A stretch of DNA of 64,000 nucleotides from Rebecca billardiae RCC1528 (lineage: Eukaryota; Protista; Haptophyta): the NCBI GenBank assembly GCA_965240325.2, contig OZ251241.1:558001-622000 (forward strand). The letters run 5' to 3'. Positions 1 through 64,000 of this stretch are shown piece by piece. How positions within the stretch are numbered: the stretch's first letter is position 1; each line of letters starts with the position of its first letter. A program made the position numbers and the translations under genes. The notes beneath the pieces are model-generated. The model searched no databases. It had not been told where the DNA came from and was given only the letters and a program-made list of their open reading frames with translations.

Positions 1-899
1 ACTCATCAGTGTCTGCTGTTCATCAGTGACGGAGAGTGACTGAGTGAGCCCAGTGACTCTGTGCAACTCGGTCCGACCCGCCGGCGCGTCGCAGAATAAT
101 ACATGCAGAATTATTCATATATATATCGATCGATCATCATCAGATATCGATAGATCGCGATATCGATATGAGCAACGCATATATCCCCACTGGGCGGAAG
201 TGCGGACGGGTTACGGTAACGCCGAAAATCGATTTCTTTACTGTGAGAATTGCGCGCTTGTCCCGCCATCAGTGGCACTGAAAACTAATAAAAGTGAAAT
301 AATACATCACTATGATACTGATGTCTGATAGTGATAGCCCAGGCTGCGGCTGCTGCTAGCAGTAGCAGCTGTCGGTCATGTACGTGCGCAGCTCACTGCT
401 CAGGCGTACGGAGCTCAGCAGCTGTGCCCCGCGGCAGCGAGGACTCTACGGCAGTGAGGAGACTCAGTACAGAGTACTCAGTACAGTAGACACGGACCGA
501 GACGAACGGTTAATAATAGTTATTGAAGCCTTAGCGCGCCCGCCGCGTATCCATGATTCCATCCGAATTCCGCACCGCCTGCCTGCTATATCCGTTATAC
601 GTATCGGTCAATGTCAATTGTATCGGTATGTATGTATGTATATATGTATATTATATGATCGGCTACGACGCCGATCTTCGGGTAGTGAACAACGAAGTTG
701 AGGGCGCACGGCCCTAGCAGCCGGCTTGTGACGACACGGTCGGACGGTCGGACGGTGCATGCGCCGTGCAGCCGAGTCACACTGGCGAGTCAGCCGACTG
801 CCAAGTGCTCGGCTCAGTGTGAACGGCGACGCAGCTGAGGCAGAGCGGCGCGCAATAAGATCCGACAGCCGGGCGGCGGCGCCGGGGGTGCACGCGAGC

Positions 900-1960
900 T
901 CGCACGCGCGTTGTGTGCGCAGCCGCGCTGCGCGCAGAGCAGCCACAGCGCCGCGCCCGACCACTTCGCGAGAAGGCAGAAGCCGCTCGGCGCCGCGCGC
1001 GGCGGCCGAGCAGCGGCGCCTCCGCGGCGCGCGCCGCGCCGCCGCCGCCCGCCTCAGCCAGGACCACGGCGCGCGAGCGGCTTGCGGCTTGCGGCGGCGG
1101 CGGGCAGCGGCGGCTCGGCGAGCGCGCACAGCGCTCCCTCGAGCGAGTCCATAGCCGCGCGAGCGCGCCCGCACGGCCGAGCGCCGCGGGTCGCGCGCCG
1201 CGCGCCATCGCCCACACGGCCGCGGCCGCGTGCGCCGCCGTCCGCCACGAGGGCGCGGTGCAGTGGTGCGAGCCACAGCGCCGCGCCCGACCACTGCGCG
1301 AGAAGCCGCTGCGCCGCGCGCGGCGGCAGCAGCGGCGCCTCCGCAGCGCGCCACGCCGCCGCCGCCGGCGCGCCTCGCCGCGGCCGCGGCGCGCGAGCGG
1401 CCTGCGGCTTGCGGCGGCGGCGGGCAGCGGCGGCTCGGCGAGCGCGCACAGCGCTCCCTCGAGCGAGTCCATAGCCGCGCGAGCGCGCCCGCACGGCCGA
1501 GCGCCGCGGGTCGCGCGCCGCGCGCCATCGCCCACACGGCCGCGGCCGCGTGCGCCGCCGTCCGCCACGAGGGCGCGGTGCAGTGGTGCGAGCCACCACA
1601 GCGCCGCGCCCGACCACTGCGCGAGAAGCCGCTGCGCCGCGCGCGGCGGCAGCAGCGGCGCCTCCGCAGCGCGCCACGCCGCCGCCGCCGGCGCGCCTCG
1701 CCGCGGCCGCGGCGCGCGAGCGGCCTGCGGCTTGCGGCGGCGGCGGGCAGCGGCGGCTCGGCGAGCGCGCACAGCGCTCCCTCGAGCGAGTCCATAGCCG
1801 CGCGAGCGCGCCCGCACGGCCGAGCGCCGCCGCGTACGTCGGGTCACGCGCCGCGCGCCATCGCCCACGGCGGCCCGGCGGACGCCGTCACTCACGCCGG
1901 GCGCCGCCGTCCGCCACGAGGGCGCGGTGCGGTGGCGCACGCGGCGGGCTCGGCGGGGTC
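900..1960 (-). repeat. ~3 tandem copies of a ~320-bp GC-rich unit; possibly a frameshifted armadillo-repeat pseudogene
   Basis: CTCGAGCGAGTCCATAGCCGCGCGAGCGCGCCCGCACGG recurs at ~1138, ~1458 and ~1781 (periods 320 and 323, not multiples of 3). Minus-strand peptides (AAAAVWAMA..ALGRAGALARL, GAALWWLA..HRALVADGG) resemble ARM helices but lie in different frames. Confidence 0.75.
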
Positions 1961-2764
1961 GAGCGCATTGGTGATGCCTCGCACGGGAGTCCGATTTTAA
2001 AGTGACGGTTCACGACTCGCAACTCGCGCTTATTATTATGGTTTCAGGCTGCTCACATCTCACGCGGGTGATCACTAATCACCCCTACAATTTACAGGTG
2101 ATTAACAAGCCAGTTGGAGACCACGCTGATTGGCTTTGTGAATCGGAGCTCGATATCAAGAAGCCAGGCTTCTTGATTCTGTTCACCGATGAATTGTCCT
2201 ATGACTACTCATGCTGAATATGGGCATGAGAATCTTGGGTTAAAACCGCAAAATTTGGATTTCCCCTTTCAAGCTGTCCAGGACACACTCGTTTTCAGAG
2301 AGCTGTTAATCCTCGCAGATGGAGGTACGTCGAATGCCACCCACATTAAGCCAATTGAAGGCCAGGCGCGCGGGAACGTCGATTCAAGCTACCCGCGCAA
2401 TACCATATCGCGTCGCTTTGATGAATCTGAGGAGTGAACAGCTATCCAGAGAATTAGTTCGATATCTCACCTTTTTTATGGTCAGTCCAACACACGAATC
2501 TTGACTATCAGAATGGTATCAGAGATGACTTCGTCCTATTTGATTCCGATTTCTTCTATTACTTACTATCCAAGGATTAAGGAGCAGTACAAACGCAATC
2601 ATGAGCAGCGATATGGACTCAAATGCTGCGGTTTCACACCTAAATCCACCTACAAAAATCCCCCAAATCCTGCGCGCATCCTCTTTTTTGATTTGCGGAG
2701 CACGTGCGCCGCCCCCCCCGGGCTTTCGCTCACGCTCAGACCTTTCGGGGGGGCCGTGCGCCAT

Positions 2765-2769
<5 letters not shown>

Positions 2770-2814
<45 letters not shown>
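2770..2814. repeat. (TA)n microsatellite
   Basis: Perfect TA run ~20 bp downstream of the lipase stop codon. Confidence 0.95.
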
Positions 2815-2816
<2 letters not shown>

Positions 2817-2833
2817 CCGTCATCATCATCACG

Positions 2834-4943
2834 TCAGTCGGGCCGTGCTGTTGCATTCAGCCAGCTCTTGACGTACTGCACGACCGCGTCCGCGGTCGCG
2901 TCGCGCGCGTACGCGCCGAGGCCCGCGATCTGCGTCGCGTTGGTCGACAGCCCGATGGTGAGCGGGATCGGCGCGTTATTCGAGAGGATCAGCAGGTCGA
3001 CCGGCGTGCCGGCGGACACGTCGAACGCGGCGTTGGCCACCGTGTGCGTCTTCAGCACCGCCGCCTGCGTGAAGTTGGTGCCGGCGAGCGGCGCCACCAC
3101 GACCTGCGCCCAGCTGGCGGCGAAGACGCGCTGGCTGGGCGTCGTCCAGCTGCGCGCAAACGGCGGGTCGGTGAAGAGCTTGGCGATGGCCTCGTTCACG
3201 CAGCCGGCGGGCACGTCGCAGTCGACGTTGCCCGTGAGCACCAGCCGGATCTTCCGCCCCGTGCCCGCCGCGCGCTGCAGCGCGCCCACCGTCTGCGCAG
3301 TCGCGACGCCGTCGGCATACCCACCGTCCGCGAGCCGCGCGCGCGGGAACGGACAGGTGCGCTCGTCAAAGCGCAGCGGCAGGTGCGCCTTGGCGCACGG
3401 GGCGAGGTCGGCGAGGTAGGCGAGCGAGGAGACGGCGCACTCGCCCACGACCTGGAAGATGCACGGGAAGAAGTTCCACACCGTGATCGCCGCGCACGTC
3501 TCGTCCAGCACGCGCGTGCACGCGGCCGAGCGCCCCGGCTGTGCGCGCGCCGCGGCCATCAGCTCGTGCGCCGCGCGCCCGATGGCGGACAGGTCGGACG
3601 CGATGAGCTCGTCCGGCGGCGAGTCGGGCATGGTGTGCTCCATCAGCTCGCCGAGCACCGCCTTGGTGAGGTTGAGCGAGCCGGCGAACGCCGCGAACGC
3701 CGACGACATCGCCGTCACCAGCCAGAGCGGCGGCGCCTTCCCGCCGAGCAGCGGCACGCTCTCCTCCTCCACGTACTCGGCGCCCGGCGGCTCGAGCGCG
3801 CTCAGCGCGCCAAAGCTGCGCACGGCGGCGGAGGTGCGCCAGCCGGCGGCGGCGGCGGCGCGGGGGTCGGGCTGCTCACGCAGCGTGCCCGGGATCGCCC
3901 ACATCAGCGGCGCCGTGAGGTACGGCGCCGGCTGCCCCGCCGCGTTAAGCCGCCACGAGTTGGCAGGCCCGCTGATGCCCTCCACGTACCGTCCGAGCTT
4001 GGGCTTCAAGCGCATCAGCTCGCGGAACACACCCGCGCCGTTCACGGTGGAGGCGGTGAGGTTGGCCAGCTGGAAGCGGAGCTCGGGCGCGCGCAGCCCG
4101 CCCACGCGCGCGCGCAGCGTCGCCGGCCGCGACGCCATCGCCGGGTCCGCCAGCTCGAGCATCCGGCTCACGAACAGCGCCCACGAGCCCTGGAACTCAG
4201 AGGCCAGGTTCAGCGCGCTCGCCAGCTCATCGATGGCCGTGACGCACGCGTCCGCGTGGACGCGCGGGTCGGCCTCGCAGAGCTGGCGCAGCACGCGCGG
4301 GCCGAGCGCGCGCAGCGCCTCGAGCGCCACGTACACGCCCTTGAGCACGCCTGCCGCCAGCCCGTCGCCCACCCACTCGTCGATGTCGGTCAGGATCTCA
4401 CTCATCGGCCTCTGCAGCAGCGGCGCCTGCACGCGCATCCACTCGACGACGAGGCGCTGCATGTCGGTGACGCCGGTCACGTTGGCGTAGAAGCGCTCGC
4501 TGTATGCTGCGACGACAGGCGGCGCGTAGCGCTCGCCGCGCCGCGCCACGCGTGAGCATTCCGTGCGCGGCGGGCGGCGCGGCGCGGCTCCGCGCGGGAT
4601 GGGCGATCGCGCGCGCACCAAACTGCGCGAGGAACCACGTGCCCCCCGAGATGGACGAGACGATCTCGAGCGTCGGATCATGGATCAGACCGGCACGCGT
4701 CAGGCTGCGCGCATAGCCCATGGCCGCCACCATCGCCCGCCAGCCGCCGCCCTGGATGCACCATGCCATCTTGATTGGCTCTGTCGAATGCACTGGCGCG
4801 GGAGCCGGGGGCGACCGGGCCCACCAGGCGTCGGCCTCCACGGACGGGCTGGACGGGTGCGGGCCGACGAAGGCGATAAAAAGCGCCGCGAGGGCGGAGC
4901 ATAGCACCAGAGCGCCCGCCAGCGCCAGGCGCGCGGGGAACAT
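2834..4943 (-). CDS. Lysophospholipase / cPLA2-patatin-family lipase with N-terminal membrane anchor; exons 4943-4619, 4506-2834
   Basis: GGGWRA oxyanion motif, SISGG nucleophile motif and LADGG Asp motif. GT-AG intron 4618-4507 joins FLAQF-AYSERFY in frame. Confidence 0.85.
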
Positions 4944-5422
4944 CACCGCGGGGTCCAAGCGGCGTTCCGCCCGGCTCGCACCCGGTCGGGTTCAAAAGTC
5001 GAGCACCTGATCCGCGCACTCTATCATAGATAACAGGGTGATCTAATCTCATCCCAGTACCGTACAGAGTCAGACTGACTCAGACTGATCACTGATGACA
5101 CGACTGACAGTCAATGATTCAGAGCTGCCAGGTAGCTTACCGTCTCACTCGTCTGTATGCTGAGTTGCTGACCACGGACGGGCTCAACGTCGTCGGCTGA
5201 GCGCCGCGCCCTGGACAGCGACCTCCTGCCCGCCGTGTCCGACAGCGCCGGTTGGCAGTGCGGCCCACAGTGGCAAGCGCTCGTTGCAGCCCAGAATCAT
5301 GCAGGGGCAGCGCCTCGCCACGCTGGGCGGGCAGCCGGACCGCGCCTTGCCCGCCCACGCGGCCCACAGAGCCGGCAACCTGACCAGCGCGAGCCAGCGA
5401 GCGCCTCCGCAGACCGGAGCGC

Positions 5423-6092
5423 TTACACCTTGAAGCCACGGCTGCGGCGCTTCCCGCGCGCCTTCTCGAACTTCCGGCCCTTCGCACGCACGTACGGCCT
5501 GCGCGGGTGCAGACGCAGAGCGCGCGACAGACGGGCAGGCGGCCATGAGCACACGGGCGGTGGTGGGGCGCGTGCTCGCTCGGCAGCGCGAGCGCGCGCA
5601 CTTGGCGTGGCTGCCCGGGATGCCCGGCGCGCCGAAGTGCTTGTTCGCCTCGCGGTGGCTCTTCGGGCCGCGCAGGAGCACCGTGTTCTCGCCCGTCGGG
5701 CTGCGGAGCGCGAGCTGGTCAAACGACAGGCACTCGCCGCCCGCGTTCACAATGCGCGCGCGCGCCGTGGTGGTGAAGCGCAGCGCGCAGACGCGGAGCT
5801 TGGGCACCTCAAGCAAGCGCACGTCGTCAGTCACGGTGCCCACCACCACCGCCACGTCCTCCGCCCCCTTGCCCTCCATGAACTTGGCGAGCTTTGAGAT
5901 CGAGAGCGGTGGCCTGTTCGCCTTGCTCATGAAGAGGCGCTTCAGCACCGTCTTGTTGAACTTGGCGTCGGTGCGGCGCGCGAGGAAGCGGTAGAGCTTC
6001 ACCAGCAGCGACAGGTAGACATTGCCCGACTTCGGGGCTTTCCGCTGGAACCCCTTGGTCTTCCGCCCGCCGGCCTTAAGGTCGATCCCCAT
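5423..6092 (-). CDS. RPL18: 60S ribosomal protein L18 (eL18); exons 6092-5602, 5498-5423
   Basis: [48 protein letters not shown]; intron 5601-5499. Confidence 0.97.
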
Positions 6093-6347
6093 AGCAGCTG
6101 CGCGTGACCGACGCCCTGCTTTGCGATGCCGCGTGGCCAAGAACAGCTGTCCGGAGCCTTGGAGTCCGGACGAGGGTGGCACAAACCGGACTCATTCGGG
6201 CGAATGAGAACGACGGTTGGCCGCTTGCCCCGCCCTGTCAGAGTTCTCGGGTCGCCGTTTGGCCAGCATTTGGCGGGGCTGGCCGCGAGCTTTTGCGCGA
6301 CGGTGGTGCGAGCTCGGCGTTGGCGACGTGCGGCCGGGGCGAGCGAG

Positions 6348-9300
6348 ATGGCGGCCACGGCGGGCAGCGAGCAGTGGCTCATCTACCTCATCCCGTCGGC
6401 GCGCGTGCAACCGGCCATCGGCTCCGAGGGCTACGTCGAGCTCAGCCTCAAGCCGAAGAACTCGATCAAGGCGGTCGTGCGCCACCTGCACTCCAAGCTG
6501 CGCGCCATTGCGAGCGCGCTCGAGATCCGGGCGGTGCGGCTGGCGCTGCACGGCCGTCCGTGGGGAGAGTCGGTGCAGGCGGGTCTCGTGTGGAACGTTG
6601 ACTCGCCCGCCACCATCCAGGACGTCTGGCTCCGCCTGGGCCAGCCCACGCGCCTGGAGCTCGAGTACGACGCACCGCTGGGCGTACCGGCGCACGTGGC
6701 CGCGCCGCGCGCGCACGCGGCGCAGGCGCCGGTGGCGATGCCGCCGCTGCCGACGATGCCCATCGCACCGACCATGCCGCCCGTGATGATGCCCGCGGCC
6801 GCGGCCGCGCACCCGCCCGCGCTCGCGGCGCGCGCGCTGTTTGGCAACGACCGAGCGCTCGCGCTGTCGCAGATGCACGCGCCGCCCGCGCAGCGGCCGC
6901 CCGCCGCGCCGATGCCTCGGCAGCACACGCGGTGGGCAGGCACACCGACGCTCGCCGCCACCGGGCAGGCCGCGCTCCCGCCTCAGCCGCCCCCGTCCAC
7001 GAGTGCCGGCGGCGCCGCGAGCGCCGAGCGTCCTCTCGCATCTGATGCTCGCACGGCCGCGACCCTGCAAGCACCGCTGCCGCTGCCGCCGCCGCCGCCG
7101 CCGCCGCCGCCGTCGGGGGGCCCGCAGCAGCCGTCCTCGCAGCAGACGCCCGTCCCGCACGCCCCGCCGCACCCTCCGCGCCCTCTCGAGCCGCCGGCGC
7201 CGCCAGCGCCGCCGCCGCCGCCGCCGCCGCGCAGGGTGCTGGAGGCGCAGCCTGCGCCCGCGCCCGCGCCCGCGCCTGCGGCCCTGCCCGCGCCGAAGTC
7301 GGAGCCCGAGCTCGAGCGAAAGACGGCGTGTGCGCAGAGCGCGCGCGCGCCGGTGGCTGTGACGGAGCCGGGCGCGCCGGCGGCGGAGCTCGCGCAGGGC
7401 GGCCCGCTCCCGGGCGGCAAGCTTCGGCCGACGCCGCGCTTCAAGCGCAAGACGGACAAGGGCGGTGCCGCAGCGCGCGCCGGCGTGCCCGGGGCTCAGG
7501 GCGGCGGCGCCGACGCGCCGCCGGCCGCTCGGGCTGCAGAGCCCTCGCCCGAGCCCAGGCCTGAGGCGAAGGTGCTGCAGGAGCGCGCGTGGACGGATGC
7601 TGACGCCGCGCAAGCCGCCGCGCCCGCCGCGGGCGCGGGCGGCGAAAACAGGCCACCGCGACCGCGGCGTGCGGCCGCGCCACGCTCGAACGCGTGGCGC
7701 GGCCTGCCACGAACGCCACCGCTCTCGCCGTGCACGCCACCGGCTGGCTCCCCGCGCGCCGCGGGCGAGCCCGCGCCCATGCCGCACCCGAGTCCGCGCG
7801 CGTGCGCTGCGCACGCGGAGGCGTGCCCGGCCGCCAGCGCGATGGTGGAGCTGATCGAATCGACCAGCACGCACGAGCTCGCTGACCACGTGCTCACGCT
7901 GCTGCAGGCGTGCGGCATGTCGGTGCACCACGCCGCCGACTCCGCGCCGAGCGTGGGCGTGGGCGCGGCCTCGCCGGCGCGCGCAGAGGCGGGCTTCGAG
8001 GGCGCGGGCGGCGCGGGCGGCGGCGGCGGCGGGCGCGTGCGCTCGCTGTTTGCACACGTCACGGGCGGCGCGGCGGCGTGCGCGCCCTTGTCCGCGCCGC
8101 AGCCGTGCTCCGGGCACACCGTCGGCCTCGAGGCGTGCGAGGCTCGGGCGCACGCGCCGCACCAGCTCGGCTACCAGCCGCTGGACGGGCGCGCGGAGCT
8201 GTCCACGCCGGCGCACGAGGGCAGCGCGCCGGGCTCATCGCGGCACGGCGCGGACGCGGTGCGCACGCAGCTCTCCGCAGAGCTGCGTCAGATCCTGGGC
8301 GTGGAGGAGGGCTCCGAGCTGATTGACCTGGATGCCTCGCCGATCGTCGACGAGCTGCTCAGCGAGGAGCCACACGGCGGCGGCGGTGCCGAGGACTGCG
8401 CCGCCGGCGGCGCGGAGGGCGCGCGCGGCGGCTGCGCTGGCGCGGATGGCGGCGCGTCCGCTTGGGGCTGCGGCCACGCGGACCCTGACAGCCTGCAGGC
8501 AGTCAAGCGCGCACTCGACTCCGTGGTGGGGTACGCCGAGCTCGCGCCCGCCGAGGCCGCGAGCTCGTTCCTCTCGCCGTGCGCGCAGCCGGCGGCGGGC
8601 GAGCTGCCGCCGCCTCTCGAGGAGCCGGTGAGCCCACCGCGCGTGCCCGCCCGCCACGCGCGCGCCGGCCGGTTCCGCGCACTCGCGCACCCCGCTGCCT
8701 CGCGCGAGCGCGCGCGCGCTGACGCTCTGCGTTCGCTCCACGCGGCCGCGTGCGCTCCCCTCGTGCGCAGGCAATCACGCCCGCGAGCGGCCAGCCCGTG
8801 CCCAAGACCGCGCCCAAGCGCAAGCGGAAGCGCACGGCCGCCGCGGGCGAGGGCCGGTGCGCGCCCGCCAGCAGCCAGCCGGCAGATGCAGCGAGCACTC
8901 AGCCGGCCAAGCGGCCCGCGGCGCGCAAGCTCGTCACCGCGGCGCGCCCCGCTGCCGAGAGCGGCACGCCCGGCCCGGCGTGCAAGCCAGAGAGCGGGCA
9001 CAAGCCGCCCGCGCCCGCGAAGCGCAGCCGGCCCGCCGCGCACAAGCCCAAGCAGCAGCAGCCGCAGCCGCCGCCTTCGCAGCTCCAGCTGCCGACCAAG
9101 GCCGCGCCCGTGGCGCGCGCGGCTGCCCGTGAGGTGCCGGCGGCTGCGCTGCCGTGCAAGGGTGCTCGGGGTGCGCGCCCGCACGCCGCGCATCACGCTC
9201 GCATCGCGCCTATGCCGCCGCTGCGCCGCAGCCGCGCGCGCGCGCGCGCACGATGGCATCGCCAGCGCTGATCCACGCGCTGCGCGCCCCGCCACCCCTC

Positions 9301-9549
9301 TCCCGCCACGCCTCCGCGCGCGCAGCCGCCCCGCACGCACCGCTCGCGATTGCGCCGGCCGCGCGGCCGTCGCCTGACCAGCCGCACCCGCTGCAGCCTA
9401 CGGCGCTGCTTGGTGGCTGCGACGCCGGTGCGTGGAGCGCCGGGCTCGCGGCGTCGGACTTGGCCATGGAGCACGAGCTGGATGCGGCAATGGACGAGTC
9501 GCTCGAGGCGATTGCGAGCGCGCTCGCCGCAGACGACCTGTGCTTCTAG
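6348..9549 (+). CDS. Pro/Ala-rich putative nuclear protein with an N-terminal TKI1/Cramped-like domain; intron 8628-8770, 3' exon structure uncertain
   Basis: ELSLKPKNSIKAVVRHLHSKL..W..TIQDVWLRLGQPTRLELEYD resembles the conserved TSL-kinase-interacting/Cramped domain. NLS-like PKRKRKR follows an in-frame GTGAGC..CAG intron. Confidence 0.6.
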
Positions 9550-10099
9550 CGCGCGGCACGGCGCACGGCTCGGCGCGGCCGTGGCGCGGGGCTGCGGCCG
9601 CCGCGTGCACAGCTGCCCCGAGCCCGTATTTATTGGTGGCTTTGCTGGCGGCGACCGCCGTGTCGGCCGCGCGCCGTCAGCCGTGCCGCTCGATCGGCAC
9701 TGCGTGTCGGCCGTGCACTCATGCTCAGCCGTTTGGCACGCCGACACGGTCACGGTCGACACGGTGTCAACTGGCTCAACAGTTTGCTAGTCGGCTGTAC
9801 GTGTACCGACTACCGGGCAGGGTGTCGCGCACTGCAGCTGTAATGCTGACATGTCTGCGCATGGCCCCATGCACTCAGAGGCTCCGACTCAGTCGCTGAT
9901 CAACTACAATGCTGAGTCACCTGGCAGTCCCGAGCCCGGGGCGGCGGGGCCCCGGCGCCCGGGCCGGTAACTACCGCCCCGCCGCGCCGCCCCGCCCGGC
10001 GCCCCGGCCGGAAGCGTCGAGACGTCGATGATACTTGATAGTTGAATCGGTAGATGAGTAGAATGCAGATTTGGTACTGGTAAAGTACACCTTATTAAA

Positions 10100-11311
10100 A
10101 TTCCCCTTTATAACGGGCTCCGGGTGATTGATCAGGCTGGCGGCCGAAGCCTCCAGCCCTACCCTGGCCAGCCCCCAACCAACCACCACCCTCACCCAAC
10201 CTCAAACCACTGACCGAGACACCTAGTGTCTTGACACCACTCCACTGTGGACAGCCCGCCTCCAGAGGGGGCGGGGGTATGCCATTGCCAACAACATACG
10301 AGCCCAACACTGTGGGGTGGTCCCAGGTACAAGCAGTGTACGGCCTTCACTAGGCGGCCTTGCAATTCAAGATCATCAAGTTTGAGCCGAGTCGGCAGAA
10401 GGGGCACCCCCTAGGGTGCCCCAGTGTGGGCAGAGGGCCAGCCACTAGCCGATCCCTGCGCGGGGAAGGGAACTGAGGGGACTGTCATCGAGCCCAGTAG
10501 CTGGGCAGGGGTCTGGGCCACTGGCCCTGGCAGCGAGGCGCCTGTATTTCACTCGTGCAGCTATGGAGGCAGAGGGGGTCATGTCAGACATGTGTGCTAC
10601 ATCGGGCAGCAAGTCCGGGCGTGGGCAGCTGTAGGAAGCAAGCAAAGTGGTGGCGATGGCTAATACGCCTGGGGAGGTGTCGTTCGCTCGCCTCTTCCTG
10701 CTGCGCTGTGCAGGGGGTAGCGTGCTCCGCTGCGGCACATTTGCCTGGCGGGGTGGGCAGTGTCGTTTGGGCGGGGGGCTGTCCTGCTGCGCTTGACTAG
10801 GAGGAGGCAGCCCGCGCCTGGGGGCTGCCGGTGGCCTGGCAGAGCCAGCAGGCGGCTGTGCGGCCTGCTGTCCAGTGTCTGACTGTGTAAGGTCGCTATG
10901 AGCTCCGTTACCAGTGTGACTGCCAGCAGCCGGGTCTGCCTCCATCTCATTTTCAGGGCCCCCATGTGTCAACACATTGTCCGGCAGTGGCCCTCTGCCC
11001 ACACTGCGGGGCGCCCTAGGGGGTGCCCAGTCTGCCGACTCGGCTCAAACTCGATGATCTCGAATTGCAAGGCAGTGCACTGCTGGTACCTGGGACCACC
11101 CCACAGTGTTGGGCTTGTATGCTGTCGGCAATGGCATACCCCCGCCCCCTCTGGAGGCGGGCTGTCCACAGCGGAGTGGTGTCAAGGCACTTGGTGTATC
11201 GGTCAGTGGTTTGAGGTTGGGTGAGGGTGGTGGTTGGTTGGGGGCTGGCCAGGGTAGGGCTGGAGGCTTCGGCCGCCAGTCTGATCACCGGAGCCCGTTA
11301 TAAAGGGGAAT
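10100..11311. mobile_element. Foldback/MITE-like element with ~340-bp terminal inverted repeats
   Basis: ~10100-10445 is the reverse complement of ~10985-11311 (ATTCCCCTTTATAACGGGCTCCGG...). Flanked by TTAAA direct repeats (or AATT if the ends are CCCC/GGGG). Confidence 0.88.
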
Positions 11312-11472
11312 TTAAAAAGTTATCCATACACTGATGAATCATAGCGCGCAGTAAAACCAACCGTACCATACGGCGTTATTTACCCCGTTCTCGCCACTCG
11401 CCTCGACGCAGCTCCCGACGCGTCAAACCGGCCGCCCCTGTCCCCCCCGCCCCGCCAAGCCACTTTCATCAA

Positions 11473-12855
11473 ATGGACCACGGGCCGACCGACGCAGACG
11501 CGGTGCCCGCGGCGCTGTACGTGCGTCCGCAACAGGTCGCCGTGCACGGCGAGTATCCCAATTTGCACCTCGAGCGTTTGCTCTGGTCGTTCAACCGCGA
11601 CTTTCGCGTGAAGTGGTCGGTGTCCCATGGCTGGCCCACGATCGTTGCGGGGGCAGAGCAGCGCGGGAGCCTCTTCGCGGTGGCGTTCGTCGACGAAGAC
11701 GCGGTGCCCGAGAAGTTCAAGACGCGGGGCCTCCGCGCCGCCGACCTGCTCGCCGATCGCATCGTCTGGGTCGAGCGCGCACAGAGCCCGTCCGCGGTGA
11801 TCCCGATCATGGGCGAGTCTGCGCTCATCCTTGACCGGCCGCTCTCCTTCGACAAGTTCTGCGTGGCGTGCGCCAAGATGCTTGCGCCGAGCATCGCCCC
11901 ATTCGCAGGCCGCTTCGAGTACCACACCTTCGACGTGCTGCAGGACATCTGGTCGGAGGCCGAGGTCGCGGAGCGCGAGACGCCCGCGCCGCTCGCGCGG
12001 TACACACTCGACGCCGTTTTGGATGCCAAGCGCACCGAGGCGCTGGTCGTGACGCGGCGGACGCCGTCGTACTCGCTGCTGTACGCGAATGGCGCCTTCT
12101 GGGACAAGATCGGCTGGGAGCGCGGCTCGACCACCGGCCAGAGCCTCGCCTTCCTGCAGGGGCCGCAGACGCAGCTGGACGTGCTGAGGGGCTTGCACGA
12201 GGCCCTCGAGTCTGAGCACATGCGCGATCACTCGGACGGCGAGTGGGTGGGCACGCTGGTGAACTACACGCAGCAGGGGCAGCCCTTCTCGAACAGGCTG
12301 GTCGTGACGCCGTGCACGGACGCGTCGCTCTTCATCGGCCGCGTCTGCGTGGGCGAGGACGCGCACGCCAACCCGGCGCCCGCCAGCGCCGACCCGGCAC
12401 CTGAGACGGTGCGGCAGGCGCCCGCCGCCGTCGCCGAGCCGATGGACGAGGTCTTCGCGCAGGCGATGGAGCGCGTGCTGCTGGACACGTCGGCGAATGT
12501 GGTCATCACCAAGGCGCAGCCACCGTTCTCCATCGTCCACGTCAACGACGCGTGGTGCGAGCTCTGCGACTTTCGCCCGGACGAGGTCTGCGGCAAGACG
12601 CTTCGCACCATCCAGGGCCCATGCACGTCCGATGCGACTGTCGCCGAGAACATGGCGCGGCTGCTCGAGCAGAAGACGACAGTGGAGATGACGCTCACAA
12701 ACTACAAGAAGGGGGGCGTGCCCTTCCGCAACCGCGTGGAAGTCGAGCCCATCTGCGATGCACACGGAGAGGTGCGCTACATGGTGGGGCGCCTGAACGA
12801 GGCGGCCGACCAATCTGGGCTGCCTGCGGGCCCTGCGGCCGTGCTTGTTGATTGA
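11473..12855 (+). CDS. Protein with two LOV-like PAS domains lacking the photoactive Cys, plus a possible N-terminal pseudo-receiver
   Basis: YANGAF..GQSLAFLQGPQT..LVNYTQQGQPFSNRLVVTP and HVNDAW..GKTLRTIQGPCT..LTNYKKGGVPFRNRVEVEPI; single exon. Confidence 0.85.
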   Translation: MDHGPTDADAVPAALYVRPQQVAVHGEYPNLHLERLLWSFNRDFRVKWSVSHGWPTIVAGAEQRGSLFAVAFVDEDAVPEKFKTRGLRAADLLADRIVWVERAQSPSAVIPIMGESALILDRPLSFDKFCVACAKMLAPSIAPFAGRFEYHTFDVLQDIWSEAEVAERETPAPLARYTLDAVLDAKRTEALVVTRRTPSYSLLYANGAFWDKIGWERGSTTGQSLAFLQGPQTQLDVLRGLHEALESEHMRDHSDGEWVGTLVNYTQQGQPFSNRLVVTPCTDASLFIGRVCVGEDAHANPAPASADPAPETVRQAPAAVAEPMDEVFAQAMERVLLDTSANVVITKAQPPFSIVHVNDAWCELCDFRPDEVCGKTLRTIQGPCTSDATVAENMARLLEQKTTVEMTLTNYKKGGVPFRNRVEVEPICDAHGEVRYMVGRLNEAADQSGLPAGPAAVLVD

Positions 12856-13110
12856 CGTACGACTTGATGCCACTGACAGCTGAATCAGGTATATATCGGC
12901 ATCGATCATCACGCGCGCGCGATGATGACCGCCGCCCGCAGATGCCATGATCTGCCGCAGATGTGAGATGATGCGCTGCGCGTAGCTTATCAGATATTCA
13001 TATCGCATGCATGACGAAATATGATGAATATATATGTACCGAGATCGGACGAGAATCCGAGATATATATGCCGGACCGGACTGTCCGGCCTCGTCCGGGA
13101 CCGGGACCGG

Positions 13111-13581
13111 TAGATCAGAGGGGTCAGAGCCCCACTGGGGGGTGCGTGGCCCAAAATCCAACTTCCTGTCGTCTTGAGATGAGGCTCTCAAACTTCGGGA
13201 CATGTGGCAATATTCGCCTGAAATGAGCTGATGGGGTCACGCTGACAAGTTTTGCGAAAAAATGTCGTCATACATATATATACTGATGATGGAGATATAC
13301 GACCTCAATATCGACGCGATCTCGGCAACATTAGTAGGGGAGATACACGATCTCCAAGGTGATCTAGCTCGCTATTTGCACCAGAATCGCACCGTCTAGA
13401 TCACATTTTGGCAGTCTGAAATTGGCACAGGCCGGATTCTACACCCTGGAATTAAGCCTGCTAAACGAACTTAAACGGACTCAAACAGTTACAAACCGAG
13501 GATATATTCCATATATTTCGAGATTTCGGGAGATTGTGTCACTCGGGAGTGTAACGGTCGGAGCTCTGCATGACCCCACTA
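13111..13581. mobile_element. ~470-bp MITE with 9-bp target-site duplication
   Basis: CGGGACCGG at 13102-13110 and 13582-13590. Termini TAG..GGGGTCAGAGC / GCTCTGCATGACCCCACTA are imperfect TIRs; interior is AT-richer. Confidence 0.65.
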
Positions 13582-14056
13582 CGGGACCGGAGCGACTCAG
13601 ACTACCGGACGTCGACGACCGTCGCGGCTGCCGGCTGGCGCTGCCGGTGAGTGGGCTGCATAGTGCATGGCGGCTGTGGCGCTGCAGGCAGCGGAGCCGA
13701 GGCGCTGACAGCAGCAATAACCTTGGCACCGAGTGTCGATCATCTATCAGAGCATCATCATGAAGACAGATGTCATGAAGTGATCAGTCATGGACTCTAC
13801 CCCGGCTACGATGACCGAAGTGTCTGATTCTGCATGTGCCTGAACCCACTCAACGGGCAGTCACTCAACCCACGGGCACGGGCCGGCGACGCGGGCGACG
13901 GCGTCATCACGGCGTGCACCAGCGCGGTCCCTGGAGGCCTGCGGTGCCGTGGATATGACGACGCGGCCTGACCGCTGACGCACGCGCCGTCCCAGAGCAG
14001 CGCTCGAGCGCGCCAGCTGCGGGAGACGAACCCACAAAGCGGCGGCACGGTCACGG

Positions 14057-14668
14057 TCAGTCGGCCATGTCTTTGAGCGCGTTCGCCTGCATCTTCTGCC
14101 GCTCACGGATCTTTCGCATGGCCGCTGACTCGGCAACGTCCTCGTCGCCATGGCCGCCACCCTCAGCGAGGGGGTCCGTCACCGCGTACATGTCGTCCGT
14201 GCCGGCGGCCATCCGCGGCTCCGGCTTGCCCGGCTCGAGCTTGTGCTGCAGCAGCGACGAGCCGCGCTTCATGGTCTGCTCGAACATTTGCATCTTGAGC
14301 AGTGTCTCCTGTGCGCGGTCCTTCTTGGTGAGCGACTTGAGCTGGCGCGCTTTGGAGACATAGCGCGCGCGTCGAGCCTCGAGCTCGCTCTGCGAGCTGC
14401 CTCGCCCTCCGTCGGCGCCGCCGGGCTGACGGCTGGCATCGGCCCCGGCGTCGTCGTCCTCGTCGTCGCTGTCCGCTGCGCCCTTCCCACGCCACTTCCA
14501 GCCCGAGCCGCCGGGCGCGGCTGTCTGCTTGAGCTCACGCTTCAGGGCTTCGAACTCGGTGCGGCTCTCAGCCGCGCTCTGCGCAGCGCGGTGCTGCGCC
14601 TTGCGCAACTGGGCCTGCTGCCGCATCCGCTCAGCGAACTGCGCGCCCGCCTCGTCCACTTCTTGCGG

Positions 14669-14699
<31 letters not shown>

Positions 14700-15664
14700 G
14701 GCGGTGCGCCGGGCGGTGCGCCCGGCGCGCCCGACTCCTCACGGCTTGCATCTGCTCTGCTGTCGGCGTGTATCGCACTCGACGCGGCGGCGGCAGAGGC
14801 GTCCGCGCGCAGCCGCGCCTCCGCATGGCCCGCCGCGCGCGCAACCGCCGCCTTCATCGCCGCGGCCCCGCTCTGCGCGCTCACCGTTGGCTCAACAGCT
14901 GGCTGCGACGAGAGGCGTGGGTCGGCAAGGGCATCGTGCACGCTCTTGCCCTTGGCGCGCACACCGGTCGGCTGCGCCTCGGTCGGCGCCTCCTCCTCGT
15001 CGCCGAAGGAGAGCAGGCTCGTGTTCTTCTTGCGCCGCTTACGCTTGACCTCCGACTCAGCCCCCTCCCCGCCCCGCTCATCCGCCCCGCCGCCCGCCGC
15101 CGCCGCGTCCGTCCGCTTGGGCAGCGCGCGTGGCACGATGTCCTCGAACGGGTCAAAGAGCACCTCGGCGGCGGTCACGCGCGGCGGGTAGAGCGGACGG
15201 TCGTTCTCGCCCGTCTCGAGGTCGCCGAAGCGGTTGAGGTTGTACATCGAGTTGCCCGTCACTTTGCCGAAGATTGTGTGCCGCCGGTCCAGCCAGTCGC
15301 ACCTGTCGAGCGTGATGAAGAACTGCGAGCCGTTCGAGTTGGGCCGATCGTTGGCCATCGCGACGATGCCTCGATGCGTGAAGCGGAGGCGGCCGTGGAA
15401 CTCGTCTTCGAACGGGCGGCCGTACACGGACTCGCCACCATTGCCAGTGCCAGTTGGATCGCCCGTCTGCGCCATGAAGTCCTTGATCACACGGTGGAAC
15501 TCCAGCCCGTCGTAATAGCCCTCCATGCACAGCTGCACAAAGTTGCGGCACGCCTTGGGCGCCTCCTTCGGCCAGAGCTCCACGTCGAGCGGCCCAAAGG
15601 TGGTGTGCAGGACGACCTTGCCCTTGGTCGCTGGCTCTGTCGCGTACACATTGAGCGCCGACAT
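14057..15664 (-). CDS. CWC27: Spliceosome-associated cyclophilin CWC27
   Basis: NVYATEPATKGKVVLHTTFGPLDVELWPKEAPKACRNFVQLCMEGYY..FEDEFHGRLRFTHRG..NTSLLSFGDEEE, then a charged C-terminal tail. Confidence 0.93.
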
Positions 15665-16886
15665 TGACGCTAGCCCGCAGCGGTGGCTGTGCGTAGGTCG
15701 CGCGACCGACGCGGAAATGGCCGCCGCCACGGGGCGCTCGAATCACGAGTCACGACTGACTCGAAATACTCGATCAGCCGATGGAGCGCTCGCTCGTTGG
15801 AACTTGAAACTTGAGCCAAGATGAAACTTGAGCCCGCATTTCCTAGCGAAGTGCCCCATCTTGGCGTGGCTGGCACGCTCGGCACACGCTCCTGAGCGCT
15901 CGCTTCGCGGTGCGACAGGCCTTGGGCAGCCCAGGCAGACATGCCGCGACCGAATTACCGGGCCATGCGCGCACCACATCCGCGCTACATGGCCTGCGCG
16001 CTGGACGACTGAGAGTCAACGCCGAACCATTGCGATGCATTCCATTGCCCCGCATGCACCCCGAGTCACCTTCAGAGGGCGTCGACGAGCGCAGAGCGGG
16101 TGCGTGGGATTTCGACCAACTCGTGTACCTTCTTGCAACAAAGCACCAGCGGCGAGGTCGCAAGCCGAACCTTGACCAGCTGTGGAACTTGGCCGGCAGC
16201 AAAACCACCGCTTGCGGCACCGGATCAAGTTAGCAGCTTGCGAGGAGGAGGTGCGGTGCGCGTCCGCGGCTGGCGAGAGGCGTCCGGGCCGTGCCGTTCT
16301 CGGCCGCGCCCGCGCGCTTCCCGCCGCCGCCGGCCCCGTGTACGCCCGTCGTCGCCCTCGCCGCGTGGGCGAGTAAACCGTGCAATACTACCGGATTCTA
16401 ACTCTACGCGAGCTACATACATAAATATTGATCCGATACATTACGGGTACAAGTTCGGCAGTTCACTACTGCATGCTACAACTTGAACTTACTCAGCAGT
16501 GCTCATTACATGAGCCTGAGGGCAGAGGGCATGGGCGACGGGTCAGGCATGCCGCTGCCAGCCAATGGGCTTCAATCCCATTGAACCACCAGGGGGGCAG
16601 CGGCCACCACCCCACCGCCGCGACCGTGCCACCATTATTATTATTATAAAATTCATGACCGTGGTCCCGCTCCCGGTGGCGGCGCGGTGCCCGTGGGGCG
16701 CCGTCCCGCCCGGGGCCGAAGCTGCACAGAAGGCTCCGTGTCCGTCGAGCCCAAGAGTTGAACGAATGCCGCCACGTGGGGCGTGGGCATGACGCGTGCG
16801 TGCGCGAAGCCGCATTTCGAGCGGCTCCCGGCCGCAACGCGCGCCCGGCGCGCCCTCCGGCGCGCCACGCTGCTGGAGTCGTGGGG

Positions 16887-18224
16887 TTACGTGTGCGCCT
16901 TGTTCTCGTACGCGTCGCCGCCGTGCTTGGAGACGTCCATGCCCATCTCCTCGACCTCGGGCGGCACGCGAAGGATACCCGCCGCCTTGAGCCCGCCGAA
17001 CATGAGCGACGACATCACGAGCACCCACAGGATCTCGAGGATGAGCGCGACGATCTGCGCGCCGAGCAGGGTGCCGTTGCCGCTCGCCGCATAGATGAAG
17101 CCATGCCGGCCGTCCAGGTTGTACGAGTACTCGGGCTTGGCAAAGACGCCGACGGCGAGCACGCCCCAGCAGCCGCACGCGCCGTGCACGGCGAACGCGT
17201 CGAGCGGGTCGTCGATCTTCAACTTGACCATCAGGATCGACGCGCTCGTGAACACGAAGCCGCCGATGATGCCGATCAGAATCGCTGCCCACGGCGTGAC
17301 GACGACGCAGCCGGCCGTGATCGACACCAGGCCGCCGAGCACGCCGTTCACGACGGCCGCGGGGTCCCAGAAGTGCGAGTACATGTAGGCGTTGGCGATG
17401 ACGGTGAGGCCCGCGACGCCTGCCGACAGCGTGGTCGTCACGCACACACGTGCCAGGTCGCGCGCGTACGGCACGCCGACCGCGAAGACCGAGAGCGTCG
17501 AGCCGCCGTTGAAGCCGTACCAGCCGACCCACAGGATGAAGGCGCCGAGCACGGTGAGCACGGTGCTGTGCCCGGGCATGGCCTGGGGGTAGCCGTTGGC
17601 GTCGTAGCGGCCGATGCGCGGGCCGAGGAAGAACGCGCCCACCGCAGCGGCGATGCCGCCCGTCATGTGCACGACGCCCGAGCCCGCAAAGTCGACGCAG
17701 CCGCCGAGCAGCGGCCTGCCCGACGTGTTGAACGCGGACAGCATGCCCTCCGAGTCCCAGACCCAGTGCACGACGACGGGGTAGATGAAGCCCGTGATGA
17801 TGCACGAGTAGATCAGGTACGCCCCCAGCGCGCAGCGCTCCGCCACGCCGCCCGAGACGATCGTCGCAGCCGCGGCCGCAAACGTGAACTGGAAGAACCA
17901 GCCCGCCCAATCGTAGCCCTCGGCGGTGTAGTCAGCACCCCAGTCGGTGTAGTGCACAGCGAAGCTGCTGGGACCAGAGCCGATGAATGAGTTGTCATTC
18001 GAGTCGCCGTACGCGAAGCCGTAGCCGACCAGGTACCAGATCAGCGCGCCGAGGCACGCGTCGAGCATGTTCTTGAGCAGGATGTTCTTCGTGTTCTTCG
18101 CGCGCACGGAGCCAGCCTCGAGCATGCCGAAGCCCGCCTGCATGAAGAAGACGAGCACGCCCGCCCAGATCAGGTAGAACGTGTCGCCCTTCGCGGCGAC
18201 AGACAGCGCCGGATCCGTCGCCAT
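16887..18224 (-). CDS. AMT1: Ammonium transporter, AMT1 family
   Basis: FFMQAGFGMLEAGSVRAKN, FAAAAATIVSGGVAER, DFAGSGVVHMTGG, LWVGWYGFNGGS, DDPLDAFAVHG; multiple TM segments; intronless. Confidence 0.97.
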   Translation of the reverse strand: MATDPALSVAAKGDTFYLIWAGVLVFFMQAGFGMLEAGSVRAKNTKNILLKNMLDACLGALIWYLVGYGFAYGDSNDNSFIGSGPSSFAVHYTDWGADYTAEGYDWAGWFFQFTFAAAAATIVSGGVAERCALGAYLIYSCIITGFIYPVVVHWVWDSEGMLSAFNTSGRPLLGGCVDFAGSGVVHMTGGIAAAVGAFFLGPRIGRYDANGYPQAMPGHSTVLTVLGAFILWVGWYGFNGGSTLSVFAVGVPYARDLARVCVTTTLSAGVAGLTVIANAYMYSHFWDPAAVVNGVLGGLVSITAGCVVVTPWAAILIGIIGGFVFTSASILMVKLKIDDPLDAFAVHGACGCWGVLAVGVFAKPEYSYNLDGRHGFIYAASGNGTLLGAQIVALILEILWVLVMSSLMFGGLKAAGILRVPPEVEEMGMDVSKHGGDAYENKAHT

Positions 18225-19325
18225 GGTGCCGAAGAAAAAAGGCGCTGCTGCAGGTTTAGACCCACCCTCGGCTCAGGTCCCGATGCCGCCCCACCAGTTT
18301 CGAGCAGGGGCGGGCCCGCGCGGTCCAGATTTCGAGCGGCGCGGCTCCCCGAGCGAGCGACCAAGCGGCGCACTGCTTTTCGGTTGCGAACGGGCGGGGG
18401 GCGCTTACCCAGAACGGCCAATCTGTTAGGCGGCGCCTTCCAGTATTCGATTCAGGGTCTAGGCTTACAGAGAAAAGTCCGAGCAGTTCAAAATGGATAC
18501 GTACGTGTTTTGAATGTACAACATCATGGCGGTCAGAAATCAGAAATAGCCGGCCGTAGAGCTCGTTCCAGGCGCAGCTCGAGTTGAGCGCACACCTGCG
18601 CTCACGTTTGAGTCCGGAACCAGTGCGAGCGATCGTTCCGGACTTGTTGTTGGGAGAACCGGATTATGGCGGTAAGCAGCCGGCGCCGCCTCTGCTGCCG
18701 AGTGCGGACCCGCACAGGGTCCGAGAGAGCAGAGAGGAGTGACCCTGCCCAGCGCCCACGACCAGCTGGCAGCCGCATCACGCAGTTGCTAGAGGCACGC
18801 TTGCTTCCGCTGAGCCAGGTGGACGCTCTTGAGCCAGCTGACCAAAACCTTAGCCTGTGCCCACGGCGGCAGCCGGCGGCCGTACTTCGCCTGACAGCTG
18901 CGAGGCACTACATAAACCGCACTATAGGGCGCAATGTGTTGAATACCCGTTGACCTGCTTTCCTAAACTGTCAGCCTCGTCGATTGTTTCGAGGGCTGCC
19001 GAGTGCCGACCCGGCACCCGCGTCGCAATCGCCGGGTCACATCGCGAGCCTTCGTCGGACCCGCGGGTCCCGGAAGAGGCGCGGAGCTGGCGAGCGGCGC
19101 TAGCCCGCGAGCTTAATCGCCGACCGGGTCATCCAAGCTTGGTAGGCTGGGGCTGCGCACAGCCGTCGCTCAACCGATGCGGACGCGTTGCGAGCCAGCG
19201 GCGCGGGGCCACACGCGGCAAGCGGCGCGCCCTCGAGGTGGATCCAGAGCACCGCAGCTGCGCAGCAGTCCGGATGGTCTTGCGCGATCGACGGCGGACG
19301 CGCGCGCGAGCGCCGCGCGCGAGGG

Positions 19326-20759
19326 ATGGAGGCGCTCGTGGCAGCGATCACGCGGCCAGCGGGCTCGGAGGAGGAGCTCAAGGCGCTGTGCGCGACACTG
19401 CGCAGCCAGGAGGAGATCCTCTTTCGCAACGTCCTGCAGCTCGACGAGATCGCGCAGACGCTCACCGCGCCCGGGCACACGCTCGGCCTGGTCTTCGTGC
19501 TCAACGTGCGCGCGAACGCGCTCACCAACCAGAACACGCCGCTCACCCGCAAGTTCATGGAGCACTGCCGCGCGCTGCTGCTGAACGCAGACCGGGCGCA
19601 GGTCGCGTTCGCCCCTCTCGAGTTCTCGCGCGTGTGCAGCAAGTACCTGTCGTTTGCCATGCAGGCGGAGAGCCCGCTGCATGCCGTGCGCCCGCTGGTC
19701 AACGCCGCCTACCTGCTGCAGCCGGCGCCGACGCACTTCACGCCCGTGCACCCGATGGCGCTCCTGGCGTGTATTCTCGCCAAGTGCTACCACGCCGCCG
19801 CGCCGCTGGTCGAGCAGCCGCTCGTGCACGTGGACGCAGCGCGCACGGCGGTGGGCGTGTCGGACGTTCTGCTGCACCACTACTACGGCGGCATCGCCCT
19901 CGTCGGGCTCAAGCGGCACAAGGCGGCGCTCGCGTCGTTCCAGCTGGTGATCGCGGCGCCGACGGTGGTGGTCAACTCGATCATCGTCGAGGCGCACAAG
20001 AAGTGGCTGCTGTGCTGGCTCATCGCCCACAAGCGCGCGCCCGTGCTACCCAAGTACTGCGCGACCGTGATCGGCCGACACGCCAAGTCTGGCGCGGCGC
20101 CGTACACCGAGCTCGCCGCGGCGTTCACGTCGCGCGACCGCGTGGAGTTCGAGAAGACGGTGGCGAAGCACGCGGCCGTCTTCGAGAAGGACAGCAACAT
20201 GGGCCTGGTGAAGCAGTGCGCTGTCGCCTTCACCAAGTGCGCGCCGCGCCGCGCCGCGGCGGCCGCCGCCGGCCGCCGCCGACCGCGCATGCAACCGCGC
20301 ACGCATCGCCTGCCACCTCACCGCCACCCCTGCGCGCGCGCACGCGCGCGCTCGCCGCGCAGGGACTGCATCGAGCGATTGACGCGCACGTACGTGACGC
20401 TCTCGCTCGCGGACATCGCCGCCAGCGCCGGCCTCAGCGGCGCGGCCGAGGCCGAGGCGATGATCCTGCAGATGGTCGAGGGCGGCGAGATCGCGGCCCA
20501 GATCGACCGCGTGCACAGCATGGCCTCGTTCGACACGACGGCGGGCGCGGCGAAGGGCGGGGTGAGCGATGCGGCGGAGACAAAGGCGGCGCTGGACGCG
20601 CGGCTCGAGCAGGCCATGCAGCTCACGCAGAAACTGCGCGCACTGCACGATGAGCTCGCCGGCGACGCCAACTACATACAGAAGACCACCGAGCGCGCCG
20701 ACCGCGCGGGTGGCCGGTGGGCCGCCGGCGAGCGCGGCGACGACGTGGCGATGATGTGA
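19326..20759 (+). CDS. CSN3: COP9 signalosome subunit 3 (PCI domain); exons 19326-20236, 20363-20759
   Basis: HTLGLVFVL, HYYGG..GLK, EAHKKWLL, FEKDSNMGLVKQC..IERLTRTYVTLSLADIA. The 126-nt GTGCGC..GCAG intron is stop-free and in frame. Confidence 0.93.
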   Translation: MEALVAAITRPAGSEEELKALCATLRSQEEILFRNVLQLDEIAQTLTAPGHTLGLVFVLNVRANALTNQNTPLTRKFMEHCRALLLNADRAQVAFAPLEFSRVCSKYLSFAMQAESPLHAVRPLVNAAYLLQPAPTHFTPVHPMALLACILAKCYHAAAPLVEQPLVHVDAARTAVGVSDVLLHHYYGGIALVGLKRHKAALASFQLVIAAPTVVVNSIIVEAHKKWLLCWLIAHKRAPVLPKYCATVIGRHAKSGAAPYTELAAAFTSRDRVEFEKTVAKHAAVFEKDSNMGLVKQCAVAFTKCAPRRAAAAAAGRRRPRMQPRTHRLPPHRHPCARARARSPRRDCIERLTRTYVTLSLADIAASAGLSGAAEAEAMILQMVEGGEIAAQIDRVHSMASFDTTAGAAKGGVSDAAETKAALDARLEQAMQLTQKLRALHDELAGDANYIQKTTERADRAGGRWAAGERGDDVAMM

Positions 20760-21573
20760 GAGAGCGCGCACATTATCCTTGGCGCGGCGCTGGCCATGTC
20801 CCCCCCCCCCCGCGCGGCAGCGACGCACGGCGGGGCTTATGGGGTGCAATCGTCTGCGGTCGTGCCCGCGGCGTGCATCGTGTCTGCGGCGTCGTCAGTA
20901 TCACTATCACTTATCAGCCACTCGCAAGTGCTGCGCGGTCGATCCGCGATGCCCACAGCCCCCGCCCACAGGCACAGCACTGCTGTCGTCAGCAGCCGAA
21001 TTATGCGTGCGCAAGCAGCCAGTGTGCCACGCGCATGCATGAGACTGTCAGTCATAACATGTGACCCGCACGACGATGTCCCAACTCCCAAGTATAAGCT
21101 CCGACGGGCTGTGGCGCAGCCGGGCGGCGCCGGCGGCTGGCGGGGGCCCAGGGCCCGAGGCCGAGCCCGCCCGAGGCGGGCGAGGCCGGCGGCCGCGGGG
21201 CGGCGGTGCACGGCCTGATGGGGCTGCCACGGTCGCGGCAAAGTCGGCATCAACATCAAGGCTCAGCCGTCGTCAGGCACCGCCATGGCTCAAGTCTCGG
21301 CGGCACAGGACACGTCCAGCATGCTGGTGTCGAGGCATCGCCTGGCTCGAGCAGGCTGGCCAGCATCGCGCCACCTCTCATGGCTCGCGCTCTGCCTCGC
21401 CGTCCGTCCGTCGACCTCACCCGTCAGGGCGGCGCTCACAGCAAATGCGCCGGCAATGGAGACCAGATGCAAGAGCTGCGGTATCGGCGCGGCATCCGGC
21501 AAGCCCATCGCCGAAGCCTTGTGCAGGCGCTGCCCGTCCCATGCACGCGCGCGCAGCGCGCCATCACGTAGCT

Positions 21574-21981
21574 TCAGCCCGTCCGCAGCGGTGGCGAGAC
21601 GAGGATGACCGCATCGCCACGCACGAAGAGCATCTCCACCTGCCGCTTGGTGGTCTTGATGATCTCCTCGTATGTCTCCTCGTCGATGTCGTACGTTGTG
21701 ATTGTCTCCTCAACATCACCCATGACCATGTTCAGATGTTGGTCGAACGCCTGTGTGGGGCAGGCATTGCAGAGCGCACCGAGTCAGGGCAAATGGTGCG
21801 CAGCGCAAAGGCGGGGGTCGCGAGCGCGCACATGCAGTTTGCCACGGAGCTCGCGGTCGTGCCGAAGCTTGACGTATATCCGCTCGTCCAGACTGAGGCG
21901 AATCAGGTCGAGCGGCTCCTCCACCACCGACGTCGCGCCGCCGGGCTGTGCAGCCCCCTGCGTCGAGGACACGGCCGCCAT
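21574..21981 (-). CDS. LSM3: Sm-like protein LSm3; exons 21981-21832, 21750-21574
   Basis: [29 protein letters not shown]|[31 protein letters not shown]. Confidence 0.96.
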
Positions 21982-22179
21982 CCCGGTTGCTGGTCGCTCC
22001 GCCGAACACGCGACCGCGCGCGCGGGCTTGCGCCTCCGCCTTGTCTCGTCATCGCAGCAAGGCCCCCGCTGCCGATCGCACGGCACCGGAGCCAATCACA
22101 GCGCGAGCTCAAGCGGCGCAGCGCGAAGGACGGCGTCCCAATAATCGGAAGCCAAGCAGGAGGCGGTACCCCTGTTAGC

Positions 22180-23109
22180 ATGGCCCGGGCCGTGCCGGGG
22201 GCGGCCTCGCCGCCCATCCCTCCCTTCTGCGAAGCTGAGACGCAGACAGAGCGCGTCGATCTCTTCGAGTGCAACATCTGCCTCGACTCGGCGAACGAGC
22301 CCGTCGTCACCTTCTGCGGCCACCTGTACTGCTGGCCGTGCATCTACCGCTGGCTGCAGGTTTCGACAGCTCCCCTCTGCCCCGTGTGCAAGACGACGGT
22401 CACGCAGAAGAAGCTTGTGCCCGTGTACGGGCGAGGCAAACCGCACATGGATCCGCGTGTCTCCACCGTCGTGCCGCCCGCGCACACATCGCCGGGCATC
22501 CCGAGCCGGCCGCACGGCCGCCGGCCCGAGTCGCACAGGCGAAGCTCGTCTGGTGGCGCCGCAGGGCTGCAGCCTGGCGACGTCTTGTTACCGCCGCCGG
22601 CGTTGGCCGGTGGGCAGTCGTTCGGCCTGCTCGGGTGCGTCTCGTGCGAGTCTGCATCGCGTGCGAGTCTGCATTGCGTGCTCTGCGCGCTGCCGCCCGT
22701 GCAGCTAATCGCTGCGCGCCCGCGTCCCTCCCTCCCCGTGCCGCGCGTTGCACCCGCTCCCTGCTGCTGCTGGTGCATAGCAGTGCCAGCTGGACAGCGC
22801 ACGCCGCCGCGCCCTTTGGCGTGGGATTCGCGCCGTCGTTCGCGGGTGTTTTCCCCTTAGGATTCCAGTTTGTACGTGCACGCCCGAGCGCGCGCATCGC
22901 CAACGCGACCGGCCTCGCCTGCGACCACGGCGCGCTGACACGTGCTGCTGCGCCTGCGCGCGCCTGCGCAGATCTCGCACGTGGTGCAGCCGGGAGCGCA
23001 CAGCGGGGCAGGAGAAGCGCGCTCGCCCGAACACGCACAGCAAGCCTTCCTCTCCAGGTTGCTCTTGCTGCTCGGCTCGTTCGTCATTCTGTGCCTTCTC
23101 CTTTTTTGA
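22180..23109 (+). CDS. RNF5/RMA1-like tail-anchored RING-HC E3 ligase; exons 22180-22634, 22781-22871, 22972-23109
   Basis: FECNICLD..PVVTFCGHLYCWPCIYRWL..CPVCK..LVPVYGRG; C-terminal TM QAFLSRLLLLLGSFVILCLLLF. Confidence 0.9.
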
Positions 23110-23313
23110 CATGCAACACCAGCCACCCAGCGATCTTCGCGGACATCGCCGGACTGGGCACCGCATCGCACCGCGGAGGGCTCGCTCGTTCGGTCATACG
23201 ATCGGGTCCGACGGGTTCCGGTGGCCCCGTGGTGCAGCCGGTCGGCGGCCCGGACAGCCTGTCCGGCGCGGAGTCCCGCCGCGTGTGGCGCCTGGGTCAG
23301 CCAACGGCAGGTA

Positions 23314-24059
23314 CAGGCAATCGCGGGCAATAAGCTGTCACATTAAGAAACTGGGGCTTGCTATCTGCGGATCTGGCCTAGAAACTGAGACTAGCGATTG
23401 GCTAGTTCGCTATACCGTATACGCCGCCATACGGTTATCACACGCTGACGCTACCCGTCTGCGGCGGGGAGTCACTCGGCTAAGTAACTTTCAGCTAAAA
23501 ACTATTAACTGAGCCGCCACTCACACACTCTCCGACTCCGACCGTGACCGGGCCGCCACTGACGAGTCTGAGAGTACTGACTTAGCGGCCGTCGAGTCGG
23601 CAGCTGTCGGAGCTGAGTCGTCGGACTCGAATCGACATGCAATCGTCAAAATTATAAAATTATTATCGTGTGTCCGCCGCCAGGCGCCGAGTCGGCCCGT
23701 GGGACGCGGCGCGCGGCCCGACGGCGACTACGAGTAGAGGCCAAGTCCCGACTCTTCCGTGAATGTGATGACTGACTCCTGGCCAGTGCACCTGGCGCAG
23801 CATCCATGCAACTACATCATGCCAGATTTGCTCCAAAATGGCGCCCAATTTTTTCTTCGGCCTCGCCGGCCAGGCCTAATGGCTCAGTGGGGGGCTCTGC
23901 CCCCCTGGCGGGCCCTCCGGCCCTGCGCCCGCCCCGCGCCTGCGCGGCGGGCGGACCTAGCTAAGAAACTGAGACTCCGTAGGCGCTCGGGCTACCGAAC
24001 GGCTAAGAAACCGAGACTAGCCGTGAGATCTCTGACTTCTTATTGCCCGCGATTGCCTG
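23314..24059. mobile_element. 746-bp Tc1/mariner-type MITE with TA TSD
   Basis: TA|CAGGCAATCGCGGGCAATAAG ... CTTATTGCCCGCGATTGCCTG|TA; four subterminal AGAAAC(T/C)GAGACT-like direct repeats. Confidence 0.85.
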
Positions 24060-24538
24060 TACTCGGACCTGCAGCGCGCGCGCCACATCGCCATACTCCA
24101 TAGTTGTCAGTCGCGATCTGAGCTGAGGCGCTGAGCTGTGAGCACTGCCACGGGCTATAAAATATATCGTCTCGTCATTCGGTCTCGGCACGCATGAAGC
24201 CATGATGATACAACACCGTGTGATAAGACTATCTCGTAAATACCGTTAATATTGCTAGAGAGTCTTACACTGATGAAGCTGCCGTATGACTGTCATGATC
24301 AGCGCATCGTCAACAAAAAATATGCCTCGACAACAATTATAATCGCGCCCTCGCGCAAGCTTGACCTGGCTTTTTGGCTGCGCAAATTGAAAATCCGCGC
24401 GCGACGAATCCGACGATTGATGCGATGAACAATGGCTGCTCCTGGAGGATCACTCGGCTCCTGGGCGTCATGAGAAGCCCCTGTCACATCACGCTCCCAG
24501 CACGGGCAGTGGGGAGGCGAATGCGAGTGGGGAGGCGA

Positions 24539-25762
24539 ATGCAGGCGAGCATCCACCTGGCGATGCTATCACTGCTGGCATGGTGCGTTCCACAAGCGAT
24601 CGGCGACGCAGCAGACCGCCTGCATCTTCATCCGCAGACAAACACGACACATGACACGACAGAGCTCGTGCGCCATGGTCCGACTGCGATACGCGGTCTG
24701 ATCTACAATCGCGTGCCTAAGTGCGGCTCGTCAACGCTCATCGTGCTGCTGACAACGCTCGGCAAGAAGAAGAAGCAACTATCAGGTTCCCGGCTGCCGC
24801 GATTCAGGCTGGCACTCTATGAACCAGGTGTGGCTGTCTACCGGGGCGAGCATGGGCACAAGGTCATCCCACCCACCAAGCTGGAGTGGCGCCCGTACGC
24901 GAGCGCCATGCTGGCCGAAGCCTTTGCTCTGGACGCGCGCGGCTGCCACGGCCTGGGCAACTCGAGCCGCCTGCCCACCGTCTTTGTGCAGCACGTGTTC
25001 TACGCAGGCCTGGGCGCGCACTGGCGGGCGGACAGGCCGGAGATCTGTGGGCCCAACGACCTTGTGCCGCGCCCGCTGTACATCAACATGGTGCGCGAGC
25101 CCGTGGCGCGCTGGGTGTCCCACAAGCTGTATCTGTGGTACGGCCCGCGCGCCGTGCGGCTCATGCGCGCGGACCAGGAGTTCTCGCGCGCCGTGCACAA
25201 CGTGTCTCTCCCGCCGAGCATCGACAAGCTGGTCACTGCCGTCACCGAGTGCGAGTTTGGCGAGACCGCACGCCAGGTGCGCGTCGCGCCGTACATCAAC
25301 GTGCTGGTCGCCTTCTTCTGCGGGCTGGACGACGTGGCCACGTGCGCACACACGCACTCCGACCGCGCGGCCGAGCTCGCGCTGCAGCACCTCGAGGCGT
25401 ACGCGGTGGTGGGCGTGCTCGAGGCGATGCGCGAGAGCCTCTTCCTCCTCGAGCGCGCGGCGCCGCAGCTGCTGAAAGGCCTGGTCGCTGTGTACGACCG
25501 TGCCCTGGAGAAGCACAAGTGGAGGCGTCGCAGAGGGCACGCCTCGCACCAGGAGCGACAGCTGAGCAATTCGACCCATGCCTTCTTGGCAGGCTGCCTG
25601 CGGGGCGACCGGCGCGTGTACGACGCAGTCCGCGCGAGGATGGCGAGCCAGCTTCGGGCGCATGGTGCGCCTGTGCCTGCGTTCCTGCTGGTGAAGCAGC
25701 AGAAGCGATTGATGTCCGAATCGTCAGCTGAGCGCGTCTTCGCAGTTGCTCATTCATCCTGA
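24539..25762 (+). CDS. Golgi-type carbohydrate sulfotransferase (HS2ST/UST-like)
   Basis: 5'-PSB YNRVPKCGSST and 3'-PB YINMVREPVARWVSH; N-terminal signal. Start could be 24563. Confidence 0.85.
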   Translation: MQASIHLAMLSLLAWCVPQAIGDAADRLHLHPQTNTTHDTTELVRHGPTAIRGLIYNRVPKCGSSTLIVLLTTLGKKKKQLSGSRLPRFRLALYEPGVAVYRGEHGHKVIPPTKLEWRPYASAMLAEAFALDARGCHGLGNSSRLPTVFVQHVFYAGLGAHWRADRPEICGPNDLVPRPLYINMVREPVARWVSHKLYLWYGPRAVRLMRADQEFSRAVHNVSLPPSIDKLVTAVTECEFGETARQVRVAPYINVLVAFFCGLDDVATCAHTHSDRAAELALQHLEAYAVVGVLEAMRESLFLLERAAPQLLKGLVAVYDRALEKHKWRRRRGHASHQERQLSNSTHAFLAGCLRGDRRVYDAVRARMASQLRAHGAPVPAFLLVKQQKRLMSESSAERVFAVAHSS

Positions 25763-26708
25763 ATCCTGCCCGATTGGCGATTCCTGATGGCTTCACTGAA
25801 GTCTGACTGATAGTGACTCGGATGCTGGTAGTCATCATGATCTTATTAAACAATTAAATAAATTAGGCCGATATATACACGGCGCGGGCGGGCGACTACA
25901 GTCACGTAGCTTACTTATTACACTCGGCGCCGACTCGGTGCCACTGCCAGCCACTCAGCCCACTCTGCCAGGCGCGGGCTCCGGACCTCGGGAACTACGG
26001 CCGCCTCACGGCAAGTCGCACCGTATACTGATTACTGTATAGACGAACGCGCTACTGCGCACTGCTAGCAGCTGTAGGCTACCGTGTATAGTCCGTGGGC
26101 CCCGCTGCCGCTGGGCGCTGGGCACAGGCCCCAGCTTGCACCGCATCCTCGTCCAGTGGGCGCACCACCTTGACCTTGTTGCCAACAGACAACAGTGCTG
26201 AAGTGCTCGGAGCGGCGGAACGATACTACTGCTGATATCAGTGACAGTGCCGGTCGGTCTCAGTCTCAAGGCGCCCAGCGAGGAAGCTGATGGCAAGGCA
26301 CCCGCGAGCTGTGCGCCCTGGGTGAGCGTCAGGTGGCACCGTGGCAGCTGCCGCTAACAGCGGTCCGCACACGTCGACATGGCTATGGGCCCCATGGCGG
26401 GCCCGTGGGCCCAGCATCGCAAGCACCGCCGCGACAGCGGGCTGCGACCACGCGCTCACGAGCAGTTGAGCGCGCGCTGCATGCGCATGCGGCTATGTGA
26501 GTGTGCGCTATCGCGTTGCACGCGCTGCGCATGCCGGTCGACATCACCATCGCGTGCTGTGCGCCAATCATCTCGGCTTGCAGTCCGAGGAGAGTGCCGC
26601 CATCGCCCATCGTGCCTTGAATCCGCTTCGGCCGGACCGCGTCCGGCGGTCCCGCCGCCGCCGCCGGCTGACGCCGAGGCCGAGACGCTCCCGTGGGCGC
26701 GGCCGTGG

Positions 26709-28199
26709 ATGCAAGCAGTGGGCCGCGCGTGGCTCGCGGCTTTCGCCGCTATGCTGGCCACGCGCTCGTCATCGGCGGAGCCGGATCACGCGGATCGACT
26801 CACAGCCGCGCTTGGAGACGCGCTCGGGGCGGACGGGGCGGCGAGCATCCGCGTGCTGCGCGCGGACGTGCTCACGCTCGAGGCAATCGCGGCGCTCGCC
26901 GAGCAGGCCGTGCGCGCGATCGACTATGCGACGCTTGGCCAGTCTTGGGAGCACCCTGAGACGCGCACGGAGTATCGCCACGACGCCCACCGCAGCCAGG
27001 CGCACCCTGCCTCGCGCCGGCGCCAGAGCGCCTCTCGCGCCGCGCTTGCGCGCGACGTGCACGCCGCCGCTGCGGACATGCCTCGCGCGCGACACGTGTG
27101 CGTGCGCGCGTTCGTGCGCGAGATCGGCCTGCCCGAGCGCGCCGCCGTGGAGGCAACATTCTTCGGCACGCTCGCCGCCCTCCGCCACGAGCTGCTCCAC
27201 CCGCTGCGCTCGCTGCACGAGGGGCGCACCAGCATGGAGCGGACGTTCAACGGAGAGCACGTGCCGCGCGCGGCGCTGGATGCGGCGGTGGACGCGCTGA
27301 TCGGCGCGGTGCTGCGCGGGGAGTTCCACGAGTGGCGGTACACGAACCCGGTGGGCGTGGAGCAGCTGCGCGGGCTCACGCCTGCTCAGCTCGCGCGGTG
27401 GCAGGCCTCCGACGCCCTCACACATGCCGGACCGCCACCTCTCACGACCACGGACGGCCACGCGCGCCGCGCGGGACGCGCCGACGCCGACGCGGGCAGC
27501 GCGGAGGAGGCGGCGCTCGCCCGTGCTGAGCGGGAGCTCGACCTGTTCTGGGCGACCAAGATCGGCGGGCCGAGCCACGGCTTCGACTACGAGGGGCAGT
27601 GCTTGCTGCCGCTGCTGTGCAACGCGCGGCACAAGGTGGTGACCGTCCACGACCGCCGGTACCCACACCACGCCGCCGGGCGCGCGCACCTGCGCTTGCT
27701 GTGGCGCTACCCGGCGGAGGAGCGCGGCGCGGTGCTCTGGGTGGAGGGCACGCACGTCGACTTCCGCGCGGCGGCCGCGCTCGGTGGCGGCGGCGGCGCG
27801 CCCTCCGAGTACGCGCGCGCCGTGCTCACGCACGCGCTCGCAAAGGCGTGCGCGCTGCGGCTGCCGCTTGCTGCGGACGCGGTCGACGCGGCCGCGCTGG
27901 GGGAGCTCGCGCGGGGCATGGCCGGCTGCGAGGGCGTCGTGGGCACAGTCGAGGAGCCGGTGGTGCTGCGACCGTCGAATGGCGTGGTCGAGGCCAGTGA
28001 CTACCTCTCGAGCAGGCACGACTGGGTGCAGCTCGCCGAGGAGCGCACGGCCCCGCTGTGGCGCGCCCTCTTCGTACCCTCCGACCCAAATGCCGCTGAA
28101 GCCGCGGCAGCGGCGCGGCTCGACGGCGCGCCGGCTGACGGGCGCGGCGACCCCAAGCCTGGCACGTCCAGCCACCCGCGCGCTCACGTCGAGCTTTGA
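26709..28199 (+). CDS. Hypothetical protein with signal peptide and C-terminal HVEL (probable ER lumen)
   Basis: Long GC3-biased ORF; hydrophobic N-terminus; globular core FWATKIGGPSHGFDYEGQCLLPLLCNARHK. Confidence 0.75.
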   Translation: MQAVGRAWLAAFAAMLATRSSSAEPDHADRLTAALGDALGADGAASIRVLRADVLTLEAIAALAEQAVRAIDYATLGQSWEHPETRTEYRHDAHRSQAHPASRRRQSASRAALARDVHAAAADMPRARHVCVRAFVREIGLPERAAVEATFFGTLAALRHELLHPLRSLHEGRTSMERTFNGEHVPRAALDAAVDALIGAVLRGEFHEWRYTNPVGVEQLRGLTPAQLARWQASDALTHAGPPPLTTTDGHARRAGRADADAGSAEEAALARAERELDLFWATKIGGPSHGFDYEGQCLLPLLCNARHKVVTVHDRRYPHHAAGRAHLRLLWRYPAEERGAVLWVEGTHVDFRAAAALGGGGGAPSEYARAVLTHALAKACALRLPLAADAVDAAALGELARGMAGCEGVVGTVEEPVVLRPSNGVVEASDYLSSRHDWVQLAEERTAPLWRALFVPSDPNAAEAAAAARLDGAPADGRGDPKPGTSSHPRAHVEL

Positions 28200-28550
28200 C
28201 CACGACTGGCACACTGCCGCTAGGCAGATCCGGACGAGGGCGCGCTGCTGTATACGCGGACGATCGGCCGCGAGCACTCTGAGCGCCGAGTAGACCGAAG
28301 TCCGAAGCCTATAGACTGTCGTAGTCACTGACTCTACTGATATGCGCGCGAGGAGTATCTAGATATATGCTGATGATCATCAGCATATCGTCGATCGATA
28401 TAGCAGCAGTTATATTCTAGAGAGAGCGAGAGACTGAGAGAGAGAGAGAGACGAGCAGGGTATATATATATATATATATCGTATCGGTAGATATGAGTAA
28501 GACGAGAGAGAGACCGTATATACGGCACGCGACGGTGGGCCCGCTATATG

Positions 28551-28587
28551 TGGGGTTATTGGCACAATAACTGATTGTCTAAGAGGA
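28551..28587 (+). repeat. Dispersed hairpin-containing repeat; inverted copy at 60051-60100
   Basis: TGGGGTTATTGGCACAATAACTGATTGTCTAAGAGGA. Both copies lie near (GA)n/(TA)n tracts. Confidence 0.75.
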
Positions 28588-28916
28588 CGACAAGAACGCC
28601 GGGCGCCAGCGCCGCTCATCAGCCACATCGCCCTCTACCAGACCATCGCCTCAAAGGGCGCTGCTCCCGGACAAACAGTCTGTCCGGGTTGTTCTTTCTG
28701 CCGCCCACTCGGCCCAGGAGATCGGTTTCCGGCGCCGGCCTCTGCCGCCTGCTTCGCCAGGCGCGGCGTGCGAGATGGCTCCAGCCAAGCTCGTCCTGCG
28801 TCGCCGGCGGCGGCGGCTCGCACGCGGGTGGCGCGTCGCGTGCACCGACCAACTATGGCCGCCGCCGGTCGGGCATCATTGAAACTAAAAGTAGTAGTGT
28901 TACATGTAGCTAGTAG

Positions 28917-31278
28917 TTAGTCGTCGCAGCAGAGCGCCTTGATGGAGGCGATCTTGTCGTCGAGTTTCATGTCCTTGCGGTGCAGCAGGTCCTGGATGGT
29001 CGGCTTGAGCTCCGGCGACTTCTTCACCGCCCACTGCAGCCGCGCGCGGGCCGCAGCACGGGCGGGGGCGGCGGCAGGTGTGGGGTGGCGCGGGGTGAGC
29101 GGCAGCGGTAGGATCGGCCGCCGCTTCAACATGCGGCCTGCCTGACGGCGGGTCAGCGCGCGTCGGAGCGCGCCCGCGCCGCACTCGCACCTGGATCATG
29201 CGGGCGGCGTACAGTGGGAGCGGCACACTGGTGCTGGGCGGCGCGGGTGTCCCGGCGCAGCGCTCAGACACAGCGGGCTGCCGCTGCGGCGGGGTCGCCT
29301 CTTCGTCCGACCGTGTCTCCTCCTCGCCGCCCTCCAGCCAGGCGGGCACGGCGGCCGCGAGCAGCGCGTGGGCCTCTCGCAGCTCGGCGGTCGCGTCGCG
29401 CGGCTCGGGGGGCGAGTGCTGCTCGGCGCTCGGCTCGTCCTGCTCCGCGAGCTGCTCGCGCCACTTGTCGACGAGCTTGCGCACGGCCCAGTTGGGCGTG
29501 TGCTCCGTGCCCACCGGCTCGTTGGTGAGCGGCGAGCGCGGCGTGTCCGTCGAGGAGAGCCACTGCAGCAGCGGCGCCTGCGAGTACGTCTGCCCATCCG
29601 CGTGCAGCAGCACGGCATCACACAGCAGCTCGTGCGTGATCGGGCAGAGCAGCTCGTCGGGGGGCTGCGCCGCGGCGACAGCCCCACCGTGCAGCACAGG
29701 CCGCACGCGCGCCGCGAGCAGGCCGCGCACGAGCTCGCGCACGTCGCCGTGCTGCCGCAGCGCGTGCAGCGCGCCGCCCTTGGCCAGGAGCTGGCTGAGC
29801 TGCGAACCGCGCGCGCGCTCGAGCGGCAGCGCGCGCAGCACGGCGCCCACCTCTGGGCCCGAGCCGCGGCGTTCGAGCCACGGCGCAAGGGCCTGCAGCG
29901 TGGTGGCCACGTCGCCCGCGCGCACGGCCGGGTGCGCCACCAGCCGCAGCATCGTCGTGGCGGGCAGCAGCTCGAACTCTTCAGACGAGCGGAGGTGGCC
30001 CAGCCAGCGCGACGCGTACTGGAAGAGCACGCCGTCGAAGGGCGCGCACTCGAGCCCGTGGGCGCACAGGCCCTCGACGGCGCGCATGAGCTCGCACAGC
30101 GCGGCGTACGTCAGCGTGGACGCGTCCGTGAACGCCGCGCCCGGCTTCACGAAAGAGAGCCTCGTGTGCCGCGCCGCCCAGTTGACGAGTGCGTTGAGCT
30201 GCAGGCGCGAGGTCGGCACCTCGACGGTCACGAGAGCGTCCAGCGTCACCGGGCTGGGTTTGTGCTGGACGGGGAAGCTGCCGATCCAAAAGATGGATGT
30301 GGGTGCCTCCTCGTCTTTGGGGCAGCAGAAGATCCCCTGGCCCTGCCATTCGAGCGTGTACGCGCGGCTGTCCACAGTGGCGCGCGCGCCGATCACGCAG
30401 TGCGGCGAGGCGTCAGGCGACAAGAACTCCACGCCCACATGCGCGTGTGGGTGGCTCGGCTCGCCCTCGCACAGCACCACGGCCTGCCAGCGACACGGTC
30501 GCCCGTGCTTGTCCTCGCCCGCGCCGAACTCGTCGCCGTGCTCCCTCGCAACGGAGGGCTCGAGCCGGTCGCACTCGACGACGCCCTGGCCGAACAGGCG
30601 CTCGCGGAGCACGTCGTGCGGCAGCTCGGCGAGGAGAGCGGCGAAAGCGTGCGCGCACAGCGCAAGCGTGCAGGGGCGGCCGAGCAGGTCGCGTACCGCG
30701 CTCAGCCTCGCCTTGCCCTCGGCATCGCCGCACGCGTCGCTCAGGATGTGCCCCACCGTGTCCGACAGCAGCTGCGACACGCCCTGGCTGGGGCTGCGCT
30801 GGGCGTACGGAGCGATCGCGTTCAACAGCCGGAAGCATGCGCCACCAAGCTTCTTTTCGAGCACCGGCAGCTGCAATTCGTCCACGGCATAGCGCACGGC
30901 GCGGTGCACATCGAGCGCGGTCGCGAGCTCGAGCAGCTCCACACCATCTCGGACCGTCATGTCGCAGTACTCGGCGTACACGTCGTCGTCATCGCCCTCG
31001 ATGGCGACGACGAGGCGACGCACCGTCTCCACGCCGCACATGCCCGGCAGCACGCACGTCTGCGACTTGGCCCCCTCGACCAGAGCACGCATCTTGGCCG
31101 AGGTGCGCGCGGCCTTGTCCCGGTTCACAGGCACGCGCACCGCCATCTCGAGCCGGGCGATCAGCACCTCCTTCGAGCCGGCGGAGGGCGCCTGCGCCTC
31201 CTTGAGCCGCGCGCGAAGCTGCTTGTTGTTCAGCGTGTGATCCACACGCGGCGCGAGCCAGAAACCCGGCGACGGCAT
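28917..31278 (-). CDS. SAP-domain / BACK-like / U-box E3 ligase; exons 31278-29191, 29033-28917
   Basis: SAP LNNKQLRARLKEAQAPSAGSKEVLIARL; U-box PPDELLCPITHELLCDAV..DGQTYS..SPLTNEP..PNWAVRKLV; phase-0 intron. Confidence 0.85.
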
Positions 31279-31841
31279 TGCGCACTTTACTCGACGGCCT
31301 GGAGGCGCGAGACCCGCTCCGCGACTCCGCGAGGCCCTCGCGGGGCAGTCCGTTGGCGCAGCGATTCTGCTCGTTCAAATTCAAAGAGACGGTGATCAAA
31401 ATAATCCATTCATCTCGCGCGTCGGGCTACCGGAGAGTGTATGGGGCCATTGCGGCAGTGGCATCCGACCTGCGCTCCGCATGACGAGTGGTGCCACGGG
31501 AGACTCAGTGTCATACCATAGTATCTCAGAGGGTAGTCACAGGCTACATGTGACAGGAGAGGCAGATGGCTGCCGATCACACCGTCAAAGAAATAAGTCC
31601 TGCTGGCCAGGCTCCACAGTACGGGCGCGGGCGTCGCGGCTGCAAGGCTGCACGACTGCACGAAGCAGTTTCACTCTCAGCCGTCCGGGCCGCACGGTCA
31701 GCCCGGCAACGTGTGTCGTGGCGCCATTTGCGGCTGAAGCGACGCGACGGGGGCGGTGACGGTACTCCCGTGAAGTCAGCACGAAGCCACAGCACCTAGG
31801 CCCGTGCCGCGCGCGTGCCGACCCCACAGCTGGACTCCGAT

Positions 31842-32423
31842 TTACGAGGAGCACATCAGGCTCTCGCGCGTGTCGACGCCGGTGGCGGGGTTCTTGCCCG
31901 ACACGTCTGGCCGCTCGCAGAGCAGCTTCGCGGAGCGTGGCGGGAGCAGCGCGTCGGAGAGGTCGGCATTCTTCAAGTCCTCCACCTCGGACACCGTCTC
32001 CGTGAAGAACGCGCCGTCGAGCCGCGCGTCCTTCAGGATCACACCCTCCAGCTTGGCGCCCTCGAGCGAGACGCCCGACATGTTGGCTCCGGTAAAGTCG
32101 GCCTTCTGCAGGTCAGCCTTGAAGAAGGAGCAGCCGCGCAGGTCGGCGCCTTTGAAGTTGGTCCCGATCGCCTCGACCTGCCTAAACTCCTTGCCCGCGA
32201 GCTTCTTTCCGCTGAAGTCTTCGCCAGAGATGGACTGTCCCGAGAAGTCCTTGCCGCCGCCGCTCACGGCGCGCGCGGCGTTCGGCCCAACGAGCAGCAG
32301 TGAGCTCGACGCCGCGGCGGTGTGCAGAAAGCGCTGGCGTGTCGTGAGCGCCCCGGGTGCGCGACGAATGCCGCTCGCCAGCCCGAGCTGGCAAGCCACC
32401 ACCAACGCTGCGCCGGGACGCAT
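31842..32423 (-). CDS. Thylakoid-lumen pentapeptide-repeat protein
   Basis: A(D/N)LXX pentapeptide repeats; C-terminal LC..GKNPATGVDTRESLMC; signal/transit leader ending in ARA. Confidence 0.9.
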   Translation of the reverse strand: MRPGAALVVACQLGLASGIRRAPGALTTRQRFLHTAAASSSLLLVGPNAARAVSGGGKDFSGQSISGEDFSGKKLAGKEFRQVEAIGTNFKGADLRGCSFFKADLQKADFTGANMSGVSLEGAKLEGVILKDARLDGAFFTETVSEVEDLKNADLSDALLPPRSAKLLCERPDVSGKNPATGVDTRESLMCSS

Positions 32424-32628
32424 GACGACGGACGGGCCTCGCGAGACTTCGCTGATGACGAGCCGCCGGACGACGATCGAGAGCGATCTCCGGGCGACCC
32501 CCGGCCGGCAAAAGCTCTGGCCAGTGTATTTTTCAATTTTTGTCGCCGGCGGCAGCCATCGCTGCGGCCAACCGTCGTCGTCGAGCAGCTCGAGCGGCGC
32601 CGGGCCGCCCTCAGAGCCGGCGCGGGCG

Positions 32629-34803
32629 ATGCTCGGAGATGGCCACGTCGACGAGTTGCTGCGGCAGATGGAGGAGCGATGCATCGCGCACATCGACGTA
32701 GACTGCTTCTACTGCGAGGTCGAGCGCCAGCGCGCGCCGCGCCTCCGCGGCAAGCCGATGGCGGTGCTGCAGTACAACCCGAGGGACCCGCGCACGATGC
32801 GAGCGGACGACGACCGCGTCATGCCCGACTCGGACGGCAGCATCATCGCGGTGTCGTACGAGGCGCGCGCGCAGGGCGTGACGCGCGTGATGCGCGGGCG
32901 CGAGGCGCGCAAGCAGTGCCCGTCCATCGTGCTTGTGCAGGTGCCCGTCTCGCACTCGAAGAGCGACCTCACGATTTATCGTGAGGCGGGCGCGCGCGTG
33001 ATCAGCGTGCTGGCGCGCTTCGCGACGTCCGTGTGCCGCGCATCGATCGACGAGGCGTACGTCGATGTCACCGCGCGCGCCGCCGAGCTCGCCGCGCGGC
33101 TGGCCTCCGGCGCCGAGCCGATTTTGGCAGCAGGCGTCGCGCCGGCCGAGCTCTCGCCCGACAGCCTCGAGTGGACGTGGGTCGCCGGCGTGGACGAGCC
33201 CGACGGCGCGGAGGTGCTCTCGCGCGCCGAGGTGCGGAACGGGCACGCGAAGGGGCTACACGCGCCCCGCCCCACACCCGCCGGCGCGGGCGCCGACGGC
33301 GCGGGCGGCGCCGCCGGCGGCGCGGACGCGGCGATATCCGTCGAAGCGGCGCGCGTCGCTCACATGGAGTCGCTCAGAGGGCGTGCCGCGCAGCAGCAGG
33401 CGGACGCGCAGGCCGAGCAGGCGCGCAGCGAGGCGGCGTCGAGCGTGAGCGCGAGCGCCCAGTGGTGGCGCCGCCCCCTCGACGAGTGGCGCCCCGCCGA
33501 GCTCCTGCTCGCCGCGGGCGCGCGCGTCGTGCACAGCATGCGCCGAGCTGTGCTGCTCGAGCTCGGCTTCTCGTGCAGCGCGGGCGTGGCGCACTCGATG
33601 ACGCTGGCCAAGCTGGGCTGCTCGATGCACAAGCCGGGGATGCAGACCGCGCTGCCGTCGGCGGCGATGGCGCGGCTGCTCCACTCCATGCCCATCGAGC
33701 GCGTCAAGGGGCTCGGCGGCCAAGGCCTCGGCCGCCAGCTGCGCGAGGAGCACGGCGTGCGCACGCTCGGCGACCTGGCCAGTTGGCCTCTGGACAGGCT
33801 GGTCGCGCGCTTCGACGCAAAGTCGACGGCGAAGGTGAGCCGCGGCTCGGGCGTGTGGCTGTACCGCATCGCGCGCGGGATTGATCTCGACGAGGTGAAG
33901 GACGAGCCGCTCCCCGGCAGCCACGGCGTGGGCAAGAACTTTGTCCGCTCGGCGACGGGCGCGCTCACGAGCGCGCGCGAGCTGCGCCACTGGCTGGGCG
34001 AGCTGGCCGCGCAGGTGCTGGAGCAGCTGCGCGAGGAGCTGGACGTGCACGAGCGCGTGGCGACGCGGCTCACGGTGCACTGGGCGAACGACGCGGCCGC
34101 GGCGGTGTACGCCACCGCCGGCGGCACCCGCTCGCGCAGCCTCAAGCTCAGCCGGCCGTACTCGCACGAGCGCATCGTGGCCGAGTGCTGCGCGTGCGTC
34201 GAGCGCGAGACGGCCGGCCGGCCGATGCGCGTGGGCATGCTCGGCCTGATCGCGTCGGGGATGGAGGCGCTGCCCACGGGCAACGCGCGCCTCACCGACC
34301 TCTGGACGGCCAAGCCGGCCGCGGACGCGGACGCGCCCGGCGAAGCGGGTGGTGACGGCGACGCGCCCGATGCGGTGGCGGCTGCCGCGCCAGCCGCCGC
34401 CACCGCGCTGCAACTCACCCTGGACGCGACGTCGTGCCGCGCAGACGTCGCACCGCCCGTCCCGCCAATGCCGGCGCGAGTGGATGCGCCTGTCTCTCCC
34501 GAGGCGGCGGCCACAGACGCAGATGCGGACGGCGCTGATGAGCCGGCGGAGGCGCGACCCGCCAAGTACGTTCGTCTCGCCGTCGAGGAGATTGAGCCGA
34601 GCGTCCTCGCCGAGCTGCCCGCGGACGTGCGGCGCGAGCTGCTCGAGGAGATCCGTGGCGCCGAGAGGAGCTCGGTGGGCGCGGCAGGGCATGCGCAACG
34701 AGGCAAGACCGGGTGCGGCTCGGCATCTAGCAGCGCCATCGCCCGGGGCCGCGCGCCCGCAGCAGGCTCGGCGAGCATCGCTCGCTTCTTCGTCCGGAAG
34801 TGA
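32629..34803 (+). CDS. POLH: DNA polymerase eta (Y-family)
   Basis: HIDVDCFYCEVE, IIAVSYEAR, RASIDEAYVD, CSAGVAHSMTLAKL..HKP..QT; UBM IEPSVLAELPADVRRE; C-terminal PIP-like SIARFF. Confidence 0.92.
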   Translation: MLGDGHVDELLRQMEERCIAHIDVDCFYCEVERQRAPRLRGKPMAVLQYNPRDPRTMRADDDRVMPDSDGSIIAVSYEARAQGVTRVMRGREARKQCPSIVLVQVPVSHSKSDLTIYREAGARVISVLARFATSVCRASIDEAYVDVTARAAELAARLASGAEPILAAGVAPAELSPDSLEWTWVAGVDEPDGAEVLSRAEVRNGHAKGLHAPRPTPAGAGADGAGGAAGGADAAISVEAARVAHMESLRGRAAQQQADAQAEQARSEAASSVSASAQWWRRPLDEWRPAELLLAAGARVVHSMRRAVLLELGFSCSAGVAHSMTLAKLGCSMHKPGMQTALPSAAMARLLHSMPIERVKGLGGQGLGRQLREEHGVRTLGDLASWPLDRLVARFDAKSTAKVSRGSGVWLYRIARGIDLDEVKDEPLPGSHGVGKNFVRSATGALTSARELRHWLGELAAQVLEQLREELDVHERVATRLTVHWANDAAAAVYATAGGTRSRSLKLSRPYSHERIVAECCACVERETAGRPMRVGMLGLIASGMEALPTGNARLTDLWTAKPAADADAPGEAGGDGDAPDAVAAAAPAAATALQLTLDATSCRADVAPPVPPMPARVDAPVSPEAAATDADADGADEPAEARPAKYVRLAVEEIEPSVLAELPADVRRELLEEIRGAERSSVGAAGHAQRGKTGCGSASSSAIARGRAPAAGSASIARFFVRK

Positions 34804-34932
34804 CGAGCGGACCTGATCATGATGCGCCTGCGGCACTCTCACTCTGCGGCTCGGTACAACCTAAGACTACACCACTACTGCTTAATTTACATGCGATTGC
34901 GCGCGCGGATCGAGTATCGTTGTGAATTGCCG

Positions 34933-36228
34933 CTAGCCCGCCCTGGACGACCCGGGCTCGGAGTCAAGGGGCGCGCTTGCTGGTGCCATAACGGCCGCGA
35001 CTGCGCTGAAAATCGCGGATGCCATCAAGGTGAAGACGGGCGATGGCGGGCACCAGTGCAAGCAGTCTTTATCGGACCCGTGCCAATCGCCGTGAGCCAT
35101 CAGCGGCGCGTACACTGGGAGCACGGGCACGCCGCTCGCGCGCATGAACGCGTTCGCCACCGGGTTGCGCCAGTTGTCTGCGTCGTCCTCCGAGATCTCC
35201 TGCGTGCACGGCTGCTCGCAGGCGCCATCGCACGGCAGGCTGCTACCGCCTAGCGCACCGCTTGTGCCGGGCGCAAAGTGGCGCGGCGTGGTCTCCATCC
35301 ACAGCACGGCGCGGGGCGGGGACGTGCCAGCCGGGCACAGAGGCGCCGCCGCCCGTCCGCCCAGCCTTGCCGCCAGCCGCTGCACGTCGAGTACGTAGTC
35401 GCGCACGCGCAGCCTGTTCTCCTTCCGGCGCCGCGCGTCCTCCGTGATCCGCGCCGAGGTTTCCTTCCGATCGCCGGCGCTGTCCCCGTAGTTCATCAGG
35501 CGCTCGACGATGACCTTGATCCACAGCCGGCATAGTGCCTTCGTCTCGTTTTTTCGCCAGCACTCGCCCCGGCCCTCGTTATACCATACGCCCAGGTTGA
35601 GGACGGCGACGGTCTGGCGCGCGCTGGCCCTCGGCGTGCACAGATGCGCCAGCGCGCGTGCGAGGCTGCCCTCGCTCCTCGGCACGGTGGCCAAGTACAT
35701 GAACTCGTGGCTCACGCCGGCAAGGGCCGGGTTCTCACGCGCCACAAGCTGGAGCCAATAGTCGCTGAACTGATTAATCAGCGAGTCGCCAACCATCACC
35801 AGCCGCACGCCGCCGGCGCGGCCATCGAGCGCGTCGCCGAAGTCGTGAGAGAATGCGTCCCGCACAAGGTCTTCGCACCGGCTCGTGCGCGGCACGGCCC
35901 AGCACCCCGACGCGAGCGCCGACACCGAGGCGTTTCTATACCTCGGCCCGCAATCCATATGATGACGAGGACCTAACCTCGTCTTGAACGCCTTTTCCAC
36001 ACCACGCTGGAGGCGGGACACCGCGTCGGGGCGCACTGGCGGAAGGATAGAGGAGCGTTGGCTGTCATTGGCGTTGCACAGGGGTCGCCAGCGCATCTGG
36101 CCAATGCACTCGAGCGTGCGCTCGAGCCCTGTACTCGTGCCATCGCCTCTGCTCGGCTTCAGGTCAGCGGATGATGCGGCCCCTGCGAGGACGATCGCAC
36201 AAACCGCCGGCCAGGCGCACAACGCCAT
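34933..36228 (-). CDS. TBL/PC-esterase-like SGNH O-acyltransferase/esterase
   Basis: MVGDSL, LNLGVWY and DCLHWC motifs; N-terminal signal peptide. Confidence 0.85.
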   Translation of the reverse strand: MALCAWPAVCAIVLAGAASSADLKPSRGDGTSTGLERTLECIGQMRWRPLCNANDSQRSSILPPVRPDAVSRLQRGVEKAFKTRLGPRHHMDCGPRYRNASVSALASGCWAVPRTSRCEDLVRDAFSHDFGDALDGRAGGVRLVMVGDSLINQFSDYWLQLVARENPALAGVSHEFMYLATVPRSEGSLARALAHLCTPRASARQTVAVLNLGVWYNEGRGECWRKNETKALCRLWIKVIVERLMNYGDSAGDRKETSARITEDARRRKENRLRVRDYVLDVQRLAARLGGRAAAPLCPAGTSPPRAVLWMETTPRHFAPGTSGALGGSSLPCDGACEQPCTQEISEDDADNWRNPVANAFMRASGVPVLPVYAPLMAHGDWHGSDKDCLHWCPPSPVFTLMASAIFSAVAAVMAPASAPLDSEPGSSRAG

Positions 36229-36301
36229 CGTGCTTGTGCGAGCTGTCCGGGGGCAGCCGGCCTTGCCCACTGTGCGGTTCCCTGCCCACCAGCACTCCAG
36301 C

Positions 36302-37181
36302 AGCTGGCCGATACACACCCTTACCGCTCTGCGCATGGGGAACCCATGCTCGCAGAGCGGCCGGGGCGAATCTCAGGGGCCTGAGGCGGTCCCGGACGCG
36401 CGCCCCGCGGCCACACCTGAGGGTGCGGGCGGGCTCTTCGATCATGTTGGTGAGCTCTCCGCCATCGGGGCGCGCTTCATTGCGCCGCCTCGCCTCGCGT
36501 ACGGCGTTCCCGTCGTGCTCGGCACTGACAAGGCTGAGCAGAGCGTAGAGTGCCATCATGATTGCATTCGGTTCCAACTTGCTCGCCAGCCACTTCCAGC
36601 CAGGTGCGCGCGGCTTGGGAGTAGACGATTAGTTCCGTGTGCCCGGGCTCGTCGTGACACCGGCATGCCGATCCCTCCCCAGCCGAGATGTCAGAGCGCG
36701 TGCGCACAGGCAGTCACAGGCAGTGCGCACTGGTAGCCAAGTGGACGCGTGTGAGCGACGACAAGCCACGACAAGAAAACGGCCGCATCCAACCTTCTCA
36801 CATACCACTAGACCACCGCGCAGAATGCGTCTGAGCCCGCCCATTCCCGCCCATAACGAGTTACAGCGGCTCGATTGTGAGGCGGGTGCAAAGGCGGCGG
36901 GTGAAAGCGAGCCCCGCGCGGGCGGCGAGAGAGACGCGCGTGCATAGACCTGATGCGGGAGTGCCCGAACAACGTGAAGGTGCGTCCATCTTCCAAGCGC
37001 GCGACCGGTCCGACACCGCGCCACGCCAAACGAGCACCACGCGTGTCGCCCCCCAGCGCCGGCCACGCGTCCCGAGGCGCTGCCATGTTTCGTCACGGGC
37101 CCGATCTCTGAGGTTAGCCCCGGCCGCTCTGCGAGCGTGGTTCCACCACGCGCAGAGCGGCCGGGTGTGTATCGGCCAGCT
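36302..37181. repeat. Diverged ~75-bp inverted repeat pair (36302-36376 / 37108-37181); each arm is itself a hairpin
   Basis: AGCTGGCCGATACACACCC..CCGCTCTGCG..CGCAGAGCGGCCGGGGC..CTCAG is present in both orientations. Confidence 0.75.
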
Positions 37182-38767
37182 CCAGCAGGCCCCGTGCCGG
37201 CCCGGGCGGTTGCCGATGCCAACCGAGGGCAGGGTGTCACTCGGGCGTGTCAGCAAGGCGCTACGGGCGCGTATGTGCCCGCGGAGCCGGCGCGTGCGGA
37301 CGGGCTATTGTGGGAGAGCACTCGGCACCCTCCTGCGCCGCGTGTCTTGCGCCACGCCTCTTTCGCCTCGGCTCAGGGTAGCGCGCACGCACGCGTCGCC
37401 TCAACCGCAAGGCCAGCCTTGCCGCTCCGCAGCCGCGCGCGCTGTACGCGGCGTGGTCGGGAAGGAACGGGCGCTGCTGCCGGGCGAGTTGGCGACGTCA
37501 TTGGCGCACGCCTCCGCATCGATCGCGTCGACGCACTCAAAGCCCATTGTGGCAAGCTTCCCGCGCATGTGTGCTGACACTGCCAGGTCAGAACATTTTG
37601 TATCGTGCATCAGCGTGCACTGAAGGTCAAACGCGCAGGCTCGAGGTGGTGTCGCGCGCGCATGTGATGGCACGGCATGCCCCCGCAGCGGCTCGAGCCC
37701 CGAGTAGAGCCCGTCGCGCGCTGCGCGCGCGCGCTTGCATGCGAGCGCCTGCACTGCTTTTGTGGGGCGCCGCGCCGTGTGCGTGCTGCTTCAAGGCGCG
37801 GAGAGGCGAGGACGAGGAAGGCGCGTGAAGCAGAGAGGGGCGCCAGGCGGGTCTGCGAAGGCTCAAGCCCCGTGCCGGGTACGCAGCTCGACCCGACGGC
37901 CGCAGGAGCGCGCGGCGTGAGCGGCCCCGCCGCCGTGCAAGGCGGCGCGCGGGCGAGTGCCACTGGCGAGCGGCGACCTTGCGATGAGTGAGCCTCTGCC
38001 GCGCTGCGCAGAGCGCACTACGAGTTGCGGAGCCACCCTGGACACCCTCGCCGCTGCAGCACTCGTGGATGGAGCGCGAGTGACACGAATTGGGTCAGGT
38101 CAGCATGGCTGATTCCTGGGTTGGCGGCGGCTCAGGCGCCACGCGAAGGCGAGCGAGCGTCGATGACGGACGCGCTCGTCGACAGCATCGCTCATCGTGG
38201 AGAGGGTTCGCGCGGGCAAGGCGTGCCCCCCGGGCCGCCGGGCGGCTGCGACTGACGAGTCAGTAGTCACTGAGCGGCTGCGAGGTCGGAGCGCCAGCGG
38301 GTCGGAGCGCCAGCGGGCTGACGGCGACTGCCAGCGCTCCGAGACTCAGGAGCCAGCAGCGGCACCGTCGCCTGAGCGACGAATGACCGCGAAACCGTCA
38401 TCCACAATGGGAGGGCGCGGGTCATCGTCATCATCAGGCTTGGTGAGCTCGTCAAGCTCATCAGTCGACGGGCCGTCGACACAGGCCCAGGCTCGGACGG
38501 CTGACAGACCTGGTCCTGTTGACCGGTCGGGCCACTCGCGGGCCGGCGCCGCGCGCGGCCTGACCGGGCTGCGCGCGAACCCCGCCTATATATATCGTCA
38601 TCATCATCAGATTCATATTGAGTGTGGCATGGAACTAGTCTGTTCAGTGTTCGGCATCGGGCATAATGATGATGATAGGCGGGGTTCAAACGCAAGCAGT
38701 GTGCGTGCATTCGGACCGCGCCCATCAGGCCATCAATGGCAATATATAGCCGTATATACGCCGGCCC

Positions 38768-39320
38768 ATACGAGGCGCGGCTCGACACCTTCCCCGCGAT
38801 CGTCCCGATTGTCGTGGGGGCGTTTGGCGAGTGGAGCGCGGAGGTGGACCTCACCCTCAAGAAGATCGCCAAGATGGGGCGGGACACGTGGCTCGCGCGC
38901 CTCAGCGCGCCCTCGCGCCCCGCCGCCGAGCGCGCGCTGCTCGGCACCATGCGGCGCGAGCTGGCGGGCATGCGCTGCCTGCGTGGCCAAGCCAAGATGC
39001 TCATCGCCCGCGCGCGCATGGCGCACGTGCGCCCGGGGGCACGCGCCCGCGGGGGCGCTGCATACGACGACTACTTCGAGACGACGGCTGACGACGCGTC
39101 GGGCACCGCGACCACCGCGGTGGCGCGCGCGCGTCGACGCCAGACGGTACTCGTCGAGCTTCCGCTCGGCGATGGAGTGATGGGCGACTACGAGGGGGGG
39201 GGACGACGGCGAGGAGCCGGCTGATCCTGGTCGGTGTTTGTCTCTGCTGCTCGATCTGCTGCTACCAGGTACAGCTTGCTGACTCTGACGCCTGCGCACC
39301 CATTGCATACCACGTCGTTA
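38768..39320 (+). mobile_element. 5'-truncated non-LTR retrotransposon (RLE/CRE-like endonuclease C-terminus) with 14-bp TSD
   Basis: ATATACGCCGGCCC at 38754-38767 and 39321-39334. The ORF fragment IVPIVVGAFGEWS..LRGQAKML ends at 39224. Confidence 0.78.
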
Positions 39321-39497
39321 ATATACGCCGGCCCCCGGTACGGCCGTACGGGTTATTGGTTTATGGGGCGCGCCTTATAACGGGTTTTCAGTGACTGGCC
39401 GCGCCGGGAACCAGTGCAGCCCAGTACACACACTGACACAGGGATGCAAAATGCGGCCCGCGAGTGCGGGCACCGTCTCGCCCGGCGTGGGCAGCCA

Positions 39498-40115
39498 TCA
39501 GCTCACCGCGGGCATCGGCGGTGTCGCTTGAAGCATGCGCTTGAACAGGTCGACGCCCCACGACTCGCCCGAGTTGGTCGTCGAGATTTCGTACGCAATG
39601 CTGCCGTGTGCCAGCGCCTCGATCGGTGGCAGGTGCTCCTTCTTCTCGGCACACATGCTGATGATGCTGCACAGGCGCTCACCGAGCTGCTCCTCCAGGG
39701 CGGCCTGCGCCTCGGCGCGCTCCGCGTGGTGCTGATACGGCCGGCTCTGGATGCGTAGCGGGATCGACCAGCGCTCCCAGCACACACGCTCCTCGACGTT
39801 GTGCAGCCCGAGGAGCCCCTTGCGCTGCCGTCGCTCAAAGAAGGAGAGGTCGACCTGCCCGCGCGCCTGCCCGGCGCGGTCAATGGCGTTCGCAAACTGC
39901 TCTATCCTCTCTTCCACCGTGGCGCGCATGCCCTCGTCGTGACAGCGGAGGTAGGTGAGCTCAAACAGTGTCGACTCCACCTCGAGGTGGCGGTTCGTAG
40001 GCGGAGCGCCGAGCACGCGCTGATACAGGATCGTGTGCAGGGTGCATCGCAGTGCCTCCTTCAGTTGGAAATGTTCCACCTCTAGCTCGTCGAGCTGGAA
40101 GTGCTCGTAGTTCAT
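39498..40115 (-). CDS. ATG101: Autophagy protein ATG101 (HORMA)
   Basis: LKEALRCTLHTILYQRVLG..LFELTYLRC..GQVDLSFFERR..EERVCWERWSI..KEHLPPI. Confidence 0.92.
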   Translation of the reverse strand: MNYEHFQLDELEVEHFQLKEALRCTLHTILYQRVLGAPPTNRHLEVESTLFELTYLRCHDEGMRATVEERIEQFANAIDRAGQARGQVDLSFFERRQRKGLLGLHNVEERVCWERWSIPLRIQSRPYQHHAERAEAQAALEEQLGERLCSIISMCAEKKEHLPPIEALAHGSIAYEISTTNSGESWGVDLFKRMLQATPPMPAVS

Positions 40116-40402
40116 CCCCCTGTAGCCGACCGCCTGGCACGCTGGCACGCTGGCGAGCGGCGGAGGTGGGAGGGTGGAGGCGTCCTGCTGCTGCGATTTC
40201 ACCGGAGCAACATCACGAAAAAAACTCGATCTCACACGCAAAAAAGATCTCGGGGGACAGCCCGGACTCCACATTTCCGGGCGGCGCCCGGCGCCCAGTG
40301 CGCCACCCGTCTTTGCTCGCCGGGCTTGAACGACGACCTGCTCTCGATTGGCGCGGGGGCCGAAAGCCGCTGTGACCGCCCGAAGGCAACGCGCGCCAAA
40401 AG

Positions 40403-41206
40403 ATGGCGGACGAGGAGGTGTACAGCGTGGAGAAGATTCTCTCGAAGCGGATGCGCAAGGGCAGAGAGGAATACCTCATCAAGTGGCTCGGGTACGGCCC
40501 GAAGCATAACACGTGGGAGCCGCGCGAAAACATCTACGATGACACCCTGATCGTCGCGTTCGAGCAGGCGTTGGCAGAGCAGCCCGATAAGAAGAAGGCC
40601 AAACGCGGCAAATCAGCGGACGACGCCGACGCCAATGCGGCGTTGGCAAACGCGCGCACGATCCACGAGCCCGAGCGCATGGTCCACATCGACCTGCGGC
40701 AGCACGCCGAGCGGATCTGCTGTCTCGAGCTCGAAGATGCCCTCCAGCCCAAGGACGCGGAGTTCTCGGGGGAGGAAGTGCTGAAGGCGGTGCGGACGGC
40801 GTGGGACATGGGACCGCTCGTGGTCAAGTTCCGCACCAGCCTCGTCGACCTGAAGACGTTCATCACAGACGATCGCGTGAGACCACGGCTGCACGTTTGG
40901 TCTGGGCGGCCGATCGCGCGCGCCGACAACACCGCAGAAGATGCCGCAGCTGACCAGGACAGGCTGCAGGGGTGGTGCCACGACCTACTCAGCCGGCAGA
41001 GAGCGGCTGTCGTCGAGCTCACGAACACCGCCGTCATCGCGTCCCACCTCTTCATCATCCCGGCGCAGTGCGACACGTGGTCGGCGCTCGCCAGCATTGG
41101 CTCAGATCTGAAGCCGGGCCAGGTGGCACTTGCTGTCGTGCAGGGCAACGGCGAGGAGCCGGCGTGCGACGACGCGGACGCCGGTCCAGATGGGAGGGCT
41201 GCGTAG
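40403..41206 (+). CDS. Chromodomain protein with C-terminal SPOC-like domain
   Basis: [29 protein letters not shown] with the aromatic cage intact; KKKAKR NLS; [22 protein letters not shown]. Confidence 0.85.
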
Positions 41207-42054
41207 GTGGCGCGAGTGCCCTGTGCCACGCGCACATGACGGCTCTCTGAGGCACCAGGCACTTCGCGCTTCGCGCCACGGACACTGTCCTGGCGTTGGA
41301 CGGCTGCTGGCGGCCTTCGGCGCTCCGCTGGTCAGCCGCTGATCCTTGTCGACGGACCACCGTCCCCGAGCAGGTGCCAGTGATGTCCCGAGGTGCTGTA
41401 CGCGATGTCCCGAGGCGCCGCAGACCATACCGCAGCCTCACTCACTGAGGCACAGCGTGCCACAGCCTAACTCCCTAAGGCCGATGCCGCGCGCTGCCAG
41501 CAGCCGCGGCCCGCACTCAGTCAGGCGGTGACTGCTCGCACGGCCAAATGAAAATCGCAAACGCGGCGTCCGAGAAGGCAACTAGCTAGTAGCTTAGCTT
41601 AGCTACGACCGATTCAACAATGATCGACGCTGCGTTTTTCCGCGGGCCGGTCCGCCAGACCGCGAAACAATTCACGCATTTTCAGAGCGAGTCGCGGCTC
41701 CGCCTTCCCATTGGTCGGTTGGGGGGGGATCGAAAAATGAGCGGTCGCCAAAGTGAGACATATTATCTCAATACCATCAGGCGAAAGACTGGAATCAGGA
41801 AGAAAACGAGCCAATGGTCATCCCGGAAGGCATGATGGCTTGGCCGCAATCTCCTTAGCATCTCAGCAATCTTCGCTCCTTTTTTGTGTCCTTCTCCACC
41901 TCCACGAGGCCTGGACGAGATCGCTTGCGAGCGGAAGGGCTTCGGGTCGAGACTCGAGTAGAGCGCGTCAAAGCGAAGGGGAGCCGCTGGCTCGCTGGCT
42001 CCGTGAGGTTCAAGGCAGCTAGCCGCCGACGCTGATGGCGAAGACGGCGGCTGG

Positions 42055-42773
42055 CCAAGGGCCGTAAGGGCACCCAACTCCCAGTGCGGCCAGCTCGGAG
42101 GTTGAGGTGCCTCTGTCTGTCTCGTGGCCTCGCGACTCGCGTCCGGCCGGCGTGCTTCAAACGCTGCGCGAGGGCGCGACGTCGAGCGCTCTGCCTGGAT
42201 GACTGGCGGCGATGCCGAACCCGGACGGCTCGCCGCTGAGCGGCGCGGGTCAAGGCTCTCCTGACACGCGCGTGAGTCCGCCAGGCTCGCCTCTTTCGCC
42301 TCTCGGCCCGTGCAATCGGCAGTTGCCAACGCGGCGCGCGAGCTCACTCGTGCCGTGCGCGCCAGCAGCAAACGGAGCGCTCGGGCTGCTTGCACCGGGC
42401 ACGCAGGGGCAAGCGTGGGCGCCCGCCCGCACTTTGGCTTGTAGGCCCCTACGGGCAGCCTCCATGTCCGCCTGACTCACTTCCGTTCCCGGCGGTCGGC
42501 TGCTCGACTCGTCGCGCGTCCGGTGGCCTCAGCCGAGCTGCGCTCGGCTCGCCCCCACCTCCGCCTCCACCTCCGCCTCGCCATCAGCACTGTCCGCCTC
42601 GCCCGCCGCGCGCCGCCCGCCGCGCGCCGCCCGCCGCGGCGCCCCGTCATGCCCGCACCCTCGCCTCCCGCGTCTTCGGCGACGGGCCACTCACCGCGGG
42701 CACTCACGGAGGCGAGCACAACAGAGGCGCCCCAACCTCCGCACTGGGAGTTGGGTGCCCTTACGGCCCTTGG
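42055..42773. repeat. Inverted repeat pair (~42055-42115 / 42721-42773)
   Basis: CCGCACTGGGAGTTGGGTGCCCTTACGGCCCTTGG is present in both orientations. Confidence 0.75.
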
Positions 42774-43511
42774 GCTGGCGATGGTCGCAACTCAAGTGGG
42801 ATTGGGGATTGGAAGATGGGCTGAAAGACCAGGCATCGTATTCAACTCCAGCCGACCAACACTGCAGCTCTGTGATGCGGGCCCGGCCACTGTACTGTAC
42901 ACGGCAGGCCCGCCGGGCTTGCGTCGCGCCGCAGGTTGGGGTCGCCGGCCTTCCTATAGGCGCTCACCACGGCTCTTGCGACGGTGACGGTGACATGGAT
43001 GAAGACGATGGCGACGCCTTTCACGACGCTGCCTCTGCGTGGCCAGACTCGCTGCGCAGTCGATCGGCCGGATGCACATCAAAAGGGTGGTGGCGGGCCG
43101 GTCCGCGGCGGGCAAGCTCATCATGTCGTTCGGGCCTGGCGTCCGCGGCATGTGCCGTTTTCACCTCCCGCAGGTCGCATTTGAGCTGATGGAGTTATGC
43201 GGCGACGTCCTCAAGACCGGGCCAGAGGATCACAGCGTGGAGTGCAACGCTTGTTTTGCCGGGCGGTGAGCCGCGCGTGTTGATTCGCCGCGAATGATCG
43301 CTCGGCGACGACGACTACCGGTCGTCGACTATACGGCTGCGTACGTACTGCTATAATAACGGCGGTATAACTATCGGACCGTGTAGTAGTACCGGCGGGC
43401 CGTGGCGCGCCGCCGAGTCGTGCCGATTCCAGGACGTTATTCCGCCTATTCGTTCCGACGACTCATCCGACGTCGGGCCCGCGCGCGCACTTGTTAGCCC
43501 GTTATTATTTA

Positions 43512-45411
43512 GGTGGGCCCACAGCCATTTAAAAATGAAAACAAAATCTCTCTAGCTTTTTCGGGCCGCTGCCGTGCTCTTTTTCTCGCGCTGAAGTCCC
43601 CTTTTCCAGGCCGCCAAACTCCCGGTCCGGGAAGCCGGTCGATCGCGAAAACGATGACCGGGATCGACCTGCGCGCGTCGTCAGCGCTTTGTCCGCCGCG
43701 CTTGCCCGCCTGCCATGCGAGGCACGCTGCGCCGCACGCCCGTGGCGTGCTGCGTAGCCCTCTGGAACGAGCCATGCGAACGGTTCATCCCTGGGCCATC
43801 TTCCCGGTTGGCCATCTCTCGTCGACAGTCGCGCGTTCAAACACGGGAACAGCTTTGAGGATTGTAATGCGAGCACAACGCGAGCTTGGGACACCCTTGA
43901 ACGAACTGGTACACTCCGGAGCGTTACTGGTACAGCATCTACATGGTATCCTGGCAAGGCCCAGCTACTTCTGCGGCCCTGCAGAGACCCGCCTCGTCGG
44001 TCAGGTCCCCGGAAGTCTGTGCGGTGTGACCGAACGCTATGGCTGTTCACATGATCGTGGGCGTCTTGGGGAAGGATCTGATGGTCAAACAGCGGTCAAA
44101 GTGGATGCGTGTGCCGTCTGTTACCTCCCCGGCCTCGACTCAACTCTCAGTGCCGACGCACCTCAGGTGTTTGGAAGCTACGAGCCCCTTGGAGGGCCTC
44201 GAGCCACACGATTGCACGAGGTCGGGCTGCGCGTCAAGCCGGGTAGATCGCAGCTGATGCGCTTGTTGAGCCCTGTCGTGGCTCTACGCGTACCTCAAGA
44301 GCCCAGCTACTCCCCCGCGCGGCCGCACAGCAGTCGCCCCGCCTCTGCTTGGTCATCCGCTGTGCGCCGTGCTCGCTGCGGACAGTACAGTTGATCCGTT
44401 CACCAGTGATTTGAACCCTTCGTGAGCCTGCCCGAGCACGTTGGTGGCGCCGCCGACGCCGGTGCACGGTCAGCAGGCGTACCAGCTTGCCTGCGAGCCA
44501 TGTCTCGCCCTGCTGCCACGCAGGAAGCGGTGATGAGTGCACATCGCTACGCGCGCGCGTGCACCACGGCGAGCCAGCTCGGCGCTGCGACGAAGCGGCC
44601 GTTGCGCACAGTTAGGCAGAGGACGGTCCAGCTGAGGACAGCTCGGACACAGCTTGGTCGCAGTGTAGAGCAACGGTTAGGTCGGGGCACGAGAAAAGGC
44701 GTTCGATGCATAGCAGTGCCTGCCTTGAGCGCCACAGATGAGCTCTCGACGAACCTTGTCCGCCGTGTTTACGCTGCGGGCTGCTGGATGGGCCCGGCGC
44801 CGCGTGCACCACTCCTGCTTGCCTTGACCACGGCGGGCGGGCTGGCGCCGCGACTCGGTGCGGCTCAATCTTTGCCCACGGCTCCTTAAGACTCATCCTT
44901 CGAGGGTAGAAGGGTTGGAAAAATTCTTAGGTGTCACATGCACGCCGTACGGCTGCTACGAGAGCAGTCTGAAACAGTCTGAAATACTATGGCAGCCATG
45001 CTGATCAGCACGGCGGTGTATATGTAACGCACGGGTGTAACGGCCGTTATCCCGTATTCTCACAGTGCCCGTATACGCCGTATATGTGACAATGGGTGTG
45101 CATGCTGCTGAAGACCTATGATCAGCTCATCAAAGTGCTATATCAAAGTGACGTCTGTTGACCCTATATATATCACGTTTAAGACGCCCGTTAGATGGCC
45201 GTTACATTGGTCACAGGCCATTTCCAATAAGTAAATAGGACCACCGTTACTCCCTATATTTACAGCATGTACCACTGGTTTTTTAACCAGGCAGGCCAGG
45301 GGCCATCTCCTGGGGCTGGAATCCAGCTCGAGACGAAAGTAAACATCCGACATCGCGCTATGAGCTCGCGCTCTGCGTCACTATAATCACACAGTGGCCA
45401 GTGGGCCCACC
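43512..45411. mobile_element. Putative ~1.9-kb non-autonomous TIR element
   Basis: TA|GGTGGGCCCAC ... GTGGGCCCACC|TA, both ends in TATTATT context; lower GC and no recognisable intact ORF. Confidence 0.5.
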
Positions 45412-47151
45412 TATATTATTACTCGTCGTTGTTCACCTACTTCCTGAATTCCTCATCCCGATCCGAGTCCGACTCAGAAGTCAGTGTCAGATCCGGGCGC
45501 TGCGCCATCAGTGCGGGCGGCGTCACCACTTCTGTCGCCGCCGGCGGAACGTCTCCGCCGCCGGTCGGACCGGCGCTAGAAGTCGTAGATGAATTGCTGG
45601 CGCTATTGCTACTGCTAGATCCGAGTATCCGTCCGAGACGTGATGCGGCACCGTAATCCCGTGATGGGACATGAGTCTGGTCCGGCGGCGGCACTCGCCA
45701 ATCGCGATAGTTCGACACGCGGTGACTGCATGCTCTGATGATGATCGTCATCTGTATATTGAGTGACTGGCGGGCAGCAGAGTGACGACGACGCCCACCG
45801 CGCTGTCGTCCGTCTAGTGCCAAGCTCCCAAGAGTCGTCGGGCCTTTGACTCAATTCCCTTTGACGCGGGGCGCCGTGCGCACCGGCGCTGCAATAACTC
45901 GCCAACTCGGCATCGTCACGAGTCTGCACGGGCCTCGGCCGATTTGGTGAACCCAGCGGCGTGCACTGCCGCGAGCGTGCTGCCCGGGCTGACCTTGGAT
46001 TCGATGCCAGAGTGATAAGACATGACAATTCCATAGTCTGTGCTTGCCCTCCCCACCGTACCCGCGTACGCCGCGAGTGCCTCCGTACGAGTTCATGGCC
46101 GCGTAGAACGGCGCACCGTGCGGCGGGCGACGAGGCCGCACTCGTGAGCTGCATGCTGCATCCAGGCAACGCCTTGGACGCGTACCTGTGCTTCCTGAGA
46201 AGGCGGGCCTCACGCCTGGCTGCGCTGGTGTCGGTGGACGCCCTGAGCTTCACCGCAGCCAGCCCACCCTGGGCGTCGACAACCTTGTTTACAAACCGTG
46301 CCGTGCAGGAGCCCGCTCCCACAAGCTGCTCTCACAGTGAGCCGCAGCTGGGACATCCATCTGTTCGGCCTCCTCGCTGGGGAGCGTCAGGTCGAGCGCC
46401 GGAACTTCCGACTTGCGCGAGCCCAGCAGCCGGCCGAGCGGGCGCCCAGCCGCGCGCGCTCTCCCCCTCCGCGCGGCGCAGCGTGAATGAAGGCGGGCGC
46501 GCACGACGTTGATTGAGAAAGAGCTCCTCCTCCTGCACGCGCAGGCTCCACAGCACGAGCGCGCCCGATGCGAAGAGGAAAGCATCGAAGGGTGCGGGCA
46601 GCGGCGTGCTCGTCGCGCTCCCACTGAGAGCGCGACGTGGGCAACGTGAACGTCACGTGCCGACGGGCGTCGGTCAGACGACGTGGACGGGAGGCGAGCA
46701 GCGCGGCGGAGGAGACGTGGGTGCCAGTGAGCGTGCACGGCGCGGACGGCTCCCCGCCGCAGGGCGGCGTCGTGTGCTCGCCCGCCGGCCGCCCGTGCTC
46801 TAGGATCCTCAGAATCCTAAGAAGTCCGCCTCGCCGGGCCGCGTTGAGAGCCCCAACTGAAAACTCCCAAGGGGGGCTTCCAGGTCTTGCATCTGAAGAC
46901 CACGATCTCCGTCCGATCTTCGTTTAGTCTATTGGTGCGACGAAGCAGGAATATGATTTTCTTTTGTCCTCCGCGTGTCGATCTCGCCGGCTCGCAAGCC
47001 AAGCCTTTCAGAAACGCGGCGTGGTGAACGCGGTGCAAGTGCCGCGCCCAGTACTGGCTACTCGCCGCGGCCGGACTCTGACTCTCGCCCTCGGCGGAGT
47101 TCGGTTGTGCACCACTTGAACACTTCGGAGTGCGCGCCGAAGCCGCCAGTA

Positions 47152-47285
<134 letters not shown>

Positions 47286-47582
47286 GGACGATGAAACTGC
47301 TGTTACACTACTGGCTGTAGTACTCACTGCCAGACCGTGACTGAGTGTCAGAGTGTGCCACTACGCGACATAAATGACCGCGTTCCGCGGTCCTTTTCCG
47401 TAGAACGAACGCAGAATTCAGGGCCCGCGGTGGCGGTGCACCCTCCGTCGCAGTCGTCCATTGACAGACCCGGAGTTGCATGCCCGTACAACTAGACTCT
47501 CCACCAGCGGCGCGCCGCCGCCCGCCGCGCCGCGGGCGGGCCCATCGCACTTCGCAGCCGCCGGCGCGGCGCCGATTGTGTA

Positions 47583-47893
47583 CAGGCGGATGCGACGAGG
47601 CGTGATCGACGCATGCGCGCGACTCCACGTGCACGCCAGGCCACGCGAAGCTGACAGCCAGGGAGCACGGTGCGGACTGCGGGGCCGCGGATTCGTTCGG
47701 GCCGCCGTGCTGCTGACTGTGACCGCTGTCCCGGGTCACCGCGCACCGGCAGCGCCAGGATAGTTAGATGATTTGCACTGGTCCGAGTAGGGTTCGACCA
47801 GCGCCTGCGCGACGGCCGACAGGCGGGCGCGAGGCGTGATCGACGCATGAGCGCAACTCTACGTGCACGCCAGGCCACGCGGAGCTGACAGCC
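47583..47893. repeat. Two ~70-bp direct repeats (47583-47659, 47820-47893)
   Basis: CGAGGCGTGATCGACGCATG..ACGTGCACGCCAGGCCACGCG.AGCTGACAGCC occurs twice. Confidence 0.8.
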
Positions 47894-49241
47894 CGAGGGA
47901 CGGCACGCAGTGCCCGGAGGTTCGAGGGCACCGCAGTCACAGATCGTTCGCGCACGCCGCGCGTGCACGGGCGGACACACCTCGATCAGGCTCGGCACGC
48001 GTTGCAGAGGCACAGCCAGCTCTGGGGACGGCACGCACCACCGTCGCCCGCGCAGTTCGTCCTCCTCGTAGAGTACCGTTCAGTTCCGAGGCGTAGCCCT
48101 CGCTCAGAGTCGACCGTCGACGATGGACTCGGATCGTCGGCGCTCCCCGGAAAGGCATGGCAAGGGCGGCGCGTGGTGAAGTCGAAGACTCAGAGATCGA
48201 TCAGTCCGGCATCAGGCGCCGCTGCCCCCGAGCTTGCGAGAGCCCGAATACAGGGCGGCTGCCGCGGCGCGGCCGGGGCGCCCCGGGCGACGCGCGCGGC
48301 CGCGCGCAGGCCGCGCGCAGGCATCGACACGGGGCGGCGGGGGCGCGCGGAGTGAGCGGGGGCACGAACGCGATGTCGACGGCAGTCGGGACCCGCCACA
48401 GCCGCGCGCTCCAGGCGCAACTCGCCGCGCGCACCTGCCCATCGCCGTACTCACCCGTCGGCCCGCTCGTGCGGCTCGCGACCCTCTCGCGGAGAGTGCG
48501 CAGCAACCAAGGTTTGGCTTTGCTGGGCAGCCGTCCGGCTCCAGACTCGTGTCAATTCACTCAATACGCCGAAGTTGGCGCATCGTGATCGGCTACTGAC
48601 CCTTGCCATGTTGGCTCCTGATACAGACACGGCGCGGTTGAATACAGAATAGTTGATTCAACTGATTCAAGGGACGTACATGGCCACATCGGTTCGCGGC
48701 AATCTCTATCTAGATACGTCATCGCTCCTCAGTGGACCTTGCTGCAATCTCATTGGCCGGAAAAATCGCTTGTAACGGTTCGTTACGTTAGGGATCCTAA
48801 AGGGCGTGAAGTTTTTTGGACGGGCGTCACTCCACGCTTTACTATGAACTTGTTGTGGGCGCGACCTTTTTCGGCCGTGATGCGTGTTAGAGAGGGTCTC
48901 AAAATTCGAAACTCGGTCTCCTCCAGCCATGAAAATCGTCCCCCGTCCCTTTTTTCTTGATCAAAGATCTTTTTGAAACGTTGTTCGGGCCCGCTGGTGC
49001 GGGCTCCACGCTGCGCGCTCCGCCCTGCACCGCGGGCCATAATTCTATGACGACGCATTGTCTATCTATCTATCTATCTATCTATATATATATATATTAT
49101 TCATATACTCTAATCTCTATTGAGTACAGAGACTACAGTAGCTCAGTAGTCGTTGACTATAATCAGCAGAGAATATCTGCTGTTAACAATAATATTAATA
49201 TATGTTTGCTGGCGGTAACCGCATCATGATCAGCAGGCGGT

Positions 49242-51265
49242 GGCTCTGGCTTCGCCGTTGACCCCTGCCAGAGAGTGAGACGGGCACTGTGAGCTCCTTC
49301 ATGAAGTCACTCGTGAAAACTGCACAGGAGGACCTCAATGGATGCCTAGAATAAGCCTAGATGATGACTTCAGAGCGATATTGGGCCATCAACAAGCACT
49401 TCCTCTATAGTTCAGACTCTGTTTTTACTATGTATCATGTACACATTTCAGACTCTGGCCAGACCACGGTCCGGGAGCGATCCGGATGCATACGTAGCTA
49501 TTGGAAAAACTCTGCCCTGGCGGGCGGGGGGGTCGGCGGGCCGTGCCAGTGCTGTCGCAATATTTCCCCAGCGGGTTCGCGCCAGGTTTTATTTAGCGGT
49601 TTGACGGGCAGGATGACGAATAACAATGCGACACACAGATGATGGTGAGCTACCTGACTCACTGACGAATAATAACGCGACAGATGACTCTGGTGATCTC
49701 ACCGACAGTGTGATTGCGCGTGTTATTCGTGCACCCACTCGGCGCTACTCGTCAAGTCCCGGCGGTGCCGAGCCGTCGACTGCGCGCACGCACTGCCAAC
49801 TGATTGGCGTGCGACGGCGGCTTGCTTGTGACGCCTGACGGTGACGGTTCAATGTCCTCGGAGCTAAACAGTGGTGGCGGAGTGTGATGTCATGTTTCAT
49901 TTGTTTAGGTCGTCTGGAAGTGCGGTGCGCGCGCGCGCAGTGCGAGAGCGTGTGCCACTCGCGATCGAGGGTGGGCACGCGCTGCTCGAGCAGGCACAGG
50001 AAGCGCAGCGCATGTGCCACTGGCTTCACGACGTCGGCCTCGTCCCGCAGCGCTCGTGACATGGTGGAGGATGGGGCGACAATGTTGCACGCTCGGCGTT
50101 TCAGCTCGTCGCGGATGCGCCTCTGGGATCGGTCATAGCGCTGTGCGACGAGGGCCGCCGACTCGCCAAGACGCGGTTCCTTCCACGGCTGCAAACCCGG
50201 GAGGTGCGTGCGGTGCGCGTCGTACGCCGCTTTGCGCTGCCCCTCCGTCGCATTGGTCACCGTCGGCGCCATGCAGGCCGGACGTGGGCCCTCGAGCGCC
50301 GAGCGATCTTTGGCCGCGAGCTCGCGAGCGCGAAAGATGATCGCCCGCTCCGGAACACCACCGATCGTAGCAAACGGATTTGCATGCGCCCGACCTTGCC
50401 AAGGACCGGGGCACGCGACAGTCCGGTGTGTGGATTCCGGTTATGGTGTTCAGAAGGCCGCGCCAAATCTTGCGTCGCGTGCGATGGCGCTTCCCGCCCG
50501 CGAGACGCCTCGTGATGAGGGCCGTTCCGCACCGAGCCCGACGCGCGACGGTGAATCGAGCGAGGCGGCCATCGTGCGCAGCGCTTGATGCTATGGCCGG
50601 TGCGAGCGTTCGACGTGCACGTCGGGCGAGGATCGCCCCAGGTCGCACGATCGTGTCGACGCGCCGAGCGTACCGCTCCAAACGCGTCGATTTAGCGCCC
50701 GTTCGACCTGCACGCGAGACGACGAGGGCAGCAATCGCGAATCGGGCGAAAACACCGTTCGGGAATCCCCGCGCGATGTCCGCGCCGGCGTTGGATTTGG
50801 CGCGAGCCGCCCACGCGCTCCGCGCCATGACGCAACTCTTTTTCGGCCGAGCGTCCCCAGTGGGAGCTGCGAGGGCGCCCGGTAGTGAGCGAAGCGTACC
50901 GGCAGTGAGCGAGGCGATTTTCTTTTCTTTGCGAGGCGATTTTCTTTTTTCCTTTTCTTTTTCTTATCTTTTTCCCGGGCACTACAAGGGGCGGACCTAC
51001 GGCCCGCCATATGTCACCGGACTGGGTAAATAGCTATGAAAAATAGAGTCTGAACTAGTCACAAACTGATTTTCACACCGCCTGGCCCTGGGCACTTATT
51101 GGCCATCCATAGCAACCAGTGAACCACCCCACTTGGTCTTGGGGCCCTCATTAGTGGTACACTGTTCGGGCGCTCATTCGGCCGCAGGAATGCGATGATC
51201 ATTTCAGTCGCTTCGCCCGCGGTTTCTATGACCGGACTGGCAGGGGTCAACCGGAGCCAGAGCCC
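49242..51265. mobile_element. ~2.0-kb TIR DNA transposon derivative carrying a short minus-strand ORF (50272-49745)
   Basis: TIR GGCTCTGGCT..GTTGACCCCTGCCAG at both ends; inner inverted TAGTTCAGACTCT at ~49408 and ~51057; GGCGGT flanks both sides. Confidence 0.75.
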
Positions 51266-51747
51266 GGCGGTATACTAACAATATATATTTACTGTAGCTA
51301 TGTGATGAGTGTATGTCGCCTGTCGGCGCTCAGTGGCAGCGGCGCGCGCCGACTGTTATACTACCAGTACCTTTTAGTCACTCGATCCGTCCGGTCCGCC
51401 CGGTCTCGGTAGTAGTCGGGCCTCTCGCGGGACCTGCGGGGGCGGCCCCTCCACCGCGCCGCCCTCCGCCGGCGGCCCCTCGGCCTCGGGCCCGGCGGGC
51501 CGCCGGCGCCGGGCTGGGTCAGGCTGGCAGCCGTGAATGGCGTGATGCGGCGCCGCGGCGCGCCGGCATCAGGCCTCCCATGAGGTCCTCAGGACCGTGT
51601 CCGTCACGGCGGAAAGCGTGGCTGCGTGGCGGCCGTGCCCGTGGCGCGACCCTCGGCCTCGCCTCGCGCGATCTGCGATGGCACCGCGTACGCTGGCAGC
51701 GTGAGCGCCACAAGCCTCAGGCAGCGATGCGCGATATCAGCAGCAGA

Positions 51748-53319
51748 TCATACCATCAGACGCCTCCAGCCGGCACGCGACGCCAGCAGCGGGTCGGTCT
51801 CGTCAACTGGTGGCTCCTCGTCCGAGAGCCCACACGTACGCAGAAGACGGCCCGTCGATTGGATCAGGCACATGACAGCCGCGTGCGCGAGCCCACGGAC
51901 GATGTGCACCGCCGCCGCCACCGCGCAGATGGCTGCGAGCAGCTGCGCGCGAGAGAAAGTGACCACCTCGTCGGTGGTGAGCACGTCCGTCGTGGCCCAG
52001 CGCAGCTCCACGTCGACGAGCCCGAGCAGCGCGCCGTCCGGTCGACTGTCGTACGAGAAGGGCGCGATCATCTGCGTGGCCGAAGTCGAGAGGACGAACG
52101 AGTCCACCGCACGTGCCGGGTCGGGCGCGCTCTCGGCGGCGGCCGTCTCAAGGCGACGACTGCGCTCCACGCGGGTGGGCTGCCCTGGGGCCACAGCCGC
52201 GTCTGGCGTGGTGCGCGTGTCGGTGGTGCTCTCTGGGCCGAGCAAGATCTCAAGCGCCGTCCCGAGCTGCGCGCCCAGCTTCGATAGCCGCAGCATGTGC
52301 TCGGGCGGGGCGCGTGACAGCCATCGCTCCTTGTGCAGGCGCACGGCCGTGCTGAACGAGGGCTGCAGCGCGCGCAGGCTGGGCGGCGGCACGGCTTCGC
52401 CACCGCGCCGAAAGGTCGACCACGCGTCGTCAGAGAGCAACCATAGGTCGACGCCCATGCTCGCAGGATCGAGCACGCCGGGATGCTCGCGGCTGGCCGG
52501 GGCGGCCCCAGGCATGCGCGCCTGCCCAGCCGGCACCGCGCCGCCTGTCACTCGCACCGTCAACGTGAGCGCCTCATAGGCCGTCGTGGGCCCGAGGGCC
52601 GACGGGGCACCGAGGCAGCTGAGATTGTGGGCATGGAAGGGCTCCATCAATAGAGCGCCGATCTCCGCGTCGGACGCGCCCTTGCAGCTGCGCTGCGCCC
52701 CGTCAGCGGCGGTGCGCTCGCACCGAACCAGCTCGAGCGCGTCGGCTGGCGCGTGCGGGCTGCAGAGCACCACATTTGGGAAGGCGAGCAATGGCGGGTG
52801 CGTGACGCGCACGTGCGTGGCCGGGTGCACGATCGCAAAGTTGTACGCGTCGATCAGAGACCCGACGAGGACGAGGGTGACGGCGAGCTGGGCGCAGAGC
52901 AGCAGCAGGCCCACCACCAGTGAGGTCAGCGCGCACGCAGGCGATGCCGACGTGCCAGCCGCTCGCGCTCCGCCGCGCGCTGCGGCGGGCACCGGTGGAG
53001 GTGGCGGCTGCACGGGTACGCGTACGGCGATGTCGCGCCGCGTGTCTGGCACGGCAGTCAGGAGCGGCGGAGCTGGTGATGGTCGCGGCCGAGCATCCGC
53101 CCGCGCCTCGCCCGTGCTCCAATGGTGGGCCCAGTCAGCCGAAGGCCAGCTGCTGTTGGAGAGCGTGCCGTCGTAGGTCGGCGAGCATTCGCCGCTGCAG
53201 GCGCCGCAGACTTTGGGGTCGTTTGCGGAAGGCCACTCGCGCGGCAGCGCGCGACGCCTTTGCCCTTTGGGCGTCCGGTCCAGGTCCAAGTAATTCCCGG
53301 CGCTCGCGCCGGACGCCAT
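51748..53319 (-). CDS. Two-TM membrane protein resembling the DEG/ENaC channel superfamily
   Basis: TM1, then YNFAIVHPATHVRVTHPPLLAFPNVVLCS (cf. FPAVTxCN). Large loop, then DVELRWATTDVLTTDEVVTFSRAQLLAAICAV (cf. pre-TM2/TM2). The 5' part may contain an intron. Confidence 0.65.
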   Translation of the reverse strand: MASGASAGNYLDLDRTPKGQRRRALPREWPSANDPKVCGACSGECSPTYDGTLSNSSWPSADWAHHWSTGEARADARPRPSPAPPLLTAVPDTRRDIAVRVPVQPPPPPVPAAARGGARAAGTSASPACALTSLVVGLLLLCAQLAVTLVLVGSLIDAYNFAIVHPATHVRVTHPPLLAFPNVVLCSPHAPADALELVRCERTAADGAQRSCKGASDAEIGALLMEPFHAHNLSCLGAPSALGPTTAYEALTLTVRVTGGAVPAGQARMPGAAPASREHPGVLDPASMGVDLWLLSDDAWSTFRRGGEAVPPPSLRALQPSFSTAVRLHKERWLSRAPPEHMLRLSKLGAQLGTALEILLGPESTTDTRTTPDAAVAPGQPTRVERSRRLETAAAESAPDPARAVDSFVLSTSATQMIAPFSYDSRPDGALLGLVDVELRWATTDVLTTDEVVTFSRAQLLAAICAVAAAVHIVRGLAHAAVMCLIQSTGRLLRTCGLSDEEPPVDETDPLLASRAGWRRLMV

Positions 53320-53414
53320 TGTGCTGCATTCCCGCTGCCGCCGGCCGCCGCCTCGCCGTTGAATCCGCTTCTTAAAAGAACTCAGCTGGCTTACTTTTAG
53401 TGAGCCACCGGCCG

Positions 53415-56184
53415 AGGCCACTCCACCGAAATCGGCCGCCGTCTGGCATCCCAGGTCGCACTGCGTCTGGGATCTTGATCAGATCGATGCCAGACGGCGT
53501 CTGGGGTCGTCTGGGATCGGTGCGCGCGGCACCGTGAGCGCGTTTCGCGAGCGTCTCTCGTGTCTGCGCGGGTGGCGCGCACTTTCGTCAGGTGCGCCCA
53601 ACCCATTCGACCTCGCGCGCCGCTGGCTTCGCGTCTCTCCGCCGCTCGAACCGCTCGCCATGGGCGCGCGACTGTGCTGTTGGCCTGTTTGCCGCCGAGG
53701 CCAGCTGCGAGCGCGCACTTGCGGGCACAAGCTCGGCTGACGGCGCGTTGCGGGTGCGCTGCGCGCGGATCATGCGCACGTGTTCCGCCTAGCCCCGACC
53801 GTCGGTCGCGCACGCGGAACACGGCCCACTTGAGCGCGCGCTCAAGCTGCCGCGAGTGCCATGCAGAGGCCGTGACGATGCCACCAGCGCGGGCGAGCCC
53901 ACGCGCCGGTAGTGCGCGCGCCGAGCTCGTGCGACGAGCTGTGAGGTCGTGAATGACCGTCCACTCCCGCCATGGACAGTCCGTGGCCTCGCCCGCGCCA
54001 GCAGCTCGAGGCAACGACGCGCCGCGCCGCCGCCACCCTTCCGGGGCGCAAGCTGGGCAGGAGTGCAGCCGTTGCAGCGGGCACGGGACGGCTGCGCGCC
54101 ACTCCGCGAGCACGAGGTCGGCGGCACGGGAGGCGTCGGTGGCGCGGGTCGATTGCGCACCATCGCCCCGGCTTCGGCCATCCTGCTGGCGTCACAGACA
54201 GCACACGAGCGCTGACCGTCGTGACACCGTAGTAGCTCAACCCCCGGCTCCGTTCTCAGTCAATGTGGCGCTCCTGCGATTGCAGCAGGCGCAGCCACTA
54301 CCGTAGGCATGGGCACTGTCATCAGAGCAGCTCCTAACCTGAGAGCGGCAGGTATGTCACATCAGCAGGCACTCGATCGTGAACCGCATCCAGATTGCGG
54401 GCACGGGCATCGTTGACGACGGCGAGAGGCGCTGGTTGCGTTGGTACCCACGTGCACTCTTGACAGCTGCGCTTGCTTGCGGCGCGCGCTAAGCAGTAAG
54501 TTGAATGGTGCCGCCTTGGCAGCCACTGGCTCAGCCTTGGTCTTGTGCAGGGCAGTCTTTGCCTTCGCTGCCGTGTGGCGAGAAGGTTGATTGTGTACGC
54601 CGCGTCGGGCTGTGCCTTTTCTTCACGCCCGGAGCGCAGCAGGCACTTGGCCCAGGGCTGCGCGGCCGGTGCTGTGCATGCGCCCGCACCAGTGATCGCG
54701 ATACTCTCGGTACGGCAGGTGGCGCTGAGCCTGGAGGGCGCAGCGGCGGCGCGTTCATTTGATACCGGGACTTCCAGCGGCCGCGACACATCGAGCGCAG
54801 GCGGCTACGCAAAGACCGTAAGCCATCGATGCCGCGTCCAAGGCGCGCGAGGCGGTCGGCTGGCAGCGGCTGCGAGAGCGCACCATGCCGTGATACACGA
54901 AGCGTTGTCGCCGCCGTGGTGCCAATGACGCCGTTCACTAGTGTGCCATCGCCGCACCGTCGTAGTCAGGGGCAGCAAAACAAGGCTGATGAGAGCTCTG
55001 GCTCATGAGATCAAAGGCTCAACCATAGGGCGCGAGCGCAATGTAGCACAGCCTTTGCTGCTCCAGGCCTTCCTGCGCGCAGTAGCCATCGCAGCAGGTG
55101 TCGATCAAGTCTGCCAAGCGCTCGCGTGCCGCTGCTCGCGTGCTTGCGGATGCTCACGTCTTGCATCGGTGAGCGGGTGCTCCGTCACATCACACCGTCG
55201 CTGCTTGCGCGTGGCGCACGCAGCCAGCCCGTACCAAACACGCGTGCACGATCAAATTGCACGCATGAACACAATCAGCTTGAGCATCTCAGTGGCAAGT
55301 CACTCGCGACAGCCCCAAACAAGGGCGTCAGCGCTGCCTGGCGCGTGATTGAGCTACCAGCACCAACCTGACAGCTTCTACGGTATCACGACGGTCAGCG
55401 CTCGTGTGCTGTCTGTGACGCCAGCAGGATGGCCGAAGCCGGGGCGATGGTGCGCAATCGACCCGCGCCACCGACGCCTCCCGTGCCGCCGACCTCGTGC
55501 TCGCGGAGTGGCGCGCAGCCGTCCCGTGCCCGCTGCAACGGCTGCACTCCTGCCCAGCTTGCGCCCCGGAAGGGTGGCGGCGGCGCGGCGCGTCGTTGCC
55601 TCGAGCTGCTGGCGCGGGCGAGGCCACGGACTGTCCATGGCGGGAGTGGACGGTCATTCACGACCTCACAGCTCGTCGCACGAGCTCGGCGCGCGCACTA
55701 CCGGCGCGTGGGCTCGCCCGCGCTGGTGGCATCGTCACGGCCTCTGCATGGCACTCGCGGCAGCTTGAGCGCGCGCTCAAGTGGGCCGTGTTCCGCGTGC
55801 GCGACCGACGGTCGGGGCTAGGCGGAACACGTGCGCATGATCCGCGCGCAGCGCACCCGCAACGCGCCGTCAGCCGAGCTTGTGCCCGCAAGTGCGCGCT
55901 CGCAGCTGGCCTCGGCGGCAAACAGGCCAACAGCACAGTCGCGCGCCCATGGCGAGCGGTTCGAGCGGCGGAGAGACGCGAAGCCAGCGGCGCGCGAGGT
56001 CGAATGGGTTGGGCGCACCTGACGAAAGTGCGCGCCACCCGCGCAGACACGAGAGACGCTCGCGAAACGCGCTCACGGTGCCGCGCGCACCGATCCCAGA
56101 CGACCCCAGACGCCGTCTGGCATCGATCCCAGACGCAGTGCGACCTGGGATGCCAGACGGCGGCCGATTTCGGTGGAGTGGCCT
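53415..56184. mobile_element. 2.8-kb foldback element with ~820-bp near-identical TIRs (53415-54237 / 55373-56184)
   Basis: The arms are reverse complements apart from an 11-bp indel and a few substitutions; the ORF track shows identical mirrored ORFs. CCGGCCG direct repeat at 53408-53414 and 56185-56191. Confidence 0.92.
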
Positions 56185-56330
56185 CCGGCCGGAAGGATGG
56201 TCGAGCTACTCACAATGACAGTTAGTCCAGTAGCGCTCGCGCCTTGCACGAGCTCGACGGGCGGGCGGTCGAAGGCCTTGGAGCTGCCCACCTTTGCTCG
56301 CGCGCTCGACATTCGCGTAGGCCGCGAGGC

Positions 56331-59300
56331 ATGCCTCACACGTCGGCGGTCGCGACTACGATGCTGGGCACTAGGCGCACAAAGCAAGCCTCGCGCCGAA
56401 ACTTGTCGTTCGGCGAGAAAGGCTCCGTGAATCCCGCGAGCCTGCGCTACCCGGAGGTGGCGGAGGATGAGACGCTCGTGCCCGTGCGCAAGGTGCTGCA
56501 CGACTTCGAGCAGCGCGAGGGCGCGCGCGGCTTCATCACGTACACGATCTTCTTCGCCATCTACTTTGCACTCAACGCCTACCGCTTCGACGCGAGCGAG
56601 GGCCGCCGCACCATCACCTGGTTCAACGAGGCGCTCAAATCGCAGTACGACCTGGTCGCTGACGAGACGAACGGCTGGTGCGCGTGGGACGCCGGCGGGC
56701 TCGAGTGCTACGAGCCGTACCTCGAGCGCGCGGACATCGACGGCCTCGAGCACTTCCTCGAGTCCGACCTCACCCAGGTCGTCTCCGGCATCCTCGAGTA
56801 CTGCGACGAGTGCCTGATCGGGATGAGCGAGGTCTCCAAGGACCTGCGCGACACGCCGCTCTCGCAGTTCCTCTGCGTCGACTTCGAGACGCTCCCCGAG
56901 ACGGCGTTCGCCATCGGCGCGGGGAAGGCCACCTTCAGCAAGCGCGACTGCAAGAAGGTGGACGACGACTTCAAGTCCTCGCCCTCGCCGCTCGAGGCGC
57001 CGTGCTGCCACGACGCGTCCGTGCGGTACGCGTCACAGGCCCTGATGGCCACCTTCGAGACGCAGGGCGAGTGGGCGGCGGTGAAGGGGCTGACGTACGC
57101 CGATCTGCAGCCGAGCAAGAGAACGCGCAAAGCGTTGAAGGACTACACCGCCCGCGCGCTCGAGAACGACGCGAACAAGAACACGCTCATCCAGATTGTG
57201 ATCTTGCGCGGCGGCCACGCTACCGGCATCGTGCGCGCGGCCGCGCAGAGCGCGCGTGCGCGCGCGCGCCCGCGCAGCGCGCCCCCGTGGGCGCGCGGCG
57301 CTGATTCCGGGCGTGCGCGCGTGCATGCGCCGTGCGCGCGCGCAGGTCTTTGGCGGCACCTTCGCCGACCGGAAGTTCCTCAAGGAGCGCGTCGAGCCGC
57401 ACGTGCGCTTCTGGTCTTACTTTTACGACGACGGCTCTGTCGACGAGATCATGCTGGCGTGCATGATGGGCACGTGGATCCTGTCGCTCGTGCACGAGCT
57501 GCTCGAGATCTGGAGCAGCGCGTACCGGCCGGGCAGCCTGCTGTCGGCGGTGCTGCGCCCGTTCATGCTCTTCATCGAGTGGCCCTCCATCATCGCGCCC
57601 ATCCTGCTCGAGGCCACGCACACCGCGGTCGAGCTGGGCGACTACGTGTTCCTGGTATCGATGCTTGAGCTGCTCATGTTCATGCGCGTCTTCCAGGAGG
57701 GGCAGGTCGTGCCGCCGTTCGCGCTGATCGGTGCGCGCGGCGCGCGCGCCGGCGCCGCCCCGGCTTGCGCGCGCTCACGCGCTCCCTCTCGCTCGCGCGC
57801 CCGCCGCTCGCGCGCGCCCGCTCGCGGCCTTGGCGATCGCGCCGCGCGCTCTGCTGATCTGCACGGGCGGCAGTGCGCACGCTCATCAACGCGGGCAAGC
57901 AGCTCGTCATGTTCACGATCGCGATGGGCGCGTCCGTGCTCGTGCTCGCGTCGATCAACATGCAGCTCTTCGGCAACTTCCACGACGGGTACGCCGACCT
58001 CGGCGACGCGCTCACCTCGCTCTTCACCTCGGGCATGATCACCGGGCAGGAGTTGGACGACGATTTGATTTCGTACGCGCACCCGGAGGCGACCGCGATG
58101 CACTTTGTCGTCAACCTGTTTCTCTTCCTGATCCTCGCGCAGTTCTTCATCGCGATCCTGGTGGGCGCGTTCGACTCGACGCGCGAGGCGGAGGAGGAGC
58201 GGCGGCAGGACCGCGCGCTGCCCGAGGGCTTCAAACGGCGGCACCGCCCGCCGCCGCTGAGCGCGTGCGCGCACGTGCTCCGTGAACTGCGCTACCTCTG
58301 CACGTACCACACGCGGCCCGAGCTGTTCGTGCCGCGCGTGGTGCGCGGGCTCAAGGCGGTGGTGGACGAGGCGGACGCGCGCGCACAGGTGCTGGCGGAC
58401 GCGCTCGACCGCAAGTTCGAGCCGCAGCCGCTGATGGTCACGCGCTCGCAGCTCGAGCCGCAGCTCGGCGAGGCCGTGAGCGCGCTGCTGCTTGAGTGGT
58501 ACGGCGCCGTGTGCACGCGCGAGCTGAGGGACGCGCGCCACTTGCTAATGCTCGCGCTCGAGGGCGAGCCGGGGGCGGAGCCGGTGCCGGCGCTGGAGGA
58601 GGACGAGGAGTGGCGCGCGCACGCCCGGCTCACAAAGGGCCGCGGCGAGTCCATCGGCACGCAGACCGACTTCACCCTGGCCGACGCGCGCTACGCCGCC
58701 GCCGCCGGCCCGGGTGGCATCAGCGCCGACTGCGAGCTGCTGGCGCTGAGCGCGTCGGTGCGAGCGGACGCGCCGCGCGGCAGAGCGGAGCGCTCTCCGG
58801 CGGGCGCCGACGGGCTGGGCAGGGACGCGCCCAAGGGGGCAGCCGCACGGCCGCACGCCCAGGGCGACCAATACCCGGCCGAGCCCGCGCACGCCGCCTC
58901 GGCCGGGCCGGCTCGCAACGGCGGCGCGGCAGCGGACAGGGCAGCCACCAAATCGCCCGTAGACGGCGGCCCGCCTGGGGCGGCCGCGCGCGCCGACGGC
59001 GGCGAGCATGGCGCCGATCCGCCCTCGCGGCCGTCGCGGGGGAGCGAGCCTGTGCGCGATTGGGCGGACGTCCCCGCTCGCAACGACCGCTCGCACCTGC
59101 CGCCCATCGAGCAGCAGGAGCCAGCCGCTGCGCGCGCGCCCACGCCGCCCGAGTACGCGCGCGCCAACGGCCACGGCGGCGCTGACACGCCGCAGCCGTC
59201 GGGCGCCGAGAGGCACCAGCCAATCGGCGCCTCGCCACCGGGGAGCGTCCGCCCTGCGGAACACGGCGCGGCCGAGCGCGCAGGCAGTCCTCCCAGTGAG

Positions 59301-59435
59301 AGCCGGCGGCGTGAGCCGCGCGAGCCCGTCGTTCGCGTCCAGGTTGCGCGGCGAAGCGGCAGCGGCGCCGGCAGCGCCAGTCACGCCGGAACGTACCCTT
59401 ACGGCGGGCAGCACTGGTCGACATCATCACGGTGA
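56331..59435 (+). CDS. Polycystin-2/TRPP-like cation channel; exons 56331-57230, 57346-57730, 57874-59435
   Basis: S1 GFITYTIFFAIYF; long Cys-rich S1-S2 loop; S5-pore-S6 VRTLINAGKQLVMF..LFG..YADLGDALTSLF..LFLILAQFFIAILVGAF; low-complexity tail. Confidence 0.85.
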
Positions 59436-60050
59436 CGGCCCTGACGCGACCGTAGTCGACTTCAGACGACGGTGCTGACAGCGTAGTGGCGCCGGGCAGC
59501 TAGCAGTGGCCCGGTACGATTTTAGCAGCCTGGCCGCAGGCCCGCGCCGCGGGCCCGGCTAGTACCGACTCTCTATTCTCTCAGTCTACTGCTTGTAAGA
59601 CGCAGCTCGAGAGCCGCCGAGCCGCACGACAGCACGGCACGAAGGACCATATCGTGCACAGGGCGCCTCGAAGCTGCGGGCCGCCGGAAACAGCTGCAGC
59701 CATCAGGACAGTGGGCGCTTCCGAAGGGCGATCGCTGCGAGCGAGGGAGAGAGGCACGCAGCTGACGACGGTTCGGGCTTGGCGCCCGATGAAAAACCCC
59801 AGTTCACAAATTTGGGCCGTCCTGACCGCCATGCCAACCTTGCCTATTGGGCTATGGCCCAGGAGCAGCGCAGCGAGTAAGCAGTCGTTCTAGGCCGTCA
59901 TGCGTGCGCACAGAGCAGGCTCGAAAGTCCCTCGTGGCACGGGAAGAGGGTTAGAGGGTGGCCAAGATGGCAGCCGGACTTGAGCTCGGCCGCCTGGCTC
60001 AGGCCGAATGGCAGGCAGGTGTTGATACGGCGCATTGCGCTCCCACCCGG

Positions 60051-60107
60051 TCCTCTTAGACAATCATCAGTTATTGTGCCAATAACCCCATATATATATA
60101 TATATAG

Positions 60108-60145
<38 letters not shown>

Positions 60146-60345
60146 TCTGAGACCTGACGCTTATTGCCCGCGTTGCTAATACGGTTATACGCGGCCACGT
60201 GATCGTCGTCGTCGTTATTAATAAATATATACTCGGCGGCGGATCGATCCGGACGCCCGAACTACGTACTGCTGTCTATATCTCTCATCTCTCTCTCCCT
60301 CTCTCTCTCTCTTAATATACTGCTACTGCTATATAGCTATAGCAG
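60051..60345. repeat. Composite repeat: inverted copy of the 28.5-kb hairpin repeat, (TA)n, a MITE-TIR remnant and (CT)n
   Basis: 60051-60100 matches 28551-28587. CTTATTGCCCGCG at 60160-60172 matches the 23.3-kb MITE TIR. Confidence 0.7.
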
Positions 60346-60731
60346 GCGGCGGGTTATTATACTTCCGCCGGGGGCCTATATATTGTCCGAGTAGTCGTCC
60401 GTCTCTGGCCGTAGCACTAGCGCAGCCGTCAATCTGGCTCTCCGCCGCCGTCGGCGTCTCGTCCGCCACTCTCTAGACCTAGTAGGCAAGTCGTGGCCGT
60501 CGCCGCGCGGGTGCCCTCGTGCGCTGGCTCTGCGACTGCATGACGCGAGTGCCCGGTGGCCGCGGTGAGTAGCGCGCTGTAGTGAAGTGTAGAGTCGCAC
60601 AGTGTAGCGTATAGTCCTGTACAGTGTACTACTGCAACCACTGGCTCCCCTGCTCACTTGACACTTGCTGCCACGACACCGGTCACCGCCGATCCCGCCC
60701 AAGCACTCGCTCGCGTCTCACTCCGCCGGCA

Positions 60732-62650
60732 TCACAACGGCTCGAGGTCGATGTACCTGAACTCGGGGTACTTGGAGCGGATGAGCGCCTCCAGCCTGTC
60801 CACCTCGAGGCCGAGCATCAGGTAGAGGTGCTGGCTGCACCGCCGCGTCACGCGCCGCGCGTCTGCGTCCGTCTCGACCGCGGAGAGCGAGACGCGCATG
60901 TCCTGCAGGTTCGTGTGCAGCGCTGGTGCACGCACGGCGGAGCGCAGGCGGGCGCGAGCCGAGGCGCACGGTACCCGTGAGCGCGCGACGCGCAGACCGG
61001 CTGGGTGAGCGGCAGCGCGCCGCGGTGCCGCGGCCCGCGCGCGCCGCCGGCCGGCCGGCGGGCTTGGGGCATTGTGCCGCGCGCGCGCGCGCGCACCCAA
61101 GTAGCGGTCCGCGATGGCGACGGCGTTGAAGTGCACCTCCGCCTTGAAGCGCGCGACGCCGGGCGAGACCATCACGCTCTTCACGTCGTGCAGCGAGAGC
61201 ACCGCCGGGTCCGCGCGCAGCAGCGACTGCACCTCGTGCGTGCGCTTGGGCGCGATCGCCTGCCCAATCAGAACCTCGCGATTCTTCTGCACAATCATCC
61301 ACGCGACGCCGCCGAGCATGCCCGAGATGACGAGCGAGCCCGCCGCGTCCCACCGCGGGTCGCCTGTCGCCACCGAGAGCGCCATTGCGCTGATCGCCAC
61401 CCCGATCCCCGCGACCGCCGCGCTGTCCTCGAGGAACACGCCCACGTTGAGCGGGTCGGGTGCGTACCGGATATAGTGCCACGTGCGCATGCCAGACTTG
61501 GCCGCCTCGCGCCTGATCTCGTGCAGCGCGACGAGCATGGAGTAGCCGTCGAGCAGCCCGGCGAGCGCCAGCGTGCCCAGCCCCACGCCCAGGTTGTGCA
61601 GCGGCTCCGGGTGCATCAGCGCCTGGATCCCGTGGTACGACGTCACCCCGCAGCCGAGGAAGAAGATCCCCACGCCCGACATGAGCGACCACACAAACTG
61701 CTCGTTCGCATACCCGTACGGGTGCTTCTGGTCCGCCTCGCGCTGGGAGCGCTCGAGGCCGATGAAGAGGAGCAGCTGGGCGCGGGGCGGGGACCCGCCG
61801 CATGCATGCATGCGCGCGCGGCGCGCGCGGTGCGTGCGAGAGCGGCGGCGCTCAGCGCACAAGCCGTGCGGATGGGCTGGATGGTCCGCCGCGCCCAGCG
61901 GCGGGCCAACGCGCGCCGCGCGCGCGGTGGCGCGGCGCACACCTGGTTGAAGAAGTCGGCGACCGAGTGCACGGCCTCGGCGAACATGGCGCCCGAGCCC
62001 GTCGCGAGGAACGCCCCGCCCTTCGCCACCGCGATGATGGCGTTGCACACGAGCGCCGAGTACACGGCGTTGGCGCCGGTCGGCACCGGCGTGTTTGCGC
62101 GCTTGAGCCGCATGCCGATGAAGTACCGCTGCCGGCCGTGGAGCCGTCTTCTGCGCGTGCGCTCGCGCTGCTCCTTCACGCTCGCGATCGTGTCCATCGA
62201 GCCCCACTTCCCCAGGGCCGCGCGCACCACGTCCATCCGGAAGTAGAGCGGCATCGTCGCCGCAGACGCGTATGGGCTCGCCTTGAGCAGGTGCGGGAGG
62301 GAGGCGAGGTCGCGTATGCCGAGCATGTACTGCGTGCGCGCCTCCTGCTGCGTGAGCGTCTGCGCCTCGCGCCAAAACGTCACCGACGCCTTGTCGCCCG
62401 TGCCCAGCCGCTGCTCGAGGTAGCCCTGGTGCGTCTTCCAGCGCAGCACGTCGAGCACGCGCGCCGGAGGCGTCCACTCCTTCCACGCGCTCAGCTCGGC
62501 GGCGGGGGGCGAGGTGCACAGCGAAGCCCTCGGGCCGCTACTCCGCGGTGCGTACGGTAATGGCGCACCGGCGAGCGTCCAGCGCGTCGCGCACCATGCC
62601 GCGCCGCGCACGGGGAGCGCTCGCGCGCCGATCCCCACGGGATGCGCCAT
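60732..62650 (-). CDS. ZnT9/SLC30A9-like cation diffusion facilitator; exons 62650-61943, 61775-61097, 60922-60732
   Basis: N-terminal XPA-like segment (EARTQYML..SPY..LYF..ALGKWGS), SGAMFAEAVHSVADFFNQ|LLL..HPYGY, VFLEDSAAV, FKAEVHFN, EVDRLE..YIDLE. Confidence 0.93.
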
Positions 62651-62842
62651 CACGTATCGCCGCGACGAAATCGAGCGACGCGTGAGCGAACTGCGAAGTC
62701 GACACGGACGGCCGCGAGATCGCGGCCGCCATCGTCCCCGGCCGCCGATCGCGCGCGCGCTCGCCCGAGAGCGTGGCCGCGGCGCGCAGCAGCAACGCGG
62801 GCGCGCGCCCGGCGTCCGTGTCCGCCTGCGTGGACGGCATCG

Positions 62843-63574
62843 ATGCCGACGGCCGAGGAGCACCGCGTGCTCTTCATGCACGGCCTCGAGTCAGGTCCTG
62901 GGGGCCGCAAGGCGCGGCGGCTACAGGAGCGATACAACGCGGTCGCGCCCGACATGCGGATGTCGTTCCTTGACCTGCGCCGCGAGAACTCCATCGCTCG
63001 ATCGGCACTGCGCAATGCCCTGACCACGCTCCCATGGAACCTGCTCGCGTGGGCGCTGCACGACTCGCTCACGCGCTGCCTCGGCGTGCAGGCACGCCAG
63101 ATCGATGCGCACAAACCGCATGTCGTCGTCGCGTCCTCGTGGGGCGCCGCAGTAGCCACCCTCGCGCTCGCGCGAGGCGTTTGGTGCGGCCCGACGCTGC
63201 TACTCGCCCCAGCGCTTCAGCACGCCGTCAAGGCTGCCGGCGCGGCCGTGCCTGAGCTGCAACCGAGCGCCATCTACGCGGCAATAGCCACGCTTCGGCC
63301 TGACGAGCGCGCGCGCATCCTCATCGTGCACGGCGAGCAGGATGAGACCATCCCGCTGCAGAACTCGCGCGAGTTCGCCGCTGCGGCAGGCGTACGGCTG
63401 CTTGTCGTGCCGGGTGGCGACCACGCGCTCAACGAAGCGCTGCTCGACGACGCCAGTGTCAGTGCTGGGCTGAGAGCCAGCGCCGACGAGGGTGCAGCAG
63501 CGCCCAGCCGTCTGAGCCCGGCAGACGAGACATGCCTGCTCTTCCGCCTCGTGAACCAGCTCCTCTCCGTCTAG
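62843..63574 (+). CDS. Alpha/beta hydrolase (YqiA/UPF0227-like esterase)
   Basis: FMHGLES, ASSWG nucleophile elbow, LLLAPA, HGEQDETIP and GGDH complete the Ser-Asp-His triad. Confidence 0.88.
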   Translation: MPTAEEHRVLFMHGLESGPGGRKARRLQERYNAVAPDMRMSFLDLRRENSIARSALRNALTTLPWNLLAWALHDSLTRCLGVQARQIDAHKPHVVVASSWGAAVATLALARGVWCGPTLLLAPALQHAVKAAGAAVPELQPSAIYAAIATLRPDERARILIVHGEQDETIPLQNSREFAAAAGVRLLVVPGGDHALNEALLDDASVSAGLRASADEGAAAPSRLSPADETCLLFRLVNQLLSV

Positions 63575-64000
63575 CTGTCTGACATCCCGCTGCACGCCTG
63601 CAGGCTACACGCCTCCTGCCCTGCACCGTGCACGGAGGCCCTGGTGTCTCGGATCCAGCTCGGACTCACCGCCTAAGTCCTGCTGAGCCTGAGGCCGCCC
63701 CGGCAACCCGGCCACCCTGACCCGGGCGGCCCGCCATGCCCACGCCCGGCCACGACTACGGACCCTACGCGCGGCGTCTGCGCGGCCAGTCCGGGCGGCC
63801 ACAGTAGTCGTCGCGGGCAGTGGCCAACTCGGAGTCTCGGTCCGTCGGGCTGCCGCCTGCCGGCCCTGCCGCGGCTGCCGGCGCTCGGATCAATGCCGCG
63901 CCACTCCGCCCGGCCATCGGCCATCGGGCGGCCATGCTGCATCGGGGCATGCTGATGCTCCGTGGCCGTGCGCGGACGCGCGCAGACGGAGCCTGGCAAC

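Follow-up and report, generated by a model that had tools for sequence, protein, structure and literature searches.

Two predicted membrane-protein genes in the GC-rich haptophyte alga Rebecca billardiae RCC1528 diverge from start codons at 53319 (minus strand) and 56331 (plus strand) of the window (the whole 64,000-nt stretch of DNA analyzed), and each faces the same upstream sequence of about 820 bp in mirror image. This locus raises the question of whether the two genes form a co-regulated sensory module of a DEG/ENaC-like and a TRPP-like channel under symmetric transposon-derived control, as the initial annotation proposed, or whether the symmetry has a simpler origin. We consider the following account, taken as a whole, to be probable: two unrelated channel-type genes (group II TRP-like on the plus strand, ENaC/ASIC/PAC-like on the minus strand) would be divergent neighbors with start codons ~234 bp apart, an arrangement ordinary in a compact genome, and a non-coding foldback element (arms ~820 bp, loop 1135 bp) would have recently entered their spacer, duplicating a CGGCC target. 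The features of the locus are as follows.

51748..53319, minus strand: minus gene, single exon, 523 aa (ORF; stop at 51748-51750)
51835..51954, minus strand: predicted second membrane helix, residues ~456-495 (model helix 457-495)
51955..52827, minus strand: predicted beta-rich outer domain (~290 residues; four cysteines conserved; low-complexity insert)
52828..52941, minus strand: predicted first membrane helix, residues ~127-164 (hydropathy; model helix 127-164)
53320..53413: minus-side remnant of the original spacer, 94 bp from the minus-gene ATG to the transposon
53409..53413: target-site duplication CGGCC, left copy, 5 bp (read from the sequence)
53414..54237: foldback left arm, beginning GAGGCC, with a subterminal hairpin
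54238..55372: foldback loop, unique, 1135 nt
55373..56185: foldback right arm, with GGCCTC end
56186..56190: target-site duplication CGGCC, right copy, 5 bp
56186..56330: plus-side remnant of the original spacer, 145 bp from the transposon to the plus-gene ATG
56331..57230, plus strand: plus gene exon 1, cytosolic N-terminus, S1 and ~210-residue outer loop (GC3 0.93)
57346..57730, plus strand: plus gene exon 2, helices S2-S4 (GT/AG borders; GC3 0.945)
57874..59435, plus strand: plus gene exon 3 (predicted 3' structure), S4-S5 linker, S5, acidic pore loop, S6, module and tail

The mirror-image upstream DNA is confirmed by our own alignment. An inverted repeat lies between the genes, with arms of 824 and 813 nt (53414-54237 and 55373-56185) whose sole difference is an 11-nt indel, present as extra bases at 53471-53481 in the left arm; the two sub-blocks, 53482-54237/55373-56128 (756 nt) and 53414-53474/56125-56185 (61 nt), are each 100% identical. 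The arms end 94 bp from the ATG of the minus gene and 145 bp from that of the plus gene, and prior to the insertion the two start codons were ~234 bp apart. Long terminal inverted repeats with GAG...CTC ends, a 5-bp CGGCC target duplication and the lack of a transposase gene (a Pfam scan of ORFs in the loop yielded no credible protein domain) identify the element as a non-coding foldback transposon; its insertion is recent, the arms being essentially identical. It has the organization of FB/Galileo-type foldbacks, without unusual difference: its inverted arms are long and account for most of its length, with a short unique segment between them, and it has no coding capacity, carries a subterminal hairpin, is flanked by a target-site duplication, and sits just 5' of genes. 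Because the arms are inverted copies and the single insertion lies between the genes, the same sequence is met in matching orientation when reading outward from either start codon.

A palindrome of this kind might be suspected to have arisen during assembly, given that chimeric long reads can produce perfect long inverted repeats, but this is barely credible here: the flanks carry a 5-bp direct duplication, the ends are defined, the arms differ by 11 nt and enclose a unique loop of 1135 nt, and short contigs from an independent run match one arm plus loop at 99-100% (with the flanking genes unmatched). It is also highly unlikely that the two channels make up a sensory module with shared regulation in which the arm sequence now drives both genes symmetrically. 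The head-to-head arrangement and the original spacer of ~234 bp make a shared bidirectional promoter plausible, and the products of both genes resemble sensory-type channels. Moreover, the arms end 94-145 bp from the ATGs and the homologous transcript contigs L003 and L007 have 48-56 nt ahead of their start codons, so the element probably overlaps the promoters or lies immediately 5' of them. However, any foldback gives such symmetry automatically, and essentially identical arms argue for an insertion too young to have become an evolved control element. Furthermore, the upstream neighbors of the minus gene differ among relatives: L004 has a DSPc (dual-specificity) phosphatase, head to head, and both L012 and L013 have a Gtr1/RagA (Rag) GTPase, in tandem. 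A TRP-like channel is upstream in none of these three, the only relatives with readable context; with an identity of 29-40% they could be paralogues, and lost linkage is unproven for true orthologues. No plus-gene homologue was found on any minus-family contig, or vice versa. The initial annotation itself named a pair unlinked in relatives as evidence against the module, and in these relatives no linkage appears; a co-regulated module under transposon control is not supported. What had been read as symmetric control follows automatically from a single young foldback having inserted.

The locus is best regarded as a chance neighborhood with an ordinary young insertion, the symmetry of the upstream DNA probably reflecting geometry and not evolved control. 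If anything, the insertion would have split a shared promoter and separated its two parts by 2.8 kb, and the locus offers a clean natural experiment on the effect of a 2.8-kb foldback on a putative shared promoter of ~234 bp.

The start codons given by the initial annotation are supported for both genes: N-terminal residues are shared with the homologues L003 and P0013 by the plus gene, and with the homologue P0009 by the minus gene. The plus gene is not a single ORF; it has at least three exons, all with coding-type third-position GC (0.93-0.95). Exon 1 (35% identity, E 1e-42) and exon 2 (E 2e-11) match L003, and exon 3 matches P0001 (47% identity, E 1e-19). The stretch across the joint of exons 1 and 2 is 37 residues in the gene model for the window, as it is in P0013, and the joint of exons 2 and 3 matches the P0001 sequence PPF.LI.RTL.NA. 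The S1-S2 loop (~210 residues) is cysteine-rich, with 8 cysteines kept in L003, and S4 has a single arginine. Within exon 3, a conserved cytosolic module extends to ~58508 and is followed by a low-complexity tail that runs to the stop; the final ~300 codons are without conservation.

For the plus gene, the Ion_trans match, pore alignments and hydrophobic segments give a six-helix layout in which a pore loop separates S5 from S6. Ion_trans matches exon 3 (E 3.8e-4) and the homologues P0001, P0013, and P0016 (E 3e-5 to 6e-5), with scores of 20-24 bits that are slightly below the gathering cut-off of 25. PKD_channel (PF08016) matches the same three homologues (E 1.3e-3 to 3.4e-3; E 1.3e-3 on a full-length homologue) at 17.3-18.6 bits, below its gathering cut-off of 22.4, and has no match on the plus gene's own exons. 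Searched against the PDB, the plus-family profile (A3) matches mucolipin-2 (0.0017), bacterial sodium-channel pores (0.002), mucolipin-3 (0.008), and PKD2L1 (0.39), and the pore domain aligns with NavMs-type and mucolipin chains. By language-model features, the clusters nearest to exon 1 carry Polycystin_dom (0.94; 15 of 30 matches), with MCLN_ECD also near; the outer loop has no sequence match to Polycystin_dom (PF20519), to any other Pfam family or to the PDB.

Judged from its sequence, the plus gene probably codes for a cation channel with six helices per subunit, assembled as a tetramer, that falls with the polycystins and mucolipins (group II TRP). With group II TRP channels (polycystin-2/PKD2L1 and the mucolipins) its product shares the six helices, a long cysteine-rich S1-S2 loop, an S4 without the arginine ladder of a voltage sensor, and an acidic pore loop, as well as the profile matches of its family to mucolipin-2/-3 and, more weakly, to PKD2L1 and PKD2; it differs in a C-terminal module (DR.LP.GF ... 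SQL...G) peculiar to its own small family. The TRPP-like label given earlier is retained as a resemblance: the weak profile matches and features point to group II TRP, every Pfam score of the plus gene lies under the curated threshold, and TRPP and TRPML are indistinguishable here.

The chief remaining interest of the locus is the minus-strand protein. Its ORF has a third-position GC of 0.83, with clear periodicity from about residue 140 on. Hydropathy (peaks at residues 134-164 and 456-478) and the structural model agree on two membrane helices around a large outer domain. Among 1.84 billion representatives, the protein has seven matches, six of them real (the best being P0004, 4.5e-44), and these sequence matches place the gene in an algal family that is small and unnamed. 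In the alignment of this family, helix 1 is followed by a conserved block, Y..A..PA.....V.....L.FP..V.C[NS]...P...L....C (mean column identity 55%), a conserved strand LRW.[ST]TDV lies ~15 residues ahead of helix 2, and in the helix 2 region, where 14 columns are invariant and mean identity is 50%, the conserved positions include F...QL, an alanine and, at its close, an arginine. The FP..V.C[NS] part of the first block, ~20 residues past helix 1, presumably recalls the post-M1 motif of DEG/ENaC channels, which we take as a lead only; a profile of the block retrieves no ENaC or ASIC chain.

The minus protein has no Pfam and no PDB sequence match. ASC (PF00858) has no match when the window protein and the full set of 7 family members are scanned with hmmscan at a permissive limit of E 10, TMEM206 (PF15122) has no profile match to the window protein or family members, and PDB sequence searches with the family profile or the single sequence return no ENaC, ASIC or PAC chain. 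DEG/ENaC channels carry an HG motif ahead of helix 1, and their helix 2 contains a G/S-x-S selectivity filter; both are absent from the minus-family alignments. If the protein is a diverged channel of the ENaC/ASIC/PAC superfamily, the lack of these animal selectivity and gating motifs means that both its ion selectivity and its stimulus may be its own. Two members of the family have H-P-G ahead of helix 1, which is not the HG motif.

The fold of the minus protein was compared using two models with mean pLDDT of 50 and 49, built from 7-9 sequences; both rest on one common alignment and hence are not independent. In a search of the low-confidence outer-domain model against 48,161 chains, 11 of the 12 best matches are ENaC, FaNaC, ASIC, PAC, PDPNaC1 or BRTNaC1, with 122-147 residues aligned at Z 5.0-7.6, which does not reach Z 8, the background level named by the tool. 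Unrelated matches in this search are Tke5 (Z 5.5) and others at or below 4.9. In the second fold search, the top 17 matches to the low-confidence model are all ASIC, PAC, ENaC or FaNaC. The top Foldseek matches are BRTNaC1, ASOR, and FaNaC, with no significant E-value. Language-model features rank PAC/TMEM206 first (0.92, 196 of 256 features shared), with PAC making up only 3 of the 10 best named matches. From these models, we infer that the outer domain is most likely built on the palm and beta-ball core known from trimeric ENaC/ASIC/PAC channels, and that the protein probably forms a pore gated by a ligand, protons or force. The DEG/ENaC-like label of the initial annotation thus finds a counterpart in the modeled fold, and no curated family threshold is passed.

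It is quite possible that GC-rich marine algae have a branch of the trimeric ENaC/ASIC/PAC channel superfamily that is deeply diverged, so far unnamed and invisible to sequence profiles, and that the minus gene represents it. The competing reading is that the protein is no channel but a two-pass surface glycoprotein (receptor or adhesion), with an outer domain built like a beta-sandwich whose likeness to the ENaC/PAC palm is only superficial. Such a protein would account for the silence of the ASC and TMEM206 profiles on all family members, for the alignments in which neither the G-x-S filter nor the HG motif is visible, for the low model confidence, with every Z <8, and for the presence of the PAC family in only 3 of the 10 best feature matches. 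However, the fold matches are family-specific and not generic, immunoglobulin-like folds appearing only below Z 5.2. The channel alignments start directly after helix 1 and stop directly ahead of helix 2, spanning the first strand after one helix to the last strand before the other as in the channels themselves, and the helix 2 region is among the best-conserved parts of the family, which is typical of a helix with a role beyond anchoring. We regard the glycoprotein reading as unlikely, if a serious one.

The modeled likeness of the minus protein extends to more than one branch of these channels. As in DEG/ENaC/ASIC channels, there are two membrane helices, both ends are predicted to be intracellular, and the large outer domain contains cysteines; the modeled core fits best on human ENaC (9blr_A, Z 7.6, 127 residues, 4.1 A; 6wth_B, Z 7.4), with FaNaC at Z 7.4 and ASIC1 at Z 6.4-6.8. 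The outer domain, at ~290 residues, differs in having little helical finger or thumb. With PAC/ASOR (TMEM206), the protein shares the predicted two-helix, trimer-type layout, a mostly beta outer domain, and a conserved basic residue at the inner end of helix 2, and the low-confidence model aligns over 131-144 residues, corresponding to PAC residues 108-297, at Z 5.2-6.2 (14-17% identity in all aligned entries except one). It differs from PAC/ASOR in its longer N-terminus (~130 residues) and its larger outer domain with a low-complexity insert, and the PAC clusters among the feature matches are all chordate.

The ENaC/ASIC/PAC architecture has so far been found in animals, with PAC in vertebrates, and in a few protists found through PF00858. 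An ENaC/ASIC/PAC-like fold in the minus protein, if correct, would extend this channel architecture to algae via a family missed by homology searches, and on the diverged-branch reading the fold would occur far beyond animals and their close relatives. The minus family would then bear on the origin of DEG/ENaC channels, for which gene loss has been weighed against lateral transfer (PMC10507113). Unlike the minus family, the non-animal DEG/ENaC homologues of heterokonts and Tunicaraptor match PF00858, the profile through which they were found (PMC10507113).

A putative two-helix membrane protein of 523 aa is encoded on the minus strand, diverging from a three-exon gene for a TRP-like six-helix protein, with a foldback transposon between the two start codons. 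The family to which the minus-strand protein belongs is the one item here that we consider worth pursuing. For the plus-strand gene, the exons were delimited by reading frames and splice sites, exon 3 continuing as an open frame to the stop.

51748-53319, minus strand: minus-strand gene, a single open reading frame of 523 codons
53414-56185: foldback element
56331-57230, plus strand: exon 1 of the plus-strand gene
57346-57730, plus strand: exon 2 of the plus-strand gene
57874 to the stop at 59435, plus strand: exon 3 of the plus-strand gene

The minus-strand gene has a clear codon-position GC periodicity from approximately residue 140 to its end and a weaker one in the N-terminal part. The ATG at 53319 is supported by an N-terminal motif (YLDL.R.P) held in common with the homologue P0009. 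Two plus-strand ORFs antisense to this gene (324 and 317 aa; 51313-52579) were rejected as non-coding, their codon-position GC being unlike that of coding sequence, and are by-products of high GC. Nothing was returned for the protein by Pfam, by a PDB sequence search or by a word-index protein search. An exhaustive search of 1.84 billion representatives gave seven matches, one of them low-complexity noise and six real: P0004 (40% identity, 4.5e-44), P0005, P0007, P0009, and the fragments P0006 and P0008. Two metagenome pattern scans for more loci of the family gave pattern matches, none of them a confirmed relative.

Helix 1 is common to the family and is followed directly by the block Y..A..PA.....V.....L.FP..V.C[NS]...P...L....C. 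Further blocks common to the family lie in the outer domain (C[IL]G.PS..GP...Y..L...RV and WL[LM]), and a strand, LRW.[ST]TDV, lies approximately 15 residues ahead of helix 2, in and around which F...QL, an alanine and a closing arginine are kept. The FP..V.C[NS] portion recalls the post-M1 motif of ENaC, a lead only and one unsupported by a profile search of the PDB, in which the block alignment (A5) yielded chance cyclin matches only. No ENaC, ASIC or PAC chain was retrieved with that block or with the profile of the whole family. Profiles of alignments A1 and A2 (the latter of the minus-strand family) gave nothing credible in the PDB. A literature search with the motif string FPAVT found nothing relevant. 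No member of the family has a Pfam match to ASC or TMEM206.

A predicted structure of the full-length protein, of low quality (mean pLDDT 50), consists of two long helices separated by a beta-rich domain. With this model, Foldseek placed BRTNaC1, ASOR/PAC and ASIC in its first rows, none significant; the exhaustive structural aligner VIA gave a list filled mostly with helical hairpins that align to this pair of helices, the sole rows covering the outer domain being ENaC, FaNaC and ENaC (Z 7.1-7.8); and a shape search of the ESM Atlas gave only meaningless bacterial rows. Because helical hairpins had flooded the full-length list, the outer domain was refolded alone, from a nine-row alignment that included translated pieces of contigs L006 and L007. 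The resulting model is likewise poor overall (pLDDT 49), its core being close to 70. Only 15 of 48,161 representative chains attain Z 5, and 11 of the best 12 belong to the ENaC, ASIC, PAC and related channel families; their alignments span model residues ~20-290, that is, from just past helix 1 to just short of helix 2.

Channel chains matched by the outer-domain model (structural alignment Z score)
ENaC 9blr_A, Z 7.6 (127 residues, 4.1 A)
FaNaC 7yvb_A, Z 7.4
ENaC 6wth_B, Z 7.4
ENaC 6bqn_B, Z 6.4
ASIC1 6ave_A, Z 6.4
ASIC5 9mky_C, Z 6.3
PAC 7ji3_A, Z 5.7
PDPNaC1, Z 5.5
PAC 8fbl_A, Z 5.4
FaNaC1, Z 5.2
BRTNaC1, Z 5.0

Unrelated folds contribute one row at Z 5.5 (Tke5), the others, mostly immunoglobulin-like, starting at Z 4.9. 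When Foldseek's best 1000 chains were realigned, the top 17 rows were all ASIC, PAC, ENaC or FaNaC (Z 5.6-6.8); Foldseek itself put BRTNaC1 first (E 0.042, probability 0.77). Language-model features placed PAC/TMEM206 clusters first (0.92), with agreement in only three of the 10 best named matches. No single fold score is significant and both models rest on one common alignment; the family-specific ranking from two aligners would be hard to obtain by chance, and on that ground we somewhat favor an ENaC/ASIC/PAC-type fold for the minus-strand protein. That it acts as a channel is a little less probable. Animal DEG/ENaC channels are marked by HG ahead of helix 1 and G-x-S within helix 2. Both hallmarks are absent from the minus-strand family, which would form a separate branch if it is related to these channels. 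Published non-animal DEG/ENaC homologues, of heterokonts and Tunicaraptor, were gathered via PF00858 (PMC10507113), a profile that the family does not match.

The plus-strand gene has a GC3 of 0.93-0.955 in its conserved parts. Its exon 2/3 joint has the same sequence as in the homologue P0001, and the matching stretch that spans the exon 1/2 joint has the same length, 37 residues, in our model and in P0013, a transcript-derived homologue of 781 aa. Searches with each exon separately, rather than with the joined protein, found few homologues (P0001, with 47% identity over the pore region and E 1e-19, and P0002), and the transcript contig L003 matches exons 1 (35%, 1e-42), 2 and 3 in order. This contig and two further JGI transcript contigs of the plus-strand homologue (L010 and L011) have a common 5' part and a common frame break at ~864, through which the MMETSP protein P0013 reads as 781 aa; the break probably reflects a frameshift introduced in assembly or else an alternative isoform.

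Pfam matches were sub-threshold throughout: Ion_trans on exon 3 at 3.8e-4, and Ion_trans (3e-5 to 6e-5) and PKD_channel (1.3e-3 to 3.4e-3) on P0001, P0016 and P0013. Among solved structures, a profile of S2-S6 matched mucolipin-2 (0.0017), bacterial sodium-channel pores (0.002) and mucolipin-3 (0.008), and more weakly PKD2L1 (0.39) and polycystin-2 (2.2). Exon 1 encodes one hydrophobic helix and then approximately 210 residues with eight cysteines kept in the homologue; it has no Pfam match and, as a single sequence, no credible PDB match, and in language-model features it is closest to clusters with Polycystin_dom (0.94; 15 of 30 hits) and MCLN_ECD. We read the product as a putative polycystin/mucolipin-type cation channel with six helices, an acidic pore loop and no voltage-sensor arginine ladder, which could be of either the TRPP or the TRPML kind. 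A module after S6 (58200-58508, plus strand; ~540-640 of P0013), cytosolic and family-wide, has the pattern DR.LP.GF, then SQL...G......L..YG, has no Pfam match, and may serve this family as a gating or assembly domain of its own. The DEG/ENaC-like and TRPP-like labels of the initial annotation are reasonable as resemblances and fail as family membership: neither protein passes a curated family threshold.

The initial annotation had also described mirror-image arms of ~820 bp near both ATGs, and these were confirmed, the element lying 94 bp from the minus-strand start (53319) and 145 bp from the plus-strand start (56331). The repeat finder gave two perfect inverted pairs (53482-54237/55373-56128, 756 nt; 53414-53474/56125-56185, 61 nt), which alignment of the arms joined into one pair, 53414-54237 against 55373-56185, differing only by 11 bases (53471-53481) that the left arm alone has. 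The loop between the arms is unique (1135 nt), each arm has a subterminal hairpin, the termini are GAGGCC...GGCCTC, and a 5-bp direct duplication, CGGCC, abuts both ends (53409-53413 and 56186-56190); the flank is near-palindromic, so that the inverted repeat could be read a few bases longer, with the duplication unaffected. Its ORFs have no credible Pfam match, and the 64-kb window holds no further copy.

The target-site duplication, defined ends, single arm indel and unique loop favor a genuine foldback DNA transposon over a palindrome created in assembly. Among public runs, none of RNA carries the locus and only one shares words with the stretch (6% share). Of its four tiny contigs, three match the element at 99-100%, in the left arm (53604-53754 and 53957-54180) and in the loop (54952-55102), which shows the element family to be present in a further data set; outside the element, the run gives one 75-nt piece at 58123-58197 with seven differences, and the junctions are not spanned. 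The insertion is young, as its arms are near-identical. A second inverted repeat in the window (10129-10347/11069-11287, 219 nt, 95%; 10357-10422/11008-11073, 66 nt, 92%) is probably an older foldback-type element.

The gene arrangement is ordinary. With the element and a single CGGCC taken out, the start codons are ~234 bp apart. The homologue transcript contigs L003 and L007 have 48-56 nt ahead of their start codons; given such leaders and an element 94 and 145 bp from the ATGs, the insertion would most likely have divided a shared core promoter. The suggested symmetric transposon-derived control does not need selection, since a foldback that lands between two divergent genes always shows identical sequence to each of them and the symmetry is automatic.

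A co-regulated sensory channel module, as had been proposed, is unsupported and partly contradicted by the relatives. Directly upstream of the closest relative (P0004, on L004), head to head, is a dual-specificity phosphatase, 93 bp away if the called start of the relative (2115) is used and ~40 bp if an in-frame ATG further upstream is taken instead. In L012 and L013, from two different samples, minus-strand family members belonging to the other subfamily have a Gtr1/RagA GTPase gene ahead of them in tandem. The two families do not occur together on any of their contigs, and tblastx of all relatives' contigs found no neighbors in common with the window. The pair is therefore not linked in relatives, an outcome that the initial annotation had named as refuting, as read in three minus-strand gene contexts whose members are 29-40% identical and may not be orthologues; contigs of the plus-strand family are transcripts or end before exon 1 and are uninformative on linkage.

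The GTPase and two-helix genes lie on the same strand, 86-159 bp apart (L012:2-1144 and 1230-3494; L013:3-923 and 1082-3181), in L012 on a single transcript-like contig; within the subfamily, this pairing is a conserved neighborhood or a read-through transcript. A cation-efflux CDF transporter gene (60735-62519, minus strand; PF01545, E 3e-20) converges on the plus-strand channel gene, so that three membrane-transport genes, counting the two channel-like ones, lie within 11 kb. Long (AT)n microsatellites occur at 2755-2844, 47138-47309 and 60074-60179, the last in an AT-rich gap between the plus-strand gene and the CDF gene, in surrounding sequence of 65-75% GC. A three-copy tandem repeat with a period of ~320 bp occupies 953-1879, and two of its copies are identical over 235 nt.

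Follow-up and report, generated by a model that had tools for sequence, protein, structure and literature searches.

The minus-strand gene at positions 51748-53319 of the window (the whole 64-kb stretch of DNA analyzed here) appears, on balance, to encode one subunit of a probable homotrimeric channel with two transmembrane helices, sharing the fold of PAC, ASIC and ENaC and forming a new family. The predicted structures of both of its subfamilies match, among the matches listed, only the PAC/TMEM206 and DEG/ENaC channels. What is established is the gene, its conservation and its predicted fold.

Gene and family

The ORF listing places a minus-strand open reading frame of 557 residues, counted from a GTG, at 51748..53421. 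Its first ATG opens a single-exon coding sequence of 523 residues whose start and stop were both verified in the sequence, and the span given in the first-pass annotation is exactly this ATG-to-stop frame. An inverted repeat lies 95 nt upstream. GC by codon position is 0.71/0.59/0.81 over the whole ORF and ~0.72/0.58/0.85 from 52970 to the stop, a coding signature in a genome of ~68% GC. The parts of the gene, all on the minus strand, are as follows.

51748..53319, minus strand: single-exon coding sequence of 523 codons, with the stop at 51748-51750 and the first ATG at 53319
52942..53319, minus strand: N-terminal cytosolic region, residues 1-126, rich in Pro, Ala and Arg and probably disordered (from the translation)
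53281..53292, minus strand: Tyr10-Leu-Asp-Leu13, a YxxL-type sorting motif (from the sequence)
52828..52941, minus strand: helix 1 (TM1 and an extension), model residues 11-48, equal to protein residues 127-164 (from hydropathy and AlphaFold)
52762-52827, minus strand: post-TM1 motif His-Pro-Ala-Thr ... Phe-Pro-x-x-Val-x-Cys, HPATHVRVTHPPLLAFPNVVLC (from the sequence and alignment)
51952..52827, minus strand: extracellular or luminal β-rich domain, model residues 49-340 (from modeled secondary structure)
51952..52029, minus strand: long β-hairpin leading into helix 2, model residues 315-340 (from the model and alignment)
51856..51951, minus strand: helix 2 (TM2), model residues 341-372 (from AlphaFold and alignment)
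51751..51855, minus strand: C-terminal cytosolic tail with an acidic stretch and E-x-x-x-L-L (from the sequence)

The gene is real and conserved. An exhaustive HMMER scan of 1.84e9 proteins returned no more than six relatives, each from a similar microbial eukaryote with a high GC content (marine protists); the best of them, P0001, is homologous over the full length of the protein (E 2e-44, 40% identity). The family divides into two subfamilies, one comprising the query, P0001 and P0006 and the other, the sister subfamily, including P0008; one of the six relatives is an MMETSP transcript of the sister subfamily. Conservation falls on the helices and strands, not on the loops, in the alignment of relatives.

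The same genome holds one paralog (G000:C30) of two exons, with a 160-nt GT..AG intron and a GC3 of 0.98, and P0008 shares its splice. The paralog's exons (L003:2761-4458 and L003:4622 onward) were searched and aligned separately, as unspliced pieces. Genome searches starting from the protein, from the two paralog exons and from the family profile put the family at two genes here; a match on C20 (E 0.06), interrupted by an internal TGA, was judged to be due to chance and not a third gene. A word search with the single protein gave no match, and one with the family alignment found the paralog's own second exon (P0011) alone. A three-row MAFFT alignment that included the paralog was misaligned in its middle and was left out as a profile. 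Within the window, an Rfam search gave no match, and no counterpart exists for the neighbors of P0001, one of which is a DSPc phosphatase. The genome has at least 59 matches to light-harvesting proteins; the host is therefore an alga, as had been proposed.

Predicted structure

The structural models rest on a nine-row alignment with about five independent sequences and are of moderate confidence. The AlphaFold model of the query has a pLDDT of 62.6 and a pTM of 0.53, and that of the sister subfamily (P0008) a pLDDT of 61. Roughly 95-110 residues fall below a pLDDT of 50 in both models; in that of the query, the core that finds matches is predicted better, at 70-80. The palm β-sheet and two-helix architecture, on which the first-pass annotation had staked its assignment, are present in the models, and the comparison it had called for with ASIC1, ENaC and PAC returned PAC/ASOR/TMEM206 and ASIC/ENaC/FaNaC chains among the matches listed.

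In a Foldseek search of the PDB, the top eight matches of the query are PAC/ASOR/TMEM206 chains (best 7sqf_A, E 1.7e-10, TM by target 0.46), ASIC ranks next (E ~1e-8), and the best 50 listed of the 90 matches at E≤1e-3 are all PAC or DEG/ENaC chains. For P0008, the top 20 matches are all PAC (best E 4e-11, TM by target up to 0.56). VIA-align gives Z-scores of 13-16 overall, with PAC and ASIC/ENaC tied. The query aligns with ASIC 2qts_B at Z 14.8 (256 aligned residues, rmsd 8.0 Å) and with PAC 7sqg_A at Z 14.0 (245/270 residues, 9.3 Å), and its ectodomain aligns with ENaC 9btu_C at Z 13.9 (173 residues, 3.7 Å); the P0008 model reaches 15.8 with ENaC, 15.6 with ASIC and 15.0 with PAC. Taken over whole chains, the rmsd is 7-10 Å, and the global TM-scores, at 0.3-0.56, are low.

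Other searches point to the same group. A Foldseek-independent scan of 48,161 chains is headed by eleven DEG/ENaC or PAC chains (Z 11.2-14.4), and the next match, at Z 8.9, aligns only helical hairpins. The first two rows of an ESM-feature search are TMEM206 clusters (0.92, sharing 196 and 195 of 256 features), at a recognition value of 1816, which is below the 2300 mark. TMEM206 also occupies the first row of an Atlas shape search, and an alignment-free ESMFold2 run yields the same match family as both AlphaFold models.

Judged by its sequence, the protein belongs neither to PF15122 nor to PF00858. A Pfam search of the query protein at E≤10 found no channel family, including PF00858, PF15122 and P2X (PF00864), and PF15122 is absent from all nine family members at the same threshold; ERGIC_N and COPIIcoated_ERV were likewise unmatched at E≤10. 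A CRPA match on the ORF (E 0.029) was attributed to chance, and weak HemY_N and SLATT_1 matches on helix 2 of P0003 and P0009 to chance driven by the helix. The best ASC score in the family falls on TM1 and the post-TM1 region of the paralog (E 0.36, 10.3 bits against a cut-off of 23.6, profile positions 23-75). Searching PDB sequences with phmmer gave no match, and the family profile found neither PAC nor ASIC among all PDB sequences, with one chance match at E 0.85. Run against the whole genome, PF00858 had no match at E≤10 and PF15122 none either, the latter being a weak blank because the controls too matched nowhere.

Topology and conserved motifs

The protein is oriented N-in/C-in, with a cysteine-containing, β-rich outer domain between its two helices. 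Two hydrophobic segments exceed 1.5 on the Kyte-Doolittle scale (ORF residues ~156-199 and ~486-520). The first-pass annotation had described two transmembrane segments around a loop of ~250 residues: the two helices hold, but the loop between them is longer, at 292 residues in the model, ~100 of which are low-confidence or disordered. It had also quoted the motifs after TM1 and before TM2, both of which are present and, like both helices, kept in the paralog and the six database relatives.

Basic residues of the N-terminal region precede helix 1, and its YLDL motif recurs in the N-terminal fragment P0006 at residues 6-9. Helix 1 carries the invariant residues Gln28 and Tyr43. At the junction that follows, the query, P0001 and P0006 have His-Pro, whereas the sister subfamily has Asn-Pro. 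In the post-TM1 motif, P50, A51, F64, P65, V68 and C70 are invariant; its second half reads F-P-N-V-V-L-C-S in the query and F-P-H-V-V-V-C-N in the paralog, with F, P, V and C invariant in the family. The outer domain contains four invariant cysteines (C70, C84, C96 and C119) and an N-L-S sequon (52618-52626, minus strand); the sequon of P0001, N-V-S, adjoins a conserved cysteine.

The hairpin forms the family signature E-L-R-W-x-(S/T)-T-(D/T)-V ... F, in which L323, W325, T328, V330 and F339 are invariant in 7/7 sequences, and VELRW...EVVTFSRAQLLAAI directly precedes helix 2. Helix 2 is continuous in the model (341-379) and has two invariant residues, Gln343 (51943-51945) and Arg359 (51895-51897; 7/7 sequences). 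Helix 2 (searched over protein residues 451-495) lacks G-x-S, in keeping with the earlier remark that a GAS/GSS filter is not evident, and His-Gly is absent from the whole protein of 523 residues. The tail ends in R-A-G-W-R-R-L, which resembles R-A-G-Y-L-R-L of the paralog.

Three-copy model

Trimer modeling, which had been proposed as a check, gave a three-copy model that passes its controls (ipSAE 0.48, against 0.00 for the best control). In this model, helix 2 surrounds a central axis and helix 1 packs against helix 2 of the neighboring copy. The predicted interface comprises residues 342-357 of helix 2 in self-contact, residues 35-46 of helix 1 and strands 51-56 and 333-340, with residues 343, 346, 347, 350 and 353 of different copies touching on the axis. 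At least 55% of contacts are common to the three-copy runs, and the partner pLDDT is at least 53. The tool's mark was calibrated on two copies, not three (reached by 21/30 same-chain pairs and 0/23 single chains), and the pass may reflect memory, of which the tool warns for proteins that resemble solved complexes.

Alternative explanations

The region is full of long overlapping ORFs on both strands, as would be expected if the frame were merely a chance opening in GC-rich DNA and no gene at all. However, its codon-position GC pattern is of the coding type, a full-length ortholog (E 2e-44), a paralog and a sister-subfamily transcript exist, and the cysteines, the motifs and both termini are conserved; for practical purposes, the conserved homologs refute this reading. 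Should the gene be real and the fold an artefact of modeling, the product would be an orphan two-helix protein. The alignment is indeed shallow (nine rows, about five independent sequences), the models have a pLDDT of 61-63 with ~95-110 residues below 50, and the sequence-based searches (Pfam, and the family profile against the PDB) lend the fold no support. Yet two models of targets that are only 32% identical agree with the ESMFold2 run on the match family, the matched core has a pLDDT of 70-80, and a large gap separates the PAC and DEG/ENaC rows from the rest of the 48,161-chain scan, so that we consider an artefact very unlikely.

Two other readings accept the fold, and we regard each as improbable. 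The protein could truly belong to the DEG/ENaC superfamily, as a very divergent cation channel, and not to a separate PAC-like family. The highest VIA-align Z-scores are those for ASIC/ENaC (14.8 for the query and 15.8 for the sister subfamily), the sister subfamily superposes at 3.1-3.3 Å with 16-19% identity over 173-180 ectodomain residues, and F-P-x-V-V-x-C-(N/S) after TM1 resembles the DEG/ENaC consensus F-P-A-V-T-x-C-N. The only weak Pfam signal, ASC, covers that same stretch of the paralog (E 0.36), and homologs from heterokont protists are on record (PMC10507113). On the other hand, PF00858 is unmatched by the query and in the genome (E≤10), His-Gly and G-x-S are both missing, helix 2 is continuous with an invariant Arg, only four cysteines are conserved, coverage is ~55-60% of the ASIC/ENaC chain versus ~90% of PAC, and PAC comes first in Foldseek for both subfamilies. 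Thus, of the original proposal of a non-animal DEG/ENaC or PAC-like channel, the fold survives and membership of DEG/ENaC by sequence does not, lacking PF00858, His-Gly and G-x-S; the PAC-like alternative fits better in size and Foldseek rank. The fold could also belong to a two-pass protein that is no channel and whose β-rich luminal domain has another role, for example that of a surface receptor or of a cargo receptor of the ERGIC/Erv41 type. The Atlas shape search lists ERGIC_N/COPIIcoated_ERV (TM 0.35-0.38) with scores near the TMEM206 row, as well as unnamed fungal, plant and ciliate clusters near the TMEM206 score, and COPIIcoated_ERV clusters appear in the ESM-feature list at 0.76-0.77. 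However, in the scan of the PDB made independently of Foldseek, no chain outside DEG/ENaC and PAC scores above Z 8.9 and the lower rows are helical hairpins, the three-copy model places helix 2 on a common axis with the invariant polar residues Q343 and R359, and ERGIC_N and COPIIcoated_ERV are unmatched in Pfam (E≤10).

Possible function and meaning

PAC carries an acid-activated, outwardly rectifying Cl- current. Its anion selectivity is set by a lysine in a continuous helix 2, and its H98 lies at the interface of TM1 and the ectodomain (PMC9351481). In the algal channel favored here, ions would be conducted through a pore lined by helix 2. The invariant Arg359, also in a continuous helix 2, may play the part of the PAC lysine, in which case the pore would favor anions. 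Similarly, the His-Pro between helix 1 and the ectodomain, present in the query subfamily only, might contribute to proton sensing like His98 of PAC, which is paired with an acidic pocket. When residues are counted back from where the aligned ranges end, Arg359 falls ~3 residues from the PAC lysine position; this equivalence and that of the junction His (model H49, protein His165) with H98 are positional estimates only. Endocytosis of human PAC is driven by Y10xxL13 (PMC7869721), and the N-terminal YLDL may direct the algal channel into the endocytic pathway; we infer this link to PAC sorting with caution because the motif is short.

A bolder reading, which we hold tentatively and consider rather doubtful, is that the family, restricted to algae, forms a third branch, older than the metazoans, of an ancient superfamily that also gave rise to PAC/TMEM206 and DEG/ENaC, and that it serves at the algal surface or in endomembranes as an anion channel regulated by pH. 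If so, PAC would gain relatives outside animals, and it would become testable whether both animal families go back to one ancestor. About equally distant from PAC and DEG/ENaC and bearing traits of each, the algal family would be a natural outgroup, and it would offer a compact, sequence-unrelated scaffold for asking how one fold selects anions or cations. The protein would also be a candidate for a role in how a marine alga handles acid or chloride.

Comparison with known channels

P2X (PF00864) is likewise a two-helix trimeric channel. A P2X cluster ranks 97 in the ESM-feature list (0.76), no P2X chain is found among the top 50 rows of each structural search, and Pfam gives no match.

DEG/ENaC channels have the fold predicted for the algal protein (Z 13-16), and their ectodomain cores superpose on the algal models at 3.1-3.7 Å. 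Common to both are two helices arranged N-in/C-in, a strand running straight into helix 2 and a trimer, modeled here, in which helix 2 lines the axis; the algal motif after helix 1 may correspond to the F-P-x-V-x-x-C-N-like motif of DEG/ENaC. Unlike DEG/ENaC, the algal family has no PF00858 match, no His-Gly and no G-x-S (GAS), and helix 2 is unbroken. The algal ectodomain is much smaller, with ~55-60% of ASIC/ENaC residues partnered, and has four conserved cysteines in place of the many disulfides of DEG/ENaC. Outside animals, DEG/ENaC homologs are known from heterokonts and Tunicaraptor, as a few heterokont and filasterean-related sequences (PMC10507113). Since non-animal DEG/ENaC proteins have thus been reported, the algal protein is not the first of these, and what is notable about it, as a divergent algal member was expected to be, is a new family with this fold.

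PAC is the best Foldseek match of both subfamilies (1.7e-10 and 4e-11), and ~90% of its chain aligns with the query model. The likeness of PAC to ASIC/ENaC is itself known at the level of structure only (PMC9351481). Shared with PAC are the small β-rich ectodomain, the continuous helix 2, the modeled trimer and the N-terminal YxxL at residues 10-13. The conserved basic residue of helix 2, which is Arg in the algal family and Lys in PAC, in an approximate register, may be a further parallel, as may, in the query subfamily only, His-Pro at the junction of helix 1 and the ectodomain. Sequence similarity to PAC is not detectable, identity in structural alignments being 10-17%, and unlike PAC the algal family has four conserved cysteines, F-P-x-x-V-x-C after helix 1 and long disordered loop inserts. 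TMEM206 is reported only from vertebrates and one hemichordate and has no paralogs (PMC6663466), whereas the present family is algal and has two; a literature search found no earlier report of PAC-like proteins in protists. On the bolder reading above, the algal family would combine a DEG/ENaC-like motif after TM1 with the compact ectodomain, continuous TM2 and conserved basic pore residue of a PAC-like channel.

Gene, coding signature and surroundings

The window has a GC content of ~68% and is crowded with long overlapping ORFs, so ORF length alone is no proof of a gene. From ~52970 to the stop, the studied frame has a codon-position GC of 0.72/0.58/0.85, which is a coding signature. The first ATG of the ORF, at 53319, gives a 523-residue product and matches the extent of 51748-53319 assigned in the first-pass annotation. 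The N-terminus shares a YLDL with the related fragment P0006, and the C-terminus an R-A-G-(W/Y)-x-R-L with the paralog, supporting both this ATG as the start and the annotated stop.

Features of the window
14057-15730, minus: cyclophilin-domain protein
21061-22860, plus: RING-finger protein
28900-31278, minus: SAP plus U-box protein
31804-34803, plus: Rev1-type Y-family polymerase (IMS, HhH, IMS_C, UBM)
51748-53421, minus: ORF of the studied gene, from the ORF listing
53414-53474 and 56125-56185: outer 61-nt arms of the inverted repeat
53482-54237 and 55373-56128: main 756-nt arms of the same repeat (perfect, 100%)
56244-57668, plus: 474-aa ORF upstream of the 520-aa ORF
57873-59435, plus: divergent neighbour, 520-aa ORF with a weak Ion_trans match (PF00520, E 0.0023, profile positions 120-240) at its start
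60732-62519, minus: cation-efflux (CDF) transporter

The surrounding ORFs code for eukaryotic proteins, including the Rev1-type polymerase with UBM, the U-box/SAP protein, the cyclophilin and RING fingers; these ORFs and that of the CDF transporter are long and apparently lack introns. The light-harvesting chlorophyll-binding family has at least 59 matches in the 72-Mb assembly, so the host is an alga, as had been guessed. The inverted repeat (53414-56185 overall, its arms enclosing 1135 nt) comes within ~95 nt of the ATG at one end and within ~60 nt of the next gene's ORF at the other, occupying the upstream region shared by the studied gene and its divergent neighbour. It may be a foldback element of very recent origin; otherwise it is a palindrome produced by the assembly as an artefact. 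The 474-aa ORF has no Pfam match; together with the 520-aa ORF it possibly represents a multi-exon cation-channel gene, head-to-head with the PAC-like gene.

Relatives and conserved residues

The gene is conserved, and a single paralog occurs in the genome, at G000:C30. The paralog has a GC3 of 0.98, and its two exons flank a 160-nt GT..AG intron that lies within a (GC)n-rich stretch. The exons were searched and aligned separately throughout, and the joined product was not used. The paralog's ectodomain has an Ala-rich insertion of ~100 residues.

Parts of the paralog, in locus L003 (G000:C30:1176000-1184000)
2761-4458: exon
4461-4620: intron
4622-5137: exon

Scanned exhaustively with HMMER, 1.84 billion cluster representatives yielded only six relatives. 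They originate from Logan, JGI/IMG and an MMETSP transcript, and the contigs have a GC content of 73%. The subfamily of the studied protein has one full-length ortholog among them, P0001 (469 aa, E 2e-44, 40% identity), and three fragmentary members, P0004, P0005 and P0006. P0002/P0008 and P0003 belong to the paralog's (sister) subfamily, and the exon junction of P0008 is the one inferred for the paralog. In the nine-row alignment, helices and strands are conserved, and the loops are variable and of low complexity. Invariant residues (model numbering) comprise Q28, Y43, P50, A51, F64, P65 and V68 in helix 1 and the stretch after it; four cysteines, C70, C84, C96 and C119; and G127, P128, Y132, R140, V141, W177, L323, W325, T328, V330, F339, Q343 and R359.

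Topology and sequence-based assignment

Two helices flank the protein's outer domain. The ORF, its coding signature, the hydrophobic segments and the two motifs quoted in the first-pass annotation, one present after the first segment and the other before the second, confirm the two-transmembrane gene described there. The loop between the segments, put at ~250 residues, is in fact 292 residues long, ~100 of them disordered in the model. An N-x-S sequon beside C119 in the studied subfamily, basic residues at the cytosolic ends of the helices and the conserved cysteines fit an N-in/C-in topology, which would place the loop outside.

Family assignment by sequence methods fails. Pfam gave only chance matches for the studied family, phmmer and the family profile found nothing among PDB sequences, and the PF00858 and PF15122 profiles had no match across the whole genome. 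The only suggestive match, to ASC (PF00858) at E 0.36, covers the paralog's helix-1/post-helix-1 stretch (profile positions 23-75); it is correctly located but far below threshold. Helix 2 lacks G-x-S, in line with the earlier remark that no GAS/GSS filter was evident, and His-Gly is absent from the whole protein. The protein thus lies outside the sequence definition of DEG/ENaC (no PF00858 match, no His-Gly, no G-x-S) and also outside that of PAC (PF15122).

Predicted fold

Structure comparison clearly assigns the predicted model to the PAC/ASIC/ENaC fold, supporting the channel-fold interpretation first proposed. AlphaFold2, run on the family alignment, gave a model of residues 1-407 (window 51751-52971; pLDDT 62.6, pTM 0.53) with a long helix 1, a beta-rich domain and a long hairpin running directly into a continuous helix 2. 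A Foldseek search of the PDB gave 90 matches at E<=1e-3. PAC/ASOR/TMEM206 chains take the first eight places (top E 1.7e-10, TM by target 0.46-0.47); ASIC, FaNaC and ENaC-type chains come next, at ~1e-8. The best 50 of the 90 are all PAC or DEG/ENaC chains. In VIA-align, where Z differences under 1 count as ties, the values for ASIC1, ENaC and PAC are tied.

VIA-align comparison of the model
ASIC1 (2qts_B): Z 14.8, 256 aligned residues, rmsd 8.0 Å
ENaC (9btu_C): Z 13.9, 173 aligned residues, rmsd 3.7 Å
PAC (7sqg_A): Z 14.0, 245/270 aligned residues, rmsd 9.3 Å

In a scan of 48,161 representative chains that does not rely on Foldseek, ranks 1-11 (Z 11.2-14.4) belong solely to DEG/ENaC and PAC, and Z then falls to 8.9 with helical hairpins. 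The sister subfamily replicated the result: for P0008:85-500 (pLDDT 61), the best 20 Foldseek matches are all PAC (4e-11, TM by target <=0.56), then ASIC, and VIA gave ENaC Z 15.8 (rmsd 3.3 Å, 180 residues, 16% identity), ASIC 15.6 and PAC 15.0. Two softer lines agree. An ESM-feature search put TMEM206 clusters on top (0.92, 196/256 features common) at a low recognition value of 1816, and row 1 of an Atlas shape search is a TMEM206 cluster, with similar TM-scores for unnamed fungal, plant and ciliate clusters, an ASC cluster and ERGIC/Erv-type proteins. Clusters as near in shape as TMEM206's come from Mucoromycota (277 and 483 aa), Streptophyta (470 aa) and ciliates (PF27811 Y80K_N); further unrecognised two-helix proteins of the same or a related fold may exist across eukaryotes.

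Trimer model and proposed function

Three copies of model residues 30-362, run in ESMFold2 with no alignment, gave ipSAE values of 0.48, 0.48 and 0.51 versus 0.00 in three controls. In calibration, 21 of 30 proteins whose solved structures are one-chain pairs passed the test's mark, against 0 of 23 with single-chain structures; three copies differ from that calibration, and a pass for something that resembles solved complexes may reflect structures already learned by the model. The runs share at least 55% of contacts (pLDDT 53-55). Helix 2 lies on the axis of the modelled trimer: the confident inter-copy contacts are those of helix-2 residues 343, 346, 347, 350 and 353 against each other, helix 1 (residues 35-46) packs against the neighbouring copy's helix 2, and strands 51-56 and 333-340, which join the helices to the ectodomain, are also in contact. 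ASIC and PAC pores have the same arrangement.

The protein would be expected to form an ion-conducting pore. Anion selectivity in PAC is set by a lysine in helix 2, which, unlike that of ASIC, is continuous (PMC9351481). Helix 2 of the studied protein is likewise continuous, has no GAS belt and carries the invariant Arg359, one turn below a polar residue (His in the studied subfamily, Asn in the sister subfamily). With the PAC precedent, these features favour an anion-conducting pore, a reading we hold at somewhat under even chances. PAC H98, at the helix-1/ectodomain junction, participates in proton sensing (PMC9351481); the junction is His-Pro in the studied subfamily and Asn-Pro in the sister subfamily, and His-Pro is a lead for pH gating, albeit an improbable one. 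PAC gets to endosomes via Y10xxL13 (PMC7869721), and Y10-L-D-L13 in the studied protein, with YLDL at residues 6-9 of P0006, suggests endocytic cycling from a motif of only four residues.

Comparison with PAC and DEG/ENaC

DEG/ENaC homologs outside animals have been published (PMC10507113). PAC was reported without homologs beyond vertebrates and one hemichordate (PMC6663466); a literature search for PAC-like proteins in algae found no report. The evidence is purely in silico. The protein resembles PAC in size, continuous helix 2, putative basic pore residue and Foldseek rank. Its DEG/ENaC-like traits are the F-P-x-V-x-x-C-(N/S) motif after helix 1, a tentative likeness, and the slightly higher Z-scores of DEG/ENaC chains, with low-rmsd ectodomain cores. 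Of the original label, 'DEG/ENaC (or PAC-like)', the second half is the better description, and DEG/ENaC membership falls away. In predicted shape and probable working the protein is like PAC and DEG/ENaC, yet it stands outside both sequence definitions, and we class it as a new family with the PAC/ASIC/ENaC fold, about equally far from PAC and DEG/ENaC.
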